Assembly: GCA_003452965.1 (NCBI GenBank)
Contig: DMMW01000035.1
Coordinates: 534 to 58,047 of the forward strand
From: Elusimicrobiota bacterium
GTDB lineage: Bacteria; Elusimicrobiota; UBA8919
Direction of reading: 5' to 3'
DNA length: 57,514 nt
The notes below the pieces were generated by a model that did not search any database, was not told the DNA's origin, and saw only the letters and a program-made list of their open reading frames with translations. This document shows positions 1-57,514 of the stretch, in pieces. Numbering within the stretch: the first letter of the stretch is position 1; each line of letters opens with the position of its first letter. The position numbers were made by a program, and so were the translations under genes.

Positions 1-44
1 GCGAGGCAAAAAATTAGAGAGACCTAATTTTTTGGAGGTGAAAT

Positions 45-683
45 ATGCCGGTTGAAGTGAAAGTTAAAGTCAATGAGAGGTTTGGTAATCTTGCAAGTGA
101 TATTATAGTTGAAAAAACGGTATCTGCCTTAAAAAGTAACGGAATAAATGTTTATGTGGTTAATAATGGTGAAGAAGCAAAAAAGAAAGTATTAGAAATT
201 ATTCCTAAGGATTCGGAAGTTATGAATATGACATCGACTACCTTGTTAACAATTAATTTGGAACAAGAAATAAACGAATTGGGAAAATTTAATTCAATTC
301 GAAATAAGTTAAATTCAATGAATCAAAAAACCCAAGGACAGGATATGAAACGTTTAGGAGCGGCTCCGGAATGGGTAATAGGAAGCGTTCATGCCGTAAC
401 ACAAGATGGACATCTTTTTATTGCATCTCAGACAGGAAGTCAATTACCAGCATATGCTTACGGTGCAAAGAATGTTATTTGGGTAATTGGTACTCAGAAA
501 ATTGTTGAAAACTTTGATAAAGCGTTTAAACGATTATATGAATATTGTTTTCCGTTGGAGGACCAGCGAGCTCTTAAAGTATATGGCACTCATAGTGGAG
601 TCAATAAAATACTAATAGTAAACAAAGAAGTTGCATCAGAAAGAATTATTGTAATACTTGTTAAAGAAAACATAGGTTTTTGA
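45..683 (+). CDS. LUD-domain protein (LutC/YkgG-like, DUF162 family)
   Basis: 212-aa ORF with GGAGG about 8 nt upstream of the ATG. The pattern ...GAAPEWVIGSVHAVTQDGHLFIASQTGSQLPAYAYGA... recalls stand-alone ~210-aa LUD-domain proteins. Family recalled from memory, not searched. Confidence 0.6.
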   Translation: MPVEVKVKVNERFGNLASDIIVEKTVSALKSNGINVYVVNNGEEAKKKVLEIIPKDSEVMNMTSTTLLTINLEQEINELGKFNSIRNKLNSMNQKTQGQDMKRLGAAPEWVIGSVHAVTQDGHLFIASQTGSQLPAYAYGAKNVIWVIGTQKIVENFDKAFKRLYEYCFPLEDQRALKVYGTHSGVNKILIVNKEVASERIIVILVKENIGF

Positions 684-775
684 ATAAGGGGACATCTGTC
701 CTCTTTATTTCATACCACATTTCTAAAAAGTCCTTGACCCGCCTTGTGGGAATAGTCGAGGTCATTAAAAAGTCC

Positions 776-804
776 TTGACAAACCTATAAAAGTTCGTTA
801 TAAA
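776..804 (+). promoter_or_regulatory. sigma70-like promoter (TTGACA-N17-TATAAA)
   Basis: TTGACA at 776-781, a 17-nt spacer, then TATAAA at 799-804. The predicted TSS (~811) coincides with the first base of a perfect 9-bp hairpin (811-834). Confidence 0.5.
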
Positions 805-810
805 TATAAG

Positions 811-910
811 AGCGGTGAAAAAGTATTCACCGCTCTTGATTACACACCCGCCTACGCTTTCAACGAAAGCTTCGGCGAGGCAAAGGATTTTGAAAGACGA
901 TTACACAGAT
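811..910 (+). repeat. GC-rich intergenic element (family C), copy 1
   Basis: gcggtgaaaaagtattcaccgctcttgattacaca (812-846) matches 50523-50557 at 30/35. ttgaaagacgattacacagat (889-910) matches 50562-50582 at 19/21. The 10-mer gcgaggcaaa (884-893) also occurs at window positions 1-10. Confidence 0.6.
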
Positions 911-954
911 ACTACCATCGTCTTGCTTTTTTGTTGCTGGAGAAATCTTTAAAT

Positions 955-2676
955 ATGGTAATTTCAATTAATACAATTTTAAATAAAACCGTTAGAAAAG
1001 TTATTTTTTTAACAGTTTTTTTTATTTTATCATTTTTAAAAGCTGGTTTAAATTCACAAATATCGGAACAGAATATAAACTCTGCTGCATTGCTTCAGCA
1101 GTTTGTTGGAACCCGCGCTCCTTCTATGGGCGAGGCGTTTACGGCTGTTTCAGACGATATTTATGCATTGCATTACAATCCCGCCGGTTTGGTTAAATTA
1201 AATCAGGAACTTGGCGGAATGTATTTTAAGGATGAGGAAAGAAATTGTAAATATCTTCTTGTTGGTTACGGTCAATCTTTTCCGGGGATAGGAACATTGG
1301 CAAACAGTTTATATTTTTATGATGCCGGAAAAATCGTCTTTGAAGATGAAGAAGAAAATATTCAAACTTTGGATTTTCAAAAAGATTATCTTTATACATT
1401 GGGTTTTGCAAGAAAAGCGGCAAAGGATTTTTCGTTGGGAATAAATCTAAAGTTGTATTCTTCGACAATGAGGGAGTTGTATTTTGCTGAATCATATTGT
1501 CTGGATGTTGGTGCGATTTATGATACACCACTAAAAGGTTTATCTGTAGGGGCTGTCTTACAGAACTTGGGTTCGCCGATTCAATATACCGAAGAACAAT
1601 ATCCATTGCCAAATACCGCACGTTTTGGTGCTACGTATAAACTGATGTTAAATACGAAAAGATTGGAAGGCAATGTTTTTACAATTTCAGCTGATGTTGT
1701 TAAGTCAAGTGACAGTGTTTTTAGACAAAATTTCGGTGTTGAATGCGGTATTAAGGATATGTTGTTTTTTCGCGCCGGATATAAAATGGGATATGATAAT
1801 GAAGATTATAGTTTCGGCGTGGGCTTGAGGTGGTATGGATTTCAGGCGGATTACGGAGCTATAATGCGGGATTTATTAGCTATGAATCCTATTTCTTTTA
1901 GCTGGAGAAAAACTGAGAAAAAAGAAAAAGAGGAAGAAAAACCGGATGAGGCAAAGAAAGATGATTTAAAATCTGTTATGAATGTGGAAAAACCTGTGGC
2001 AAGAAATGAACAATCAATTGTTACAGTTGAGGAACCGCCGACTTTGGAACGGGATCCGCGAATAATTAAAAAGTTAAGCGAGAAATTTATTGAATTATGT
2101 GCAAAGGGTAATTATAGCGAAGCGTTAAAAACCGTTATAAAGCAGAAGGAAGTAGATCCTGAAAATATTTCATGGGCTAGGATGGCGGAAAAATTGGATA
2201 AAGTTGTTAAGATTATTCCGTCTGCAACTGAAGAAGGCAAAATTCAGGAATTAATCAGAAAAACAGTCAATGGTTATCTTGCTATAAAAGGCAATGAAAG
2301 GATTGCAATTATGGCGGCAAAATATGCGTTACAGCTACAACCAAAGAATCAAAATCTGAACAGACTCTGTGATCTGATGTGTTTGGAATATCCGGGTATA
2401 GCAGAAGCAGAGGTAACCAAACCTTATGTCACAATTGTCGAACAAAAGGTTGCTGCTGCTTTGGATTATATTTATGAAGGTAAATATGAGCAGGCGATAT
2501 TTGAATGTGATGATGCATTATCTCTTGAAGAGAATAACGTTACCGCATTAAAAAGAAAAGGTTCAGCATATTATGCGCTCGGTAAAAAGGATTTGGCTAT
2601 AAGTAATTGGAATAAAGCAGAAAGAATTTCCCCTTATGATCTCGAGATAAGATCTTTTCTTGAAAAAATAAAATAA
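955..2676 (+). CDS. PorV/PorQ-like outer-membrane beta-barrel domain fused to a C-terminal TPR domain
   Basis: The track ORF starts at TTG 931. The in-frame ATG at 955 has GGAG about 10 nt upstream and gives a signal-peptide-like N-terminus. SMGEAFTAVSDDIYALHYNPAGL is the hallmark first strand of PorV/PorQ-type barrels. A K/E-rich linker is followed by TPR-like helices near the C-terminus. Confidence 0.5.
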   Translation: MVISINTILNKTVRKVIFLTVFFILSFLKAGLNSQISEQNINSAALLQQFVGTRAPSMGEAFTAVSDDIYALHYNPAGLVKLNQELGGMYFKDEERNCKYLLVGYGQSFPGIGTLANSLYFYDAGKIVFEDEEENIQTLDFQKDYLYTLGFARKAAKDFSLGINLKLYSSTMRELYFAESYCLDVGAIYDTPLKGLSVGAVLQNLGSPIQYTEEQYPLPNTARFGATYKLMLNTKRLEGNVFTISADVVKSSDSVFRQNFGVECGIKDMLFFRAGYKMGYDNEDYSFGVGLRWYGFQADYGAIMRDLLAMNPISFSWRKTEKKEKEEEKPDEAKKDDLKSVMNVEKPVARNEQSIVTVEEPPTLERDPRIIKKLSEKFIELCAKGNYSEALKTVIKQKEVDPENISWARMAEKLDKVVKIIPSATEEGKIQELIRKTVNGYLAIKGNERIAIMAAKYALQLQPKNQNLNRLCDLMCLEYPGIAEAEVTKPYVTIVEQKVAAALDYIYEGKYEQAIFECDDALSLEENNVTALKRKGSAYYALGKKDLAISNWNKAERISPYDLEIRSFLEKIK

Positions 2677-2719
2677 ACTGTAACTATTTCTATCAGTATA
2701 ACTCTATTGTAATAAAAAT

Positions 2720-4192
2720 ATGTCTTTAGAAATTTTATTAATCAGTGTTTCATTGTTACTAATAACCAGCATAATTGCGAGCAAGACATCCAATCGATTT
2801 GGTATTCCTTCGCTTCTGATTTTCTTGGTTATCGGTATATTATTGGGTTCGGAAGGTATTGTAGGTATCCAATTTGATAATCCGAAACTTGCCCAATATA
2901 TAGGGATAATAGCATTGGTGTTTATCTTATTTGCAGGTGGATTGGAAACGGAATGGAGAATTGTTAAATCTGTGATTTATGAAGGTATTGCCTTATCAAC
3001 AATAGGGGTGCTTATTACTGCATTGATTTTAGCATTATTTGCAGTTTTAGTTCTCAAGTTTTCAATATTGGAAGGTTTGTTACTTGGAGCCATTGTATCT
3101 TCAACTGACGCAGCTGCGGTTTTTTCGGTACTTCGGTCAAAAAAAGTGAGTCTTTCAGGTGAATTAACTCCGTTGCTGGAACTGGAATCGGGTAGCAATG
3201 ATCCTATGGCAGTTTTTCTAACTGTCGGATTTATTAGCTTTATTGTCGGCATTAATAACTCAGTATTTAATATGGTTACTTTATTTATATCGCAGATGGG
3301 TGTCGGAGCTCTTTTAGGATTTATTTTAGGTAAGGGTATTGTTTATTTTATTAATAAAATAAAGTTGGAATATGACGGGTTATACCCGGTTTTTACAATG
3401 GCATTTATTTTATTAACCTACGCGTTTGTAAGTATTTTAAAAGGGAACGGTTTTCTTGCTATTTATATTGTGGGATTAATAATGGGGAACAGCAATATAG
3501 TTCAAAAAAGAAATTTGATTCATTTTCATAGCGGGATTGCATGGTTGATGCAAATTACAATGTTCCTTACTTTAGGGCTTTTGGTATTTCCGAGCAGAAT
3601 ATTGCCGATTGTCGGAATAGGATTATTGACTTCAATATTCTTGATGTTTGTTGCCAGGCCATTGGGTGTGTTTGCTATATTGTCGCCCACAAAGTTTAAT
3701 TTTAGAGAAAAAACATTAATATCATGGGTGGGTTTAAGAGGGTCAGTTCCGATTATATTAGCGACCTTTTCTCTAATTGCTGGGATAAAAAAAGCGGATA
3801 TTATTTTTAATATTGTTTTTTTTATTGTGCTAACTTCAGCACTTATTCAGGGGACTACAATTTCTTTTGTTGCAAAATTGCTTAAAGTAAATGTTCCTTT
3901 AAGAAATAAGAAACATTATCCGCTGGAATTTGAATATACCGATGATTTAAATACAAGATTGATTGATTTTGTAGTTCCTTATACTTCATGGATGATAGGA
4001 AAATCAGTGTCCGAAATAGGTCTGCCTGCGGATAGTCTTATAACCCTCGTTGTTAGAGAAGAAAAATTTATTGTTCCCAGTGGTCAAACGATCGTTGAAT
4101 CCGGCGATGTATTGCTTATAATAGTAAATAATAATAATCTCCAGGAAATATTAGATTTATTTTCCCACCAAAAGAAAAAAACTAACAGGTAA
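2720..4192 (+). CDS. K+/H+ antiporter, CPA1 family (NhaP2/CvrA-like) with C-terminal TrkA-C/RCK_C domain
   Basis: 490 aa and polytopic. The motif LGAIVSSTDAAAVFSVLR is typical of the Na_H_exchanger fold. The soluble C-terminal ~80 aa (GKSVSEIGLPADSLITLVVRE...GDVLLII) looks like TrkA-C. Confidence 0.8.
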   Translation: MSLEILLISVSLLLITSIIASKTSNRFGIPSLLIFLVIGILLGSEGIVGIQFDNPKLAQYIGIIALVFILFAGGLETEWRIVKSVIYEGIALSTIGVLITALILALFAVLVLKFSILEGLLLGAIVSSTDAAAVFSVLRSKKVSLSGELTPLLELESGSNDPMAVFLTVGFISFIVGINNSVFNMVTLFISQMGVGALLGFILGKGIVYFINKIKLEYDGLYPVFTMAFILLTYAFVSILKGNGFLAIYIVGLIMGNSNIVQKRNLIHFHSGIAWLMQITMFLTLGLLVFPSRILPIVGIGLLTSIFLMFVARPLGVFAILSPTKFNFREKTLISWVGLRGSVPIILATFSLIAGIKKADIIFNIVFFIVLTSALIQGTTISFVAKLLKVNVPLRNKKHYPLEFEYTDDLNTRLIDFVVPYTSWMIGKSVSEIGLPADSLITLVVREEKFIVPSGQTIVESGDVLLIIVNNNNLQEILDLFSHQKKKTNR

Positions 4193-4196
4193 CGAA

Positions 4197-6725
4197 ATGA
4201 ATAAATTAGTTATAAAAGGACTTACTGAGCAGGAAGCTCAGGAAAGATTAAATTCAGAAGGATATAATGAACTCCCTTCCTCAAAAAAGCGGAGTATTTT
4301 TTTTATAGCTTTTGAAGTGGCAAAAGAACCGATGTTTATTCTTCTGGTATCTTGTGGTATTATATATTTAATTTTGGGTGATGTACGTGAGGCGATAATT
4401 TTAATGTTTTTTGTTTTTGTAATTATGTGTATTACTTTTATTCAAGAAAGAAAAACAGAAAGGGCATTGGAATCGTTGCGTGATTTGACCAGTCCGCGAG
4501 CATCCGTTTTAAGAGATGGGCAGAAGATAAGGATAGCGGGCAGAGAAGTAGTTCGTGGAGATATAATGATTTTGGCAGAAGGAGACAGGATACCAGCCGA
4601 TGCGATATTATTGGAATCTCAAAATCTTTCTATTGATGAATCTCTTCTTACTGGTGAATCAGTCCCTGTAATGAAATATCCAGATGAATTGGACAATACG
4701 GTGATGTCCGGTGGTGAAAATCAATCTTATTTATTTTCAGGAACTATGGTGGTTCAGGGGCAAGGAATTGCCGAAGTAGTATCCGTTGGCACGAATACTA
4801 AAATAGGCAAGATTGGGAAATCTCTACAGGTAATAAAAGAAGAGGAAACAATATTAAAGAAAGATATAAGAAAAACGGTAAAAGTAATTGGAATAACCAG
4901 TGCGGTTTTATGCGTTGCAGTTATAATTATTTATGGTATTACCAGAAGTAACTGGCTTAACGGTTTTCTTGCAGGCATCACGCTTGCCATGGCGATGATA
5001 CCGGAAGAATTCCCGGTAGTATTGACTGTTTTTATGTCTTTAGGTGCATGGCGTATTTCTCAAAAACGGGTGCTTACCAGAAGAATTCCAGCTGTTGAAA
5101 CTTTGGGTTCTGCTACAGTATTATGTGTTGATAAAACAGGAACCCTTACAATGAATATAATGAGGGTTCAACAACTCTGTGTTGATAATGAAGTATTCAA
5201 TGTGCCGAAATCAAAAAATGCTAATCTTGATGAACGATTTCATGAAATAGTAGAGTATGGGATACTGGCAAGCCAGACAGACCCATTTGATCCGATGGAA
5301 AAAGCGATACGGGAACTCGGTGAAATATTTCTTGCGGACACAGAACACATACATAACGACTGGACAATGGTACAGGAATATCCGCTATCAAAATCACTTC
5401 TTGCAATGTCCCGCGTATGGAAAAAGCATGGAAGTGGGGATTATACCATATCTGCCAAGGGATCACCTGAAGCGATTATGGATTTATGTCATTTTGATTC
5501 AATGCAAACAAAAAATTTAGAAATATTTATTGAACAAATGGCAAAAGACGGGTTAAGGGTTATAGCGGTTGCAAAATCAAGATTCAAGCCTAAAGTATTA
5601 CCTGAAATTCAACACGATTTTGATTTCAAATTTGAAGGGCTTATAGGTCTTGCAGACCCGGTAAGAGAACAGGTGCCTGCTTCCATAAAAGAATGTTACA
5701 ATGCGCATATAAGGGTTGTAATGATAACTGGCGACTATCCTGTCACGGCACAGAACATAGCATCACAAATCGGACTTAAGAACAAGGAAAAATTTATTAC
5801 AGGGCAGGAATTGGATAATTTGGATGATGAAGAACTATGCAGAATAATAAAAGACATAAATATTTTTGCACGGGTAGTTCCCGAACAAAAATATAAAATA
5901 GTAAACGGTTTAAAAAAAATAGGTGAAATTGTGGCAATGACTGGCGACGGAGTAAATGATGCCCCTGCCTTAAAAGCCGCCAATATCGGTATCGCTATGG
6001 GCGGAAGGGGTACCGATGTAGCAAGGGAGTCAGCATCATTGGTTTTGCTTGATGATGATTTTTCATCAATTGTAACCGCTGTAAAAATGGGCAGGCGAAT
6101 ATTTGATAATCTAAAAAAGGCGATATCTTACATACTTGCAATACATATCCCTATAGTAGGTTTGAGTCTTATAACTGTAATATTAAAGTGGCCGCTCATA
6201 TTATTTCCGGTACACATAGTATTTCTTGAACTTATAATAGATCCAGCCTGTTCTCTTGTATTTGAAGCTGAAAGCGAGGAAAAAGATATAATGATTCGGC
6301 CTCCACGGAATGTAAAGGAATCGCTTTTCTGCAAACATACAGTAGTTTACAGTATTTTACAGGGTTTAATTCTTTTAATTATAGTTACCGCAGTATTTGT
6401 TTTAACCCAGCATCTTGGTGAAAATATAGAACAGGCAAGGGCGCTTTCGTTTGTAGTTCTCATAATAGGCAACATAGGGTTAATAATGTCAAACCGTTCA
6501 TGGACACTAACCATACCTAAACTGATGAAGCAAAAAAACACCGCATTAGTTCTTGTTATATTTGGCGCCATAACATTTTTAATTTTGGTTTTATTTATTC
6601 CGATATTAAGGAATATTTTCCGCTTTGGACCTTTACATATCATAGATATAATAATATGCATATCTACGGGAATAATAAGCATAGTCTTATTTGAAGTAAT
6701 AAAATTTATCCGTATAAAGAATTGA
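4197..6725 (+). CDS. cation-translocating P-type ATPase (P2-type, Ca2+/Mg2+-ATPase-like)
   Basis: Phosphorylation motif CVDKTGTLT, plus TGES, MITGD and MTGDGVNDAPALK. The N-terminus resembles the Cation_ATPase_N start (LTEQEAQERLNSEGYNELP). 842 aa. Confidence 0.9.
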   Translation: MNKLVIKGLTEQEAQERLNSEGYNELPSSKKRSIFFIAFEVAKEPMFILLVSCGIIYLILGDVREAIILMFFVFVIMCITFIQERKTERALESLRDLTSPRASVLRDGQKIRIAGREVVRGDIMILAEGDRIPADAILLESQNLSIDESLLTGESVPVMKYPDELDNTVMSGGENQSYLFSGTMVVQGQGIAEVVSVGTNTKIGKIGKSLQVIKEEETILKKDIRKTVKVIGITSAVLCVAVIIIYGITRSNWLNGFLAGITLAMAMIPEEFPVVLTVFMSLGAWRISQKRVLTRRIPAVETLGSATVLCVDKTGTLTMNIMRVQQLCVDNEVFNVPKSKNANLDERFHEIVEYGILASQTDPFDPMEKAIRELGEIFLADTEHIHNDWTMVQEYPLSKSLLAMSRVWKKHGSGDYTISAKGSPEAIMDLCHFDSMQTKNLEIFIEQMAKDGLRVIAVAKSRFKPKVLPEIQHDFDFKFEGLIGLADPVREQVPASIKECYNAHIRVVMITGDYPVTAQNIASQIGLKNKEKFITGQELDNLDDEELCRIIKDINIFARVVPEQKYKIVNGLKKIGEIVAMTGDGVNDAPALKAANIGIAMGGRGTDVARESASLVLLDDDFSSIVTAVKMGRRIFDNLKKAISYILAIHIPIVGLSLITVILKWPLILFPVHIVFLELIIDPACSLVFEAESEEKDIMIRPPRNVKESLFCKHTVVYSILQGLILLIIVTAVFVLTQHLGENIEQARALSFVVLIIGNIGLIMSNRSWTLTIPKLMKQKNTALVLVIFGAITFLILVLFIPILRNIFRFGPLHIIDIIICISTGIISIVLFEVIKFIRIKN

Positions 6726-6800
6726 AAATGGGTATGTACAATCTTATCAATTTTTTAGAATTTTAGCCACACTGAGTTCAATCCTACTGCAGGATAAATA

Positions 6801-6842
6801 GTATAGAGAATAGCGTATAGAGGTAAGCGGATAGTTATAAGT
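6801..6842. repeat. degenerate 7-nt (14-nt periodic) tandem repeat
   Basis: gtataga gaatagc gtataga ggtaagc ggatagt tataagt, in the convergent intergenic region. Confidence 0.5.
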
Positions 6843-6956
6843 AATATTAAGAGTTAGAAATTTTCAAACATGTAGATTCTTTGTTGGATATATGTAGGAT
6901 ATTAATTGAAAAATAATAAACTAATCTCAATAAGATATACGACAACTCCGTGTTTT

Positions 6957-8702
6957 CTAATGAAGGGTGCTTGTTATTTTTACAGAGTTGGGTTTTGAGT
7001 TTGGCGAGGAAACTGATACTATAATGGTTCCTGGTTTTGTTGTAGAAAACAATGTTGCGTTTGCAACTCCGTTAATTGCAGTAGTGTTGAATATTTGTTC
7101 ATTGTTTGAAAATATTCCAGGTCCCTTTAATTCAAATGTTACCGGCGCTTTTATAAAAGCATGCAAATCGTATATATCTTTTATTTCCGCCCTGATAATG
7201 GTTCCGCTTGTTCCGTCAGAACTAATGTTTTCTGGATTGGCTTCAATCTTTATAGATTTTGGAAATAAGCTATTGATATATTCTTCTATCCATTTATAGT
7301 CTCCAGGTGCTGATTCATAAGGATTAAGTCCGATTTTACTTTCGCTATATAATAATTCAAAATAATTCGGGATACCATCATCATCGTCATCTTCAGGATA
7401 AATTCCAGCTGAATAAATCGGGTAATCATCATCATCAACGCTATCTATAATTCTGCCGGTGTAATTTATAACATCATCAATAATTCTTTTGTCTACAGGA
7501 TCCAGAGCCGGGACTCTTGCTCCGACTTTATCCAAGACGATATTATGGACTTCTTCCGCAGGATGTTCTTTTATGCCTGAAAGCTTGGTAACAGGAGTAT
7601 CCGATTTAAATTTTTCCGTTTCCGAACTTTCTCCGAAAAAATAAACCAAATCCCAATCATCACTGATATCTGGATTATCATGATTAAAATTTCCTTTTAT
7701 ATAAAATTTTGAATCGTCATGAATATAATATTGTCCGTTATTCCACCCCGGATAATTAAAGATTACTATGCAACCGCCATTATGTTTTTCACTGTTCCTT
7801 TTGAAATAATTTTTTAATACATTCCAGTACATAGGTCCGAAGTTAGCTCTTGTCGGGCTGGATGTAAAATCTATTGCTTTATCAGAAAAATTATACATAA
7901 GGTTGTTTATAATCTCACCGGATGTATTGCTGTTGCATTCAGGTAATCTCATTTTTAGGTGAGCAAAAAGATTATGATGTATAGATATGTTTTTTGAGTC
8001 ATCCCCGACTAATAGTCCAAAACCGTGTTCTTCGTAAGCCATTAAACCTTCGGATATAATATTCCATTGCCAGGTCACATTATGTGAAGGAAACCATGTT
8101 ACTGCAATTTCATCTGAACCCCAACTTAATGAACAATGGTCTACAATTATGTTATACGGCGGTGTATCATAATTTTCTATACTAATGCAATCCTGGTTTC
8201 GCGTTATATTGCGTTCTTTTCCGTTTCTCCAGCGGAGTCCGCGAACTATAACGTCATGTGTTGAAATTCTAAGCGCTCCGTTACTTATACATATACCTGA
8301 ACTCGGTGCTGTTTGACCTGCAATTGTAAGATAAGGATTTTTGACATATATATCTTTCTTTAGTTTTATATTTCCGCCTGTTTTAAAAATAACCACTCTT
8401 GGTCTATCATCCATCAACGCTTCTCTAAGACTACCTTTTCCTTTGTCTTTAGTATTAGTTACTTTTAAGATAACCGGTGTTGAACTGCCGCCGAAAGCAC
8501 CGCGAGTTTTAGAACCAAATCCTTCAGCGCCGGGAAACGAAGGAATCGTAATGAGACAATCAGTAAAGAAAGAAATGTACAATAAAAGAAAAAAGAATAT
8601 TTTTAAAGTAAACTCCCAGCATAACGGTGGTTTTGAAACACCTTTTACTCTATCTACTTTGTCGCTGGCATTTTCTAACAGGACAAACCTCATATTTGAC
8701 AT
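6957..8702 (-). CDS. secreted pectate-lyase-like right-handed beta-helix protein with acidic Ca-binding-like linker and C-terminal Ig-like (Big) domain
   Basis: N-terminal hydrophobic anchor. FPGAEGFG...GSLREAL...PRVVIFK.GG.I...TIAGQTAPSSGI...VIVRGLRWR resembles the PL1 pectate lyase core. Also DDDDDGIPNYFE, and a C-terminal ~90-aa Ig-like beta segment. Confidence 0.55.
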   Translation of the reverse strand: MSNMRFVLLENASDKVDRVKGVSKPPLCWEFTLKIFFFLLLYISFFTDCLITIPSFPGAEGFGSKTRGAFGGSSTPVILKVTNTKDKGKGSLREALMDDRPRVVIFKTGGNIKLKKDIYVKNPYLTIAGQTAPSSGICISNGALRISTHDVIVRGLRWRNGKERNITRNQDCISIENYDTPPYNIIVDHCSLSWGSDEIAVTWFPSHNVTWQWNIISEGLMAYEEHGFGLLVGDDSKNISIHHNLFAHLKMRLPECNSNTSGEIINNLMYNFSDKAIDFTSSPTRANFGPMYWNVLKNYFKRNSEKHNGGCIVIFNYPGWNNGQYYIHDDSKFYIKGNFNHDNPDISDDWDLVYFFGESSETEKFKSDTPVTKLSGIKEHPAEEVHNIVLDKVGARVPALDPVDKRIIDDVINYTGRIIDSVDDDDYPIYSAGIYPEDDDDDGIPNYFELLYSESKIGLNPYESAPGDYKWIEEYINSLFPKSIKIEANPENISSDGTSGTIIRAEIKDIYDLHAFIKAPVTFELKGPGIFSNNEQIFNTTAINGVANATLFSTTKPGTIIVSVSSPNSKPNSVKITSTLH

Positions 8703-8776
8703 GGATATTCTCGCATTATATAATCGTTTGTGTTATGATTGTATTAAATTTATCAAAAAAAATCAAATAATTTAAA

Positions 8777-8804
8777 TTGACATTGTTCTATGTTTAAGTA
8801 AAAT
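8777..8804 (+). promoter_or_regulatory. sigma70-like promoter (TTGACA-N16-TAAAAT)
   Basis: TTGACA at 8777-8782 and TAAAAT at 8799-8804, upstream of the DUF360 gene. Confidence 0.4.
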
Positions 8805-8860
8805 ATTATAAAAAGAGTGCTGTGATAAAAAAACATTTATATAGAAGTAAAACATAAATT

Positions 8861-9340
8861 ATGAGAAATATTATTTTAAAGATAATAATAAATATTATCA
8901 CTTTTGTTTTGGTGGTCTACTTTGTGCCAGGTATATGGGTTGATTCAATGTTAACCGTAATAGTTGCAGTAGTAATTCTTACATTGATAAATGTTTTTTT
9001 AAAGCCATTGATTCTTATATTTACATTACCTTTTAATATTGTATCGTTAGGATTATTTACTTTAATAATTAATGGATTTATTTTTTATGTTGTTTCAAAA
9101 ATAGTGCCAGGTTTTAGTGTTTCAAGTTTTTGGAATGCTGTGTGGTGTGCTTTGATATTTTCAGTCATAAGTTTCTTCTTAAATCTATTTACAGGTTCAC
9201 GTGACAATGTCAAATTCAAATTTTATGATAGTAATAAATTCCGTGACAATGAAGAATCAACAAAAAGATATAAAGATGTCATTGATGTAGAAGTGAAAGA
9301 AAAAAAAGATGAAAATCAGGGAATAGTGTATAGAGGTTAG
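8861..9340 (+). CDS. phage-holin-4_2 / DUF360 (YvlD-like) small membrane protein
   Basis: Four TM-like segments. The pattern ...VPGIWVDS...LINVFLKPLILIFTLPFNIVSLGLFTLIINGFIFYVVSKIVPGFSVSSFW... matches the DUF360 layout. K/E-rich tail. Confidence 0.65.
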   Translation: MRNIILKIIINIITFVLVVYFVPGIWVDSMLTVIVAVVILTLINVFLKPLILIFTLPFNIVSLGLFTLIINGFIFYVVSKIVPGFSVSSFWNAVWCALIFSVISFFLNLFTGSRDNVKFKFYDSNKFRDNEESTKRYKDVIDVEVKEKKDENQGIVYRG

Positions 9341-9395
9341 TGGATATCTTTGGGTTAACTTCAATAATATCACACCTTTATCTATTCCCTTTACG

Positions 9396-10316
9396 CTATT
9401 CACCATCCGCTGAAGTTTTTAGTGTCCACCAGTTATCATTGTTTACAATGATTTTATTTCTCTCCAAAAGCCACATTTCTTTTAAAATAGTTCTCTTGTC
9501 TATTCCAATCACATTTTGTACATCCTTTAGTTGCATAGGCCTTCTTTTTAGCACCTCTAAAATATATTTGGATACATTTCTTCCGGTATTTTCAGATTTT
9601 TTTTTGTCATTATAAGAAATTATTTTGCATTTATTCCCAAAAAACTTTTTTATTTTAGTAAGTTCTTTCCATCTAAGCGGTTTGGCGGAGATTTTCGTTG
9701 GAGGTCTTACTACAGTATTTAAGTGAATCTCATCTGGATTAATTTTTAATATGGCTTTCCTGAGCGACTTTAATTCTGCAGGAGAGTCATTAATATTTTT
9801 AACCAATAAGATTTCAAGCCAAATTTTTCCTTTGAATATTTTCCTAAATTCAGATAAACCATTTATAATTTTATTTATTTTAAGTTTTTTATGCGGTCTA
9901 TTAATTTTATTGAAACTAAATATTGCATCAAGTGAAGGTGCTACGATGTCGGCATGTAATAAATCTTTTCTTAGAGTTTCTCTATAAAAAAGCGTTCCGT
10001 TAGTTAATACAACAATGGGGATATTGGTAATTTTTTTTATTTCCGAAATCAATCTACCAATATTTGAATTCAGCGTCGGTTCTCCGCTACCGGAAAATGT
10101 TAGATAATCAATTTTTATGTTTGATTTTAATACTTGTATCAATTCATTTAAAATGGGTTTTATCGCTACATAAGGTTTCCTTTGTAATGTAAGTTTTGTT
10201 GTATTCCCAATCTGGCAGTAAACGCAGTCAAGCGTACATACTTTTCTGGGAATAATATCAATTCCAAGTGACAAACCAAATCTTCTTGAAGGTACAGGTC
10301 CGAATATGTATTTCAT
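9396..10316 (-). CDS. radical SAM protein (COG0731-like) with C-terminal winged-helix-like tail
   Basis: CTLDCVYCQ gives the CxxxCxxC cluster motif, and GSGEPTL is a SAM-binding motif. There is no SD; see the leaderless promoter feature. Confidence 0.8.
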   Translation of the reverse strand: MKYIFGPVPSRRFGLSLGIDIIPRKVCTLDCVYCQIGNTTKLTLQRKPYVAIKPILNELIQVLKSNIKIDYLTFSGSGEPTLNSNIGRLISEIKKITNIPIVVLTNGTLFYRETLRKDLLHADIVAPSLDAIFSFNKINRPHKKLKINKIINGLSEFRKIFKGKIWLEILLVKNINDSPAELKSLRKAILKINPDEIHLNTVVRPPTKISAKPLRWKELTKIKKFFGNKCKIISYNDKKKSENTGRNVSKYILEVLKRRPMQLKDVQNVIGIDKRTILKEMWLLERNKIIVNNDNWWTLKTSADGE

Positions 10317-10322
10317 GAAAAA

Positions 10323-10351
10323 ATTAAACCATAAATCTTGACAATTGTCAA
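10323..10351 (-). promoter_or_regulatory. sigma70-like promoter for the radical SAM gene, leaderless geometry
   Basis: The minus strand reads TTGACA-N17-TTTAAT-tttttc-ATG. The -10 ends 6 nt before the start codon at 10316 and no SD is present. Confidence 0.45.
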
Positions 10352-10353
10352 GA
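10336..10353. promoter_or_regulatory. perfect 18-bp palindrome (tcttgacaattgtcaaga) carrying back-to-back -35 boxes; candidate operator
   Basis: Read directly from the sequence. The two halves are exact reverse complements, and each half contains TTGACA for one of two divergent promoters. Confidence 0.6.
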
Positions 10354-10366
10354 AAATTAGTATATT
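10338..10366 (+). promoter_or_regulatory. sigma70-like promoter (TTGACA-N17-TATATT) for the PilZ-TPR gene
   Basis: TTGACA at 10338-10343 and TATATT at 10361-10366. The ~130-nt leader ends in a 9-bp hairpin (10457-10486). Confidence 0.5.
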
Positions 10367-10499
10367 TTAACTATCGGAAAGTTCCGTGTCTATGCAAAAT
10401 CTCTTGCCAGATTTGTCAAAAATTCAAAGAGGCGAGCAGGTAGGCACAAACAATTGAAGACCGTTTGTATTTTTTTTAACGGTCTTATATTTAATTATT

Positions 10500-12593
10500 A
10501 TGGTAGATTTCTCAGAAAGACGTAAATATAAAAGGTTTTATTTTAAAGAAGAAACAGCGGCTCCTGTGGAAATCTGTTTCCCGCCGCCATTTTATCAAGA
10601 ACCTATTGAAGGCAAAATTTTAGACGTATCTGCAGGCGGTCTGGGATTGGCTTTATCTGAACCGCTCCCGAAATTTTTTATTCTATCGCTTACCATCAGG
10701 TTATCAGGAATAAAACCTTTTGACGTTAAAGGAAAGGTTGTTAGAATTGAAAAAAAAGAGGATTACTATAAAGCGGGTATTTTATTTATCGAAATTAATT
10801 CCGAAGCAGTGGAAACGTTAAACCTCATAGCCGAAGATTATGATAAATGCTGTAAGAAACGGCAGGGTGAAGAAAAAAAATATTGTTTTGATGAATGTAA
10901 ATTTAGTAATTTATGTGATCAAAAAAAGAAGGATGCACATCTGGAATCAAAAAATCAAGATGTATCTATGATAAGTATTAAAGATTTGAAATATGATGCA
11001 AATGAAGAAAATAAAAAAGATGCCGATTCCGAAAAAACAGTTATTTTGCAACCTGTTCAAAAAACAGACGAGCCAGTTAAAAAAGATATAGAACAGGAAA
11101 AAACCTTAATTTTAGATGCAAGCAAGAAAGAACAGTTGGAAGAAAAGACCGTTATATTAGAACCTGCTCTTTCGTCAGATGGGATTATTAAACAGGAAGA
11201 CAAATTAAAAGAGTTATTGGAATCGATAGAAAAAACAGTTGTGTCGGAACCGGAAAAAATACAGACTGAACCGGAAGCTATAAAAACTGAATCACTTGAA
11301 CCGGTCATACGAGACGAAAAGACATTGGATGCCGAAACAATATCTAAAATAGAACCAATAAACAAAGAAGAACCCAAAAAGGAAACAGAATTTGAAAAGA
11401 CGTTTGTTTTAGAACCTGTTAAGAAAATTATTGAAATTGAAAAAACGGTGGAGTTAATATCTGAAAAGGAAAAAGAAAAAACAATAGAATTAAAAAAAGA
11501 GATTCCGGTAGTTACATCAGAAATTGACAAAAAATATTCAGAATATAAAGATGGAAAAGATAAAAAAGCCGATAAAACTAAAATAATTGCACCTAAAACA
11601 AAAAAACAAGGGATAAAAAGGATTTATGTAGTTTACTATATTTTCCTATTCTTCATTTTTGTTATTATTTCATTGTTTTTCTCAAAGGATAAAATTACCA
11701 GAATAATCTTTGCTAATGCCGAGAAAAAACTTTTAATACCAAAATACGAATCAGCAATAAAGGATTATAAAATTGTTTTAAAATATGATCCCAAAAATTT
11801 AGATGCACATTTAAAATTAGCTGAAATATATGCTAGAATGAAAATGTATATTAATGCTGCGGAAGAATATAGTGAAGTTATCAAAATTAAACCTGATATG
11901 CTTGTAGCGTTATTAGAAGCGTCAAAATTAAATATAAAACTTAATAAGCATAAGGTCGCTTATAACTATTTAAAAAAAGCAAGAGATATATCGCCGGACA
12001 ATCTTGATGTAAAAATTTATACAGGTATTTATTACGAGAAAAATAAGGAATACGATAAAGCGATGAGGGAGTTTGTAAGCATATCTTCCGATTCGCAATT
12101 GCCTGAGGATGTATATTTTTCTATAGGCAAGGTTTTAAGTATCAAGGGTTTTTTTAAGAAAGGAATGATGTTTTTATCTAATGCGAACTTACCGAAGACT
12201 GCTTCTGAATATTTTAACATGGGTGTTATTGCCAATGAAAATAATACGGATGAAGCAATATATGGGTTTGTAAAAGCAGCCGTAAAAAAGAGTGATTATA
12301 CAGAAGTATATGAATGGCTTGGACATCTATACAGAAGAAAAGGGCTTTACATCGCATCTATAGATGCATATCTTGCTGCATTAAATATAAAACCTGAATC
12401 TGCTATAACATTTTTAAACTTGGCAAAACTGTACGCTTTAAAGGATGATGTTGAAAACGCATTAACATCTCTTGAAAAAGCGATTTCATTAGATGCTTCT
12501 CTAATTAGCAGTGTAAAGGATTCTTTCGAATTTAATGAGATGAAAAATAATTTAAGATTTAAGAAACTAATGAAGAAAAAAGGTAAGAAGTAA
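10500..12593 (+). CDS. PilZ-domain protein with EKT-repeat linker, one TM segment and C-terminal TPR domain
   Basis: The N-terminus carries RRKYKR and DVSAGGLGL, matching the PilZ c-di-GMP motifs RxxxR and DxSxxG. About 8 EKT[VLFI] units span aa ~175-345, a TM segment lies near aa 380-400, and TPR-like helices run to the C-terminus. Confidence 0.65.
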   Translation: MVDFSERRKYKRFYFKEETAAPVEICFPPPFYQEPIEGKILDVSAGGLGLALSEPLPKFFILSLTIRLSGIKPFDVKGKVVRIEKKEDYYKAGILFIEINSEAVETLNLIAEDYDKCCKKRQGEEKKYCFDECKFSNLCDQKKKDAHLESKNQDVSMISIKDLKYDANEENKKDADSEKTVILQPVQKTDEPVKKDIEQEKTLILDASKKEQLEEKTVILEPALSSDGIIKQEDKLKELLESIEKTVVSEPEKIQTEPEAIKTESLEPVIRDEKTLDAETISKIEPINKEEPKKETEFEKTFVLEPVKKIIEIEKTVELISEKEKEKTIELKKEIPVVTSEIDKKYSEYKDGKDKKADKTKIIAPKTKKQGIKRIYVVYYIFLFFIFVIISLFFSKDKITRIIFANAEKKLLIPKYESAIKDYKIVLKYDPKNLDAHLKLAEIYARMKMYINAAEEYSEVIKIKPDMLVALLEASKLNIKLNKHKVAYNYLKKARDISPDNLDVKIYTGIYYEKNKEYDKAMREFVSISSDSQLPEDVYFSIGKVLSIKGFFKKGMMFLSNANLPKTASEYFNMGVIANENNTDEAIYGFVKAAVKKSDYTEVYEWLGHLYRRKGLYIASIDAYLAALNIKPESAITFLNLAKLYALKDDVENALTSLEKAISLDASLISSVKDSFEFNEMKNNLRFKKLMKKKGKK

Positions 12594-12599
12594 TCAATA

Positions 12600-14366
12600 T
12601 TATAATCGATTTTTAAGTGCAGCTAATTCATCAAAAATCTCTTTTGGCATTCTATCGCCAAATTGTTCCAAAAAACTCTTTGTATTTTCAGCTTCTTCCT
12701 GCCACTTTTGAACATCAATATCAAAAAGCTTTTCAAGATTTTTCTTATCAATATTCAAACCGTTAGTATCCAAGTCATCTAAATTAGGAATTAGTCCGAT
12801 GGGTGTATTCTTAGCGGAGATATTATTATTGATTCTTCCGATTATCCATTTCAAAACACGAATATTTTCCCCAAAACCCGGCCAGATAAATTTACCGTAT
12901 TCATCTAGTCGAAACCAATTGACAAAAAATATTTTTGGAGGTTTTTTTAGATTCTTACCTATATTTAACCAATGTTTGAAATAATCAGCCATATTATATC
13001 CGCAGAACGGAAGCATTGCCATAGGGTCACGTCTTAATAAACCGACCTGATGTGTAGCGGCAGCAGTTGTTTCGGAACCCATGCTCGCACCTGCAAAAAC
13101 GCCGTGTTGCCAGTTGAGACTTTCATAAACAAGTGGGACAGTGTTTGAACGCTTACTGCCGAATATAATCGCAGAAATAGGTACTCCTTTGGGATTATTA
13201 AATTCTTTTGATATAGTTGGTGATTGCGATATTGATACCGTAAATCTGGAATTCGGATGTGCCGCATTTGTTTTTAAAGATGGGTTCCATTTATTACCTT
13301 GCCAATCCATTACATTCTTAGGAGGTTCACTACTTAAACCTTCCCACCAAGGTTCATTTTTATCGGTATCGATTGCCGTATTTGTAAATAATGTAGGGAA
13401 AAAAGTTCCTGCTTTTAGAGTTTTTATCATATTTGGATTTGTTTTTATTGATGTACCCGGTGCCACACCGAAAAATCCTGTTTCTGGATTCATAGCCCAT
13501 AGTCTTCCGTCTTCACCAATATTAAGCCACGCTATATCGTCACCCAAAACCCAAATCTTATAACCCGGCAAAGATGGTTGCATCAACGCAAGATTAGTTT
13601 TTCCACAGGCAGAAGGAAGTGCCGCAGCCACGTATGTTATTTCTCCTGTTGGATCTTCAATTCCTATTATAATCATATGTTCTGCTAACCAACCCTCATT
13701 TTTACCTTGAAAGGATGCTATTCTAAGTGAAAAACACTTTTTACCTAAAAGGGCGTTTCCACCGTAACCAGAACCGATACTCCAAACGAAATTTTCTTGC
13801 GGAAAATGCATAATAAATCTTTTATTAGTATCAAAGTCACCAACCGAATGAAGACCTTTCACAAAGTCATTTGAATCACCTATTTTATTAACAACCGCTT
13901 TACTCATTCGCGTCATAATACGCATACTTACTGCGACATACGTAACATCCGTAATCTGGATACATGCTTTTGAATAAGGCGAATCCGGATGCCCCATCAT
14001 ATAAGGAAGGACATACATTGTTTTTCCGCGCATACAGCCATCGGATAATTTTGTAAGTTTTGCTTTAGCTTCATTTGGATCCATCCAATTGTTATTTGGT
14101 CCTGCAGTATCTTTATCCGGATAACATACATAAGTTAAATGTTCTGTGCGGGAAACATCGGTTGGATGGCTTCTATGATGATAAGCGTTTGGCCATAATT
14201 CTTGATTAAGTTCAGTGAAAATCGGATAATTATTAATTTTCTCTTCACTAATACCAATATTAATTAATTTGCGAGCTTCTTCATCGGAACCGTCGCACCA
14301 GTGAATTCTATCCGGTTTTGTTAATTCTGCTTGTTTAATGACCCATTTTTCTAAAGATGTTGACAT
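12600..14366 (-). CDS. pckG: phosphoenolpyruvate carboxykinase (GTP)
   Basis: 588 aa. The P-loop/kinase-1a-like motif is LPSACGKTNLA, and WLAEHMII and DDIAW blocks are typical of GTP-PEPCK. GGAG RBS. Confidence 0.95.
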   Translation of the reverse strand: MSTSLEKWVIKQAELTKPDRIHWCDGSDEEARKLINIGISEEKINNYPIFTELNQELWPNAYHHRSHPTDVSRTEHLTYVCYPDKDTAGPNNNWMDPNEAKAKLTKLSDGCMRGKTMYVLPYMMGHPDSPYSKACIQITDVTYVAVSMRIMTRMSKAVVNKIGDSNDFVKGLHSVGDFDTNKRFIMHFPQENFVWSIGSGYGGNALLGKKCFSLRIASFQGKNEGWLAEHMIIIGIEDPTGEITYVAAALPSACGKTNLALMQPSLPGYKIWVLGDDIAWLNIGEDGRLWAMNPETGFFGVAPGTSIKTNPNMIKTLKAGTFFPTLFTNTAIDTDKNEPWWEGLSSEPPKNVMDWQGNKWNPSLKTNAAHPNSRFTVSISQSPTISKEFNNPKGVPISAIIFGSKRSNTVPLVYESLNWQHGVFAGASMGSETTAAATHQVGLLRRDPMAMLPFCGYNMADYFKHWLNIGKNLKKPPKIFFVNWFRLDEYGKFIWPGFGENIRVLKWIIGRINNNISAKNTPIGLIPNLDDLDTNGLNIDKKNLEKLFDIDVQKWQEEAENTKSFLEQFGDRMPKEIFDELAALKNRL

Positions 14367-14432
14367 ATTTTTCTCCGTTCAATCAAAATCTACAAAAATT
14401 TTTATCTATTTTACATTATTAAATTGTTAAGC

Positions 14433-14460
14433 ATTATACGAAATATTTGTAACTTGTCAA
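14433..14460 (-). promoter_or_regulatory. sigma70-like promoter (TTGACA-N16-TATAAT) for pckG
   Basis: The minus strand reads cTTGACAagttacaaatatttcgTATAATgc, about 66 nt upstream of the pckG ATG. Confidence 0.55.
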
Positions 14461-14611
14461 GCAATAAAAATATTTTTGTTCCGCTTATTCTTTTATAAAA
14501 CGGCATATTATCTATTTTGTATACTTATTTACATATTGTGTATCTATACTTTTTAAAAAAAGGATGAGGATAAACCTATGACTGCTTGATGTGTATGTAT
14601 CAACAAAAAAT

Positions 14612-14639
14612 TTGACATTGAATATTTTTTCTGTATAAT
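14612..14639 (+). promoter_or_regulatory. sigma70-like promoter (TTGACA-N16-TATAAT) abutting the ogg start codon
   Basis: TATAAT ends at 14639. ATG codons lie at 14643 and 14646 and there is no SD, so the geometry is leaderless. Confidence 0.5.
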
Positions 14640-14642
14640 ATT

Positions 14643-15263
14643 ATGATGAAATTAGTAGAACTGAGACGGTGGCATAAAATAAAAAAAACAGAAATAGAAA
14701 ATCGTCTAAAAGAATTTAAAAGCAAGAAAAACAATAAAAAAATATTTGAAGAACTTTGTTTTTGTATATTAACCGCAAACGCTTCGGCAAGGATGGGATT
14801 GAAGTCTATAGAAGCGATAAAAAATAAATTGCAGTCCGGCGATATTTCTGATATACAGAAAGGGCTAAAAGGAAGACACAGGTTTTATAACACCCGTGCA
14901 AGATACATAACGCAAACAAGGGATTATTTAGAAAAAAAATGCGATTTAAATATAAAAAAACTATTAAATTCTTTTAACACACCTGAAGAACGGCGACATT
15001 TTTTCGCTAAAACAAAGGAAATTAAAGGAATTGGTTATAAAGAGGCGAGTCATTTTTTAAGAAATATTGGGTATAGCAATTATGCAATTTTAGATAAGCA
15101 TATTTTAAGTTGTTTAAAGGACTTGAAAGTAATAACAGATAAAGAAAAAAATTATATTGAAATAGAAAAAAAAATGAGGGAATTTGCAAAAAAAATAAAA
15201 ATAAACATGGATGATCTTGACCTTGCATTGTGGTCGTATAAGACAGGAGAGATACTCAAATAG
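14643..15263 (+). CDS. ogg: N-glycosylase/DNA lyase (8-oxoguanine DNA glycosylase, Ogg2/archaeal-type, HhH-GPD)
   Basis: 206 aa. The HhH-GPD region is IKGIGYKEASHFLRNIGYSNYAILDKHI, with an Ogg2-like N-terminus (ELCFCILTANASA). Confidence 0.8.
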   Translation: MMKLVELRRWHKIKKTEIENRLKEFKSKKNNKKIFEELCFCILTANASARMGLKSIEAIKNKLQSGDISDIQKGLKGRHRFYNTRARYITQTRDYLEKKCDLNIKKLLNSFNTPEERRHFFAKTKEIKGIGYKEASHFLRNIGYSNYAILDKHILSCLKDLKVITDKEKNYIEIEKKMREFAKKIKINMDDLDLALWSYKTGEILK

Positions 15264-15267
15264 ACAA

Positions 15268-15293
15268 GTAACGGGTAACGAGTAATGGGTAAA
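15268..15293 (+). repeat. 7-nt tandem repeat (GTAAYGR x ~4) starting 5 nt after the ogg stop
   Basis: gtaacgg gtaacga gtaatgg gtaaat. Each unit contains TAA, so stops appear in all three frames. Confidence 0.7.
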
Positions 15294-15594
15294 TATATTA
15301 CAAATTATTATATTTTTTTAATTGTTGTTTGAATCTCCTTATGGCTGTCAATGAGCGAATCCTTCTTAGCAAAAGCTACGAAGGATTTGGGCAAGTGGAA
15401 TTTATCCGCCGTAGTTTTTAATGTAGGCGGACAGCTGTCGAAAAATTATGAGCGAAATAGCCATCGGGGTGCATTTCTTTTGCTGACTTTTCTTTAGGCA
15501 AGTAAAGAAAAGTTAGTGGGGGTGCAGGGGCACGAAAGCCCCGCGACATTAATATTTTAATTGAAATTACTAATTACAAATATCAGGGGGAAAA

Positions 15595-16881
15595 ATGAAA
15601 AAAATTTTACAGGTAGCATTGGATTTTGTTGATTTGCAAAGAGCAATAAAACTTGCCGAAGAAGCGGTTGCAGGCGGTTGTGATTGGCTTGAAGCAGGTA
15701 CTCCCCTAATAAAAAGTGAAGGATTAAATATCATACGTGAATTAAGGAAAAGATTTCCGCGTATTAAAATAGTGGCAGATATGAAAATTGCAGATGTCGG
15801 AAGATTGGAAGTTGAAATTGCGGCAAAGTCAGGTGCTAATATTGTTACGGTTTTGGGTTCTTCTGAAGATGGAACAATAAAAGAAGCGATTTCTGCTGGC
15901 AAGAATTACGGTGCGGAAATAATGGTTGATTTGCTCGGAGTTTCGGATATAGTTAAAAGAGCAAAAGAAGTTGAAAAATTAGGTGCCAATTATATAGATG
16001 TTCATATTCCAATTGATGAACAGATGAAGGGAAAAATATCGTTTGATATTATTAGAAAAATTTCAAAGATTGTAAAAATACCGATTGCAATTGCCGGCGG
16101 AATAAATTCTGAAAATGCTGCAGAAGCGGTAAAAACAGGTGCTTCAATAATTATTGTTGGAGGCGCAATTACAAAATCACAAAATGCAAAACTTGAAACA
16201 CAGAAAATAAAAAAAGCAATATCAAAAAAAATAAAAATCAAATCTGAATATTTTCAAAGAGTTACAGAAACGGATATGCGAAAAATTCTTAAGATTGTTT
16301 CCTGTGCCAATATTTCAGATGCACTGCATAGGGGTCTTCCTATGAAAAATGTATTTCCAGTTGTCGCATCGGTTAAAATGGTAGGGCCTGCGGTAACGGT
16401 AAAAACTTCACCGGGGGATTGGGCGAAACCGGTTCAAGCAATTGATGCAGCAAATGAAGGTGATGTCATTGTAATTGATGCTTGCGGTGTGCCACCCGCT
16501 GTATGGGGAGAGCTTGCAACCAATTCCGCGATAAACAAAAAGATATCAGGTGTTGTTATATTCGGCGGAATTCGCGATACTGAAGATATCAAAAAATTAA
16601 AATTTCCGGCTTTTGCTTCATTGATTACCCCGCAAGCAGGTGAGCCGAAAGGTTTTGGTGAAATAAATATTCCTATAAACATTTCCGGGATTAAAATTAA
16701 TCCTGGCGATTGGATTGTCGGTGATGATGACGGTGTAATGGTGATTCCAAAAGAACATGCGGTTGAATTTACTAACAGGGCTATGGATGTACTTGAAAAA
16801 GAAAATAGGTTGCGTAAAGAAATAAAAGACGGTTCAAGCCTGGCAAAAGTCGCTGAACTTCTCAAATGGGAAAAGAAATAA
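15595..16881 (+). CDS. bifunctional 3-hexulose-6-phosphate synthase (OMPDC-fold) / RraA-like (HMG-CHA aldolase family) fusion
   Basis: The N-terminal ~210 aa (LQVALDFVDL...WLEAGTPLIK...ADMKIADVG...DVHIPIDEQ...AGGI) is HPS-like. The C-terminal ~200 aa (ISDALHR...GDVIVIDA...WGELAT...GGIRD) is RraA-family. Confidence 0.75.
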   Translation: MKKILQVALDFVDLQRAIKLAEEAVAGGCDWLEAGTPLIKSEGLNIIRELRKRFPRIKIVADMKIADVGRLEVEIAAKSGANIVTVLGSSEDGTIKEAISAGKNYGAEIMVDLLGVSDIVKRAKEVEKLGANYIDVHIPIDEQMKGKISFDIIRKISKIVKIPIAIAGGINSENAAEAVKTGASIIIVGGAITKSQNAKLETQKIKKAISKKIKIKSEYFQRVTETDMRKILKIVSCANISDALHRGLPMKNVFPVVASVKMVGPAVTVKTSPGDWAKPVQAIDAANEGDVIVIDACGVPPAVWGELATNSAINKKISGVVIFGGIRDTEDIKKLKFPAFASLITPQAGEPKGFGEINIPINISGIKINPGDWIVGDDDGVMVIPKEHAVEFTNRAMDVLEKENRLRKEIKDGSSLAKVAELLKWEKK

Positions 16882-16914
16882 TGGGGACGGTTCTAATTAT
16901 TACCGAGCAGAGTA

Positions 16915-17026
16915 CCCCAGCTCCTGCTGGGGAATGATGCGAAGCGTAACCCCGATGTCGTGTTGATTTTGAGCGAAGCGAAAAATCTATCGGGGCATAA
17001 ATAGAAGTCACCAGCTCCTGCTGGTG
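16915..17026 (+). repeat. structured GC-rich island with twin hairpins sharing the core CCAGCTCCTGCTGG
   Basis: The hairpins are ccccagc-tcct-gctgggg (16915-16932) and caccagc-tcct-gctggtg (17009-17026). Between them, gcgaagcg occurs twice and ccccgat/atcgggg forms an inverted pair. Confidence 0.6.
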
Positions 17027-17092
17027 GAGATTCACTAAAAGTTTGCACATTAAAAATTAGTAGTAAGGTGTGGACTGATTCTATAGAATGAT

Positions 17093-18556
17093 ATGAAAAG
17101 AATATATTATGGTGGTATAACAGGATTTATATTAATATTATTAAATGTTGTCTATGTTTGTGCTTATATGGGTGGTAGATTATCTTCTACTGATATATCC
17201 GTTTATGATATGTATAGAAACTCGGATTTTGAGTATGGGTGGAATTTGCTTTATACGAAAAAAAATAAATTAATAGATGATTCATTATTTTTAAAGTATA
17301 AATTTGCATATAACAAACATATAAGAAGCAAACTTATATATAACCCTGAATATGTTGCAGGTGTCTTTTATTTTCCGCATATATTTACAATGAAAACGAA
17401 TTTAGATACCGAATCGGTAATATTATCAGCATTTAGAACAAGACAAAGATTTTTATATAATCGTTTTTTGATAAATGATTTGGTAATTGAAAGCTCAATT
17501 GGATTGAATTTCGGAGGTAATCCGAAAAAAGCATTTATCAATGATTATACTTACGGTGCGTTTACTTATTTGCAGCTTGATTATGGTTTGGGATACTTAA
17601 AAAGCATATATGCAGATTATAATTTAAAATTAGGATTTTCAGATATATTTAGAAATTCCGCGTATTTACCGGTAGATATATTTAGGAACACAGAATTGGA
17701 AACAGGAGTAGTAAGCGATAATATTGATATCATATATGCATATCCTTTGGTATTTGAACTTCAAAAAGATAATTATCCTTACCAGGACAAAAGGTTGGAA
17801 ATTGGCTTGAAGAAAGATATGAAAAATTACAGAATAAAATTTGAGAACATATACCAGCAAAAGAAAAATTGGCATTCGTTAATGGTCAATAAAAAGGTAC
17901 AGGCTTATAATCTTGAAGGATATGTATCAAAAGCTCAAAAAGAAATATCAGGAGGCTTGAATATATCGTGGAATTTTGATATTCAGTCGTATAATCCGTA
18001 CATGACAAGGGATAATGTTAAAAATGAATTACATAATTTTGCATATACATCAGGAAGACATACATTGCCTGCTAACATTGCCGATTATTCTATTGAGCAA
18101 CTGCAAGGCGCTATAAATACCCCACAGCAGGCGGAAGAATATACATATAACTATTTGAGTTACTCGAACGACCACAATGGTTTCGCCGGATTATCTACAA
18201 TGTACGACCCGGTTAACGTATTCGGTAATAAAAGGGGAAATTGCACTGAACAGGCGAGATTGCAAGCGTATTTACTTGCAGATAACGGTTATGATTTAAG
18301 GATTGTCGGGCATATTGGTTATAGATGGGCGCATGCTGTTTTATTTTACAAGGATTTTATAACCGGGCACTGGAAAGCTTTTGACAATACCGAAGGCAAG
18401 GAATATTACAGCGAAGGGGATACGATTAAAGAATTGCAGGATATAGTATATCCTGGTTGGTTCAGTATGGTAGTCAAGGATAAAAACGCGAAGGGATTGT
18501 ACCAGATTGACAGCGAAACAAGGTGGTACATCCAGGACTGGTTTAACCGGCAATAG
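17093..18556 (+). CDS. membrane-anchored protein with Y/N-rich beta-type N-domain and C-terminal transglutaminase-like cysteine-protease core
   Basis: Candidate Cys-His-Asp triad: GNCTEQARLQAYLL, then RWAHAVLFY, then AFDN. The N-terminus has a hydrophobic anchor. Confidence 0.55.
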   Translation: MKRIYYGGITGFILILLNVVYVCAYMGGRLSSTDISVYDMYRNSDFEYGWNLLYTKKNKLIDDSLFLKYKFAYNKHIRSKLIYNPEYVAGVFYFPHIFTMKTNLDTESVILSAFRTRQRFLYNRFLINDLVIESSIGLNFGGNPKKAFINDYTYGAFTYLQLDYGLGYLKSIYADYNLKLGFSDIFRNSAYLPVDIFRNTELETGVVSDNIDIIYAYPLVFELQKDNYPYQDKRLEIGLKKDMKNYRIKFENIYQQKKNWHSLMVNKKVQAYNLEGYVSKAQKEISGGLNISWNFDIQSYNPYMTRDNVKNELHNFAYTSGRHTLPANIADYSIEQLQGAINTPQQAEEYTYNYLSYSNDHNGFAGLSTMYDPVNVFGNKRGNCTEQARLQAYLLADNGYDLRIVGHIGYRWAHAVLFYKDFITGHWKAFDNTEGKEYYSEGDTIKELQDIVYPGWFSMVVKDKNAKGLYQIDSETRWYIQDWFNRQ

Positions 18557-18654
18557 AATACGTTGATTGTATTATGGGATGGCGGGATATCGCAGTAGTA
18601 TGAGGGGGGAATAATAATGGAAGATGATGTAAGGGTTGTTCGTATGTTAAAATT

Positions 18655-18861
18655 TTGAATAAATTAAAAATGTTAGGTATTCCTCAATCAAAATTCCAGC
18701 AAGAAATGACGAATCCTTCTATTAATAACGTTGAATTAAACAAGCTGAAAACAGAGTTATATTCAGCAATGTTCAAATTTCAATTAATGCATGGAAAGTT
18801 ACATAAAATAACAAAAGAGTGGTCCGAAAATCCAAAATTATATCAGGGGGTGGTGGGATGA
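18655..18861 (+). CDS. hypothetical small helical protein (start may be ATG 18670)
   Basis: Its stop overlaps the next ORF's start in an ATGA overlap at 18858-18861, which suggests translational coupling. No recognisable domain. Confidence 0.3.
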   Translation: MNKLKMLGIPQSKFQQEMTNPSINNVELNKLKTELYSAMFKFQLMHGKLHKITKEWSENPKLYQGVVG

Positions 18862-19079
18862 ACAAAATTAAATTGCTTCACATAGCAAATCCTATTTTGC
18901 TTATTTCTTTTCTTATACAAACAATTTCAATATTTAATATGCTTTTCCAAATAGATATTATTGACCAGGAGCTCATATTTAACATTCATAAATACAACGG
19001 TTTACTTTTTATTTTGCTGATATTTGTTCACATTATTTTTAATTGGAATTGGATAAAAGTAAACATTCTGAAAAAATAG
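18858..19079 (+). CDS. small 2-TM membrane protein (DUF4405-like)
   Basis: The track ORF starts at 18819. The ATG at 18858 follows a G-rich SD. Two hydrophobic helices carry conserved-looking His residues (IHKYNG, FVHIIFNWNW). Confidence 0.4.
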   Translation: MNKIKLLHIANPILLISFLIQTISIFNMLFQIDIIDQELIFNIHKYNGLLFILLIFVHIIFNWNWIKVNILKK

Positions 19080-19159
19080 TCATTTTATCTGTTCTCATGG
19101 AATCAAATATGTTGTTCCCTTCATAATCCTCTTAATATTCTTAAACATCCTAACAAAAT

Positions 19160-20149
19160 ATGATTAAAATAGGTAAAAAAGAAATTTCATCAAATATAAT
19201 AATGGCACCGATGTCAGGATGCACAGACCTTGCATTTAGGACAATGGTACGTAAACATGGAGCAAAACTTTGTTTTTTTGAAATGGTAGATGCAGCATCA
19301 CTAATTATGAAAAATCCTAAAACCTTTCAAATATTAAAAACAAATTTGAAAGACAAGCCAATATCTGCTCAGATAATAGGCAGTGACCCCTTTCAGATAT
19401 TGGATGCTGCCTATATTCTTATAGATACTGTGCCTGATATTGTTTTTTTAGACATTAACAGTGCATGTCCTGTAAAAAAAATACTGAAAAAGAAATCGGG
19501 TGCCTATTTGATGAAATCTTCTAACACATTGATTAAAATAGCAAAAACACTATCTTATTCCTGCAAACTGAAGTTACCCATAACTGTAAAAATTAGAACC
19601 GGTTATGATAAAAATGACTTACCGTTCCTTATAGATTTAGTCAAAAGACTTGAAGATAACGGAATAGATGCTATTTTCATACACGGCAGAACCTGCAGGC
19701 AGATGTATTCCGGTAAAATAGATTATGCAAGTATACGAAAAGTTAAGGAAACGGTATCAATACCGGTTTTCGGAAGCGGTAATATTTTTAGCCCTGAACT
19801 TGCAAGAAAAATGATTATTGAAACCGGTTGTGACGGTATCACGGTAGCAAGGGGCTCATTAGGTATACCTTGGATATTTAAAGACATTGAAAAATATTTG
19901 CAAACAGGAGAGTTTGCAACCCCAAAAAATATTACAGAAAAAAAAAGAAACGCAATGAGCGAACATATAAGATATATTGAAAAATACAAGGGGTGTTTAC
20001 CCGGGGGAAAAGGAAATATAGGTCTTGTTAAAAAAGTTATGATGTGGTATATAAAAGGTTTTCCGGATGCAAGAAGTATACGTAATAAAATTTGTAGAAT
20101 AGAAAACTATAACGAATTAATTGCTTTAATGGAAAGGGACATTTGCTAA
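19160..20149 (+). CDS. dusB: tRNA-dihydrouridine synthase
   Basis: MAPMSGCTDLAFR, the catalytic-Cys context INSACPVKK, and HGRT. 329 aa. Confidence 0.9.
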   Translation: MIKIGKKEISSNIIMAPMSGCTDLAFRTMVRKHGAKLCFFEMVDAASLIMKNPKTFQILKTNLKDKPISAQIIGSDPFQILDAAYILIDTVPDIVFLDINSACPVKKILKKKSGAYLMKSSNTLIKIAKTLSYSCKLKLPITVKIRTGYDKNDLPFLIDLVKRLEDNGIDAIFIHGRTCRQMYSGKIDYASIRKVKETVSIPVFGSGNIFSPELARKMIIETGCDGITVARGSLGIPWIFKDIEKYLQTGEFATPKNITEKKRNAMSEHIRYIEKYKGCLPGGKGNIGLVKKVMMWYIKGFPDARSIRNKICRIENYNELIALMERDIC

Positions 20150-20163
20150 AATATAAAAACCAC

Positions 20164-20192
20164 TTGACAAAAATGCAAATATACTATATAAT
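20164..20192 (+). promoter_or_regulatory. consensus sigma70 promoter (TTGACA-N17-TATAAT) for the AbiE pair
   Basis: TTGACA at 20164-20169 and TATAAT at 20187-20192. Confidence 0.6.
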
Positions 20193-20237
20193 AATAATAT
20201 CTTAAAGTATACATATATGTATATATAAGGAAAATAT

Positions 20238-20867
20238 ATGAGATTCGAAGAATTTAAAAAGTTGGTAGTAAATTTACCTATAATTAAAGGTAGATATTTA
20301 AAGCAAAGTAATTATGTATATCCTTTTCTTAATGTGCAGTTAAAGAGATGGGCGGATAAGGGTTTTATTATTCGGTTAAAAAAGAATTTTTATTTATTGA
20401 ATAATATAGATAGAAAAATCAATCCATCAAAAATGTTCATTGCAAAGGAAATCTATAGTCCTTCGTATGTTAGTTTGGAATACGTACTTTCTATTTACGA
20501 TTTAATCCCGGAGAGGACAGTTGATATTACTTCGGTTACTACAAAGAAAAATGCCCAATTTGTAAATAAAATGGGTGTTTTTACGTATCAACATATTAAG
20601 GAAAGTTGTTTTACAGGTTTTATTGAAAAGGAAGATGAAAACGGAATGACATGTTTTATTGCTGTTCCGGAAAAAGCTGTTGTGGACTTCTTGTATCTTA
20701 ATAAGAACAGATTTCAAAAAAACTATGGGGATGTTTTGCGAGAATCGTTTCGTTTTCAGAATACAGGAATATTAAATAAAAAGAAGTTTAAGGATTATAT
20801 ACGGTTATTTTCTAATAAGAAACTGAATGAAATTGCTAAGGAATTCTTAAAGTTAAGCGATTTTTAG
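20238..20867 (+). CDS. type IV toxin-antitoxin AbiEi-family antitoxin / transcriptional regulator
   Basis: The N-terminus is wHTH-like. The SPSYVSLEYVLSIYDLIPE...ITSVTTKK block is typical of AbiEi-like partners of DUF1814 proteins. It sits directly upstream of the AbiEii gene. Confidence 0.7.
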   Translation: MRFEEFKKLVVNLPIIKGRYLKQSNYVYPFLNVQLKRWADKGFIIRLKKNFYLLNNIDRKINPSKMFIAKEIYSPSYVSLEYVLSIYDLIPERTVDITSVTTKKNAQFVNKMGVFTYQHIKESCFTGFIEKEDENGMTCFIAVPEKAVVDFLYLNKNRFQKNYGDVLRESFRFQNTGILNKKKFKDYIRLFSNKKLNEIAKEFLKLSDF

Positions 20868-20877
20868 GGTGGTTAAA

Positions 20878-21675
20878 ATGTATGAGCTTTTAAAAGAGAA
20901 ATTCAAGGATGTAATTGATATTGAAGAAAAAGCTAATAAAACGAGGGAATATCTGCAGATTCTTGTATTAAAGATTTTTTTTGACCAACAGGTTTTTGAA
21001 AATGTAGCATTTGTCGGTGGAACTGCATTAAGGATTATTTATGATTTGCGAAGATTTAGCGAGGATTTGGATTTCAACTTAATTAGTAAAAAGAATTATT
21101 CTTTTAAAAATATTAATAGTGTTTTAGAAAAGGAATTAAACCGGTATGGACTTAAGGTAGAATTGGTGGTAAAAGAAAGTAATGTTGTAAATACCTGCAT
21201 GTTGAAATTTGTTGATATATTAAATGAACTAAAAATCAGTAATATCAAAGGGCATAAAATTTCAATAAAAATTGAGATTGACACCCACTCACCAAAAGGA
21301 TTTAAAACATTATTCACTCCGATAAACAAATCATTTATTTTTGCTGTAAGGCAATTTGATTTGCCATCTTTATATGCAACTAAATTACACGCTTGTTTTT
21401 ATAGGAAATATACAAAGGGTAGAGATTTTTATGACCTTGTTTGGTATCTCGGTAAAAAAATTGAACCGAATTTTATTTTATTGAATAATGCAATAAAGCA
21501 AACAGAAGGCAAACATTTAAAGATTGGTTCTGGTAATTTTAAGGAGTTTCTTGGCGAGAGGATTAAAAAAATAGATTTTAACCACGTAAGAAAGGATGTT
21601 GAACGATTTCTGGAAGATAAAAGCGAGTTGAGATTATTGGAAAAGAATATTATTTTACAGATGATAAGTAGTTAA
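20878..21675 (+). CDS. nucleotidyltransferase AbiEii/AbiGii toxin family (DUF1814)
   Basis: FVGGTALRIIYDLRRFSEDLDF is the signature NTase motif. The track start GTG 20869 is replaced by ATG 20878, which has AGGGTGG upstream. Confidence 0.8.
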   Translation: MYELLKEKFKDVIDIEEKANKTREYLQILVLKIFFDQQVFENVAFVGGTALRIIYDLRRFSEDLDFNLISKKNYSFKNINSVLEKELNRYGLKVELVVKESNVVNTCMLKFVDILNELKISNIKGHKISIKIEIDTHSPKGFKTLFTPINKSFIFAVRQFDLPSLYATKLHACFYRKYTKGRDFYDLVWYLGKKIEPNFILLNNAIKQTEGKHLKIGSGNFKEFLGERIKKIDFNHVRKDVERFLEDKSELRLLEKNIILQMISS

Positions 21676-21769
21676 AAAGAAAATGTATTGGGCAGATTGT
21701 TTTTAGACGATAAAATAATCTCATGTATCCTACCTCAAAATAAAAAAAATATAAAAATAAAAAAAGTAC

Positions 21770-21798
21770 TTGACATTTCTTTTATTTTTCTGTAAAGT
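21770..21798 (+). promoter_or_regulatory. sigma70-like promoter (TTGACA-N17-TAAAGT) for the Rrf2-met/cys operon
   Basis: TTGACA at 21770-21775 and TAAAGT at 21793-21798. It is followed by a ~160-nt GC-rich leader. Confidence 0.45.
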
Positions 21799-21962
21799 AT
21801 AGTTAGATGATAGACAAAGTAGAATACGCTCGGGAGCTCGTAAACAAAGGAAAAATCGTTTTGAAGTTCTGTTGTTTCCGCCACTGAGCTTTGGCGAGAC
21901 CTCGCCCGAAGGGCGGGCTGACTACAGAACGTAATGACCATAGAACTATAGAACAGGTTTTT

Positions 21963-22409
21963 ATGAAGATAACGTATAAAGGGGATTATGCATTAAAGAT
22001 TTTATTGAATTTGTCTTTGAATTATCAGAAAGGGCTTATTCAGATAAAAGATATTTCAAAGAAAGAAGATATTCCGATTAAATATCTTGAGCAGATTGTT
22101 CTTATATTAAAAGGAGCAGGTTACATTAGGAGCAGAAGAGGTCCGTATGGTGGGATTCAGTTAGCAAAAGCACCGGAAAAGATAAAATTGGGTGAAATAA
22201 TTCGCTTAATGGATGGAACCACCGCTCCTATTACTTGCGTAAGCAAAACAGAAACATCAAACTGTAATGATATTCAGCGATGTCCATTCAGAAATATATT
22301 TGTTGATATAAGAGAGTATATAAATAATGTGGTGGATAATACGAATTTTGCGGATATGGTAGATAGGGTAAGAAAAATGTCTATGAAATCACCGGATTAT
22401 ACAATATAG
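21963..22409 (+). CDS. Rrf2-family transcriptional regulator (CymR/IscR-like)
   Basis: MKITYKGDYALKILLNL... is a canonical Rrf2 N-terminus, with the wHTH at LEQIVLILKGAGYIRSRRGPYGG and Cys residues at C-x7-C-x5-C. The track's TTG start at 21891 lies in the GC-rich leader and is rejected. Confidence 0.85.
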   Translation: MKITYKGDYALKILLNLSLNYQKGLIQIKDISKKEDIPIKYLEQIVLILKGAGYIRSRRGPYGGIQLAKAPEKIKLGEIIRLMDGTTAPITCVSKTETSNCNDIQRCPFRNIFVDIREYINNVVDNTNFADMVDRVRKMSMKSPDYTI

Positions 22410-22444
22410 GGGATAGGGATTAGGGGTTAGAGGTTAGGGATTAG
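22410..22444 (+). repeat. 7-nt tandem repeat x5 (gggatag ggattag gggttag aggttag ggattag) starting at the base after the Rrf2 stop
   Basis: Read directly. TAG recurs every 7 nt, giving stops in all three frames. Confidence 0.75.
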
Positions 22445-22470
22445 TAAAAGATTTTAATAATACTAAATAC

Positions 22471-22491
22471 TATACCCTATACGCTATACAC
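22471..22491. repeat. 7-nt tandem repeat x3 (tataccc tatacgc tatacac)
   Basis: Read directly. On the minus strand it yields TAG every 7 nt. Confidence 0.65.
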
Positions 22492-22494
22492 TAA

Positions 22495-23814
<1,320 letters not shown>

Positions 23815-23899
23815 AATAGAAATATAAATTAAAATAAAGGTGTAATGACTTAATTTTAATTTAAACTTTTAACTTTTTATTTAATTTAACGGGGGAATT

Positions 23900-24832
23900 A
23901 TGGCAAAGATTTATGATGATATTACTAAAACAATTGGGAGAACGCCGTTAGTTAGAATCAATAAAATCACTAAGAATATTGATGCAACGATTTTAGCAAA
24001 ATTAGAATCATTTAATCCGCTTTCAAGCGTAAAAGACAGAATCGGTGTTTCAATGATAGAGGATGCCGAAAAAAAAGGTGTATTGAAAAAAAACTCTGTT
24101 ATAATTGAACCGACAAGCGGGAATACTGGGGTAGCACTTGCATTCGTATGTGCTGCTAAGGGATATAAACTTATCCTTACTATGCCTGATACTATGAGTG
24201 TAGAACGCAGACAACTACTTAAGATATTTGGTGCAGATATTGTTCTTACCGACGGGACCAAGGGTATGAAAGGTGCAGTAGAAAAAGCGGAAGAATTGGC
24301 AAAAATTACGTCTAACAGCTTTATTCCTCAGCAGTTTGAAAATTCCGCAAATACTGAAATTCATAGAAAGACAACTGCTGAAGAGATATGGCAAGATACT
24401 GATGGCAAAGTGGATTTTTTTGTTGCAGGCATAGGAACGGGTGGAACAGTAACTGGTGTAGGCGAAACATTAAAGAAAAAAAAACCATCAGTTCAAATTA
24501 TCGGAGTTGAACCAAAGGATTCACCTGTTATTTCTGGTGGAAAGCCAGGTTCACATAAGATTCAGGGTATAGGTGCTGGTTTTGTACCAAAGATTTTGGA
24601 TAAAAAAGTTTTGGATGAAATTATAACTGTTTCAAATGAAGATGCTGGTATAATGGCTCGTAGAATAGCAAGAGAAGAGGGTATTTTGGTAGGGATATCA
24701 AGCGGTGCTGCATTATGGGCAGGTTTAGAGGTTGCAAGAAGAAAGGAGAACGAAGGAAAAACTATAGTTGTTATTCTTCCTGATACCGGTGAAAGATATC
24801 TTTCTACATGGCTTTTTCAGGAAGAAAAATGA
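23900..24832 (+). CDS. cysK: cysteine synthase A (O-acetylserine sulfhydrylase)
   Basis: Motifs SVKDR (PLP Lys), TSGNTG and GIGTGGT. 310 aa. Confidence 0.9.
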
Positions 24833-24970
24833 AGCTTCACCTATTAAATTATTGAATAATAAAGCGAAATTCTCCGAAGCATCACATAAATTTAGTATAG
24901 ATGAAATATAATAAGAAAGTATATTTTATATTACAATTTATGTTTTGTCAGGCGAAGGAGAATGATAATT

Positions 24971-26131
24971 ATGGATAAAAAACAGAGTGATAATCTAATC
25001 CCAAAAAATAATGTCGGTATTACAGAGACAAAATATTTTACTTTTGCTGAACCACCTAATGAATTGGTATTGGATTCTGGTGAGAAGTTGGGTCCGATAA
25101 CACTTGCGTATGAAACTTATGGTAAACTTAATGAAGATAAAAGTAATGCAATACTATGTGAACACGCGTTAAGCGGTGATGCTCATGCAGCCGGTTATCA
25201 TAAAGGTGATAAAAATCCTGGTTGGTGGGATACTATGATTGGTCCGGGAAAGGCATTTGATACTGATAAAAATTATATAATTTGTTCTAATGTAATAGGT
25301 GGATGCAGGGGTTCAACCGGACCGTCTTCAATAAACCCGAAGACTAATAAACCATACGGCATGGAATTTCCGATTATTACAATCAAAGATATGGTCAATG
25401 CTCAAAGATATTTAATAGATCATTTAGGGATAAAAAAACTTTTAACCGTTGTTGGTGGTTCAATGGGTGGAATGCAAACCTTACAATGGATTGTTTCTTA
25501 TCCGGACAGAGTGTGTTCAGGTATTCCTATTGCCACAACCGCAAAACACTCATCACAACAAATTGCATTCAATGAAGTAGAAAGACAAGCTGTTATGTCG
25601 GACCCTAACTGGCAGGATGGTAATTACTATGGAGAATCTGCTCCAATCCGCGGTCTTGCGGTTGCAAGAATGATAGGTCATATTACTTATATGAGTGATA
25701 AATCAATGGCTGAAAAATTTGGTAGACGCTCAAAAGAAAATAAAACTATTTTTAAGTTTGACCCTGATTTTGAAGTTGAAGGTTATCTTCACTATAGGGG
25801 GGATAGTTTTGTCAAGCGATTTGATGCCAATACATATCTTTATATAACTAAAGCATTGGACTATTTTGATATTGCAGGTGATAAACAATTATACGAAGTA
25901 TTTAAAAATGTAAAAGCAGAACTGCTTATAATTGCATTTAAATCTGACTGGCTCTATCCTGCTTATCAGTCACGGGAGATAGTCAAGGCATGTAAATTGG
26001 CAGGTGTAGACGCTACATATTGCGAAATAGATTCTACATACGGGCATGATGCTTTTCTATTAGAAATAGAGCAGGAGACAAATCTTATAAAACACTTTTT
26101 AGAACATGTATATTCGGGAAGAAAAAAATGA
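24971..26131 (+). CDS. metX: homoserine O-acetyltransferase
   Basis: Nucleophile elbow GGSMGGMQ and a C-terminal GHDAFL. ATG 24971 is better spaced from the AAGGAG at 24955-24960 than the track start 24962. Confidence 0.9.
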
Positions 26132-26718
26132 GCGATAAAATAAAAATTGAATATAGCATAGTGATGAATTGGATAAAAGATGAATCATCCATTTTGGATC
26201 TTGGGTGTGGGGATGGTGAACTATTATCATTACTTGTTCAACAGAAAAAAGTAAGGGCACAGGGAATAGAATTAGATGAACAAGCGATTTATAAATGTGT
26301 TGAACGTGGAATAAGTGTTTTCCATGAGGACTTGGATAATGGACTTAAGGGGTATGCAGATAAATCATTTGATTATGTGGTTTTGTATCAGAGTTTGCAG
26401 CAAATAAAAAAACCGGATATAATATTACGAGATGCTATAAATGTCGGTAGAAAAGTAATAGTAGGTATACCGAATTTTGCATATTATAAAGCACGGGCAC
26501 AAATATTCTTTAAAGGGATAGTTCCGGTTACAACTTCATTGCCCTATGAATGGTATAATACTCCAAATCTCCATTTTTTGAGCATCTCTGATTTTATTAA
26601 TTACTGCAAAAACAAAGGTTTTAAAATAGAGAAGTCTATTTTTATAGGAGAAAAAAGCATAATAAAAATATTTCCAAATTTATTTGCACTAACAGGTATA
26701 TTTTTAATTTCCAAGTAA
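26128..26718 (+). CDS. metW: methionine biosynthesis protein MetW
   Basis: ATGA overlap with metX. The SAM-MTase-like motif is [12 protein letters not shown]. 196 aa and adjacent to metX, as is usual. Confidence 0.85.
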
Positions 26719-26819
26719 ATAAAAGTTAATCAAATAATTAAACATTATAAGATTAACAAATTTTTTTAACATATAAAGTCTACAAAGTTGATAGACAATA
26801 TGTATAATAAGGAGAAAAA

Positions 26820-27527
26820 ATGGGTATTTTAGAAGAAGTAAAAGGTGCGGATTTGAAAGCGTTGGTAGATGGTTTGAATTTTAAAGAGAAGATGGATAGG
26901 TCATTATCTTTAATTTCTGAAGCTTATAAGATATATGGTGATGGACTTATTGTTGCTAATAGTTTAGGAAAGGATTCAGTTGCTGTATGGGATTTAGTAA
27001 AAAGAGTCAGTCCTAAAATACAAGGGTTTATTGTAACTACAAGGTTTAAGCCAAAAGAAACCGTTGAATTTATGAATGAAACGGTTAAGAGATATCCAGA
27101 ATTAAAGATTTATAAAAATGATGAAATTATTTCGGATAATCTTTATGAAACAGATCCTCATAAATGCTGTGATATTTTAAAAGTTTTACCTACGAGAAAG
27201 GCGCTGCTTGAAATGGATGCTACGTGTTGGGTTACTGGATTAAGATGCACAGAAGGAAAAACTCGTACCGATTTCAAAGAAGTGGAAGAAAGGGATAAAG
27301 GGCTAATAAAATTAAATCCTATATTACTTTGGAAAGAAAGGGAAATATGGCAGTATCTTGCTTTATATGAGGTAAAGGTGAATCCATTATATAAATTGGG
27401 TTACCGTTCACTCGGTTGTCTCCCATGCACAAAAATAACAAATGAAGAGGATGAAAGAGCGGGCAGATGGGTAGGAACAAGCAAAATGGGTGGGGAATGC
27501 GGTATTCATACACGACCGTTAAAATGA
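26820..27527 (+). CDS. cysH: adenylylsulfate/phosphoadenylylsulfate reductase, Fe-S (APS-reductase) type
   Basis: PAPS_reduct fold. The cluster cysteines are CC (HKCCDIL) plus CxxC (GCLPCT), and the C-terminal catalytic motif is ECGIH. AAGGAG SD. Confidence 0.8.
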   Translation: MGILEEVKGADLKALVDGLNFKEKMDRSLSLISEAYKIYGDGLIVANSLGKDSVAVWDLVKRVSPKIQGFIVTTRFKPKETVEFMNETVKRYPELKIYKNDEIISDNLYETDPHKCCDILKVLPTRKALLEMDATCWVTGLRCTEGKTRTDFKEVEERDKGLIKLNPILLWKEREIWQYLALYEVKVNPLYKLGYRSLGCLPCTKITNEEDERAGRWVGTSKMGGECGIHTRPLK

Positions 27528-27533
27528 AACTCA

Positions 27534-28490
27534 ATGATTATTTTATTTTTAATTGTGATATTTTTTGCAATAAATATGGGTGCGAGTGGTGTGGCGCCGG
27601 CATTTGCAGTATCTTATTGTTCCAAAATAATAAAAACAAAATCAGTTATTTTGTTGTTTGGATTATTTGTTATTATTGGTGCAATATTATTGGGAAATAA
27701 TGTCACCATGACACTTAAGGGTAGAATACTACCAGAACAATTTGTTAATTTTAAGACAGCAATAATAATACTTTTTTCTGCCTCTTTTGGGTTATTTATT
27801 GCTAATATCTTTAAAGTGCCCCAGTCCACTTCATGGGCTACCGTCTTTTCAATAGTGGGAAGCGGTATTGCGATTGGGCATGTTAATTGGAGTAAATTCT
27901 TATTAATAATACCTTTTTGGATATTATTACCGCTTGTTTCTTATTTCCTAACGTTATTTTTTTATAAAAAAATTTATCCTCCAAAATTTAAAAATCTTTG
28001 GATCTATGAAAAAATATTTATTAATGAAAGAATATTAAAAAAACTATCCGTATTAGCAGGTTGCTATGTTGCATTTGCAATAGGTAGTAATAACGTTGCA
28101 AATGCAGTAGGTCCTTTAGTCGCAGGTGGTATTATTAAAAATATTTTTTCTGGATTATTTTTTATAGGATTGTTGTTTATGTTTGGAGCGATGTTTTGGG
28201 GTAAAAAAACTATGTGTACAATTGGCGAAGAAATAGTTCCTTTTGGATTGGTTACAGTTATTGTAGTCAATTTTATAACAGCAACACTTTTAATCTTTGC
28301 ATCGGCTTTAGGTATCCCTCAGTCACTTGTTCAACTTAATTCCGCTTCAATCTTTGCTATTTCACATACTAAGAATGGTTTCTATCAAACCGTTTCGCAC
28401 AAAGTAACCAAAAAGACATTTTTAGTATGGATTATTTCACCACTAATAGCATTTATTAGTTCATTTTTGCTTACAGGAGTAATAAGATGA
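27534..28490 (+). CDS. PiT-family (PHO4) anion permease, CysP-like candidate sulfate permease
   Basis: Polytopic, with the duplicated PiT signature (AINMGASGVAPAF and AIGSNNVANAVGPL). The gene order cysH then PiT mirrors the B. subtilis cysH-cysP arrangement. Confidence 0.7.
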   Translation: MIILFLIVIFFAINMGASGVAPAFAVSYCSKIIKTKSVILLFGLFVIIGAILLGNNVTMTLKGRILPEQFVNFKTAIIILFSASFGLFIANIFKVPQSTSWATVFSIVGSGIAIGHVNWSKFLLIIPFWILLPLVSYFLTLFFYKKIYPPKFKNLWIYEKIFINERILKKLSVLAGCYVAFAIGSNNVANAVGPLVAGGIIKNIFSGLFFIGLLFMFGAMFWGKKTMCTIGEEIVPFGLVTVIVVNFITATLLIFASALGIPQSLVQLNSASIFAISHTKNGFYQTVSHKVTKKTFLVWIISPLIAFISSFLLTGVIR

Positions 28491-28894
28491 TTTTGAGTAA
28501 AAAACAAATAAATTATATCATTGAACATGTAAAAAGAGAATATCCAAAGGAAGCATGTGGTATAATCGTAGGGACAAACTGCAAAATTAAAAAAATATAT
28601 AGAATGAAAAACATATCTGAAAAGCCGGAAATTTGCTATTTTATGGATATTAAAGAACAATTCAAAATATTTAAAAGAATAAGGAATCAAAGCTTAGAAC
28701 TTTTAGGCATTTACCATTCGCATACTCACAGTGAAGCGTATCCATCTTCACGTGATGTTGAAATGGCGTATTATGATAATGTAATTTATCTAATAGTATC
28801 TCTATCTAATTATGCAAAACCAAACATTAATGCTTATAAAATACGTTATGGTAAAATTAAAAAAGAACAAATAGAAGTCAGGGAGGTTTTATGA
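28487..28894 (+). CDS. JAMM/MPN+ metallopeptidase (Mec/HcyD/QbsD-like)
   Basis: The catalytic set is complete: the EACG Glu plus HSHTHSEAYPSSRD, which fits H-x-H-x7-S-x2-D. ATGA overlaps on both sides. Confidence 0.8.
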   Translation: MILSKKQINYIIEHVKREYPKEACGIIVGTNCKIKKIYRMKNISEKPEICYFMDIKEQFKIFKRIRNQSLELLGIYHSHTHSEAYPSSRDVEMAYYDNVIYLIVSLSNYAKPNINAYKIRYGKIKKEQIEVREVL

Positions 28895-29616
28895 AAAAAG
28901 TGTTTTTAATGATGTTTATCATCATTGGTACGGCAAAATTCAGTTATTGTGATTTTCGTTATTATGCATGGACATATCAATTTATGACTATGTTACCGGG
29001 AAAGACAGAGTTAGAGTTATATCACCGAATAGACCAAAATGATTTATCAGTGTCTGAAACAGCAAAATGGAAAAGACAAATCGAAATTGAAACAGGATTA
29101 ACTTCCCGTTGGGATTTTTCTTTTTATATGGTTGATAGTTTTTCAGCAGGAGCTGATGGAAAGGGAAGAATCAAATTTGAAGAGGTAAAACTTCGGACGA
29201 GGTATAAGCTTGCTAATAAAGGAGAGTTTTTTGTTGATCCTATTCTATATCTTGAGTATAAAATCCAAACAGATAGGAGTTATCCTGATAAATGGGAAAC
29301 AAAACTAATATTGGCTAAAGACATCAACGATTTGAATATAGCCATGAATGTTATTCCGGAAGAATATTATAAAACAGCGACAAAAGAAAAGGACTGGAAA
29401 GTAGAATATAGTGCTGGAATAAGTTATCCTATATTAAGTGATATTTTCCGAGCAGGGATAGAAGTTAAGGGTGATTTGAAAGATGATAAGCATTTACTTG
29501 GTCCTACAGTTTCTTTCAAAGGAAAAAGTATTTGGTCTGCTATTGGTTTTGTTTTTGGAGTTAACAAAGAATCTGATGACTTACAAGTACAATCAATAAT
29601 CGGTATAGTTTTTTAA
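28891..29616 (+). CDS. hypothetical outer-membrane beta-barrel protein
   Basis: Signal peptide, alternating hydrophobic beta-strand pattern throughout, and a C-terminal ...IIGIVF with terminal Phe. I recognise no family. Confidence 0.4.
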   Translation: MKKVFLMMFIIIGTAKFSYCDFRYYAWTYQFMTMLPGKTELELYHRIDQNDLSVSETAKWKRQIEIETGLTSRWDFSFYMVDSFSAGADGKGRIKFEEVKLRTRYKLANKGEFFVDPILYLEYKIQTDRSYPDKWETKLILAKDINDLNIAMNVIPEEYYKTATKEKDWKVEYSAGISYPILSDIFRAGIEVKGDLKDDKHLLGPTVSFKGKSIWSAIGFVFGVNKESDDLQVQSIIGIVF

Positions 29617-29636
29617 AAATTTAAAAAGTATAATAA

Positions 29637-30101
29637 ATGAAATTCTACCCGATATCTTTAAACTTAAAAGATAAAAAAGTTGTAATTATTGGTGGTGGTA
29701 AAATCGCCGAAAGAAAAATAAAAGGATTGGTTAAGTGCGATGCTAAAATTACTTTGGTTAGTCCGAATTTATCAAGAAACTTAGAAACAATAATTAGAAA
29801 ATATAAGATAAAATATTTCAAGAAAAAATATACATCATTTATTATAAAAAATCAGTTTTTGATTTTTGCATGTACATCAGATAATGATGTAAACGAAAAA
29901 ATTTTTAACGATGCTGAAAGGTTAGGAGTGCTGGTCAATGTATGCGATGATACGAAAAAATGCAGATTTATTGTTCCTGCGGTTATTAGAAAAAAGGGAA
30001 TTGTTATTTCTATATCTACGGATGGAAAGCGACCTGCACTTTCAAAAAAATTTAAAGAGGTTTTAAAAAATGAATTTGGAAATTTATGGGATAAATTATA
30101 A
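29637..30101 (+). CDS. sirC: precorrin-2 dehydrogenase / sirohydrochlorin ferrochelatase-like (siroheme synthase N-domain, short form)
   Basis: Rossmann motif VVIIGGGKIAERK and the ISTDGKRPALSKK block, as in the CysG N-domain, SirC and Met8. Only 154 aa. Confidence 0.7.
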   Translation: MKFYPISLNLKDKKVVIIGGGKIAERKIKGLVKCDAKITLVSPNLSRNLETIIRKYKIKYFKKKYTSFIIKNQFLIFACTSDNDVNEKIFNDAERLGVLVNVCDDTKKCRFIVPAVIRKKGIVISISTDGKRPALSKKFKEVLKNEFGNLWDKL

Positions 30102-30993
30102 ATTTTGTGATATAAAAGTAAGAGAAAAACACTATATTGATGCGAGAGAACGATATTTGTTGCTTGATAAATATAAATATAGTGGTTTCATACCTTCTGT
30201 AATAGTTTCAACATGCAATAGGACAGAATATTATTTTGATAAAAGGAATAATATTTATGAAAATATCGGCTTTGAAAATTTGAGTGGTATAGATGCGATA
30301 AGACATCTTTTTCGACTTACAAGCGGGATAGAATCACAAATTATAGGTGAGCCGGAAATATTATCACAGGTTAAACAAGCATATTATAATTCAGCCGAAC
30401 TTGGTATGACAAATGGTTTTTTTAATAAAATTTTTCTAAACGCAATAAAATTAGGTAAATATGTTCGTTCTCAAACAGGAATATCGGAGGGGAATATTTC
30501 TTTTGCAAGTATTATATTTAATAAATCAAGAGAGTTTTTTAAGGATATTTCCAATAAAAATATTTTTATTCTTGGTACCGGGGAAATGACAAAAAAAATT
30601 CTTAAGTATTTTTCTTCTGTAAGAACAAATATGCAAATTGTAAGTGGTAAAAATTATGATAAAGCCATTTTATTAGCAAGTGAGTGCAAAGTATTAATAA
30701 ATAAATTTAGCGAATTTAAAAATATAATAAATACCGCAGATATTATTATAACAGCAACTTCGTCACCACATATTTTGATAAGTGAAATAGATTTAATATA
30801 TGTAAAAAGACCATTATTGATTTTTGATTTATCAGTTCCAAGAAATGTGGATGAAGGAATAAAAAATGGATATGTATATCTCTATAATATTGACGATTTA
30901 AAAAAAATAAGCGAAAATAATCTTAATGAAAGAATTAAATATATTCCAGTTATTAAAGAGATTATTGAAAATGAAATCAATAAATTATTATAA
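30070..30993 (+). CDS. hemA: glutamyl-tRNA reductase (lacks the C-terminal dimerisation domain)
   Basis: Catalytic STCNRTEYYF, GESQI-like GIESQIIGEPEIL and NADPH motif LGTGEM. 307 aa versus a typical ~420 aa. Confidence 0.85.
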   Translation: MNLEIYGINYKFCDIKVREKHYIDARERYLLLDKYKYSGFIPSVIVSTCNRTEYYFDKRNNIYENIGFENLSGIDAIRHLFRLTSGIESQIIGEPEILSQVKQAYYNSAELGMTNGFFNKIFLNAIKLGKYVRSQTGISEGNISFASIIFNKSREFFKDISNKNIFILGTGEMTKKILKYFSSVRTNMQIVSGKNYDKAILLASECKVLINKFSEFKNIINTADIIITATSSPHILISEIDLIYVKRPLLIFDLSVPRNVDEGIKNGYVYLYNIDDLKKISENNLNERIKYIPVIKEIIENEINKLL

Positions 30994-31648
30994 AGAAATA
31001 AAAATTGGTGTCAGACCCTCTAATTTAGCAGTAAGACAAGCAGAAGAAATAATTGCTAAGTTAGAATTATTAGGTTTTGAGCGAGCAAGGTTTACAATAA
31101 AAAAATATCACACCGATGGCGATTTAGATAAAGAAACATCTATTTCAAAAATTGAAAGAAGTAATTTCTTTACCAATACGGTTGATAAAGCGGTTTTATC
31201 AGGAGATGTTGATTTTGGGGTTCATAGTGCTAAGGACTTACCGGATATTATTCCGAATGGTCTAAGGATTGCTTGTATAACAAAATCAATAAATAGACAT
31301 GATGCCCTTGTTTCAAGAGATAACTTAAAACTTGCAGAGTTACCGCTATATTCAAAAATAGGGGCAAGTAGCACACGTAGAAAAGAACAATTAAAAAAAT
31401 TCAGAAGTGATTTTGAAATAGTTGATATTCGTGGTAACATTGAAGAACGATTGGAGAAATTTGAAAAAAATAAATTAGATGGATTAATTGTTGCGACTTG
31501 TGCACTTGTAAGATTAGGACTTGTGGATAGAATAACTGCAGAAATTCCGTTTAATATTTTAGAACCGCATCCGTTGCAAGGTTCATTGGCTATTATTGTT
31601 AGAGAGGATAATTATGAATTTGCTGAAAAATTCAAAAAAATCAATTAA
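30971..31648 (+). CDS. hemC: hydroxymethylbilane synthase-like (domains 1-2 only)
   Basis: Contains VHSAKDLP, SSTRRKEQL and IRGNIEERL, which are substrate/cofactor-binding residues of HemC. It ends where E. coli HemC domain 3 would begin. The start is chosen at ATG 30971. Confidence 0.75.
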   Translation: MKSINYYKEIKIGVRPSNLAVRQAEEIIAKLELLGFERARFTIKKYHTDGDLDKETSISKIERSNFFTNTVDKAVLSGDVDFGVHSAKDLPDIIPNGLRIACITKSINRHDALVSRDNLKLAELPLYSKIGASSTRRKEQLKKFRSDFEIVDIRGNIEERLEKFEKNKLDGLIVATCALVRLGLVDRITAEIPFNILEPHPLQGSLAIIVREDNYEFAEKFKKIN

Positions 31649-32381
31649 ACATAAAGTTTATATTATTGGTGCAGGGCCCGGAGATACGGAACTTATTACA
31701 TTAAAGGGTATAAATGTCTTAAAAAAGGCCGAATGTGTAATTTACGATTACCTGGTTAATAAAGATATTTTGGAATATGTTCCAATAACTACAGAATTGA
31801 TAAATGCTGATAAAGCAAGAAACAGATATTTAGATAATTTTACGAAAGAACAGGATAAATTGAATGATTTAATTGTTCAAAAGGCAAAGGAATACAGAAC
31901 AGTTGTACGTCTTAAAAATGGCGATCCGACAATCTTTGGACGATTGAACGAAGAAATACAGTCACTTATTAAAAATAAAATTGATTTTGAAATTATTCCT
32001 GGTGTGACAACTGCTTCATCTGCTGCATCATTTTTAAAAATAGGACTGACTAAAACAAAAGTAGCGCCGATTGTTTCATTTATTGCTGGGCATGAAAATC
32101 CACTATCTAAAAATTCTATAATTGATTTTAGTAAATTATCTCAAAAATCAACACTTGTATTTTATATGGCTGTAGAAAATCTTAATAACATAGCAGAAAA
32201 GTTAATTGGAGAAGGATGGGAAAAAGATACTCCTTTTGCAATTGTAGAAAGTGTAGGATTCAATTACGAAAAGAAACATATAGGTAAATTAAAAAATATT
32301 AAAAAAATATCTAATGGTATTAAACCGCCTGCGGTATTATTGATAGGGGATGTGATAAATTATGCTATTAAGAAAAAATGA
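31614..32381 (+). CDS. cobA: uroporphyrinogen-III C-methyltransferase (SUMT)
   Basis: VYIIGAGPGDTELITLKG and VVRLKNGDP. The track start TTG 31596 is replaced by ATG 31614, which has AGAGAGGA upstream. Confidence 0.9.
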   Translation: MNLLKNSKKSIKHKVYIIGAGPGDTELITLKGINVLKKAECVIYDYLVNKDILEYVPITTELINADKARNRYLDNFTKEQDKLNDLIVQKAKEYRTVVRLKNGDPTIFGRLNEEIQSLIKNKIDFEIIPGVTTASSAASFLKIGLTKTKVAPIVSFIAGHENPLSKNSIIDFSKLSQKSTLVFYMAVENLNNIAEKLIGEGWEKDTPFAIVESVGFNYEKKHIGKLKNIKKISNGIKPPAVLLIGDVINYAIKKK

Positions 32382-33312
32382 AACTATAAGAAAGATGATT
32401 AGTGAAACACAACTTAAAGTTGAAAATCTAATTATGCCATTTTTTGTAACAGAGGGTATAAATATAAAAAAACCAATAAAATGTTTTCCGAAAATTTTTC
32501 ACTTGTCAATTGATAATCTGTTAAAAGAAATTGAAGAAATCGATAAACTTAATATTCCTGCGATTTTGATTTTTGGTGTTTCGGGTAAAAAGGATAAAAT
32601 AGGTTCTTATTCATGGAGTAAAAGTGGAATAGTTCAAAAAGCAGTAAAAGAAATAAAACTAAGATTTCCAGAAATTATATTAATCACAGATGTTTGTTTG
32701 TGTGGTTATAAATCTGATGGTCACTGTGGAATATTTAATGGAAGTGAGATTGATATAAATCTGACATTAAAATATTTATCAAAAATTGCTCTGTCACATT
32801 CTGATTATGGTGCTGACTTTGTGGCACCTTCTGCTATGATGGCAGGACAGGTAAAAGCAATAAGAAACGTTCTAAATAAAAATGGTTTTAATAACGTTGG
32901 AATATTGGATTATTCTGCGAAATTTGCCTCAAATTTTTATGGACCATTCAGAGAATCACTTAATAGTAATCCAAAATTCGGTGACAGGAAGATGTATCAA
33001 TTGGATTATAGCAATACAAATGCAGCGTTAAAAAGAATGGAAGAAAGTATTAAAGAAGGGGCTGATATTATAATGATAAAACCGGCTCTTGCATATCTAG
33101 ACATTATTAAAATTGCTAAACAAAAATTTAATGTTCCTATAGCTGCTTACAATGTTAGTGGTGAATATTCTATGGTTAAATTCGGTTCAGAAAAACATAT
33201 TTTCAATGAAAAAAATATAATTCTTGAAATTCTTACGGCGATAAAAAGGGCTGGTGCTGATTTAATAATAACTTATCATGCTAAGGATGTAGCAAGATGG
33301 TTAAAAAAATAA
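32362..33312 (+). CDS. hemB: porphobilinogen synthase (zinc-type)
   Basis: Zn site DVCLCGYKSDGHCG and Schiff-base Lys contexts (MIKPA, and SGEYSM nearby). Confidence 0.9.
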   Translation: MLLRKNETIRKMISETQLKVENLIMPFFVTEGINIKKPIKCFPKIFHLSIDNLLKEIEEIDKLNIPAILIFGVSGKKDKIGSYSWSKSGIVQKAVKEIKLRFPEIILITDVCLCGYKSDGHCGIFNGSEIDINLTLKYLSKIALSHSDYGADFVAPSAMMAGQVKAIRNVLNKNGFNNVGILDYSAKFASNFYGPFRESLNSNPKFGDRKMYQLDYSNTNAALKRMEESIKEGADIIMIKPALAYLDIIKIAKQKFNVPIAAYNVSGEYSMVKFGSEKHIFNEKNIILEILTAIKRAGADLIITYHAKDVARWLKK

Positions 33313-34511
33313 AATTGTTAAAAGAAATAAAAAAATATTTCTCAGGTGATGTAAATTCACCGGTAAGAAGTTTTAAATCGGTGGGTATGACCCCTATTAT
33401 TATAAAATCTGGAAGTGGTTCAAAAATTAAGACATATAATAGTAAAACATATATTGATTATTGCATGTCTTGGGGTGCCCTTATATTTGGACATTCAAAT
33501 ACTGACATAATCAGAGCTGTTAGAAATCAGTTAAGTTATGGGACAAGTTATGGTTTTACGAATAATTATGAAGTAGAACTTGCAAAAGAAATAAGCAAAG
33601 CATTACCTTCTGTAGAGAAAATTAGATTTGTAAATTCAGGGACTGAGGCAACAATGGGGGCAGTAAGAGTTGCCAGAAAGTTTACAAGCAGAAATAAAAT
33701 TTTGAAATTTGAAGGTTGTTATCATGGTAGTTCGGACTTATTATTAAGAACTGATAATAGTTTTATAGTTTCTTACAATGATTTAGAATCTGTTGAAAAA
33801 ACCGTTAAAAAACATTATAGAAGTATTGCTGCTGTTATTGTGGAACCGATTGCTGGTAATATGGGGGTTATATTACCAGATAAGAATTTTTTAATGGGTC
33901 TTAGAAATATATGTAACAGATACGAAATAATTTTGATATTTGATGAGGTGATAACTGGTTTTCGTATTCAATACGGTGGTGCACAGATAAAATATAATAT
34001 AAAACCCGATTTGACATGCTTGGGAAAGATTATAGGTGGTGGCTTTCCAGTCGGTGCTTTTGGTGGGAAAAAAGAAATTATGGAACTATTGGCACCATCA
34101 GGAGATTTGTATCAGGCAGGTACTTTTTCCGGAAATCCGATTTCTATGATAGCGGGCTTAAAGACATTACAGAAATTAGAATATGCAGATTACGGACTTA
34201 TAGAAGGTAGAACAGAATATTTATGCGATTTTATAGAAAATGAAGCGAAAAAAAATAGCGTTGATATTCAAATTAATAGAATTGGTTCTATGTTTTCTCT
34301 ATTTTTTATAAATAAAAAAGTTTATGATTATGTATCAGTAAAAAAACAAAATGTTAAAAAATTTAAAAAATTCTATAAATTACTTTTTAATAAAAGCGTA
34401 CTTTTTTCTCCATCACCATTTGAATCAAATTTTATTTCTTTCGCACACACACAAGAAGATATAGAAAAAACTATAAAAATATTTTCTTCTGTTTTGAGGA
34501 GGATTAGATGA
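33297..34511 (+). CDS. hemL: glutamate-1-semialdehyde 2,1-aminomutase
   Basis: Class-III aminotransferase, with NSGTEA, DEVITGFR and PLP-Lys context CLGKIIGGGFP. Confidence 0.9.
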   Translation: MVKKIKLLKEIKKYFSGDVNSPVRSFKSVGMTPIIIKSGSGSKIKTYNSKTYIDYCMSWGALIFGHSNTDIIRAVRNQLSYGTSYGFTNNYEVELAKEISKALPSVEKIRFVNSGTEATMGAVRVARKFTSRNKILKFEGCYHGSSDLLLRTDNSFIVSYNDLESVEKTVKKHYRSIAAVIVEPIAGNMGVILPDKNFLMGLRNICNRYEIILIFDEVITGFRIQYGGAQIKYNIKPDLTCLGKIIGGGFPVGAFGGKKEIMELLAPSGDLYQAGTFSGNPISMIAGLKTLQKLEYADYGLIEGRTEYLCDFIENEAKKNSVDIQINRIGSMFSLFFINKKVYDYVSVKKQNVKKFKKFYKLLFNKSVLFSPSPFESNFISFAHTQEDIEKTIKIFSSVLRRIR

Positions 34512-35431
34512 GTAGTTTCGACAAGTTAGATATAAAAAATAAAAAAGAACAGAAAAAATTAAATGTTGATTTTGCAGAACTTAAATCAGGTGGATTTATT
34601 AAACAAAATAAAAAGGACTTATTTACGGTTCGTTTGCGTGTACCAGGTGGGCGGATGCCTATAGAACGGTTAAACAAAATAATAAAAATCGCCCAAAAAT
34701 ATGGTAAAGCAAATTTCGTTCATTTTACCACCCGCCAATCGCTTGAAATTATTTCTATAAATATAAACGATTTTAATAAATTAAAAAGTGAATTAAAAAA
34801 AATAGGGCAACAAACTGCATCTTGTGGACCAAGAGTACGGGTTGCTACGGGTTGTGGGGGATGCGAATATAATGCAAGGGGTATTATTGATGCACAAAAA
34901 CTTGCATTACAGTCGGATAGGAAGTTTTTTGGAATTCCAACCATTCATGGGAAGTTTAAAATCTCATTTGCCGGCTGTCATTCGGATTGTACCAGGGCAA
35001 AAGGCGCAGATATCGGATTTATTGGCGAAATTGAACCGGGATGGAGTGAAAGAAAATGTATAGGTTGTGGATTATGTGCCAAAGCATGTTTGGAAGGTGC
35101 TATTATATCTGATAAAAAAACGGGAAAACCTGTCTATGATGCTTCAAAATGTATTTTTTGTGGCGATTGTATAAAAATATGTCCGACATCTGCTATGCAC
35201 GAAAAAAAAGTAGGTTGCGGATTATATGTCGGGGGAAAATGGGGGCGTCATCCAAGAATAGCAGATTTGATAACTCATCTTTTTCCTGCAAAAGATATAA
35301 TACCTGTTATCAAGAAAACGATAGATTGGTATATAAAAAATGGTAAAAAAAGAGAACGAATAGGAAATACAATTGATAGATTGGGTATTAAAAAATATAA
35401 AAACGAAATAAATTATAAAAGGAGTTACTAA
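34508..35431 (+). CDS. small siroheme-type sulfite reductase-like protein with inserted 2x[4Fe-4S] ferredoxin domain (AsrC/Dsr-like)
   Basis: NIR_SIR ferredoxin-like N-domain (RLRVPGGRM...L), Cys motifs TGCGGC and AGCHSDC, and two CxxCxxCxxxCP motifs (CIGCGLCAKAC, CIFCGDCIKICP). It sits immediately after the siroheme genes. Confidence 0.6.
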   Translation: MSSFDKLDIKNKKEQKKLNVDFAELKSGGFIKQNKKDLFTVRLRVPGGRMPIERLNKIIKIAQKYGKANFVHFTTRQSLEIISININDFNKLKSELKKIGQQTASCGPRVRVATGCGGCEYNARGIIDAQKLALQSDRKFFGIPTIHGKFKISFAGCHSDCTRAKGADIGFIGEIEPGWSERKCIGCGLCAKACLEGAIISDKKTGKPVYDASKCIFCGDCIKICPTSAMHEKKVGCGLYVGGKWGRHPRIADLITHLFPAKDIIPVIKKTIDWYIKNGKKRERIGNTIDRLGIKKYKNEINYKRSY

Positions 35432-35545
35432 AATATAAATTTCCATTAACGGAAAGAATGAGAAGATTGCTTATAGTTTAGAATTGGTAATGTCAAAAAT
35501 ATGCCAATTTTTGACAGAACGAGTATTTTAAGGGAAAAGAAAGGT

Positions 35546-35938
35546 ATGATTGAAAATTCGTCACCGATAATTAAGATACTACTAAAAATAGTTGGAACTA
35601 TATTTGTGGGACTTGCGATTCTTGGCATATTTCTGCCTCTTTTACCAACAACTCCTTTTCTAATACTTGCTGCTATTTGTTATGCAAAAAGTTCCTCAAA
35701 ACTTTATAACTGGCTCTTGAATAATAAGTATTTAGGAGCTTATATCAGAAATTATTATGAAGGTAAAGGTATACCGCTTGCTACAAAAATCTTAACGATT
35801 ATATTTTTAATATTAACAATAGGTTATACATCAATATTTACAATTTCCGTATGGTGGGCTAGGATATGTTTGTGGCTTATAGCTGTTGGGGTTAGTATCC
35901 ATATTCTCTCTTTCCCAACATTGAAAAATAAAAAATAG
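35546..35938 (+). CDS. DUF454 (YbaN-like) inner-membrane protein
   Basis: [24 protein letters not shown] is the YbaN signature. The start is chosen at ATG 35546. Confidence 0.65.
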
Positions 35939-35948
35939 GAGGCATTTC

Positions 35949-37070
35949 ATGGCAATAAAAATATCTATTAATGGTAAGAGTGAAAAGTTCAAAAATAGAT
36001 TAACAGTTGAAAATTTACTCAAAATTAAAAAGATTAGAAAAGAAGTTGTGACTGTAGAATTAAACAATAAAATAATTTCAAGAGAAAAATATTCTATCGC
36101 AGTTTTAAAAGACGGTGATTTGCTTGAATTTATTTATTATATGGGTGGTGGTGCTTGCAAGAGTATACTTAGTTTAATAGGGAACACGCCTCTCGTAAAG
36201 TTGAATAATATTGTTTCGGAAGATTCTGCCGAGATATTTGCAAAAGTAGAATATTTCAATCCCGGCGGTTCCATAAAAGATAGAATATGTTTGGCTATCA
36301 TTGAAGATGCTGAGAAAAAAGGTAATTTAAAGATAGGCGGAACAATAATTGAGCCAACCAGTGGGAATACCGGAATTGGTTTAGCGATGATTGCTGCTAT
36401 TAAAAAATATAGATGTATTCTTGTAATGCCTGAATCAATGTCATTGGAAAGAATATATATACTGAAATCTTTTGGTGCTGAAGTAATTTTAACATCAGCT
36501 AACAAAGGGATGACAGGTGCAATTAAAAAAGCTGAGGAACTTAATAAAAAAATACCGAATAGTTTTATTCCGCAACAGTTTGATAATCCCGCGAATCCGG
36601 AGATACATAGAAAAACAACCGCAGTAGAGATTTTGTCTCAAACCGAAGGAAAAATAGATGCGTTTGTTGCCGGGGTTGGAACTGGAGGAACGATAACGGG
36701 TGTAGGTGAGGTTTTAAAAGGAAAAAATCCAAATATAAAAATTATTGCAGTTGAGCCTGAAACATCTGCGGTATTATCAGGTCAAAAACCCGGTCCTCAT
36801 AAAATTCAGGGTATAGGTGCCGGATTTATCCCTAAAATACTAAATAGAAAAATATTAGATGAAATAATAACGGTGAGTGACGATAATGCATTCAATACTG
36901 CAAAACTCATGGCAACAAAGGAAGGGCTTTTTGTAGGAATTTCTTCTGGGGCTGCTGTACATGCATCATTATTAGTTGCCAAGAATTTAGGAAAGGGCAA
37001 AAGAGTAGTTACAATACTACCGGATACCGGTGAAAGATATTTCAGTGTTGAACAATATTTTAAAGGATAA
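35949..37070 (+). CDS. ThiS-like ubiquitin-fold sulfur carrier (aa 1-68, ending ...YYMGGG) fused in frame to a cysteine synthase (CysK/CysM, aa 69-373)
   Basis: Strong AGGAGG SD. The N-terminal 68 aa align by eye to B. subtilis-type ThiS, including the terminal GGG. Codons ATG GGT GGT GGT GCT TGC at 36141-36158 continue without a stop into ...[11 protein letters not shown]..., then SIKDR (PLP Lys), TSGNTG and GVGTGGT. Confidence 0.85.
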
Positions 37071-37073
37071 TGT

Positions 37074-37310
37074 ATGGAAAAACAAATTAAAATAGCAAAA
37101 AAATTGGATTTAACAGGTGTTATATGTCCCACTAATTTTGTAAAAACAAAACTTGCTCTGGAAGATTTGAAAAAGGGGCAGATATTGGAGATAATACTTG
37201 ATGATGGTGAACCAATAAGGAATGTGCCGAGAAGTATTAAAGAAGATGGACATAAAATAATAAAAGTTGAAAATATCAAAAACAAATTTAAAATTTTAAT
37301 TAAAAAATGA
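37074..37310 (+). CDS. TusA/SirA-family sulfurtransferase
   Basis: 78 aa. LDLTGVICPTNFVKTKLAL carries the conserved Cys-Pro active-site context. Confidence 0.7.
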   Translation: MEKQIKIAKKLDLTGVICPTNFVKTKLALEDLKKGQILEIILDDGEPIRNVPRSIKEDGHKIIKVENIKNKFKILIKK

Positions 37311-37320
37311 GGTGAATAAT

Positions 37321-38541
37321 ATGTCATTTGCAAAATCATTAAAATGTCGCGAATGCGGTAGGATTTACGAAAAAAAACCTATATATGTTTGTGAATATTG
37401 TTTCGGCCCTTTAGAAGTTGTATATGATTATAAAAAGATTAAGAAAGTGTTAACAAAAGAAAGGATTATAGCCCGTAAAGAAAATCTTTGGAGATACAAA
37501 GAACTTTTACCTGTTGACCATGAACCAACAGTTGGTCTGAACAGTGGTTTTACACCGTTATTTGAGGCAAAAAATTTATCAAAAAAACTTAATTGTAAAA
37601 AAATATTTATTAAAGATGATTCAGTGAATCATCCTACACTTTCATTTAAAGACAGAGTAGTTGCTGTTGCACTCTCAAAAGCCAAAGAATTTGGTTTTAA
37701 AACCGTTGCTTGTGCTTCAACCGGAAACCTTGCCAATTCAGTGAGTAGTCATTCTAAAAGTGCAGGATTCAATTGTTATGTTTTTATTCCTGCAGATCTT
37801 GAAAAAAGCAAGATAATATCTTCTTTAATTTATGGAGTTAATCTTGTGGCAATAGAAGGTAATTACGATGATGTTAATAGATTATGCGGTGAAATTGCGT
37901 CAAAATATAAGTGGGCGTTTGTAAATATAAATTTAAGGCCATATTATGCTGAAGGTTCAAAAACATATGGATTTGAAATTATAGAACAACTTGGCTGGAG
38001 AGCGCCTCAAAATATAATAATACCCGCTGCATCCGGTTCACTTCTTACAAAAGTTTATAAAGGAATAAAAGAATTTGAGCAAATTGGGTTAATAAAAAAA
38101 TCTAACACAAAATTTCATATTGCACAAGCGAGTGGTTGTTCACCAATTGTCACTGCATTTAAAAAGAAATCTGAAATTATAAAACCTATTAAACCAAATA
38201 CAATTGCAAAATCATTAGCGATAGGTAATCCGGCAGATGGTTTCTATGCGATTGATATAATCAGAAAAACTAACGGTTATGGAGAGGTTGCTACAAATGA
38301 TGAAATCGTTGAAGGAATAAAGTTATTAGCCGAGACCGAAGGTATTTTTACAGAAACAGCCGGTGGTGTTGTGGTGGCAGTTTGTAAAAAACTTGTTGAA
38401 CAGAGAAAAATAAAAAGGAACGAAGAAATCGTTATCTCCATAACAGGTAATGGTCTAAAAACGCAAGAAGCTGTTGAAGGTAAAACAAGTAAATTAATAA
38501 AAATAAAGCCCAATATTCAATCATTTGAAAAAATTTTATAG
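37321..38541 (+). CDS. threonine-synthase-like PLP enzyme with N-terminal zinc ribbon (candidate carrier-dependent homocysteine/thio-amino-acid synthase)
   Basis: Zinc ribbon CRECG...CEYC, PLP Lys in HPTLSFKDR, and SGNLA-like STGNLA. The track start GTG 37312 is replaced by ATG 37321, which has GAGGTG upstream. Confidence 0.8.
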   Translation: MSFAKSLKCRECGRIYEKKPIYVCEYCFGPLEVVYDYKKIKKVLTKERIIARKENLWRYKELLPVDHEPTVGLNSGFTPLFEAKNLSKKLNCKKIFIKDDSVNHPTLSFKDRVVAVALSKAKEFGFKTVACASTGNLANSVSSHSKSAGFNCYVFIPADLEKSKIISSLIYGVNLVAIEGNYDDVNRLCGEIASKYKWAFVNINLRPYYAEGSKTYGFEIIEQLGWRAPQNIIIPAASGSLLTKVYKGIKEFEQIGLIKKSNTKFHIAQASGCSPIVTAFKKKSEIIKPIKPNTIAKSLAIGNPADGFYAIDIIRKTNGYGEVATNDEIVEGIKLLAETEGIFTETAGGVVVAVCKKLVEQRKIKRNEEIVISITGNGLKTQEAVEGKTSKLIKIKPNIQSFEKIL

Positions 38542-38554
38542 GAGGAAAAATCAA

Positions 38555-38830
38555 ATGGCTATAAAAGTGAGAATACCAACTCCATTGCAAAAATTGACGG
38601 ATAAAAAAGCAGAAGTAAAATGTTCGGGAAAAACGGTTATTGAATTGATTGCTATTCTGGACAAAAAATATCCCGGTATCAAAGAACGGCTTTGTGATGA
38701 AAAAGGAAATATAAGACGGTTTATCAATATTTTTGTAAATGAACAAGATATAAGATTTTTGAAGGGTAAGAATTCTAAACTCAAAGATGGAGATGATGTA
38801 TCAATAATTCCCGCAATAGCAGGAGGGTAA
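38555..38830 (+). CDS. CysO/MoaD-family sulfur carrier protein ending in free Gly-Gly
   Basis: 91 aa after a GGAGG SD. VRIPTPL...YPGIKERL...RRFINIFVNEQDIRF...DGDDVSIIPAIAGG-stop closely parallels M. tuberculosis CysO. Confidence 0.85.
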   Translation: MAIKVRIPTPLQKLTDKKAEVKCSGKTVIELIAILDKKYPGIKERLCDEKGNIRRFINIFVNEQDIRFLKGKNSKLKDGDDVSIIPAIAGG

Positions 38831-38836
38831 AGGGCT

Positions 38837-39652
38837 ATGTTTAAATTAACTGATGAACAAATTGAAAGATATTCAAGGCAGATAATCCTTCCCGAAATTG
38901 GTGGTAAAGGGCAAGAAAAACTGCTTAAAGCAAAAGTACTTATAATCGGATGTGGTGGACTCGGTTCGCCGTGTGCTTTTTATCTTGTTGCAGCCGGTAT
39001 TGGTAAAATTGGGCTTATAGATAGTGATAATGTTGAATTAAATAATCTACAGAGACAAATATTGCATTCTACAAGGACCGTTGGTATTCCAAAAGTTGAA
39101 TCAGCAAAAGACATACTTTCAAACATTAATCCTAATATTGATATAGTTGTTCATAAATTACGGCTTACTTCAGAAAACATTTTAAGTATTATTAGAAACT
39201 ATGATGTGATAATAGATGGAAGTGATAATTTCCCTACACGGTATCTTGTAAATGATGCTTGTGTTTTGTTAAAAAAACCACTAATTCACGCAGGTATTTT
39301 AAGATTTGACGGTCAGGCGACAACGATTATTCCATATAAAAGTCCTTGTTATAGATGTTTATTTCCAGCACCACCGCCACCGGGGACGGTACCTTCATGT
39401 CAGGAGGCAGGTATATTAGGTGTCGTTGCAGGAACTCTCGGACTTATTCAAGCAACTGAAGCATTGAAATATATTTTATCAGTAGGTGAATTACTAATAG
39501 GAAAATTGCTTATTTTCAATGCTTTGGAAATGAGTTTTAGAACATTAAAAATACAAAGAGATAAAAAATGTCCGATTTGTGGAAACAAACCTACAATAAA
39601 AAAACTTATTGACTATGAAGAATTTTGCCAACTAAGAAAGAATAAAACATAA
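38837..39652 (+). CDS. ThiF/MoeB/HesA-family E1-like adenylyltransferase (no rhodanese domain)
   Basis: RYSRQI, the GCGGLG nucleotide loop and two CxxC pairs (CYRC, CPIC). 271 aa. Confidence 0.85.
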   Translation: MFKLTDEQIERYSRQIILPEIGGKGQEKLLKAKVLIIGCGGLGSPCAFYLVAAGIGKIGLIDSDNVELNNLQRQILHSTRTVGIPKVESAKDILSNINPNIDIVVHKLRLTSENILSIIRNYDVIIDGSDNFPTRYLVNDACVLLKKPLIHAGILRFDGQATTIIPYKSPCYRCLFPAPPPPGTVPSCQEAGILGVVAGTLGLIQATEALKYILSVGELLIGKLLIFNALEMSFRTLKIQRDKKCPICGNKPTIKKLIDYEEFCQLRKNKT

Positions 39653-39670
39653 ATCGTCTGATAAAATTTG

Positions 39671-39699
39671 TTGACAATATAATATTTATTTATTAGTAT
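39671..39699 (+). promoter_or_regulatory. sigma70-like promoter (TTGACA-N17-TAGTAT) upstream of the TPP riboswitch
   Basis: TTGACA at 39671-39676 and TAGTAT at 39694-39699. Confidence 0.5.
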
Positions 39700-39727
39700 T
39701 AAAAAACCAATAATATTTCTTAAAAAC

Positions 39728-39838
39728 AAGGGAGGTTGTATTCGGTCTGAGAGTTCCGTAAAGTAATCGGAAGACCTTGCTCTACCTTGAAGTAACGGTG
39801 GACGTAACCTGATATGGATAATGCCAGCGGAGGGATGT
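39728..39838 (+). promoter_or_regulatory. TPP (THI-box) riboswitch
   Basis: CUGAGA at 39747-39752 lies inside a GGUC...GACC helix with a UUCCG/CGGAA P3 hairpin. The near-invariant ACCUGAUAUGGAUAAUGCCAGCG at 39807-39829 is followed by GAGGGA. Confidence 0.85.
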
Positions 39839-39876
39839 GATAACTTGTTTGATGTATGATTCATCTTACAATTTTC

Positions 39877-39903
39877 TGTAGTTGCTCAGCTTGCTGATCG
39901 CTG
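39877..39903 (+). repeat. family A repeat (TGTAGTTGC + hairpin), copy between riboswitch and receptor gene
   Basis: tgtagttgctcagcttgctgatcgctg. Confidence 0.55.
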
Positions 39904-39936
39904 TTTCTGTTCTACTTAACATTAGGAGGATATAAA

Positions 39937-41604
39937 ATGATTATTCTATTAATAATATTACTTTTTGTGCCGGTCTCTTTTGCTGAGGAAATACCAACCA
40001 TATCAATTTCAATAGAAAAAGAAATGATTTCTAATAATAATGTAGTTATTAAACCTGATAAAGTTTCCAATTCATTAAATCAATCACTATTAAACAACAA
40101 TATTGATATACAAAGAAATACGGTGCATCCGAATATTTCTCTGAAAGGCTCCACTTTTCAACAATCATCTATCTATATAGATGGTGTTAAAATAGATGAT
40201 CCGCAGACAGCACACCACAATATGAATATACCGGTAACAATTAATGATATAGAAAGAATAGAAATTTTAAATAACAAGGGCTTATCAGGTGCATTGAATA
40301 TTATTACAAAAAAACCTGATGATGCAATAATTGCAGAAATTTCAGTAGGTGATTATGCTAATAAAAACGGAAAGGTCACAGCATCACGCAAATGGAAAAA
40401 TATAGCTAATAGGCTATCGATAGAAAAAAATATTTCAGAAGGTTACTCATTCGATACTGATTTTGATATAACAAATATTTTTAATCAATTTGAATGGTCT
40501 TTAAATAATTTGGCAACAGGTCTTTCTTTCGGTTATTTAAAAAAGGACTTTGGAGCAAAAGGTTTTTATGCTAATTTCCCTTCCTATGAATGGACTGAAA
40601 CATATTTTTCAAAAGTTTATTTAAATTATATGTATCACAGTTTTAATATTAAACCGGAATTTCAATGGAGAGGAAATAAGGATGAATTCGAATTGGATAT
40701 AACAAAACCGGGTTGGTCTTTCAACGAACATAGAACAGATGTTTATACTTCCCAATTAGAAATTTCTAAGAATAATTATACAGGTGGTACAAGTATTTCT
40801 AAAGAAAAAATAGATAGTTCAAACCTCGGTAATCATTCAAGAGATATTTATGGGTTATGGAGTAATTATAAACATATATTCTCAGGGAAAATTAATACAA
40901 CTGCAGGATTACAACTTGATAAATATTCTAATTATTCAGTTCTATCACCCTCAATATATGCCGAATATTACCAATTAGAAAAAATAAAAATTCATTCTAT
41001 TTACAGAAAATCTGTGAGGCAACCATCATTTACTGAGCTTTATTATAACGACAAAGCGAATGTTGGGAATCCTAATTTGGATTTTGAAAAAGCAACTTTG
41101 TATGAAATGGGTATTAATTATAATTATTTTATATTAAATCTTTTTGTGCGTGATGAAAAAGATATTATTGATTGGATAAAACAAAATCAAGCAGATGCGC
41201 AATGGTTAGCAACAAATATCGGTAAGGCAAAATTTTATGGATATGAAATAGGCTCTACAAAGGATTTTAATAAGATATCAATATCTTTAAAATATCAATT
41301 TACTAATTCCTCAAAGGATGCAGATTTTATATCAAAGTATGCTTTGCGTTATACAAATCACATATTAACTTCAGCGGTTTCATATTCATTGCCTTTAAAT
41401 ATTAAACATCAGGTATCCGGGCTTTATAAGAAGAGAATATCCGGCGAAGAATATTTTGTATTAGACACTAAATTTACTAAAGATTTTTCAATAGGTGAGT
41501 ATTTTGTAAAAATAGATAATATACTGAATAGAGAATACTTTGAAATACCATTTGTTGAAATGCCTCCAAGAATCATTTATGCAGGTCTGAATTTTCACAT
41601 ATAA
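39937..41604 (+). CDS. small TonB-dependent receptor (candidate thiamine/precursor uptake)
   Basis: AGGAGG SD and a signal peptide. The plug motif is ISLKGSTFQQSSIYIDGVKIDDP and the C-terminal region has a beta-barrel pattern. It lies directly downstream of the TPP riboswitch. Confidence 0.75.
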   Translation: MIILLIILLFVPVSFAEEIPTISISIEKEMISNNNVVIKPDKVSNSLNQSLLNNNIDIQRNTVHPNISLKGSTFQQSSIYIDGVKIDDPQTAHHNMNIPVTINDIERIEILNNKGLSGALNIITKKPDDAIIAEISVGDYANKNGKVTASRKWKNIANRLSIEKNISEGYSFDTDFDITNIFNQFEWSLNNLATGLSFGYLKKDFGAKGFYANFPSYEWTETYFSKVYLNYMYHSFNIKPEFQWRGNKDEFELDITKPGWSFNEHRTDVYTSQLEISKNNYTGGTSISKEKIDSSNLGNHSRDIYGLWSNYKHIFSGKINTTAGLQLDKYSNYSVLSPSIYAEYYQLEKIKIHSIYRKSVRQPSFTELYYNDKANVGNPNLDFEKATLYEMGINYNYFILNLFVRDEKDIIDWIKQNQADAQWLATNIGKAKFYGYEIGSTKDFNKISISLKYQFTNSSKDADFISKYALRYTNHILTSAVSYSLPLNIKHQVSGLYKKRISGEEYFVLDTKFTKDFSIGEYFVKIDNILNREYFEIPFVEMPPRIIYAGLNFHI

Positions 41605-41655
41605 ACAATTAAGAAAATTTAAAAAGTTTGAAAACATGAAGATTATAAATATTTT

Positions 41656-41680
41656 TGTAGTTGCTCATCTTGCTTGCCCG
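41656..41680 (+). repeat. family A repeat, partial copy
   Basis: tgtagttgctcatcttgcttgcccg. It pairs with gcaactaca at 41732-41740 to close a ~85-nt stem-loop. Confidence 0.5.
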
Positions 41681-41764
41681 CCAGTGTCACAATGGAGGAA
41701 TGAGCGTCTTTGACATTGCCGAGTAAACTCGGCAACTACAAAAAATCAATATTTTTTATTGTTG

Positions 41765-41789
41765 TTGTAGTTGCTCAACTTGTTGAGCG
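41765..41789 (+). repeat. family A repeat, full 25-mer (ttgtagttgctcaacttgttgagcg)
   Basis: An exact reverse-complement copy lies at 52374-52398. It contains the hairpin gctcaac/gttgagc. Confidence 0.8.
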
Positions 41790-41979
41790 ACTCTTTTGTC
41801 ATATTTATATTGCTAAACGCCCTTCATCCTGCATCCAGTCCCACAAAAAGTCGGGACGGGCAGGATTTGCTCATAGAATCTTATGGTAAACGTTATAATC
41901 CCGATTGTTATCGGGATGGAGATTCATTAACACCGCCGAACTTGCTCGGTTATTTTAAGCATATTGTTAATTTATTTCA

Positions 41980-42537
41980 ATGGAAGACAAAGACATTATA
42001 TTAAAAATAAAATCCGGTGATAAATCTGCTTTTAATGAGATATTAGATAAATATGAAAAACCGCTTATAAATTACTTGTATAAATTCTTAAATTCACAAC
42101 AAGATGCCGAAGATATTGCACAATTAACATTTATAAAGATATATAATTTAATAGAAAAATTTAAGCCAACCGATAATTTTTCTTCGTATTTATACAAAGT
42201 AGCAACAAATTTGGCATTAAATTTACAAAGAAGAAAAAAAATAATAAAAATATTTTCATTGGACTGGACACAGCATACCGAAAAAGATGATATTCCAAAT
42301 CAACATCCTGACTTAAAACAAAAGGATTCACAACAGATACTTGAAGAAAAAGAAACCGTAAAAAAAGTAAAAAAAGCAATTTCCGAATTACCACCTTTAC
42401 AAAAATCAGCATTAATTTTATCATTTTATGAGAACAAGTCGTATCAAGAAATTTCAAAAATTCTAAAAAAAAGTATTTCTTCCATAGAATCACTCATATT
42501 CCGAGCAAAATCAAACCTTTCAAAGAAATTAAGATAA
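41980..42537 (+). CDS. ECF-subfamily sigma-70 factor
   Basis: 185 aa. Region 2 is DAEDIAQLTFIKIY and region 4 is the HTH YQEISKILKKSISSIESLIFRAK. Confidence 0.85.
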   Translation: MEDKDIILKIKSGDKSAFNEILDKYEKPLINYLYKFLNSQQDAEDIAQLTFIKIYNLIEKFKPTDNFSSYLYKVATNLALNLQRRKKIIKIFSLDWTQHTEKDDIPNQHPDLKQKDSQQILEEKETVKKVKKAISELPPLQKSALILSFYENKSYQEISKILKKSISSIESLIFRAKSNLSKKLR

Positions 42538-42540
42538 AAG

Positions 42541-42683
42541 GGGTCACACCTATTTTTTTTCTTTCAAGTCGTGTCAAGCACGGGATGACGGAATACAATA
42601 CTTAATTCAGTAAAAATCCTGAGTAATTTCCAATGTTCGCCTATGTTCCAAGAATTTTTGCAATAATTAAATAGGTGTGACCC
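42541..42683. repeat. MITE-like element / long hairpin with perfect 15-bp terminal inverted repeats (family B)
   Basis: gggtcacacctattt at 42541-42555 and aaataggtgtgaccc at 42669-42683. The interior shares cgtgtcaagc and atgacgg..atacaat with 53914-54015. Confidence 0.65.
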
Positions 42684-42840
42684 TATTTATTTAATTTTTT
42701 ACCGCAAGTTTTTTTGATTTCAAGTGTTTATAATAGTAGAAGTATGGAGTAAAATAAATATGACCGCTTACGCGTTGATTCGCCATTCGCCAACTGGTGA
42801 AGGCGGACAAGAAATCGTTGGTGGGGAAGGAGGATATGAA

Positions 42841-43419
42841 ATGAGATTATTTTTAGTTTTTGTTTTTACGTTGATTTTAGGACTTAATATGGTTTATGGC
42901 GGTGGCAAAGGGGGACATGAACATCACACAATGAAAGAGGAAAAACAGACAGATACAAAAGTTGGTATTTGTCCGGTTATGGGTGGTGCAGCATCTACAG
43001 AATATTCTTATAATTATAAAGATAAAACATATTATTTTTGTTGTCCTGATTGCATAGAGAAATTTAGTAGTGAGCCTGAGAAATATATATCCAAAATTAA
43101 AGAAATTAAGTTAATGGCATATAAATATGGATTTAAACCCGACCCCATAGTTGTTAAAAAAGATGATATAGTAAGATTCACAATTACTTCAAAGGATGTT
43201 ACCCATGGTGTTTATATAAAGGAATATGGAATTAAAATACGGATTAAAAAGAGTGAGACCAAAAAAGTAGAGTTTATTGCAGATAAAGTTGGAAAATTTG
43301 ATATATCGTGTTCTGTATACTGCGGTTCAGGGCATTCCAAAATGAAAGGAAAATTTATTGTAGAAGAAATAAAAGAAAAAGAAGAAATGGAAGAACACGA
43401 AGAACATGAAAATGAATAA
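42841..43419 (+). CDS. secreted YHS (TRASH) domain + CuA-type cupredoxin domain protein
   Basis: AAGGAGG SD before ATG 42841, so the track's upstream extension is rejected. The YHS domain is CPVMGG...YYFCCPDCIEKF. The cupredoxin carries a full CuA-like ligand spacing, H-x34-C-x3-C-x3-H-x2-M (THG...CSVYCGSGHSKM). His/Glu-rich tail. Confidence 0.7.
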   Translation: MRLFLVFVFTLILGLNMVYGGGKGGHEHHTMKEEKQTDTKVGICPVMGGAASTEYSYNYKDKTYYFCCPDCIEKFSSEPEKYISKIKEIKLMAYKYGFKPDPIVVKKDDIVRFTITSKDVTHGVYIKEYGIKIRIKKSETKKVEFIADKVGKFDISCSVYCGSGHSKMKGKFIVEEIKEKEEMEEHEEHENE

Positions 43420-43816
43420 TATAAATAAATTGCTTGAATCTATCAAGGATATGGAGACATCTAATAACTTTAGAAGTAATTTTTGGCATAAAATTACAAT
43501 ATACGAACAAAATGATATTTTTAATAGAATGCCGATTGTAAGATTTGCAAATGTTTCTTTGGTTGGTTCTTTTGTTGTATTAATTTTTTTAGTATTTTCT
43601 GTTATCTCGCCGATTTTATATAGTCAGGATAATAAAATTAATAAAGAAATTTCACAATTTGTCTTAAAAGCATTTAATCCGTTGAATAATAAGAAAATTT
43701 TTTCATTTTCAAATTTTATAAACTATTGTGATGAATATTGCAAAGTAATGTGTGGCTATTGTGAAGGTGATGATATGGAATGTGAAATGAGCGGGGTTAA
43801 TGGAGAAAAACAATGA
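43406..43816 (+). CDS. hypothetical single-pass membrane protein with Cys-rich C-terminus (candidate anti-sigma/metal sensor)
   Basis: One TM segment (VSLVGSFVVLIFLVFSVISPIL) and a C-terminal YCDEYCKVMCGYCEGDDMECEMSG. It overlaps the neighbouring ORFs. No family recognised. Confidence 0.35.
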   Translation: MKMNNINKLLESIKDMETSNNFRSNFWHKITIYEQNDIFNRMPIVRFANVSLVGSFVVLIFLVFSVISPILYSQDNKINKEISQFVLKAFNPLNNKKIFSFSNFINYCDEYCKVMCGYCEGDDMECEMSGVNGEKQ

Positions 43817-44070
43817 AGTCAAAATTAGCTATTATGAGCTTTGTTTTGGGGTTGATTTCTTTTGTGCAATTATTTGGAATTGAAAAAGCTGTATTAGCAA
43901 TTATTTTTGGAACTATTGCTTTAAAAGAAATTGTGTCAGATCAAAAATTGGCAGGAAAGAATTATGCGTATTCTGCTATAATAATAAGTTCATTGTATAT
44001 TTTGATTGTCATAGTTTTGTTAATAATTAAAGGTCCTGATATGTTAAAGTATATAGGTATGATGAGGTGA
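43813..44070 (+). CDS. small 2-TM membrane protein (DUF4190-like)
   Basis: ATGA overlap with the upstream ORF. The two-helix layout MSFVLGLISF...AIIFGTIALKEI resembles DUF4190. Confidence 0.45.
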   Translation: MKSKLAIMSFVLGLISFVQLFGIEKAVLAIIFGTIALKEIVSDQKLAGKNYAYSAIIISSLYILIVIVLLIIKGPDMLKYIGMMR

Positions 44071-44074
44071 TAAA

Positions 44075-44440
44075 ATGAAAAAGATTGTTGTTTTTTTTAG
44101 TGTGTTTTTGATGATTTGTTTGTTGATTAATCGTGTGGCAGCTATGTCATGTCACGCGGGTAACGGCGGTCATCAACATGAAGAGAAGTCGATAGAAAAA
44201 TCGGAAAAGAAAAAGGTCAAAGTTAAAGGATCTTTTTATTCTAAAATTTATGTCTGCCCGATGCATCCAGAAATAAAAAGCGACAAACCTGGGAAATGCT
44301 CTGAATGTGGGATGAAACTTAAAAAGAAACAAGTTTTAATGACATATACCTGCACAGAAAAGGATTGCGATTATAAACAAGTAAAACCGGGGATTTGCCC
44401 CGAGCATAAAAAGGAATTAGTTAAGAAAATAATTGATTAG
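44075..44440 (+). CDS. secreted heavy-metal-binding-domain (HMBD) protein
   Basis: Signal peptide. YVCPMHPEIKSDKPGKCSECGMKL is the HMBD motif, followed by a second Cys-rich module. Confidence 0.6.
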   Translation: MKKIVVFFSVFLMICLLINRVAAMSCHAGNGGHQHEEKSIEKSEKKKVKVKGSFYSKIYVCPMHPEIKSDKPGKCSECGMKLKKKQVLMTYTCTEKDCDYKQVKPGICPEHKKELVKKIID

Positions 44441-44488
44441 ATGTAAGAAATTATTTTTTTAGCGAGTATTTTAGTATATAATTAAAAT

Positions 44489-45742
44489 ATGAATATTATA
44501 ATTAAAGTATTTGTTGTTTTTGCAATTAGTAATTTATTCACAAACGTTATTTTTGGTGAAAGTGCTTCTTTGCAAATTCTTATTACTAAAGCGAAACAGA
44601 ATAATCCCGAAATTATTGCGGCAAGAGAAAAGTGGAATGCAACAAAGTCAAAGATATTGCAGGAAAGAACATTTGAAAATCCACAATTTTTTATTGATTA
44701 TCAAAGAATGCCGAGAGATAATTTTGATTTAAACGATGCGGAAGAAAAGATGTTTGGAATAACTCAAATGGTCCCTTTTCCAGGTAAACTCTCACTTAAA
44801 GGAAAAATTGCAAAATCAGAAGCAAAAATGGCTGAATCGGAATATATAACAATAGAACGGAAAATATTATCAGATTTGAAAATAGTATATTCAATGTATT
44901 TTTATGCAAATAAATCTATTGAAACTTACAAGCAAAGTTCAAATATTATGAGAAATTTTTCGAAAGTTGCAGAATCAAAATATGTGGTTGGTAAAGTGAG
45001 CCAGGGTGATGTTTTGCGCGCTCAAGTTGAAACATCTAAGATGTTGAATATGGTTATGATTATGGAGCAGGAAAAAGAAACTATAAAAGCAGAATTGAAT
45101 TCTTTAATAGGGAAGAATATAGATGAAGATTTGGGTGAATCAGAAGATTTATTACCTGTGATAATTGATAAGAATTGGGAAGAGATTGGAAAAATGGTAA
45201 TTGAAAACAACTCGGAAATACAAAAAAGTTATGATGCTCTATATAGAAGTAAATTATCAAAAAAATATGCTGTATCTGAATTTTTACCGGATTTTGATTT
45301 GACCTATCGTAAAAGAAGAATGAAAGATGTACAAGATACACAGGATTTTATGTTTGGGTTTACTATTCCGTTATGGTTCTGGAGACCGTTATATGGAATA
45401 AAAGAGATGTCAGCAGATTTAAAGATGGCTGAATCGGATAAAAAAAATACGGAACTTATGATTATTTCTAAAGCAAAACAAATTTATTTAAAATTAAAAA
45501 CTACAGAAAAACTAATAGATTCATATAAATCAAGTATATTACCACAAGCAGAACAATCTTTAAAAGTTACCGAGTCGTTATACCGAGGTGATAAAGAAGA
45601 TTTTTTACAATTATTAGATAGCGTTAGGTCATTGTTGGAATTTCAAATAGAGTATTATAAATATATTGCTGAATATCATCAAAATCTGGCTCAACTTGAG
45701 AATATAACAGGTACGAATTTGTATAGTGGAGGATTAAAATGA
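44489..45742 (+). CDS. TolC-family outer-membrane efflux protein (CusC-like)
   Basis: 417 aa with a signal peptide and two OEP-type coiled repeats. Its position is upstream of the adaptor and RND pump genes. Confidence 0.8.
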   Translation: MNIIIKVFVVFAISNLFTNVIFGESASLQILITKAKQNNPEIIAAREKWNATKSKILQERTFENPQFFIDYQRMPRDNFDLNDAEEKMFGITQMVPFPGKLSLKGKIAKSEAKMAESEYITIERKILSDLKIVYSMYFYANKSIETYKQSSNIMRNFSKVAESKYVVGKVSQGDVLRAQVETSKMLNMVMIMEQEKETIKAELNSLIGKNIDEDLGESEDLLPVIIDKNWEEIGKMVIENNSEIQKSYDALYRSKLSKKYAVSEFLPDFDLTYRKRRMKDVQDTQDFMFGFTIPLWFWRPLYGIKEMSADLKMAESDKKNTELMIISKAKQIYLKLKTTEKLIDSYKSSILPQAEQSLKVTESLYRGDKEDFLQLLDSVRSLLEFQIEYYKYIAEYHQNLAQLENITGTNLYSGGLK

Positions 45743-46968
45743 AAATAACTGGAAAGATGGGAATATGTAGTGGAAAGTGGTTTTTACTACTTACTACTTT
45801 CTGCTTACTACTTTCTGTCTTTTTTATTGCATGTTCAAAAAATAAAGAACACGAGCATCATAATGCGGAGCAAACATCGGAAAAATACTATTGTCCGATG
45901 CATCCGAATTATATTTCTGATAAACCCGGCGATTGTCCTATTTGCGGGATGAAATTGGTTAAAGATGAAAAAAAGTCTGTTTCACCGGAATCTTCAACTA
46001 AGCAGAAAGAGAAAAAAATTATGTATAAATCAACAATGCATCCCAATGAGGTTTCCGATAGACCCGGCAAAGATTCTATGGGTATGGAAATGGTGCCGTT
46101 TGAAGTTGAAGAAAAACCAACCACTGCTGTAAAGGGTCTTTCAACTATAACTATTCCTTTAGAAAAACAGCAATTAATAGGAGTTAAAACCGCTATTGTA
46201 AAAAAAAGAGATGTCTTTAAAACAATCAAAACAGTGGGAAATACTGCTCATGATCCTGAATTATATTTTGCAGAACAGGAATATATAACTTCATTTAAAA
46301 CATACCAAAAGATAAAGGATTCTTCGCAGGCTGAAGCGATAAAAAACGCTAAGGATCTTATGGAATCTGCAAAATTTAAGTTAAAGCTTTTAGGCTTCAA
46401 TAACGAACAAATAGAAGAGCTTGAAAAAAGAGGGGTTCCTGATGAAGGACTTCTCATAACCGAAGAAAGTGAAAATCTATGGGTTTATGCAACTATTTAT
46501 GAATATGATTTAAAATATGTTAAAATTAATCAGGAAGCAAAGATAACATCTTCTTCTGTTTTAAATGAAAGTATATCCGGGAAAGTTATTACAATTGACC
46601 CGGTATTAAATCCGGAAACAAGAAGTGCAAAAGTGAGAATTCTTGTAAATGATAAATCCTTGTCATTAAAACACGAGACTTTTGTTAATGTTGAAATAAA
46701 AATTCCTCTTGGTATGGTATTAACTTTACCTGATACTGCGGTAATGGATACAGGAATTAGACAGATTATTTTTATTGATAAAGGTAATGGAATATTTGAA
46801 CCGCGAGAAATTAAAGTAAGTGAAAAAATAAACGATTATTATATTATTAAATCCGGTGTTTCGGAAGGAGAAAGAGTCGTTAGTAGTGCAAATTTTCTGA
46901 TAGATTCGGAAAGTCAATTAAAATCCATATTGCAGGACATGAGCGGTGAACAAAAGCATTCGCATTAA
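45739..46968 (+). CDS. RND efflux periplasmic adaptor (CusB-like) with N-terminal HMBD modules
   Basis: ATGA overlap. HMBD motif YYCPMHPNYISDKPGDCPICGMKL plus a degenerate second copy, and a C-terminal HlyD_D23-like beta domains. Confidence 0.85.
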   Translation: MKITGKMGICSGKWFLLLTTFCLLLSVFFIACSKNKEHEHHNAEQTSEKYYCPMHPNYISDKPGDCPICGMKLVKDEKKSVSPESSTKQKEKKIMYKSTMHPNEVSDRPGKDSMGMEMVPFEVEEKPTTAVKGLSTITIPLEKQQLIGVKTAIVKKRDVFKTIKTVGNTAHDPELYFAEQEYITSFKTYQKIKDSSQAEAIKNAKDLMESAKFKLKLLGFNNEQIEELEKRGVPDEGLLITEESENLWVYATIYEYDLKYVKINQEAKITSSSVLNESISGKVITIDPVLNPETRSAKVRILVNDKSLSLKHETFVNVEIKIPLGMVLTLPDTAVMDTGIRQIIFIDKGNGIFEPREIKVSEKINDYYIIKSGVSEGERVVSSANFLIDSESQLKSILQDMSGEQKHSH

Positions 46969-47138
46969 CAACAAATTTACTTTTAGGAATTCAGAAAAAT
47001 ATGTCATTTCCACATGGGCAATAAGGTTGTCATACCTGTAGGATGTAAACAGGTATCCAGTAAATGGCCGTGGATTCCCGATAGAATCGTTCAGGAATGA
47101 CAAAAGTAAAAAAATGCGTAAAGCGTAGAAGGAATTTT

Positions 47139-50100
47139 ATGATAGAAAGAATAATAGAATGGTGTGCTAAAAATAGATTTTTTGTTTTTCTCGGAACCGC
47201 ATTGGCTATTGTCTGGTCAATATGGGCGATAAATAACATACCCCTGGATGCTATACCTGATTTGACGGACACTCAGGTAATTATTTATTCCAAATGGGAC
47301 AGACCACCTCAAATTATAGAAGACCAGATAACATATCCTATCGTTTCTGCGTTATTAGGTGCTCCAAAAGTAAAAGATATCCGTGGTTTTTCTGATTATG
47401 GTTTTTCTTATGTATATGTTGTTTTTGAAGATGGAACCGATGTATACTGGGCTCGTTCGCGGGTCTTAGAGTATCTTTCAAAGATAACAGCCCAACTTCC
47501 CCAGGATGCAGCTGTTGAACTTGGTCCTGATGCTACCGGTGTTGGTTGGGTCTATGAATATGCACTTATCGATGAAACAGGAAAACATTCATTAGATGAA
47601 CTAAGAACATTTCAGGATTGGCACTTAAAATATGCTTTGCAATCGGTAAAAGGGGTTGCTGAAGTCGCGTCTGTAGGTGGATTTTCAAAACAGTATCAGA
47701 TTGTTGTAAATCCCAATGCGTTACTTGCCTATAACATTTCAATTTCAGATATCATAATGGCTGTTAAAAAATCCAATCAGGAAATCGGAGCACGACTATT
47801 GGAACTCTCCGGAACCGAGTATATGGTTACCGTTAAGGGCTATATAAAATCAAAAAAAGATATAGAAGAAGCGGTAATAAAAGTTACTAAAAATGGTGTA
47901 CCTATAAGAATTAAAGAATTAGCTAACGTGCAGATTGGTCCGGATATAAGAAGAGGCGTAGCAGAATTAAATGGTGAAGGCGAGGTTGTCGGTGGAATAG
48001 TTGTAATGCGGTATAAAGAGAATGCATTGGATGTTATAAAAAATGTAAAGAAAAAATTCTCAGAAATACAATTGCCAGAAGGAGTAAAAGTTGTAGTAAC
48101 ATATGACCGTTCCGATTTGATAATAAAATCAATTGATACAATGAAGAAAAAATTATTAGAAGAAATGATAGTAGTTGCTATTATCATTTTAATTTTTCTA
48201 TTACATATACCTTCTGCAATAATTCCGATAATCACGCTTCCAATTGCTGCTTTAATATCTTTTATTCCGATGTATTACATGAATTTAACTTCAAATGTGA
48301 TGTCTTTAGGTGGTATAGCCATTGCAATAGGTGCAATGGTTGATGCTTCAATAGTTGTAGTTGAAAATTCCCATAAAAAACTCTCACATTGGGAAGAAAG
48401 TGGGCGTAAAGGTGATTATCATTTAATCTTAATAAATGCTATAAAAGAAGTCGGTAGACCTTCGTTTTTTTCGCTTTTAGTGATATCGGTTGCTTTTATT
48501 CCGATATTTACATTGGAAGGCATAGAAGGACGGCTCTTTAAACCGCTTGCATATACCAAAAATTTTGCAATGCTTTTTGCGGCTGTTTTAGCGATAACTC
48601 TTGATCCTGCGATCAGAATGCTATTTACAAAAATAGATGATTATGTATTTAAGCCAAAGTGGCTTTGTAAGATTACGAATTTTATTTTTGTGGGTAAGAT
48701 TCGCTCTGAAGAAAAACACGCTGTATCAAAATTTTTATTTAAAATCTACGGTCCCGTAGTTGATTTCGTATTAAAAAAACCATATCTAATAATATCATCT
48801 GCATTAATATTGTTTATCATCACTATTCCAATATACTTTAAAATTGGCAGTGAATTTATGCCACCGCTGGACGAGGGTTCTATATTATACATGCCTACCA
48901 CGTTACCCGGTATATCGGTAACAGAGGCAACTAAATTATTGCAAGTTCAGGATAAAATATTAAAGAGTTTTCCGGAAGTCGTTAGTGTCTTTGGTAAAGC
49001 AGGCAGAGCAAATACATCAACAGATCCTGCACCGTTTTCAATGATGGAAACAACGGTAATATTAAAATCCGAAAAAGAATGGCGCAGTAAAAAAAGATGG
49101 TATTCCAAAATTGCTCCCGAATTCATCAAAAGACAACTTCGTCTTATATGGTCGGACAGAATTTCCAGAGAAGAACTAATCACCGAAATGGATGAAAAAT
49201 TGAAACTTCCAGGTCAGGTAAATGCATGGACGCTTCCAATAAAAGGAAGAATTGATATGTTAACAACAGGTATAAGGACACCAGTTGGAATAAAAATATA
49301 CGGTGATGATTTGGAAAAAATTCAAGAAATCGGAACAGAAATTGAAACCCACATAAAAAGTATTAAAGGGACAAGAAGTGTTTATGCTGAAAGAACAGCT
49401 GCGGGCTATTTTGTAAATATAAATATTAAACGAGATGAAATAGCGAGATATGGTTTAACCATTGAAGATGTTCAGATGGTTTTGATGTCTGCGGTAGGTG
49501 GCGAAAATATATCACAAACGATTGAGGGTAGAGAAAGATTTGGCATAAATGTCAGATATCCCCGTGAATTAAGAGATGATGTAGAAAAATTAAAAAGGAT
49601 ATATATCGCAACACCGACAGGTGCCCAAATACCGGTAATTCAAATTGCAGATATAAAAATAGAAAAAGGTCCGGGAATGATAAGAGATGAAAACGGACGT
49701 CTCTCCGGTTATGTTTATGTAGATGTAGCGAATAGGGATATAGGCGGTTATGTTACTGAAGTAAAGAAAATGATGAAGGAGATGGTAGAATTACCTGCGG
49801 GTTATTCACTCATATTTAGCGGTCAGTACGAATTTATGGAAAGAGTTAAAAAAAGAATGTTCTTGGTGGTACCGCTAACTCTTTTCATAATATTTGTATT
49901 ATTGTATATAAATACTAAATCATATACAAAGACATTTATTGTTTTACTTGCAGTACCGTTTTCACTCATTGGAGTTGTCTGGATTTTATATCTGCTAAAC
50001 TATAACCTTTCAATAGGTGTTTGGGCAGGAATAATTGCCTTACTTGGTATTGATGCAGAAACCGGTGTATTTATGCTGTTATATCTTGATTTATCGTATA

Positions 50101-50405
50101 ATGAAATGAAAGAAAAAGGACAGATGAGGACATTGAATGATTTAAAACAAGCGATACACTATGGTGCAGTAAAAAGAATAAGGCCGAAAATGATGACTGT
50201 ATTAACAACTTTTATCGGACTGCTTCCTATAATGTGGGCACAGACATTTGAATTGGGTGCCGATGTAATGAAAAGAATCGCTGCACCGATGGTCGGCGGA
50301 ATCTTTACTTCCTTCTTGATGGAACTACTTGTATATCCCGCCATATATTTAATCTGGCGTCACCACACCGAAATAAAGAAGCAACAGATAACTGATAATT
50401 ACTAA
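47139..50405 (+). CDS. CusA/CzcA-family heavy-metal efflux RND transporter
   Basis: About 1088 aa and 12 TM segments, with the HME-RND N-terminus MIERIIEWCAKNRFFVFL. The start is chosen at ATG 47139, which has AGAAGGA upstream. Confidence 0.92.
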   Translation: MIERIIEWCAKNRFFVFLGTALAIVWSIWAINNIPLDAIPDLTDTQVIIYSKWDRPPQIIEDQITYPIVSALLGAPKVKDIRGFSDYGFSYVYVVFEDGTDVYWARSRVLEYLSKITAQLPQDAAVELGPDATGVGWVYEYALIDETGKHSLDELRTFQDWHLKYALQSVKGVAEVASVGGFSKQYQIVVNPNALLAYNISISDIIMAVKKSNQEIGARLLELSGTEYMVTVKGYIKSKKDIEEAVIKVTKNGVPIRIKELANVQIGPDIRRGVAELNGEGEVVGGIVVMRYKENALDVIKNVKKKFSEIQLPEGVKVVVTYDRSDLIIKSIDTMKKKLLEEMIVVAIIILIFLLHIPSAIIPIITLPIAALISFIPMYYMNLTSNVMSLGGIAIAIGAMVDASIVVVENSHKKLSHWEESGRKGDYHLILINAIKEVGRPSFFSLLVISVAFIPIFTLEGIEGRLFKPLAYTKNFAMLFAAVLAITLDPAIRMLFTKIDDYVFKPKWLCKITNFIFVGKIRSEEKHAVSKFLFKIYGPVVDFVLKKPYLIISSALILFIITIPIYFKIGSEFMPPLDEGSILYMPTTLPGISVTEATKLLQVQDKILKSFPEVVSVFGKAGRANTSTDPAPFSMMETTVILKSEKEWRSKKRWYSKIAPEFIKRQLRLIWSDRISREELITEMDEKLKLPGQVNAWTLPIKGRIDMLTTGIRTPVGIKIYGDDLEKIQEIGTEIETHIKSIKGTRSVYAERTAAGYFVNINIKRDEIARYGLTIEDVQMVLMSAVGGENISQTIEGRERFGINVRYPRELRDDVEKLKRIYIATPTGAQIPVIQIADIKIEKGPGMIRDENGRLSGYVYVDVANRDIGGYVTEVKKMMKEMVELPAGYSLIFSGQYEFMERVKKRMFLVVPLTLFIIFVLLYINTKSYTKTFIVLLAVPFSLIGVVWILYLLNYNLSIGVWAGIIALLGIDAETGVFMLLYLDLSYNEMKEKGQMRTLNDLKQAIHYGAVKRIRPKMMTVLTTFIGLLPIMWAQTFELGADVMKRIAAPMVGGIFTSFLMELLVYPAIYLIWRHHTEIKKQQITDNY

Positions 50406-50423
50406 AAATTTATAATTTATAGT

Positions 50424-50502
50424 AGTAGTTGCCAACCTTGGTTGGCGTCTTTTCCATTTTGCTCTGCGTCTTTTCCATTATTGTAGTTGCCAAGTTTATT
50501 TG
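50424..50502 (+). repeat. family A repeats (two copies) with internal direct repeat gcgtcttttccatt x2
   Basis: agtagttgccaaccttggttggcgtc (50424-50449) contains the hairpin gccaacc/ggttggc. A second copy, tgtagttgccaagtttatttg, lies at 50482-50502. Confidence 0.6.
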
Positions 50503-50522
50503 AAAATTGTCAACAGCTGAAA

Positions 50523-50582
50523 GCGTTGAAAAAGCACTCACCGTCCTTGATTACACAGATATTGAAAGATGATTACAGAGAT
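50523..50582 (+). repeat. GC-rich intergenic element (family C), copy 2
   Basis: Matches 812-846 at 30/35 and 889-910 at 19/21. Confidence 0.6.
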
Positions 50583-50690
50583 TGTTACCTGCCTGCCGAA
50601 TCTTTAGTGTGGGCATGGGGTTTTTAAACAATATCATATTAAGGTAAACTTTTTTATCTAATAAATGTCTAAAGTAAGGGGATTTTAAAA

Positions 50691-51533
50691 ATGAAAAGGA
50701 AATCTGTAATTATGGAAAATATTTCGGTTATATTTATTATTGCTATTATTGGTTTGTTGAGTTGTGCTAATCCTTATCATAGGAATTATAAAAGCATGCT
50801 GGACAGGTGGCCTCACGTAAAAATGCAGTTATCGGACATATCCGAAGCACCCGTGCCAAGGCTTTTTACATCTAAAGATTTGAAAATAGATTCTATGAAT
50901 TTATTGGAAGATGGTTATATCCTAATTGGTAAATCTGCTTTTAAAAGCCCTCCGATAAATGAAGAGCAGGCGATTAAACAGGCAAAGGAAGTTGGAGCAG
51001 ATATAGTTCTGACTAAAAAAGAGTATGTCGGTACAAAAACTGAAAGTATTCCTATAACCGAATATTTGCCAGATAAACGTTCTACAACCCGAGCACATTC
51101 AACATTCCAAACAAGTCCAACTGCGCAACCCAGTATAGCAATAACGGAAGTAACACAAACAGTATCAGGTGAATCATATATTCAGTATGTTCCCAAAGAT
51201 ACGGATTATTTTAATTATTCCGCTACATTCTGGAAAAAATCAAAACCTCAAATATTCGGCGTTCTGGCTCGCAATCTTGACGATGAAACTAAAAAACATC
51301 TTCAAACAAATAGAGGTGTAATTGTAAAAGTAGTGGTCAGAAAAACACCTGCATATAATGCAGATATTCTTAAGAATGATATTATTACTATGTTTGAAGG
51401 TGAACCTGTTTCTGATACCGAAGATTTTTTTGAAAAAATCAATAAACATGCCGGAAAGCAGGTAAAAATTAAAATTATCAGAGATAATAAACCCCGAGAT
51501 ATCACCGTTACATTACGTGCAAATTTACCGTAA
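50691..51533 (+). CDS. lipoprotein with C-terminal PDZ domain
   Basis: Lipobox-like GLLSC. The C-terminal ~85 aa (GVIVKVV...AYNADILKNDIITMFEGEPV...KIKIIRDNK) is PDZ-like. Confidence 0.5.
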   Translation: MKRKSVIMENISVIFIIAIIGLLSCANPYHRNYKSMLDRWPHVKMQLSDISEAPVPRLFTSKDLKIDSMNLLEDGYILIGKSAFKSPPINEEQAIKQAKEVGADIVLTKKEYVGTKTESIPITEYLPDKRSTTRAHSTFQTSPTAQPSIAITEVTQTVSGESYIQYVPKDTDYFNYSATFWKKSKPQIFGVLARNLDDETKKHLQTNRGVIVKVVVRKTPAYNADILKNDIITMFEGEPVSDTEDFFEKINKHAGKQVKIKIIRDNKPRDITVTLRANLP

Positions 51534-51566
51534 TGAGTGATAGTAGTATAAAAATGAGGAAAAAAT

Positions 51567-52265
51567 ATGAAAAAAATACTTTTATTAATGTTGCTTATAG
51601 TACAGTTTGTTTATGTTCAATCTGAAGAAGTTAAGATATTACGTATGGATAAGATTGGTTTGCTTGACAAATCAATTGTTATCGGAACAGGAATGCAGGG
51701 GGTTAAGTTAAGCACAGACAATTTGCATATAGCGTACATTGTCAATTCCCAAGTAAATATGTATGTTATTCGTGATAACAAAAATGATTTTCCATATGAA
51801 AATATCAGGATGGACTCGCTTATTTTTAGCCCGGATGGAAATCATCTTGCTTATATTGCTTCTCAGTTTGGTAAATGGATGGTTGTGCTGGATGGTAATC
51901 CACAGGAGCAGTATGATGATATAAATAGCGATTCTTTGACTTTCAGTCCGGATAGCAAGCGTTTAGCGTATGTTGCAAAAAGATTTAACGCATGGTGTGT
52001 TGTAGTTGACAAAAAACCCGGGAAAACATATGAATACATAAAAGAAAAAGCGATATCGTTTAGCCCGGATAGCGTCCACATTGCTTATCCTGCGGGTTTG
52101 TATAATAGATATTTTGTTGTATTGGATAATAAGGAAGGCAATACATATAATATGTTTGCAGAAAATGCCGGGATAGTATGGGATAATCCTACTACATATC
52201 ATTATATGGTAATAAATAATAGCCGCGATATTTATGTTATAACTGAGCACTTGGTAAAAAAATAA
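51567..52265 (+). CDS. secreted protein with PD40/WD40-like beta-propeller repeats
   Basis: Signal peptide and about four repeats of ~45 aa, FSPD(G/S)..(L/I)AY ... W.VV.D. Confidence 0.5.
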   Translation: MKKILLLMLLIVQFVYVQSEEVKILRMDKIGLLDKSIVIGTGMQGVKLSTDNLHIAYIVNSQVNMYVIRDNKNDFPYENIRMDSLIFSPDGNHLAYIASQFGKWMVVLDGNPQEQYDDINSDSLTFSPDSKRLAYVAKRFNAWCVVVDKKPGKTYEYIKEKAISFSPDSVHIAYPAGLYNRYFVVLDNKEGNTYNMFAENAGIVWDNPTTYHYMVINNSRDIYVITEHLVKK

Positions 52266-52266
52266 A

Positions 52267-52283
52267 GGGGTCACACCTAATTA
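52267..52283 (+). repeat. family B head motif (ggggtcacacctaatta) 1 nt after a stop codon
   Basis: It has the same head as the 42540 element, which also begins 2 nt after a stop codon. Confidence 0.55.
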
Positions 52284-52373
52284 GAGATAGGGGACGGCGT
52301 TAGATAATTAGATATTGCTAATAGAATTTTGTGATAAAAAGGGCAGTTCAATTAAATAATTTCAGATTAAAGG

Positions 52374-52398
52374 CGCTCAACAAGTTGAGCAACTACAA
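52374..52398 (-). repeat. family A repeat, full 25-mer, inverted orientation
   Basis: The plus strand cgctcaacaagttgagcaactacaa is the exact reverse complement of 41765-41789. A partial extra copy (gagcaactacaac) lies at 52405-52417. Confidence 0.8.
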
Positions 52399-52427
52399 TA
52401 GAAAGAGCAACTACAACAGAATTTCAG

Positions 52428-53912
52428 ATGAAATATATTTTAGCGATTGATCAGGGTACAACAGGCACCCGTGCCATAGTTTACAATAATAAGGGTTCTG
52501 TTGTTGTTTCCAGTTATGAAGAGTTTCCTCAATATTTTCCGAATCCTGGGTGGGTGGAGCATGACCCTGAAGAGATTTGGAATAGTGTAAATAATTCCAT
52601 CCAGAAAGTCCTATCCAAAGTTCCTAAAAATTCAATTGAAGCAATAGGAATTACCAATCAGCGTGAGACAACCGTTATCTGGGACAGAATTACCGGTAAA
52701 CCTGTTTATAACGCGATTGTCTGGCAGTGCAGGCGAACATCTTTACGATGTGAATCTTTGTCTATGGAAAAAGGGTTGGTGGAGATGATACGCAAAAAGA
52801 CAGGGCTTCCCATTGATGCATATTTTTCTGCAACAAAAATAGAATGGATTTTAAACCATGTTCCCGGTGCGATGGAAAAAGCAAGAAAAGGCCGACTCTG
52901 TTTCGGGACAACTGATACGTGGTTACTTTGGAAACTCACACATGGGCAAGCACATGCTACTGATTATACCAATGCATCGCGTACAATGTTGTTTAATATA
53001 GATAGAAAAGTATGGGACGATGATATTCTTAAAATCTTTAAAATTCCTAAAGCAATGTTACCTGAAGTAAGAAAATCTTCGGGTTTTTTTGGAAAAACAG
53101 TCGGGATTAGCATGCTTCCTGAAGCGGTACCGATAAGCGGTATTGCAGGTGACCAGCAGGCTGCTCTTTTTGGGCAGGCGTGTTTTAAACCGGGTACGAT
53201 GAAAAACACCTACGGTACTGGAAGTTTTATGCTGCTTAATACTGGCAGAAAACCAATTAGGTCAAAGTACGGATTGATAACAACTATTGGGTGCGATGAG
53301 AAAGGTGAACCGATTTATGTCCTTGAAGGCGCTATTTTTATTGCTGGTGCCGTTATTCAATGGTTAAGAGACGGATTAAAGTTGATAAAATCCGCCAAGG
53401 ATACCGAAAATATATCTTTGTCTATAAAAAATAATGCTGGAGTATATTTCGTACCTGCCTTTGTTGGACTTGGTGCGCCGTATTGGGACCAGAATGCAAG
53501 GGGATGCATATCAGGTTTAACAAGAGGGGTAACGTCTGCGCATTTAGTCCGAGCAGCACTTGAATCTATAGCATATCAGACAAAAGATGTATTTCTTGCA
53601 ATGGCAAAGGAGTCGAAACTTAAAGTAAAAAGCCTTAAAGTGGATGGTGGTGCGGTTGTAAACAATTTTTTATGCCAGTTTCAGTCAGATATACTCGGTA
53701 TTCCTGTGATTCGCCCGCAAGTAATAGAAAGCACGTCGTTGGGTGCGGCATATCTTGCAGGTCTTGCGACAGGATACTGGAAATCAGGCAAAGATTTATC
53801 AAGACATTGGCAAAAGGATAAAGTGTTTTTACCAAAAATGAGCAAAACAGAATCTGACGCATTATATAAATCCTGGAAAATTGCAGTACAAAGAACAAGA
53901 ATCCAGAAATAA
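52428..53912 (+). CDS. glpK: glycerol kinase
   Basis: AIDQGTTGTRAIVY, GITNQRETT and the FGGY C-domain motif. 494 aa. Confidence 0.95.
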   Translation: MKYILAIDQGTTGTRAIVYNNKGSVVVSSYEEFPQYFPNPGWVEHDPEEIWNSVNNSIQKVLSKVPKNSIEAIGITNQRETTVIWDRITGKPVYNAIVWQCRRTSLRCESLSMEKGLVEMIRKKTGLPIDAYFSATKIEWILNHVPGAMEKARKGRLCFGTTDTWLLWKLTHGQAHATDYTNASRTMLFNIDRKVWDDDILKIFKIPKAMLPEVRKSSGFFGKTVGISMLPEAVPISGIAGDQQAALFGQACFKPGTMKNTYGTGSFMLLNTGRKPIRSKYGLITTIGCDEKGEPIYVLEGAIFIAGAVIQWLRDGLKLIKSAKDTENISLSIKNNAGVYFVPAFVGLGAPYWDQNARGCISGLTRGVTSAHLVRAALESIAYQTKDVFLAMAKESKLKVKSLKVDGGAVVNNFLCQFQSDILGIPVIRPQVIESTSLGAAYLAGLATGYWKSGKDLSRHWQKDKVFLPKMSKTESDALYKSWKIAVQRTRIQK

Positions 53913-53913
53913 A

Positions 53914-54015
53914 AGAATCATACCTAATTATTTTCGTGTATTCCGTGTCAAGCCCTACAATCTGAACATTCGGGCAAGCCCGCCTGAATGACGGGGATGC
54001 AATAATACAATCGCA
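53914..54015 (+). repeat. family B-related GC-rich element (degenerate head agaatcatacctaatta)
   Basis: It begins 2 nt after the glpK stop and shares cgtgtcaagc and aatgacgg..at..atacaat with the interior of 42541-42683. Confidence 0.5.
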
Positions 54016-54125
54016 CTATTGAACTATCACATACCGATTGGCGAGTTCGGCATTACAAATTCAATAAATTTTATAAACATACCGTGTAGTTGTGATTGAT
54101 TTTCACCATTCAGCCCATTTTTCTA

Positions 54126-54154
54126 TTGAAATATCTGGGGTAATAAGATATAAT
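54126..54154 (+). promoter_or_regulatory. sigma70-like promoter (TTGAAA-N17-TATAAT) abutting the GT9 start codon
   Basis: TATAAT ends at 54154 and the ATG is at 54163 with no SD, so the geometry is leaderless. Confidence 0.5.
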
Positions 54155-54162
54155 TATCATCA

Positions 54163-55143
54163 ATGAAGATTCTTATAATACGGCTTAGTTCTATCGGAGA
54201 TATCGTTTCTGCTTCACCTCTAATAAGATGTTTAAGAAAAAAATATCCTTTAGCACAGATAGATTTTATTATTAAAAAGCAATATTCGGATATTCTTTTA
54301 AAAAATCCATACATTTCTAATCTTATTTTATTTGACGGTAATGTTTCAAAATTTAATAGAATAATCAGAACTCAAAAATATGATGTCATCATAGATATTC
54401 ATAGAAATTTTAAAAGTTTTTTGCTTGCGTTATTTTCTGGCGCCAAAATATTGAAATATAAAAATTCCTCAATTAAAAGATTTCTGCTTGTAGAGTGGGG
54501 AATTAATTTATATACCAAGAAAGAAAAGGAAGTTTCAGTTTCCAGAAGATATCTTAATACTTTGAAATCCCTTGGTATCTCGGATGACGGTGAAGGTTTA
54601 GATTTTTTTGTGAAAGAGGATTTAAGAAAAGGTTTTGAAGAATTGTTGAAAGGCGATTATGTCGGCATTTGTCCCGTTTCTGCATGGAAAACAAAAAGGT
54701 GGTTGTCGGATAACTATGTGGATCTTTCAAAAAGAATTATAAAAGAATACGGGTATAGTATTTTGGTTTTTGGCGGTAAAGAAGACCATAATTATTGTGA
54801 AAATATCAAAAGGCAAATAGGCAATAAAGCGATAAATTATTCGGGATTTCCTTTGCAAGAAACGGCATCGGCAATAAGGAGATGTAAATTTTTAGTTTCA
54901 AATGATACCGGAATTATGCATATAGCGGAAGCATTGAGAATTCCTGTTGTTGCGATATTTGGTCCAACTGTAAAAGAGTTTGGCTTTTACCCGCAGTTAA
55001 AAAGTTCAAAAGTAATTTCAAGAGAATATGTGTGTAAACCATGCTCTACAAAGGGTTCTGAAAGATGTCCTACAGGTTCTTTTTTTTGTATGAAGGCAAT
55101 TTCAATAGAGGAGGTTTTTTCTAACTGTGCTTCTTGTTTATAA
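54163..55143 (+). CDS. glycosyltransferase family 9 (LPS heptosyltransferase-like)
   Basis: MKILIIRLSSIGDIVSASPLIRCLRKKYP is a canonical GT9 N-terminus, and SNDTGIMHIA is also present. Confidence 0.8.
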   Translation: MKILIIRLSSIGDIVSASPLIRCLRKKYPLAQIDFIIKKQYSDILLKNPYISNLILFDGNVSKFNRIIRTQKYDVIIDIHRNFKSFLLALFSGAKILKYKNSSIKRFLLVEWGINLYTKKEKEVSVSRRYLNTLKSLGISDDGEGLDFFVKEDLRKGFEELLKGDYVGICPVSAWKTKRWLSDNYVDLSKRIIKEYGYSILVFGGKEDHNYCENIKRQIGNKAINYSGFPLQETASAIRRCKFLVSNDTGIMHIAEALRIPVVAIFGPTVKEFGFYPQLKSSKVISREYVCKPCSTKGSERCPTGSFFCMKAISIEEVFSNCASCL

Positions 55144-56407
55144 TATACTTGCAGGTTTTAGTTTAGTCTTTATATTGCCGTATTTTTTCTTACGATACAA
55201 GCTTGGTTTGTTTAGGAAAGCAGCAGTAGGAATTAAACAACGGTTTGGTTTTTATAATATAGAGAAAGGCAATTATATTGTTTTGTTAGCATCTTCGGTA
55301 GGTGAATTAAAAACCGTAACAAAATTTATTGTTAAGTTAAAAAGGGAATTTCCTCAAAAAAAGATTCTTATTCTTACAATGACACCATACGGGTATCATT
55401 ATGTTCGTGATAAGAATATTGTTGATAATGTTTTGTTTGCACCTATAGATATTCCTTTTTGCGTAGAAAAATTGTTTTTAAAAGCCACACCTGAGATGCT
55501 TATTCTTGTTGAAAGCGAATTTTGGCCAAATTTAATATTTTCGGCGAAAAGAAAAGGTGCAAAAATTATTTTAATAAATGGCAGAATGTCCGATAAAAGT
55601 TTTAAGCGGTATCTTTTTGTTAAGGAATTTATGGCTGAGATATTGAAAAAGATTGATTTTATCTGTGCAAGAGAGGAGTCCGATAAAAAGAAGTTTATTG
55701 CTCTTGGATTTAATGAACAGAAAATAATAAAAACAGGAAATATGAAATACGATAAAATGGAAGATAAAGAGCAAAAAATAATAAAAACCAAAATTGATTA
55801 TGGATTTTCAAAAGATGATTTAATATTTGTAGCTGGGAGTACAAGAGAAAAAGAAGAAGAGATAATAATTAAAGTGTATAAAAAACTTATTGCGGAATTT
55901 AATAATCTAAAATTGGTTATTGCGCCAAGATATCCTGATAGATGCGGTGTAATTGAAAAATTGTTTCAAAGAGAAGATATTGTTTTTATAAGAAAATCTC
56001 AGATGGAAGATAAAGGTGGACAAAATACAAATTATCAATGCCTTTTGTTGGATACTATAGGGGATTTAACAAATATCTATTCTTTTGGTACAGTTATTTT
56101 TGTAGGAGGCAGCTTATTTGAAGGTGCCGGCGGGCATAATATGCTTGAGCCCGCAGAACTCGGCAAAACAGTTATATTCGGAAAATATGTTAAAAATTTT
56201 CAAGAGTCTGCAGAAGGCTTAATAATAAATAAAGCTGCTTTTCAAATAAAAGATGAATACGAATTATATGATGTTGCATCAAAATTATTAGGCAACCAAG
56301 TTCTGAGTGATGAAATGGGGAAAAAAGCAAGAGAGGTTGTAATTAGTCAGCGGGGAGCAACTGATAAAAACCTAAAAATAATATCGGAGATGATAATAAA
56401 TGCTTAA
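55127..56407 (+). CDS. waaA: 3-deoxy-D-manno-octulosonic acid (Kdo) transferase
   Basis: SVGELKT near the N-terminus and a C-terminal GGHNMLEPAELGKTVIFG. GTG start 12 nt after GAGGAGG. Confidence 0.85.
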   Translation: MLLVYNILAGFSLVFILPYFFLRYKLGLFRKAAVGIKQRFGFYNIEKGNYIVLLASSVGELKTVTKFIVKLKREFPQKKILILTMTPYGYHYVRDKNIVDNVLFAPIDIPFCVEKLFLKATPEMLILVESEFWPNLIFSAKRKGAKIILINGRMSDKSFKRYLFVKEFMAEILKKIDFICAREESDKKKFIALGFNEQKIIKTGNMKYDKMEDKEQKIIKTKIDYGFSKDDLIFVAGSTREKEEEIIIKVYKKLIAEFNNLKLVIAPRYPDRCGVIEKLFQREDIVFIRKSQMEDKGGQNTNYQCLLLDTIGDLTNIYSFGTVIFVGGSLFEGAGGHNMLEPAELGKTVIFGKYVKNFQESAEGLIINKAAFQIKDEYELYDVASKLLGNQVLSDEMGKKAREVVISQRGATDKNLKIISEMIINA

Positions 56408-57434
56408 ACAATCAACAGCCATTGGAAGTTTGCCGCATACTAATCCTGAAATTGCTACAGAGTTTATATTCGAAAATCTCGGGATAGCGATTTGGCCTCA
56501 ATTACCAAAAAGGAGTTTCAAGGAGAATATGTATGTTCAGTATTCTGAAGGAATTCCGTTTTTAACAACTGACGAAGAAAATCAAAAGATATTTTTTAAC
56601 TTTGATACTGAGGAAGATGTAACTTCTGCTGTGGAAAGTTTTTATTTGCGAATAATCGCTGATGATTTGGAATATTTTAAGATTTCCAGAGAATATGCCG
56701 AAGGATTTTATGAATTTTTAAAACAATTGGAAATTCATAAAGATAAAAAGACTATTCCCGCTGTAAAGGGACATATTGTAGGTCCGATAACATTCGGATT
56801 AAAAACTACAGACCAGAATAACCGTTCCATATTTTATGATGATTTGTTTGTTGATGTAGTAGTTAAAGCGTTAACAATGAAAGCAAGATGGCAAATAAGG
56901 GAATTATCAAGGTTTATAGATAAAGATAAAATTATTATTTTTATAGATGAACCTTATCTTTCAGCTTTCGGTAGTGCTTTTACACAGGTATCAAGCGAGC
57001 AGGTAATAAAATACATCAGTGAAACAAGCGACGGTATACATAAAGAAAATGCATTAAGCGGGGTTCATTGTTGCGGAAATACCGATTGGTCTATTCTAAT
57101 GGATAGCGGTGTAGATATAATTTCTTTTGATGCATATAATTTTTTTGACGGTATGGCACTGTACCCTGAAAAATTAAATATGTTTCTACAGAAAGGCGGT
57201 ATTTTGTCTTGGGGAATAGTCCCCAGTTCTGATGCTATAAATTCTGAAACGGCGGATTCGCTGGTTTTAAAATTTAAACAAGATATGGAATATCTAATTA
57301 AGAAAGGCATCAATGAAGAAAAATTGAAGAATCAGTATCTGATAACACCTTCTTGCGGGGTCGGTTCACTTGACGAAAAATTGGCAGAAAAAATAATAAT
57401 TACAACAAAAGAAGTCGCAGATAAATTAAGGTAA
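56400..57434 (+). CDS. MetE-like (UROD/MetE superfamily) zinc methyltransferase; possible short folate-independent methionine synthase
   Basis: 344 aa. The putative Zn ligands lie in MetE-like contexts: VHCCGN (H-x-C) and ITPSCGVGSL. The N-terminus TAIGSLPH is as in MetE catalytic domains. Confidence 0.5.
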   Translation: MLKQSTAIGSLPHTNPEIATEFIFENLGIAIWPQLPKRSFKENMYVQYSEGIPFLTTDEENQKIFFNFDTEEDVTSAVESFYLRIIADDLEYFKISREYAEGFYEFLKQLEIHKDKKTIPAVKGHIVGPITFGLKTTDQNNRSIFYDDLFVDVVVKALTMKARWQIRELSRFIDKDKIIIFIDEPYLSAFGSAFTQVSSEQVIKYISETSDGIHKENALSGVHCCGNTDWSILMDSGVDIISFDAYNFFDGMALYPEKLNMFLQKGGILSWGIVPSSDAINSETADSLVLKFKQDMEYLIKKGINEEKLKNQYLITPSCGVGSLDEKLAEKIIITTKEVADKLR

Positions 57435-57435
57435 T

Positions 57436-57460
57436 GTGCGATAGTGCGATAGTGCGATAG
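57436..57460 (+). repeat. 8-nt tandem repeat x3 (gtgcgata) starting 2 nt after the stop codon
   Basis: gtgcgata gtgcgata gtgcgata g. TAG recurs every 8 nt, giving stops in all three frames. Confidence 0.75.
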
Positions 57461-57492
57461 AATATGTTGTATATATAAAATAAGAATCCTAT

Positions 57493-57514
57493 ACAATCCC
57501 ACAATCCCACAATC
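57493..57514 (+). repeat. 8-nt tandem repeat (acaatccc x2+), truncated by the window end
   Basis: acaatccc acaatccc acaatc. Confidence 0.6.

Follow-up and report, generated by a model that had tools for sequence, protein, structure and literature searches.

Seventeen genes, all on the + strand, occupy positions 26820..39652 of the window (the whole 57.5-kb stretch of DNA analyzed here, from an uncultured Elusimicrobia bacterium). As originally described, Rrf2-metY-cysK-metX-metW lies immediately upstream of cysH; with these genes counted in, the assimilatory sulfur unit extends over ~21963..39652. The features are as follows, with the likely starts of the Rrf2 and MoaD-like genes corrected to 21963 and 38555, respectively:

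21963..22409, + strand: Rrf2-family regulator (Pfam Rrf2, 120 bits)
22519-23814, + strand: metY, direct sulfhydrylation (Cys_Met_Meta_PP, 464 bits)
23900-24832, + strand: cysK, housekeeping type, direct sulfhydrylation (PALP, 262 bits)
24962-26131, + strand: metX, direct sulfhydrylation (Abhydrolase_1)
26128-26718, + strand: metW, direct sulfhydrylation (MetW, 226 bits)
26820..27527, + strand: cysH, Fe-S (APS-type) sulfonucleotide reductase (PAPS_reduct, 136 bits; NF002537, 167 bits, above cutoff)
27534..28490, + strand: PiT-family permease (PHO4, 155 bits)
28487..28894, + strand: JAMM/MPN+ metalloprotease (Prok-JAB, 80 bits)
28891..29616, + strand: 241-aa protein with signal-peptide-like N-terminus and C-terminal Phe
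29637-30101, + strand: sirC N-domain (NAD_binding_7)
30070-30993, + strand: hemA (matching Pfam family)
30926/30971-31648, + strand: hemC (matching Pfam family)
31596-32381, + strand: cobA (matching Pfam family)
32362-33312, + strand: hemB (matching Pfam family)
33297-34511, + strand: hemL (matching Pfam family)
34508..35431, + strand: small siroheme sulfite reductase (NIR_SIR_ferr, NIR_SIR, 2 Fer4)
35501..35938, + strand: DUF454/YbaN membrane protein (DUF454, 127 bits)
35949..36152, + strand: ThiS-type sulfur-carrier domain of ThiS::CysK, aa 1-68 (ThiS, 30 bits), ending in MGGG
36153..37070, + strand: CysK-type O-acetylserine sulfhydrylase domain of ThiS::CysK (PALP; TIGR01139 cysK, 456 bits, above cutoff of 351)
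37074..37310, + strand: TusA/SirA sulfurtransferase (TusA, 79 bits), CP motif at position 18
37312..38541, + strand: ThrC-like PLP enzyme (TIGR00260, 299 bits; PRK08197, 306 bits versus cutoff of 303)
38555..38830, + strand: MoaD/CysO-type sulfur carrier, MetO-like (ThiS family, 60 bits; TIGR01687, 54 bits, above cutoff), ending in AIAGG
38837..39652, + strand: E1-like adenylyltransferase, ThiF/MoeB family (ThiF, 288 bits; PRK05690, 301 bits, above cutoff of 266)

The gene number, order, and overlaps of the original prediction were all reproduced from ORF coordinates, and Pfam and NCBIfam searches confirmed its family calls, with catalytic motifs intact. Adjacent ORFs overlap by 4 nt at 28487, 28891, and 34508, by 32 nt at 30070, and by 16 nt at 33297; the remaining junctions range from -68 to +20 nt, the sole exception being a 69-nt gap 5′ of DUF454. 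A junction scan showed that the ORFs mostly overlap or touch and found no terminator-like sites between cluster genes. The genes had been presented as a co-directional supercluster. They do share a strand, but because almost the whole window lies on the + strand (only 3 real genes lie on the - strand), this carries no significance; conservation of gene order across phyla is what lifts the cluster above chance. The cluster recurs in an Elusimicrobiota MAG (L002) and two metagenome contigs (L084 and L086), all of which keep cysH-PiT-JAMM-...-sulfite reductase-ThiS::CysK-TusA-ThrC-like-carrier-E1. The fusion proteins of L084 and L086 resemble Omnitrophota sequences and are 54-56% identical to that of the window over the ThiS domain. 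A core module of ThiS plus CysK, ThrC-like enzyme plus MoaD-like carrier, E1, and JAMM recurs in dozens of Nitrospirota loci and in an uncultured bacterium (L093), and also in Planctomycetia (L090 and L091), with no E1 within the stretch examined. Comparison of gene neighborhoods, suggested earlier as a check, thus found the genes to stay linked, both in L002, L084, and L086 and in 77 of 80 ThrC-like loci from many phyla, where a MoaD-like carrier lies directly 3′ of the ThrC-like gene.

The locus could instead be a juxtaposition of separate operons (met genes; cysH-PiT-JAMM-heme-sulfite reductase; DUF454-ThiS::CysK-...-E1) that share at most Rrf2 regulation and have no mechanistic coupling. 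The strand bias of the window would permit this, internal promoters could lie in the gaps of 101 nt and 69 nt, which carry promoter-like hexamers (e.g., 26779-26808), and gene content is not constant among relatives, the variable genes being those for the 241-aa protein, DUF454, NIL, sat, and sirC. However, the order kept in the three relatives, the overlapping ORFs free of intervening terminator-like sites, and the position of the JAMM gene in the first block, with its presumed substrates in the last, make this arrangement unlikely. We infer a single transcript for the cluster. The Rrf2-family protein (21963..22409) probably regulates the unit; Rrf2 lies directly 5′ of cysH in L084 and L086.

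CysH retains CC116, C200xxC203, and ECGIH226. The PiT permease is probably a CysP-like sulfate permease, its sole NCBIfam match being SulfPermCysPBac (232 bits, below the cutoff of 400). The small sulfite reductase carries an inserted 2x[4Fe-4S] ferredoxin domain and scores below all NCBIfam equivalog cutoffs; among solved structures, it is closest to the C-terminal half of the F420-dependent sulfite reductase 7np8 (E 7e-33). In the pathway we propose, sulfate would enter through the permease, be converted to APS by an ATP sulfurylase whose gene lies elsewhere, and be reduced to sulfite by CysH and then to sulfide by the siroheme enzyme, with cofactor supplied by the embedded hemA-L-B-C/cobA/sirC genes. 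The reported lack of sat/cysDN, APS kinase, hemD, and a dedicated chelatase in the window was borne out, and sat, cysC, hemD, and a separate chelatase were also not found in the 10 kb beyond either end; cysE and thrB were not found in window or flanks. In L086, sat is located inside the cluster. The siroheme-branch proteins are minimal (HemA is without its dimerization domain, and SirC is NAD_binding_7 only). The completeness of this branch is uncertain because HemC ends before domain 3, which is absent locally, and is without the cofactor cysteine; this loss of the cofactor-binding domain had been overlooked. L002 carries the same siroheme gene set, and L084 has a cobA-hemD fusion. The 241-aa ORF (28891..29616), previously listed as an outer membrane barrel, is present and possibly encodes an outer membrane channel, but it has no Pfam or NCBIfam match and is not a conserved cluster member: it is missing from L002, L084, and L086, and homologues occur in unrelated contexts.

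The locus encodes two different carriers but a single E1 and a single JAMM, as originally claimed. The E1 has GCGGLG and two CxxC motifs and is without a rhodanese domain. In a neighbor-joining tree without support values, it branches outside the Nitrospirota E1a/E1b duplication, and this simple tree suggests that the two-carrier set with a single E1 and a single JAMM is ancestral. This E1 would adenylate the C-terminal glycine of both beta-grasp carriers, and sulfide or TusA persulfide would convert the acyl-adenylates to thiocarboxylates. We propose that TusA is a persulfide relay that substitutes for the missing rhodanese domain, consistent with the observation that rhodanese-less E1s in such operons are always accompanied by SirA (Iyer et al. 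2006, PMC1779556). The JAMM motif is intact (E22 and H77xHx7SxxD, residues 77-90; best solved relative 2kks, E 1e-18).

The CysK domain of ThiS::CysK is of the canonical O-acetylserine type (OASS-A): cysM models fall below cutoff, Foldseek ranks S. aureus CysK and M. tuberculosis CysK1 highest, and it is 60% identical to the product of the housekeeping cysK of the window. In a neighbor-joining tree, likewise without support values, carrier-linked CysKs form their own clade apart from housekeeping CysKs, with the upstream cysK (23900-24832) falling among the ordinary enzymes; one clade member (L046) has the order Rrf2-CysK-E1-carrier. The fusion proteins conserve MGGG without exception (119 of 119). 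In the AlphaFold model, a beta-grasp domain and a confident CysK domain flank a junction (residues 64-71, pLDDT <50) that is modeled as disordered. Among relatives, ThiS upstream of CysK is a separate ORF in 47 cases and fused in 13 entries; 2 of the separate ORFs end exactly at MGGG and the rest run 1-27 residues past it, forming a graded series from free carrier through short tails to full fusion. Together, the invariant MGGG, disordered junction, and free-to-fused series point to a carrier-enzyme precursor cut by JAMM after MGGG, which would yield carrier and enzyme 1:1. The original prediction had missed this apparent need for proteolytic release. Cleavage after Gly-Gly has been demonstrated experimentally for another carrier::partner fusion, MoaX (PMC4326299); for ThiS::CysK, it is proposed by likeness.

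Alternatively, ThiS may never be released, serving as a degenerate docking or regulatory module (e.g., recruiting E1 or the other carrier) while CysK simply uses free sulfide and the MoaD-like protein is the only true carrier. The canonical OASS-A character of the CysK domain, its similarity to the housekeeping enzyme, and the low ThiS score are compatible with this. Such a role is distinctly unlikely, however, given the invariant MGGG, the disordered junction, the free-standing ThiS ORFs, and the dedicated E1 placed after the ThiS/CysK pair in Nitrospirota. Moreover, MoaD-like carriers show the same capping and fusion: 39 end exactly in GG, and others either extend 1-35 residues further or are fused to a NIL domain. 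We therefore retain the reading of a cleaved precursor, in which CysK would condense O-acetylserine with ThiS-COSH.

The ThrC-like enzyme, which bears an N-terminal CxxC...CxxC zinc ribbon, is proposed to be a MetM-type, carrier-thiocarboxylate-dependent homocysteine synthase, converting O-phosphohomoserine to homocysteine with the MoaD/CysO-type carrier. This assignment draws on family match, carrier adjacency, and literature. The pair matches MetM/MetO of a homocysteine pathway described in 2024 (summarized in bioRxiv 10.1101/2024.10.14.618325). The 77 loci with the pair include Aquificota and Acidimicrobiia, relatives of Aquifex aeolicus and Acidimicrobium ferrooxidans, which are listed without any known homocysteine route (PMC5764234). 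Could the enzyme be an ordinary threonine synthase, with carrier, E1, and JAMM its chance neighbors from another pathway (molybdopterin, thiamin, tRNA thiolation, or SAMP-like conjugation)? NCBIfam does name threonine synthase, further matches are moaD_arch and SAMP1 for the carrier and MoeB and UbaA for the E1, and JAMM matches desampylase below cutoff. Yet MetM is reportedly often, as a matter of routine, misannotated as threonine synthase (bioRxiv 10.1101/2024.10.14.618325), the best solved relatives of the carrier are CysO-type (4n6e_B, E 5e-20; M. tuberculosis CysO 3dwg_C, E 1e-18), and adjacency to the carrier holds across many phyla. Furthermore, moaE, thiG, thiH, and ttuA are absent from the window, family searches reassigned neither carriers, JAMM, nor E1 to molybdopterin or thiamin synthesis, and a TPP riboswitch-like element 3′ of the E1 gene faces a TonB receptor rather than the cluster. 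An ordinary threonine synthase is very unlikely, and the MetM-type assignment is preferred.

We further propose that JAMM, besides maturing ThiS::CysK, frees Cys and Hcy by hydrolyzing the carrier-Cys and carrier-Hcy adducts. One conserved cluster joins sulfate reduction, siroheme synthesis, and ubiquitin-like carriers for cysteine and homocysteine, and we consider it likely that this assimilatory sulfur unit operates as proposed, with two carriers, a cleaved ThiS::CysK, and a MetM-type enzyme. The predicted channeling of thiocarboxylate sulfur to both amino acids is supported by gene families and conserved linkage, but its novelty was overstated: neighborhoods of ThiS/MoaD, JAB, rhodanese-less E1, SirA/TusA, PAPS reductase, sulfite reductase, and transporters were cataloged in 2006 (Iyer et al. 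2006, PMC1779556), and the ThrC-like/carrier pair corresponds to MetM/MetO. What is new is the fusion of ThiS to CysK. Because the free-sulfide route (metX/metW/metY and cysK) is complete just upstream, the carrier system may be redundant, or used only under certain conditions. DUF454/YbaN is a sporadic accessory, fused ahead of ThiS::CysK in some relatives (514-aa proteins P0073 and P0077; also L086).

An ORF map of the window reproduced the 17 plus-strand genes between 26820 and 39652 in the order of the original prediction: cysH, PiT permease, JAMM metalloprotease, a 241-aa protein, sirC, hemA, hemC, cobA, hemB, hemL, small sulfite reductase, DUF454 (YbaN), ThiS::CysK, TusA, ThrC-like enzyme, MoaD-like carrier, and E1. 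Pfam and NCBIfam searches upheld every gene call, and the catalytic motifs of the cluster enzymes are intact. The predicted overlaps are present (4 nt at 28487, 28891, and 34508; 32 nt at 30070; 16 nt at 33297), the remaining junctions measure -68 to +20 nt, and the sole exception is a 69-nt gap ahead of DUF454. The genes Rrf2-metY-cysK-metX-metW were also found upstream as described. The shared direction of the genes, which had been offered as a sign of one unit, is uninformative, since the minus strand of the window holds no more than three real genes. The features on which the analysis turns are as follows:

28487 to 28894, + strand: JAMM metalloprotease gene (Prok-JAB, 80 bits; E22 and HxHx7SxxD at residues 77-90)
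28891 to 29616, + strand: 241-aa protein
30971 to 31648, + strand: hemC, porphobilinogen deaminase
34508 to 35431, + strand: small sulfite reductase (NIR_SIR with ferredoxin insert)
35501 to 35938, + strand: DUF454 (YbaN)
35949 to 37070, + strand: ThiS::CysK fusion gene (ThiS plus PALP)
37312 to 38541, + strand: ThrC-like PLP enzyme
38555 to 38830, + strand: MoaD-like carrier (ThiS/MoaD family; C-terminus AIAGG)
38837 to 39652, + strand: E1 (ThiF, 288 bits; GCGGLG and two CxxC pairs; no rhodanese domain)

Among the other genes, cysH matched PAPS_reduct (Pfam), and the family calls for DUF454/YbaN, TusA, and the tetrapyrrole genes (sirC N-domain, hemA, hemC, cobA, hemB, and hemL) were confirmed by Pfam or NCBIfam. 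The sole NCBIfam match of the PiT/PHO4 permease was the Bacillus CysP-type sulfate permease model, below its cutoff (232 bits).

The cluster is more than a chance association, because its arrangement is conserved. The comparison of neighborhoods across genomes that had been proposed as a check showed that the ThiS::CysK and ThrC-like/carrier pairs stay linked in loci L002, L084, and L086 and in Nitrospirota. The nearest relatives of the window are Elusimicrobia MAGs; L002, from another Elusimicrobiota MAG, shares 48 to 84% identity with the window genes. L084 and L086 are more distant metagenome contigs, whose ThiS::CysK proteins were matched alongside sequences named Candidatus Omnitrophota.

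Gene order of the cluster in three relatives
L002: cysK-metY-cysH-PiT-JAMM-sirC-hemA-hemC-cobA-hemB-hemL-SiR (small sulfite reductase)-ThiS::CysK-TusA-ThrC-like-carrier-E1
L084: Rrf2-cysH-PiT-JAMM-hemA-hemC-(methyltransferase)-cobA::hemD-hemB-hemL-ThiS::CysK-SiR-TusA-ThrC-like-carrier-E1-NIL
L086: Rrf2-cysH-Sat-PiT-JAMM-SiR-DUF454::ThiS::CysK-TusA-ThrC-like-carrier-E1-NIL

Dozens of Nitrospirota loci and L093 (uncultured bacterium) share the core module, which consists of ThiS plus CysK, the ThrC-like enzyme with its carrier, an E1, and a JAMM; it is also present in Planctomycetia, there without an E1 within the stretch covered. Neither DUF454 nor the 241-aa protein is a conserved member. L086 carries a triple fusion, DUF454(YbaN)::ThiS::CysK (6301 to 7845; 514 aa; P0073 and P0077 in the ThiS::CysK search), and in the window DUF454 lies 10 nt 5' of ThiS::CysK; this fusion and adjacency hint at a membrane-tethered carrier or at a functional link for an uncharacterized membrane family. 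The 241-aa protein starts with a signal-like sequence, ends in Phe, and comes from a family that comprises about 39 clusters without a Pfam domain, drawn from Endomicrobiia, Omnitrophica, and unclassified bacterial MAGs. It was rejected as a conserved component, as its homologues elsewhere occur in unrelated contexts. Because these homologues either adjoin other transport genes (ArsP permease, Feo) or stand alone, the protein is probably a general outer-membrane channel inserted into the cluster.

The most informative part of the cluster is ThiS::CysK. The ThiS plus PALP architecture was found in 119 of the best 120 protein clusters from a large protein collection (67 to 86% identity), where named homologues are labeled only "cysteine synthase" or "cysteine synthase A." A word-indexed protein search with the 85-aa ThiS plus linker as the query returned no match; the full-length query gave matches. 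The junction M65-G66-G67-G68 is invariant (119/119), and the CysK domain starts within about four residues. Across 60 genomic loci, the ThiS module was fused in 13 entries and formed a separate upstream ORF in 47. Of the separate ORFs, 2 stop precisely at MGGG, most have one residue after it, and some have 2 to 27; together with the fused entries, the loci thus form a continuous series from free carrier to capped carrier to carrier fused to enzyme. In an AlphaFold model of ThiS::CysK (mean pLDDT, 85.6), the beta-grasp domain occupies residues 1 to 63, the junction residues 64 to 71 fall below a pLDDT of 50, and the CysK fold is confident, with S. aureus CysK and M. tuberculosis CysK1 as its best structural matches.

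The Gly-Gly available for adenylation is terminal in the MoaD-like carrier (AIAGG) and internal in the ThiS domain (MGGG), so that ThiS::CysK would need cleavage before adenylation. Adenylation needs a free C-terminal glycine, and the cluster carries a JAMM gene; on the simplest reading, therefore, the JAMM would free the carrier from ThiS::CysK. The MoaD-like carrier in relatives behaves like the ThiS carrier at its C-terminus: 39 end exactly in GG, and others bear 1- to 35-residue tails or a NIL domain. The NIL domain is fused after GG in the MoaD-like genes of L090, L091, L016, and L009, from some Planctomycetia and Nitrospirota (Pfam, 57 to 63 bits). A stand-alone NIL protein follows the E1 in L002 (13695 to 13937), L084 (14601 to 14840), and L086 (10769 to 11023), and none is present in the window.

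By score, the fused enzyme is a predicted canonical CysK, above the cutoff of TIGR01139 cysK (456 versus 351 bits) and below those of the CysM models (TIGR01138, 312 versus 394; PRK11761, 295 versus 413). It shares 60% identity with the upstream cysK. In a neighbor-joining tree without support values, the carrier-linked CysKs of all phyla fall into one clade apart from the ordinary CysKs, with the window's own upstream cysK among the latter; this separation suggests that they may be a specialized subfamily. The sole apparent exception, L046 (Myxococcota), proved to read Rrf2-CysK-E1-MoaD-like carrier. The fused CysK could nevertheless use free sulfide, and a full free-sulfide route lies directly upstream of the cluster.

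The proposal that the locus has two carriers with a single E1 and a single JAMM was borne out by family searches and motifs. The two carriers, ThiS and MoaD-like, are unrelated beyond the C-terminal motif. Nitrospirota loci L003, L005, and L095-L160, many from Nitrospira MAGs, read ThiS-CysK-E1-ThrC-like-carrier-E1-JAMM. Their two E1 genes, one 3' of each carrier/enzyme pair, formed sister clades in a simple tree, suggesting that the paralogues may have arisen by duplication and specialized for each carrier. The E1 that occurs singly in the window, L002, L084, L086, and L093 branched outside this pair and therefore probably represents the older state. Thiamin and molybdopterin roles for the E1 and carriers were rejected, as partner genes are lacking. 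A rhodanese-less E1 accompanied by SirA/TusA is the rule for such sulfur-assimilation neighborhoods (PMC1779556), and the window, with TusA and an E1 without rhodanese, fits it.

We give somewhat less than an even chance to a broader reading, in which ThiS::CysK is the prokaryotic counterpart of ubiquitin-fusion precursors: the carrier and its client enzyme would be made together as one polyprotein, from which the cluster JAMM would free the carrier, and the JAMM would also recycle the carrier from cysteine and homocysteine adducts. Under the same reading, one E1 would serve two unlike carriers, and the distinct, canonical-type CysK clade would now depend on protein thiocarboxylate; therefore, these widespread uncultured lineages would work largely without free sulfide. 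If this is true, Elusimicrobiota, Omnitrophota, Nitrospirota, and Planctomycetia assimilate sulfur into cysteine and homocysteine in this way.

The second module is the ThrC-like/carrier pair. The nearest solved relatives of the MoaD-like carrier are 4n6e_B and M. tuberculosis CysO (3dwg_C), and its gene adjoins the ThrC-like gene across a 13-nt gap. Among relatives at 53 to 88% identity, a carrier lies immediately 3' of the ThrC-like gene in 77/80 loci (Nitrospirota, Aquificota, Planctomycetia, Acidimicrobiia, Thermodesulfobacteriota, and archaea); one of the three loci lacking it is cut by a contig end. This arrangement is that of MetM/MetO, reported in 2024 as a thiocarboxylate route from O-phosphohomoserine to homocysteine in Streptomyces albulus, with MetM commonly misannotated as threonine synthase (summarized in bioRxiv 10.1101/2024.10.14.618325 and PMC12172450). 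The putative membership of the ThrC-like enzyme in the MetM type rests on gene context and this literature link. Aquifex aeolicus and Acidimicrobium ferrooxidans are listed as having no known homocysteine route (PMC5764234); the ThrC-like loci include an Aquifex aeolicus MAG, other Aquificota, and Acidimicrobiia, a point of consistency with that gap.

Beyond the gene identities, we infer the mechanism from homology and context. The PiT permease would import sulfate, a Sat encoded elsewhere (inside the cluster in L086) would convert it to APS, CysH, with its Fe-S-type motifs, would reduce APS to sulfite, and the small siroheme reductase would reduce sulfite to sulfide. The E1 would adenylate both carriers, and sulfide or TusA persulfide would turn the adenylates into thiocarboxylates. 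Carrier-amino-acid adducts would then arise from O-acetylserine through CysK and from O-phosphohomoserine through the MetM-like enzyme, and the JAMM would free cysteine and homocysteine from them. Several required genes are not local, which counts against this scheme. As predicted, sat, cysC, hemD, and a separate chelatase are absent from the window, and none was found within 10 kb beyond either end on longer public contigs. Searches with relatives' sequences likewise found no Sat, HemD, HemC domain 3, or NIL in the window or 10 kb either side.

CysH carries both the Fe-S cluster ligands and the catalytic ECGxH (CC116, C200LPC203, and ECGIH226) and scores above the NF002537 cutoff; its APS subtype rests on these motifs, because its score against TIGR02055 APS_reductase (137) is below the cutoff of 235. 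The sulfite reductase fell below the AsrC, DsrAB, and CysI equivalog cutoffs (best, TIGR02912, 125 versus 324 bits). Among solved structures, the C-terminal half of Fsr (F420-dependent sulfite reductase) is closest to it, and it is a small stand-alone siroheme reductase of the general Fsr kind.

The siroheme branch is built of unusually short enzymes, which counts against the cluster reading, and the pathway is incomplete, with neither hemD nor a separate chelatase in the window. HemC, a deaminase of 225 to 240 aa, matches residues 3 to 217 in alignments with 312-aa enzymes and ends short of domain 3, where the cysteine that anchors the dipyrromethane cofactor lies. Among its nearest 50%-identity representatives, many are equally short (212 to 245 aa) or are fusions whose HemC module reaches the C-terminus, and the short forms have no conserved cysteine in common. 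HemA (307 aa) lacks the dimerization domain, SirC (154 aa) is the NAD-binding domain alone, and cobA, fused as cobA::hemD in L084, has no hemD module in the window.

Rrf2 lies immediately 5' of cysH in L084 and L086, which makes Rrf2 (21963) the probable start of the functional unit in the window, with the met genes inside it. On the 3' side, the cluster ends with the E1. The 284-nt spacer between the E1 and a TonB-dependent receptor (39937 to 41604) holds a TPP riboswitch-like element (39734 to 39852, + strand; 28.9 bits, below the Rfam gathering score of 54.3). An element at the homologous position in L002 (14015 to 14152; 48.8 bits, also below 54.3) shares its enlarged P3 or extra hairpin. 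This points to a possible thiamin-regulated outer-membrane receptor and would mark the 3' end of the cluster; minimum-free-energy folding of the leader carried no signal (z of -0.14). At gathering thresholds, Rfam gave no match in the whole window, and no SAM or other riboswitch was found before Rrf2, metY, or cysH. The promoter scan was at chance (100 found versus 100 expected), and terminator-like sites were rarer than chance, with none between genes; thus, operon structure is not readable from these scans.

Two further elements were seen near Rrf2. The leader before its start codon holds a GC-rich, structured-looking element (21860 to 21935) in an otherwise AT-rich genome (GTTCTGT...CCGCCACTGAGC...GGCGAGACCTCGCCCGAAGGGCGGGC...ACAGAAC), with no Rfam match. 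The Rrf2-metY spacer (22410 to 22518) opens with G-rich heptad-like repeats (GGGATAGGGATTAGGGGTTAGAGGTTAGGGATTAG) followed by CTATAC-type repeats, which could be an operator or other signal.

The kind of system is already known, from CysO/CysM in 2005, the neighborhood type in 2006, HcyS in 2011, and MetM/MetO in 2024. In the 2011 work of Krishnamoorthy and Begley, HcyS reportedly has a one-residue C-terminal cap that is removed by the JAMM HcyD. The Bacillus subtilis cysH operon comprises cysH-cysP-sat-cysC and siroheme genes; like it, the unit in the window has cysH followed by siroheme genes and a sulfate permease of the PiT family, but it lacks sat and cysC, includes the full route from glutamyl-tRNA, and has a ubiquitin-like carrier system attached. 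The W. succinogenes HcyS/HcyD/HcyF/MetY system (Krishnamoorthy and Begley 2011, cited in PMC8191291, PMC5764234, and PMC6225789) similarly places a ubiquitin-like carrier, rhodanese-less E1, JAMM, and sulfite reductase in a sulfate-assimilation cluster and delivers sulfur to a PLP enzyme as protein thiocarboxylate. The window differs in having two carriers with two other PLP partners (CysK and ThrC-like), and one carrier is capped by an entire enzyme instead of a single residue; MetY occurs in the window as well.

In M. tuberculosis CysO/CysM/Mec/MoeZ, cysteine is likewise made from a carrier thiocarboxylate and released by a JAMM, Mec (Burns et al. 2005; PMC3227635), and the window MoaD-like carrier is related to CysO in sequence. 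Unlike CysM, the window partner is of CysK type (O-acetylserine) with a fused short ThiS-type carrier, and the E1 lacks a rhodanese domain and is paired with TusA. S. albulus MetM/MetO (Hasebe et al. 2024, as summarized in the two papers above) also has a ThrC homologue followed by a CysO-like carrier and needs a Mec-type protease and MoeZ-type E1; in contrast, the window has no SAM riboswitch, and its pair is embedded in a sulfate-reduction/siroheme cluster, sharing E1 and JAMM with the cysteine module. M. tuberculosis MoaX, a MoaD-MoaE fusion, resembles ThiS::CysK in carrying an N-terminal carrier on its partner enzyme and must be cleaved after Gly-Gly to be active, as proposed for ThiS::CysK (PMC4326299). 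It acts in another pathway, that of molybdopterin, and the window cluster itself encodes a JAMM as the candidate protease. The type 4e neighborhood of Iyer, Burroughs, and Aravind (2006) combines rhodanese-less E1, SirA/TusA, PAPS reductase, sulfite reductase, and a sulfate/sulfite transporter, all present here, and shares ThiS/MoaD, JAB, and O-acetylhomoserine sulfhydrylase with the window; there, ThiS is fused to sulfite reductase instead of CysK, with no ThrC-like partner and no embedded tetrapyrrole pathway (PMC1779556). Literature searches gave no account of a ThiS-CysK fusion (an absence that is weak evidence). Nor was a description found of a canonical CysK preceded by a fused or capped ThiS carrier, of carrier-linked CysKs as a clade of their own, of the cysteine and homocysteine modules combined under a single E1 and a single JAMM, or of the embedded tetrapyrrole route.

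Biochemical proof that cysteine and methionine synthesis can depend on sulfur carriers comes from only a few organisms. The present locus suggests that a combined cysteine and homocysteine version is common among large uncultured phyla and Nitrospira nitrite oxidizers, where the genes are annotated merely as "cysteine synthase A," "threonine synthase," and "MoeB"; these genes close gaps in the metabolic reconstruction of methionine and cysteine. The cluster also offers a clean, testable case of JAMM-dependent processing of carrier-enzyme and carrier-domain fusions, bearing on the origin of ubiquitin-style precursor processing, and it poses an enzymological question: how the active site of a canonical CysK would accommodate a thiocarboxylate borne by a protein.

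Two neighboring loci flank this region. Directly before the Rrf2 leader (20238 to 21675) lies a gene for an AbiEii-type nucleotidyltransferase toxin (20869 to 21675) with an upstream partner ORF (20238 to 20867) that has no Pfam hit. On the 3' side, after an ECF sigma factor (41980 to 42537), a co-directional metal-efflux cluster (42724 to 50405) encodes a YHS/cupredoxin protein, an HMBD protein, an outer-membrane factor, a CusB-like adaptor with HMBD, and a CusA/AcrB-type pump.

Follow-up and report, generated by a model that had tools for sequence, protein, structure and literature searches.

A ThiS-CysK fusion as a candidate JAMM-processed sulfur-carrier precursor in an Elusimicrobiota sulfate-assimilation gene cluster

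In the window (the whole 57,514-nucleotide stretch of Elusimicrobiota contig DMMW01000035.1 that was analysed), a single ORF encodes a ThiS-type sulfur carrier joined in frame, at its Gly-Gly-Gly terminus, to a CysK-type cysteine synthase. We propose, with a probability of about 0.68, that the product is a precursor which the JAMM peptidase of the same gene cluster would cut after Gly68, freeing an HcyS/CysO-like carrier together with a cysteine synthase that would use the carrier's thiocarboxylate. An earlier note on this DNA, made from the letters alone, had put forward such a carrier precursor, freed at GGG with the clustered JAMM as processor, and every comparative test run favoured it. 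No earlier description of the ThiS-CysK fusion was found, and it is a variation on known chemistry.

The fusion ORF and its junction

The ORF (35949-37070) codes for 373 aa, ThiS followed by CysK in the same frame, and is preceded by the strong AGGAGG that the earlier note had described. Its features are as follows:

35937-35942, forward strand: Shine-Dalgarno sequence AGGAGG, 6 nt 5' of the fusion ATG (35949), read from the sequence
35949-36152, forward strand: ThiS-type beta-grasp sulfur-carrier domain, aa 1-68, ending ...EFIYYMGGG (TIGR01683, Pfam ThiS, AF2)
36144-36152, forward strand: GGT GGT GGT (Gly66-68), with the predicted JAMM cut between 36152 and 36153 (invariance, split orthologues, low pLDDT)
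36153-37070, forward strand: CysK-type cysteine synthase body, aa 69-373 plus stop (TIGR01139, PALP, 2EGU)

The first 68 residues had been taken for a complete ThiS, and the profiles bear this out. TIGR01683, the ThiS equivalog, aligns from end to end (aa 5-68, profile 1-64 of 64; 57.2 bits against a cutoff of 37.45, E 1.6e-15) with Gly66-68 at the C-terminus of the profile, and PF02597 (Pfam ThiS) gives 35.2 bits against a cutoff of 22.5. The AF2 model has the order beta-beta-alpha-beta-beta-beta (strands 3-7 and 10-14, helix 20-26, strands 34-38, 41-43 and 58-63), with a mean pLDDT of 79-93 in 10-residue blocks over aa 1-60. The PDB profile matches, which include the solved ThiS structures 2K5P, 1TYG and 1F0Z, agree with a beta-grasp fold; designer PPR proteins among them were set aside as repeat-driven noise. 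The nearest solved structure is the ThiS of Geobacter metallireducens (2K5P/3CWI), and the FMGGG motif is common to both.

The second domain had been read as a full CysK body with the motifs SIKDR, TSGNTG and GVGTGGT, and this reading is upheld: aa 74-369 score 273 bits with PALP and 456 bits with the cysK model TIGR01139 (cutoff 351), and across 99 aligned fusions K110 (SIKDR), TSGNTG (137-142) and GTGG (244-247), the core of GVGTGGT, are invariant, with G242 and V243 kept in 90% or more of them. Among PDB entries the CysK of G. kaustophilus scores best (2EGU, 391 bits) and together with M. tuberculosis CysK1 is nearest to this near-canonical OASS-A body; that it is so canonical counts against the best explanation. 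M. tuberculosis CysM is absent from the top 60 PDB matches, and the cysM models stay below cutoff (312 against 394), which does not place the enzyme with the CysM type. On sequence criteria the fused synthase is assigned to the CysK/OASS-A family, with a predicted O-acetylserine sulfhydrylase activity.

At the junction, the codons ATG GGT GGT GGT (36141-36152, Met65-Gly68) run directly into GCT TGC AAG without a stop, just as had been reported. Inspection of the sequence found no purine-rich Shine-Dalgarno sequence 5' of Met65 and no other internal start in the fusion, and a separate CysK start near the junction was rejected for this reason. Since the primary product has no free Gly carboxylate, the ThiS domain would need cleavage to act as a carrier. 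Among the fusions the motif (F/Y)(F/Y)MGGG is invariant (GGG in 99 of 99 aligned), the position behind it takes 14 residue identities, and the spacing from GGG to the CysK core ranges from 8 to 23 aa; the constancy of GGG beside such variable sequence supports release of the carrier at GGG. In 36 of 115 fusions the residue after GGG is Met, which looks like a vestigial cysK start codon; even if it served as a CysK start, ThiS would still be left without a stop. Structure prediction of the fusion, proposed in the earlier note, returned two well-folded domains linked by a disordered MGGGAC connector (residues 65-70, pLDDT below 50), and the disorder of the junction further supports a carrier precursor.

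Occurrence, split orthologues and the CysK clade

The earlier note had raised the concern of a missing stop or an indel, and this is answered indirectly. Gene calls give the identical 373-aa protein on 19 contigs, which come from at least 8 independent samples and assemblers. The search for the same architecture, also suggested at that time, found it in more than 115 further 90%-identity protein clusters and in 58 of the 80 best species genomes, with fusions in Omnitrophota, Elusimicrobiota, Margulisiibacteriota, Zixibacteria and other phyla. The ThiS-CysK architecture is common in several candidate phyla and not a one-off. A search of 50%-identity representatives with the ThiS domain returns free and extended relatives and under-reports the fusions (one full-length fusion listed), probably because the fusions cluster with the CysK body. 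In public annotation every source name seen for the fusions reads "cysteine synthase A", and in one record the gene begins at the Met right before GGG; with the carrier hidden in this way, pathway-reconstruction tools would miss it. The earlier note knew of no characterised example. This holds for the ThiS-CysK pair itself, as no description of a ThiS-CysK or CysO-CysM fusion was found in the full-text literature (subscription-only papers lay outside the search) and the former is not among the Ubl fusions given in the comparative-genomics surveys checked, but the principle does have precedents, namely MoaX and DR2607.

ThiS is a separate gene in 22 of the 80 related genomes, mostly directly upstream of cysK, and it is either fused to or beside cysK in nearly all 80 loci. 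The split ThiS proteins terminate at GGG-stop (GGG-TAG) or continue past GGG with a variable tail of 1-24 aa, which supports the carrier-precursor reading where the protein ends at GGG or carries only a short tail. In two split loci (L032 and L024) the following ATG has its own Shine-Dalgarno sequence, and another, L056, has the gene order CysK-ThiS-E1-JAMM. Among 150 representatives of the ThiS subfamily, 26 end at Gly-Gly and most carry C-terminal extensions, suggesting that processing is the norm in this subfamily.

In a neighbour-joining tree, built without support values, the CysKs of fused and split loci form one clade apart from the unpartnered paralogues, with the split forms scattered among the fused ones. 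The existence of such a clade beside coexisting unpartnered paralogues suggests specialisation. An active-site signature of the ThiS-linked CysKs was considered and rejected, since only 13 minor, non-catalytic residue differences separate them from 6 outgroup CysKs, and nothing in the sequence indicates an adaptation of the fused CysK to a protein thiocarboxylate, which counts against the best explanation.

The surrounding gene cluster

The fusion lies in a block of genes for sulfate assimilation and sulfur amino-acid biosynthesis:

21891-26718, forward strand: head of the sulfur amino-acid gene block, four genes around an unfused cysK
21891-22409, forward strand: Rrf2/CymR-like regulator (NCBIfam)
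22519-23814, forward strand: MetY homocysteine synthase (NCBIfam)
23900-24832, forward strand: unfused CysK paralogue, 310 aa (cysK TIGR01139, 476 bits)
24962-26131, forward strand: MetX (NCBIfam)
26128-26718, forward strand: putative MetW (reading of the ORF translation)
26820-27527, forward strand: PAPS/APS reductase (family match), in the 26820-28490 block directly upstream of the JAMM
27534-28490, forward strand: CysP-like sulfate permease (family match), directly upstream of the JAMM
28487-28894, forward strand: JAMM/MPN+ (Prok-JAB) metallopeptidase, candidate processing enzyme (Pfam Prok-JAB, 79.9 bits)
29637-34511, forward strand: six contiguous ORFs, putative siroheme/tetrapyrrole genes for the sulfite reductase cofactor (reading of translations)
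34508-35431, forward strand: small sulfite reductase, NIR_SIR plus a 4Fe-4S ferredoxin insert (Pfam, NCBIfam), conserved beside the fusion
35501-35938, forward strand: DUF454 membrane protein immediately upstream of the fusion (Pfam DUF454, 126.9 bits)
37074-37310, forward strand: TusA-family sulfurtransferase (Pfam TusA, 78.9 bits), conserved in the cluster
37321-38541, forward strand: ThrC-like PLP enzyme with an N-terminal zinc ribbon (above the thrC cutoffs; start as in gene calls)
38555-38830, forward strand: second, free sulfur carrier (MoaD/SAMP-like, 91 aa), ending AIAGG-stop (Pfam ThiS, 59.7 bits; moaD_arch, SAMP1)
38837-39652, forward strand: MoeB/ThiF-type E1 adenylyltransferase (Pfam ThiF, 287.7 bits; several MoeB and SAMP-E1 NCBIfam models)

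The JAMM had been described as intact, and its motif E22...H77-S-H79-x7-S87-x2-D90 is indeed complete and conserved in 44 cluster homologues. The E1 (271 aa) consists of a ThiF domain only and lacks a rhodanese domain, the MoeZ model NF005902 being matched at 14-275 of 392 only; the missing MoeZ-type rhodanese counts against the best explanation. Wherever a fused locus is flanked by 6 kb or more (17/17 such loci), it also encodes homologues of the JAMM, E1, sulfite reductase and TusA, and the JAMM is often immediately upstream of the fusion. Locus L068 has JAMM, fusion, sulfite reductase, TusA and E1, with the fused ThiS as the sole carrier beside the JAMM and E1, which lends further support to a carrier precursor.

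The second carrier has its own ThrC-like partner, implying that the JAMM and E1 are shared in the window; that this pair alone could explain the JAMM and E1 in most genomes counts against the best explanation. Where the ThrC-like enzyme occurs, the MoaD-like carrier and then the E1 always follow downstream, and despite its thrC-level score this context makes it likely to be a MetM-type homocysteine synthase (the MetM/MetO pathway is summarised in bioRxiv 10.1101/2024.10.14.618325). Homologues of the second carrier end at AIAGG-stop, bear tails of 1-4 aa or are fused to the E1, and in 10 loci the carrier is capped in this manner or joined to the E1 at AIAGG. Further fusions join TusA to the sulfite reductase (23 loci) or to ThiS (L044), and DUF454 to ThiS-CysK (the 514-aa proteins P0073 and P0077). 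Both carriers are thus repeatedly capped or fused at Gly-Gly, as would be expected if a resident Gly-Gly peptidase relaxes selection on the stop codon.

The unfused CysK paralogue shares 60% identity with the CysK body of the fusion and does not group with the ThiS-associated clade; its presence in the window indicates that the fused CysK is not the sole cysteine synthase. The order PAPS reductase, CysP, JAMM is conserved among loci, and homologues of the siroheme block co-cluster in many of them (the 33297-34511 ORF in 54, the 32362-33312 ORF in 40). The head of the block is less constant among the 80 related loci: the Rrf2 regulator is present in 26/80 and MetY in only 2/80, and MetY was accordingly rejected as a conserved partner of the kind seen with Wolinella HcyS. 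A thiamine-pathway ThiS was likewise rejected, because no thiG, thiF, thiC or thiH was found among the window ORFs scanned and the conserved neighbours are sulfate-assimilation and Cys/Met genes. No serine acetyltransferase gene (cysE) was found in the window, which counts against the best explanation. The Rfam scan of the window gave no matches, hence no SAM or other riboswitch, and a promoter and terminator scan of 21.5-40.2 kb gave counts at chance level that do not delimit transcription units.

Proposed processing, alternatives and known systems

We infer that the clustered JAMM (28487-28894) would cut the 373-aa product after Gly68 to yield a 68-aa HcyS/CysO-like carrier whose Gly-Gly-Gly end has a free carboxylate, plus a cysteine synthase of the CysK type with the N-terminus ACKSIL.... 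The released carrier would be adenylated by the MoeB-type E1 (38837-39652), and reduced sulfur, delivered by the adjacent sulfite reductase directly or via TusA, would turn it into a thiocarboxylate. The carrier thiocarboxylate may then act as the nucleophile on the PLP-aminoacrylate of the released CysK, and after an S-to-N acyl shift the same JAMM would hydrolyse the carrier-cysteine adduct to free cysteine. Adduct chemistry of this kind is that of M. tuberculosis CysO, CysM and Mec+. The fusion most likely originated when a thiS gene lost its stop codon in front of an adjacent cysK; with a standing Gly-Gly-specific peptidase such a loss would be harmless and would guarantee 1:1 synthesis of the partners. 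If cleavage is confirmed, a widespread module for cysteine and homocysteine assimilation (PAPS reductase, CysP, JAMM, ThiS-CysK, sulfite reductase, TusA, ThrC-like enzyme, MoaD-like carrier, E1, in this order) would be defined in poorly known phyla.

More speculatively, and with rather low confidence, the fusion might be a regulated, zymogen-like switch, and the Gly-Gly peptidase might let bacteria express stretches of an operon in polyprotein form. Before cleavage, the attached ThiS domain would hold the carrier, and perhaps CysK as well, inactive, and a JAMM activity dependent on metal, redox or sulfur status would time the shift from the free CysK paralogue, which depends on sulfide, to a route in which sulfur is protected on the carrier. 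The fusions of the cluster families (ThiS to CysK or TusA, MoaD to E1, DUF454 to ThiS-CysK) would then be polyproteins, a prokaryotic counterpart of ubiquitin-fusion expression that sets the stoichiometry of a metabolic pathway.

Cleavage might also occur without the pairing having any mechanistic meaning, which we consider unlikely. CysK would then be an ordinary O-acetylserine sulfhydrylase acting on free sulfide, the freed ThiS would serve the ThrC-like enzyme, MetY, thiamine or tRNA thiolation, and the fusion would be a neutral by-product of stop-codon loss under the protection of a Gly-Gly peptidase. A CysK body that is canonical by HMM and PDB matches, without a clear clade-specific active-site change, fits this account, as do a ThiS domain above the cutoff of the thiamine ThiS equivalog, cluster carriers that fuse to whatever is downstream (CysK, TusA or E1) and the presence in the window of MetY, the HcyS partner in Wolinella. 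However, it is cysK, and not the rare MetY, to which ThiS is joined or adjacent almost throughout the 80 loci; the ThiS-linked CysKs stand in a clade of their own, apart from the unpartnered paralogues of the window and of several other loci; the thi genes named above were not found in the window; and the ThrC-like enzyme already has its own adjacent carrier.

Permanent attachment is less probable still: uncut, the ThiS-like domain would be an N-terminal module with a non-carrier role, docking CysK to the E1, sulfite reductase or TusA, or regulating or auto-inhibiting it. Non-carrier Ubl domains are known, and a distinct role has been suggested for a ThiF-fused Ubl (Iyer et al. 2006, PMC1779556); conservation of the whole ThiS domain (mean column identity 69%) and a free second carrier, which in most clusters could keep the E1 and JAMM occupied, are compatible with it. 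Yet a strictly invariant GGG beside a variable linker is unexpected for a mere tether, the split orthologues end at GGG-stop, the E1 and JAMM of L068 have no other carrier, the structure prediction gives a disordered, exposed junction, and an uncut DUF454-ThiS-CysK would leave a soluble enzyme anchored to a membrane protein. That a missing stop or an assembly indel joined two genes is practically ruled out by the independent assemblies and the in-frame fusions in diverged clusters and species genomes, even though such errors do occur in metagenome assemblies and "split" forms with long odd tails (L072, L074) could be frameshifted fusions.

The chemistry proposed for the carrier precursor is that of the CysO, CysM, Mec+ and MoeZ system of M. 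tuberculosis, which reportedly carries out protein-thiocarboxylate-dependent cysteine synthesis. As in that system, the cluster combines a carrier of ThiS/MoaD fold with a PLP cysteine synthase, a JAMM and an E1, and the carrier thiocarboxylate is proposed to react with the aminoacrylate before the JAMM releases cysteine. In the scheme of Iyer et al. 2006 (PMC1779556), CysO/CysM-like clusters fall into gene neighbourhood types 4c and 4d. In contrast to the CysO system, carrier and synthase here are one polypeptide, the carrier is ThiS-like, the synthase is of the CysK type instead of the O-phosphoserine-specific CysM, and the E1, unlike MoeZ, is accompanied by a separate TusA and sulfite reductase in place of a rhodanese domain.

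The HcyS-Ala/HcyD/HcyF/MetY proteins of Wolinella succinogenes and QbsE/QbsD of Pseudomonas are reportedly systems in which the carrier has a C-terminal extension that a JAMM must remove, a need that we propose for the fusion as well. The gene context is also alike, the carrier gene lying among sulfate-assimilation genes for PAPS reductase, a transporter, sulfite reductase and a SirA/TusA protein. HcyS/QbsE-like clusters are neighbourhood type 4e of Iyer et al. 2006, under which G. metallireducens, the source of the nearest solved ThiS, is given (PMC1779556). The extension here is a whole 305-aa enzyme and not 1-2 residues, and the conserved partner is CysK and not the MetY of Wolinella.

Fusions of a carrier with an enzyme that consumes its thiocarboxylate have been proven experimentally in molybdopterin synthesis. 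M. tuberculosis MoaX must be cleaved between Gly82 and Ser83 for activity (PMC4326299), and the MoaD-MoaE fusion DR2607 of D. radiodurans is cut by the JAMM DR0402 (PMC8832034); according to earlier reports cited in the latter, linear SAMP1 fusions are substrates of HvJAMM1, and the P. furiosus JAMM recognises SAMP2 irrespective of what is joined to its C-terminal Gly. ThiS-CysK shares with MoaX and DR2607 an N-terminal carrier joined at Gly-Gly to the consumer of its thiocarboxylate, presumably CysK in this case; for MoaX and DR2607 cleavage at Gly-Gly is required for activity, with the JAMM protease identified in Deinococcus. ThiS-CysK differs in carrier subfamily, in partner fold and in belonging to the cysteine and not the molybdopterin pathway, and its cleavage is predicted. 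If that cleavage is confirmed, carrier-enzyme polyproteins processed by a JAMM would be known from amino-acid biosynthesis as well as from molybdopterin synthase.

In eukaryotes, UBA52, RPS27A and polyubiquitin are linear beta-grasp precursors that are freed by Gly-Gly-specific peptidases, with stoichiometric co-production of their parts. ThiS-CysK resembles the ubiquitin-ribosomal protein precursors in its linear beta-grasp fusion, its predicted release at Gly-Gly and the stoichiometric co-production of both halves. The ubiquitin precursors differ in being processed by other peptidase families, in supplying a protein modifier and in the lack of metabolic coupling between their halves. If cleavage is confirmed, ThiS-CysK would be a simple, testable bacterial analogue of ubiquitin-fusion precursors.

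The fusion gene and its sulfur block

The ThiS-CysK fusion stands in a long same-strand block, read from family-scanned genes and translated ORFs, in the order Rrf2/CymR-like regulator, MetY, unfused CysK paralogue (sharing 60% identity with the fusion's CysK body), MetX, MetW, PAPS reductase, CysP-like permease, JAMM, one ORF, six ORFs whose translations suggest genes of siroheme/tetrapyrrole biosynthesis, small sulfite reductase, DUF454, the fusion, TusA, ThrC-like enzyme, free MoaD/SAMP-like carrier ending in AIAGG and MoeB-type E1. No cysE or thiamine gene was found among the scanned window ORFs. The principal features are:

22519-24832, +, MetY and the unfused CysK paralogue (23900-24832), heading the block
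28487-28894, +, JAMM (Prok-JAB domain protein)
28891-29616, +, 241-aa ORF
34508-35431, +, sulfite reductase
35501-35938, +, DUF454 membrane protein
35949-37070, +, ThiS-CysK fusion, 373 aa
37074-37310, +, TusA
37321-38541, +, ThrC-like enzyme
38555-38830, +, free carrier
38837-39652, +, E1

AGGAGG (35937-35942) lies 6 nt 5' of the fusion ATG, and ATG GGT GGT GGT (36141-36152, Met65-Gly68) runs directly into GCT TGC AAG without a stop; inspection of the junction revealed no ribosome-binding site from which translation could begin internally. These details are all as the earlier note had described them, and its reading of aa 1-68 as ThiS joined to a full CysK body is borne out by profile searches: aa 5-68 match Pfam ThiS and, at full length, the ThiS equivalog TIGR01683 (profile 1-64/64, 57 bits, E 1.6e-15), and PALP covers aa 74-369, as does the cysK equivalog TIGR01139 with 456 bits, well over its cutoff (351). 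An AlphaFold2 model, a check that the note had proposed, was built from a 99-sequence alignment and contains two confident domains (mean pLDDT 86.5), the first a beta-grasp (mean pLDDT 79-93 over the first six 10-residue blocks); pLDDT drops below 50 only at residues 65-70, MGGGAC, between them. The JAMM is likewise intact, as claimed, its metalloprotease motif E22...H77-S-H79-x7-S87-x2-D90 being complete and kept in 44 homologues from related clusters.

With MetY and the unfused CysK at the head of the block, there appear therefore to be parallel sulfide-type and carrier-type routes to cysteine and homocysteine. The 241-aa ORF overlaps the JAMM stop codon, has a hydrophobic N-terminus, precedes the putative siroheme genes and has no NCBIfam match. 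Just upstream of the block, an AbiEi-like antitoxin gene (weak match, 33.7 bits) followed by a 268-aa ORF (20238-21675) may be a type IV toxin-antitoxin pair. Elsewhere in the window are a TonB-dependent receptor (39937-41604), an ECF-type sigma factor (41980-42537) and a copper/heavy-metal efflux region (42724-50405) with cupredoxin/YHS and HMBD proteins, an outer-membrane efflux protein, a CusB-like adaptor and a 1102-aa ORF. Large ORFs of 581, 581 and 487 aa (931-2676; 6957-8702, minus strand; 17093-18556) have no Pfam match at E <= 1e-6, and the 487-aa ORF has no NCBIfam match either.

Occurrence and neighbourhood of the fusion

The ThiS-CysK fusion is real and common. When 185,579 species, each represented by a single genome, were scanned with a ThiS-domain profile, 184 genomes proved to contain relatives. 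The best 80 of the 184 cover the phyletic spread that the earlier note had wished to see established: Omnitrophota, Elusimicrobiota/Endomicrobia, Saganbacteria/Margulisiibacteriota, Firestonebacteria, Zixibacteria, Caldisericota, Sumerlaeota, Dictyoglomaceae, Ratteibacteria and others. In their loci (up to 20 kb), annotated by phmmer searches of stop-to-stop ORFs with proteins of the window as queries, ThiS is fused in frame to CysK in 58 of 80 cases. The best 120 matches among 5.8 billion proteins are ThiS+PALP proteins of 371-403 aa (67-86% identity); the only others are an entry with a truncated gene call and two triple fusions of greater length. The named entries are all 'cysteine synthase (A)'. 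In Elusimicrobia RIFOXYD2_FULL_34_15 (L001:1839-2975, MGVS01000048.1; P0008) the public 311-aa 'cysteine synthase A' begins at the Met of MGGG despite an intact full-length ORF, so the carrier domain is hidden in the public annotation.

Related loci keep the order PAPS reductase, CysP, JAMM, ThiS-CysK (fused or split), sulfite reductase, TusA, ThrC-like, MoaD-like, E1. Seventeen fused loci have flanks of 6 kb or more on each side; all 17 contain JAMM, E1, sulfite reductase and TusA, and 16 contain the ThrC-like enzyme and second carrier. The exception, Zixibacteria locus L068 (Pfam-checked), reads Rrf2, PAPS reductase, JAMM, ThiS-CysK, sulfite reductase, TusA, E1, then unrelated genes, which leaves the fused ThiS as the sole local substrate for E1 and JAMM. 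Locus L056 has the order CysK-ThiS(GGGSPII)-E1-JAMM. Sulfite reductase and TusA form a single ORF in 23 of the 80 loci (e.g. L015:7645-9936, L026:863-3160, L032:2649-4973), which hints at direct transfer of reduced sulfur to the TusA cysteine. DUF454, present in only 2 of the 80 loci, is separated from the window's fusion by a stop and 10 nt, and is merged with ThiS-CysK in the 514-aa triple fusions P0073 and P0077.

Proposed pathway and its alternatives

The most likely pathway (probability about 0.68), drawn in every step from comparative genomics, has five steps. The JAMM would cut after Gly68; the freed carrier would be adenylated by E1 and converted to a thiocarboxylate with sulfur from sulfite reductase and/or TusA; the released CysK would condense the thiocarboxylate with activated serine; and the JAMM would hydrolyse the carrier-cysteine adduct. 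These steps follow the known chemistry of CysO/CysM/Mec+ and HcyS/HcyD/HcyF/MetY, reportedly established by the Begley laboratory. They also follow two cleavage precedents: Gly-Gly cleavage is a proven requirement for MoaX (PMC4326299), and Deinococcus MoaD-MoaE is cut by a JAMM (PMC8832034).

It is unlikely, if conceivable, that the protein is cleaved and the pairing is without mechanistic meaning, the CysK being an ordinary sulfide-using enzyme. By sequence the fused CysK is a canonical OASS-A (best PDB matches G. kaustophilus CysK 2EGU, 391 bits, and Mtb CysK1 2Q3B; Mtb CysM is absent from the top 60), and no convincing active-site signature was found for the ThiS-linked CysKs. The proposed role as thiocarboxylate consumer therefore rests on fusion, adjacency and a distinct paralogue clade rather than on a structural feature: in a neighbour-joining tree drawn without support values, all 70 ThiS-linked CysKs (53 fused, 17 split) form one clade, and six unpartnered paralogues, the window's free CysK being one, fall outside it. 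Within the clade the split forms are dispersed between the fused ones, indicating repeated fusion or fission.

A permanently tethered ThiS domain with a non-carrier role is more doubtful still, as the junction seems to behave as a carrier C-terminus and not as a linker. M65-G66-G67-G68 is invariant in 99 aligned fusions; the next residue has 14 different identities, and 8 to 23 residues separate the last Gly from the CysK IGxTP motif. Of 115 fusions, 36 have Met at that position (MPFSDR...), for which the simplest explanation is a relic of the start codon of a once separate cysK. Twenty-two of the 80 loci encode this ThiS subtype as a gene of its own, mostly with cysK immediately downstream. 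The separate ThiS stops right after GGG in L024, L032 and L080 (in L032 and L024, ATG GGA GGG GGA TAG, a short spacer with AAGGAG, then the next ATG) and elsewhere has short tails that vary in sequence (GGGN in Endomicrobia, GGGYAF, GGGELF, GGGEENAK and others). Some long-tailed split forms may be frameshifted fusions. Among 150 diverse representatives of the 'YYMGGG' ThiS subfamily, only 26 end at Gly-Gly, 56 have 1-5 and 44 have 6-30 extra residues, and those remaining are fusions to CysK or TusA, or fragments of such fusions; the subfamily is therefore usually made as a C-terminally capped precursor, with the CysK fusion as the extreme of a continuum of extensions. An artefact, the missing stop or indel that the earlier note had feared, can be dismissed, for the identical protein was called, always in the same context, on 19 contigs (ENA, JGI, Logan) that come from 8 or more independent samples.

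Other fusions at Gly-Gly occur as well. ThiS is recurrently joined at GGG to TusA as an alternative partner (L044:9986-10435; P0129, P0147, P0157). Of the MoaD-like homologues in these clusters, 14 end at AIAGG-stop, about 20 have tails of 1-4 residues, and 10 (...IIPAIAGG) are fused there in frame to the downstream E1 (L008, L025, L026, L038, L041, L046, L052, L061, L073, L079; e.g. L025:4576-5673). Such repeated capping and fusion of both carriers is expected where a Gly-Gly-directed peptidase is always present, since loss of a stop codon then costs nothing.

Comparison with known systems

The ThrC-like gene scores above curated threonine synthase cutoffs (TIGR00260, 299 bits; NF006050, 305.6 bits against 303) and invariably has a MoaD-like carrier and then E1 downstream, a context that fits a MetM-type homocysteine synthase; automatic annotation would probably mis-name it. 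Together with that carrier it appears to match the recently described MetM/MetO thiocarboxylate route to homocysteine, which bioRxiv 10.1101/2024.10.14.618325 summarises.

The closest solved relative of the ThiS domain is G. metallireducens 'ThiS' (2K5P/3CWI, E 6e-18), with the same ...FMGGG end, from an organism that Iyer et al. 2006 placed with Wolinella under sulfur-assimilation neighbourhood type 4e (PMC1779556). That survey and an archaeal one (PMC2948915) list ThiS-ThiG, MoaD-MoaE, sulfite reductase-ThiS and Ubl-ThiF/E1 fusions; ThiS-CysK is on neither list, and full-text literature searches returned no description of it. The system is not a strict member of the Mtb CysM/MoeZ type, because its synthase is CysK-type and its E1 lacks a rhodanese domain. 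The fusion is a widespread and apparently unremarked combination of known chemistry with a known principle of fusion and cleavage, here in a pathway where it is new.
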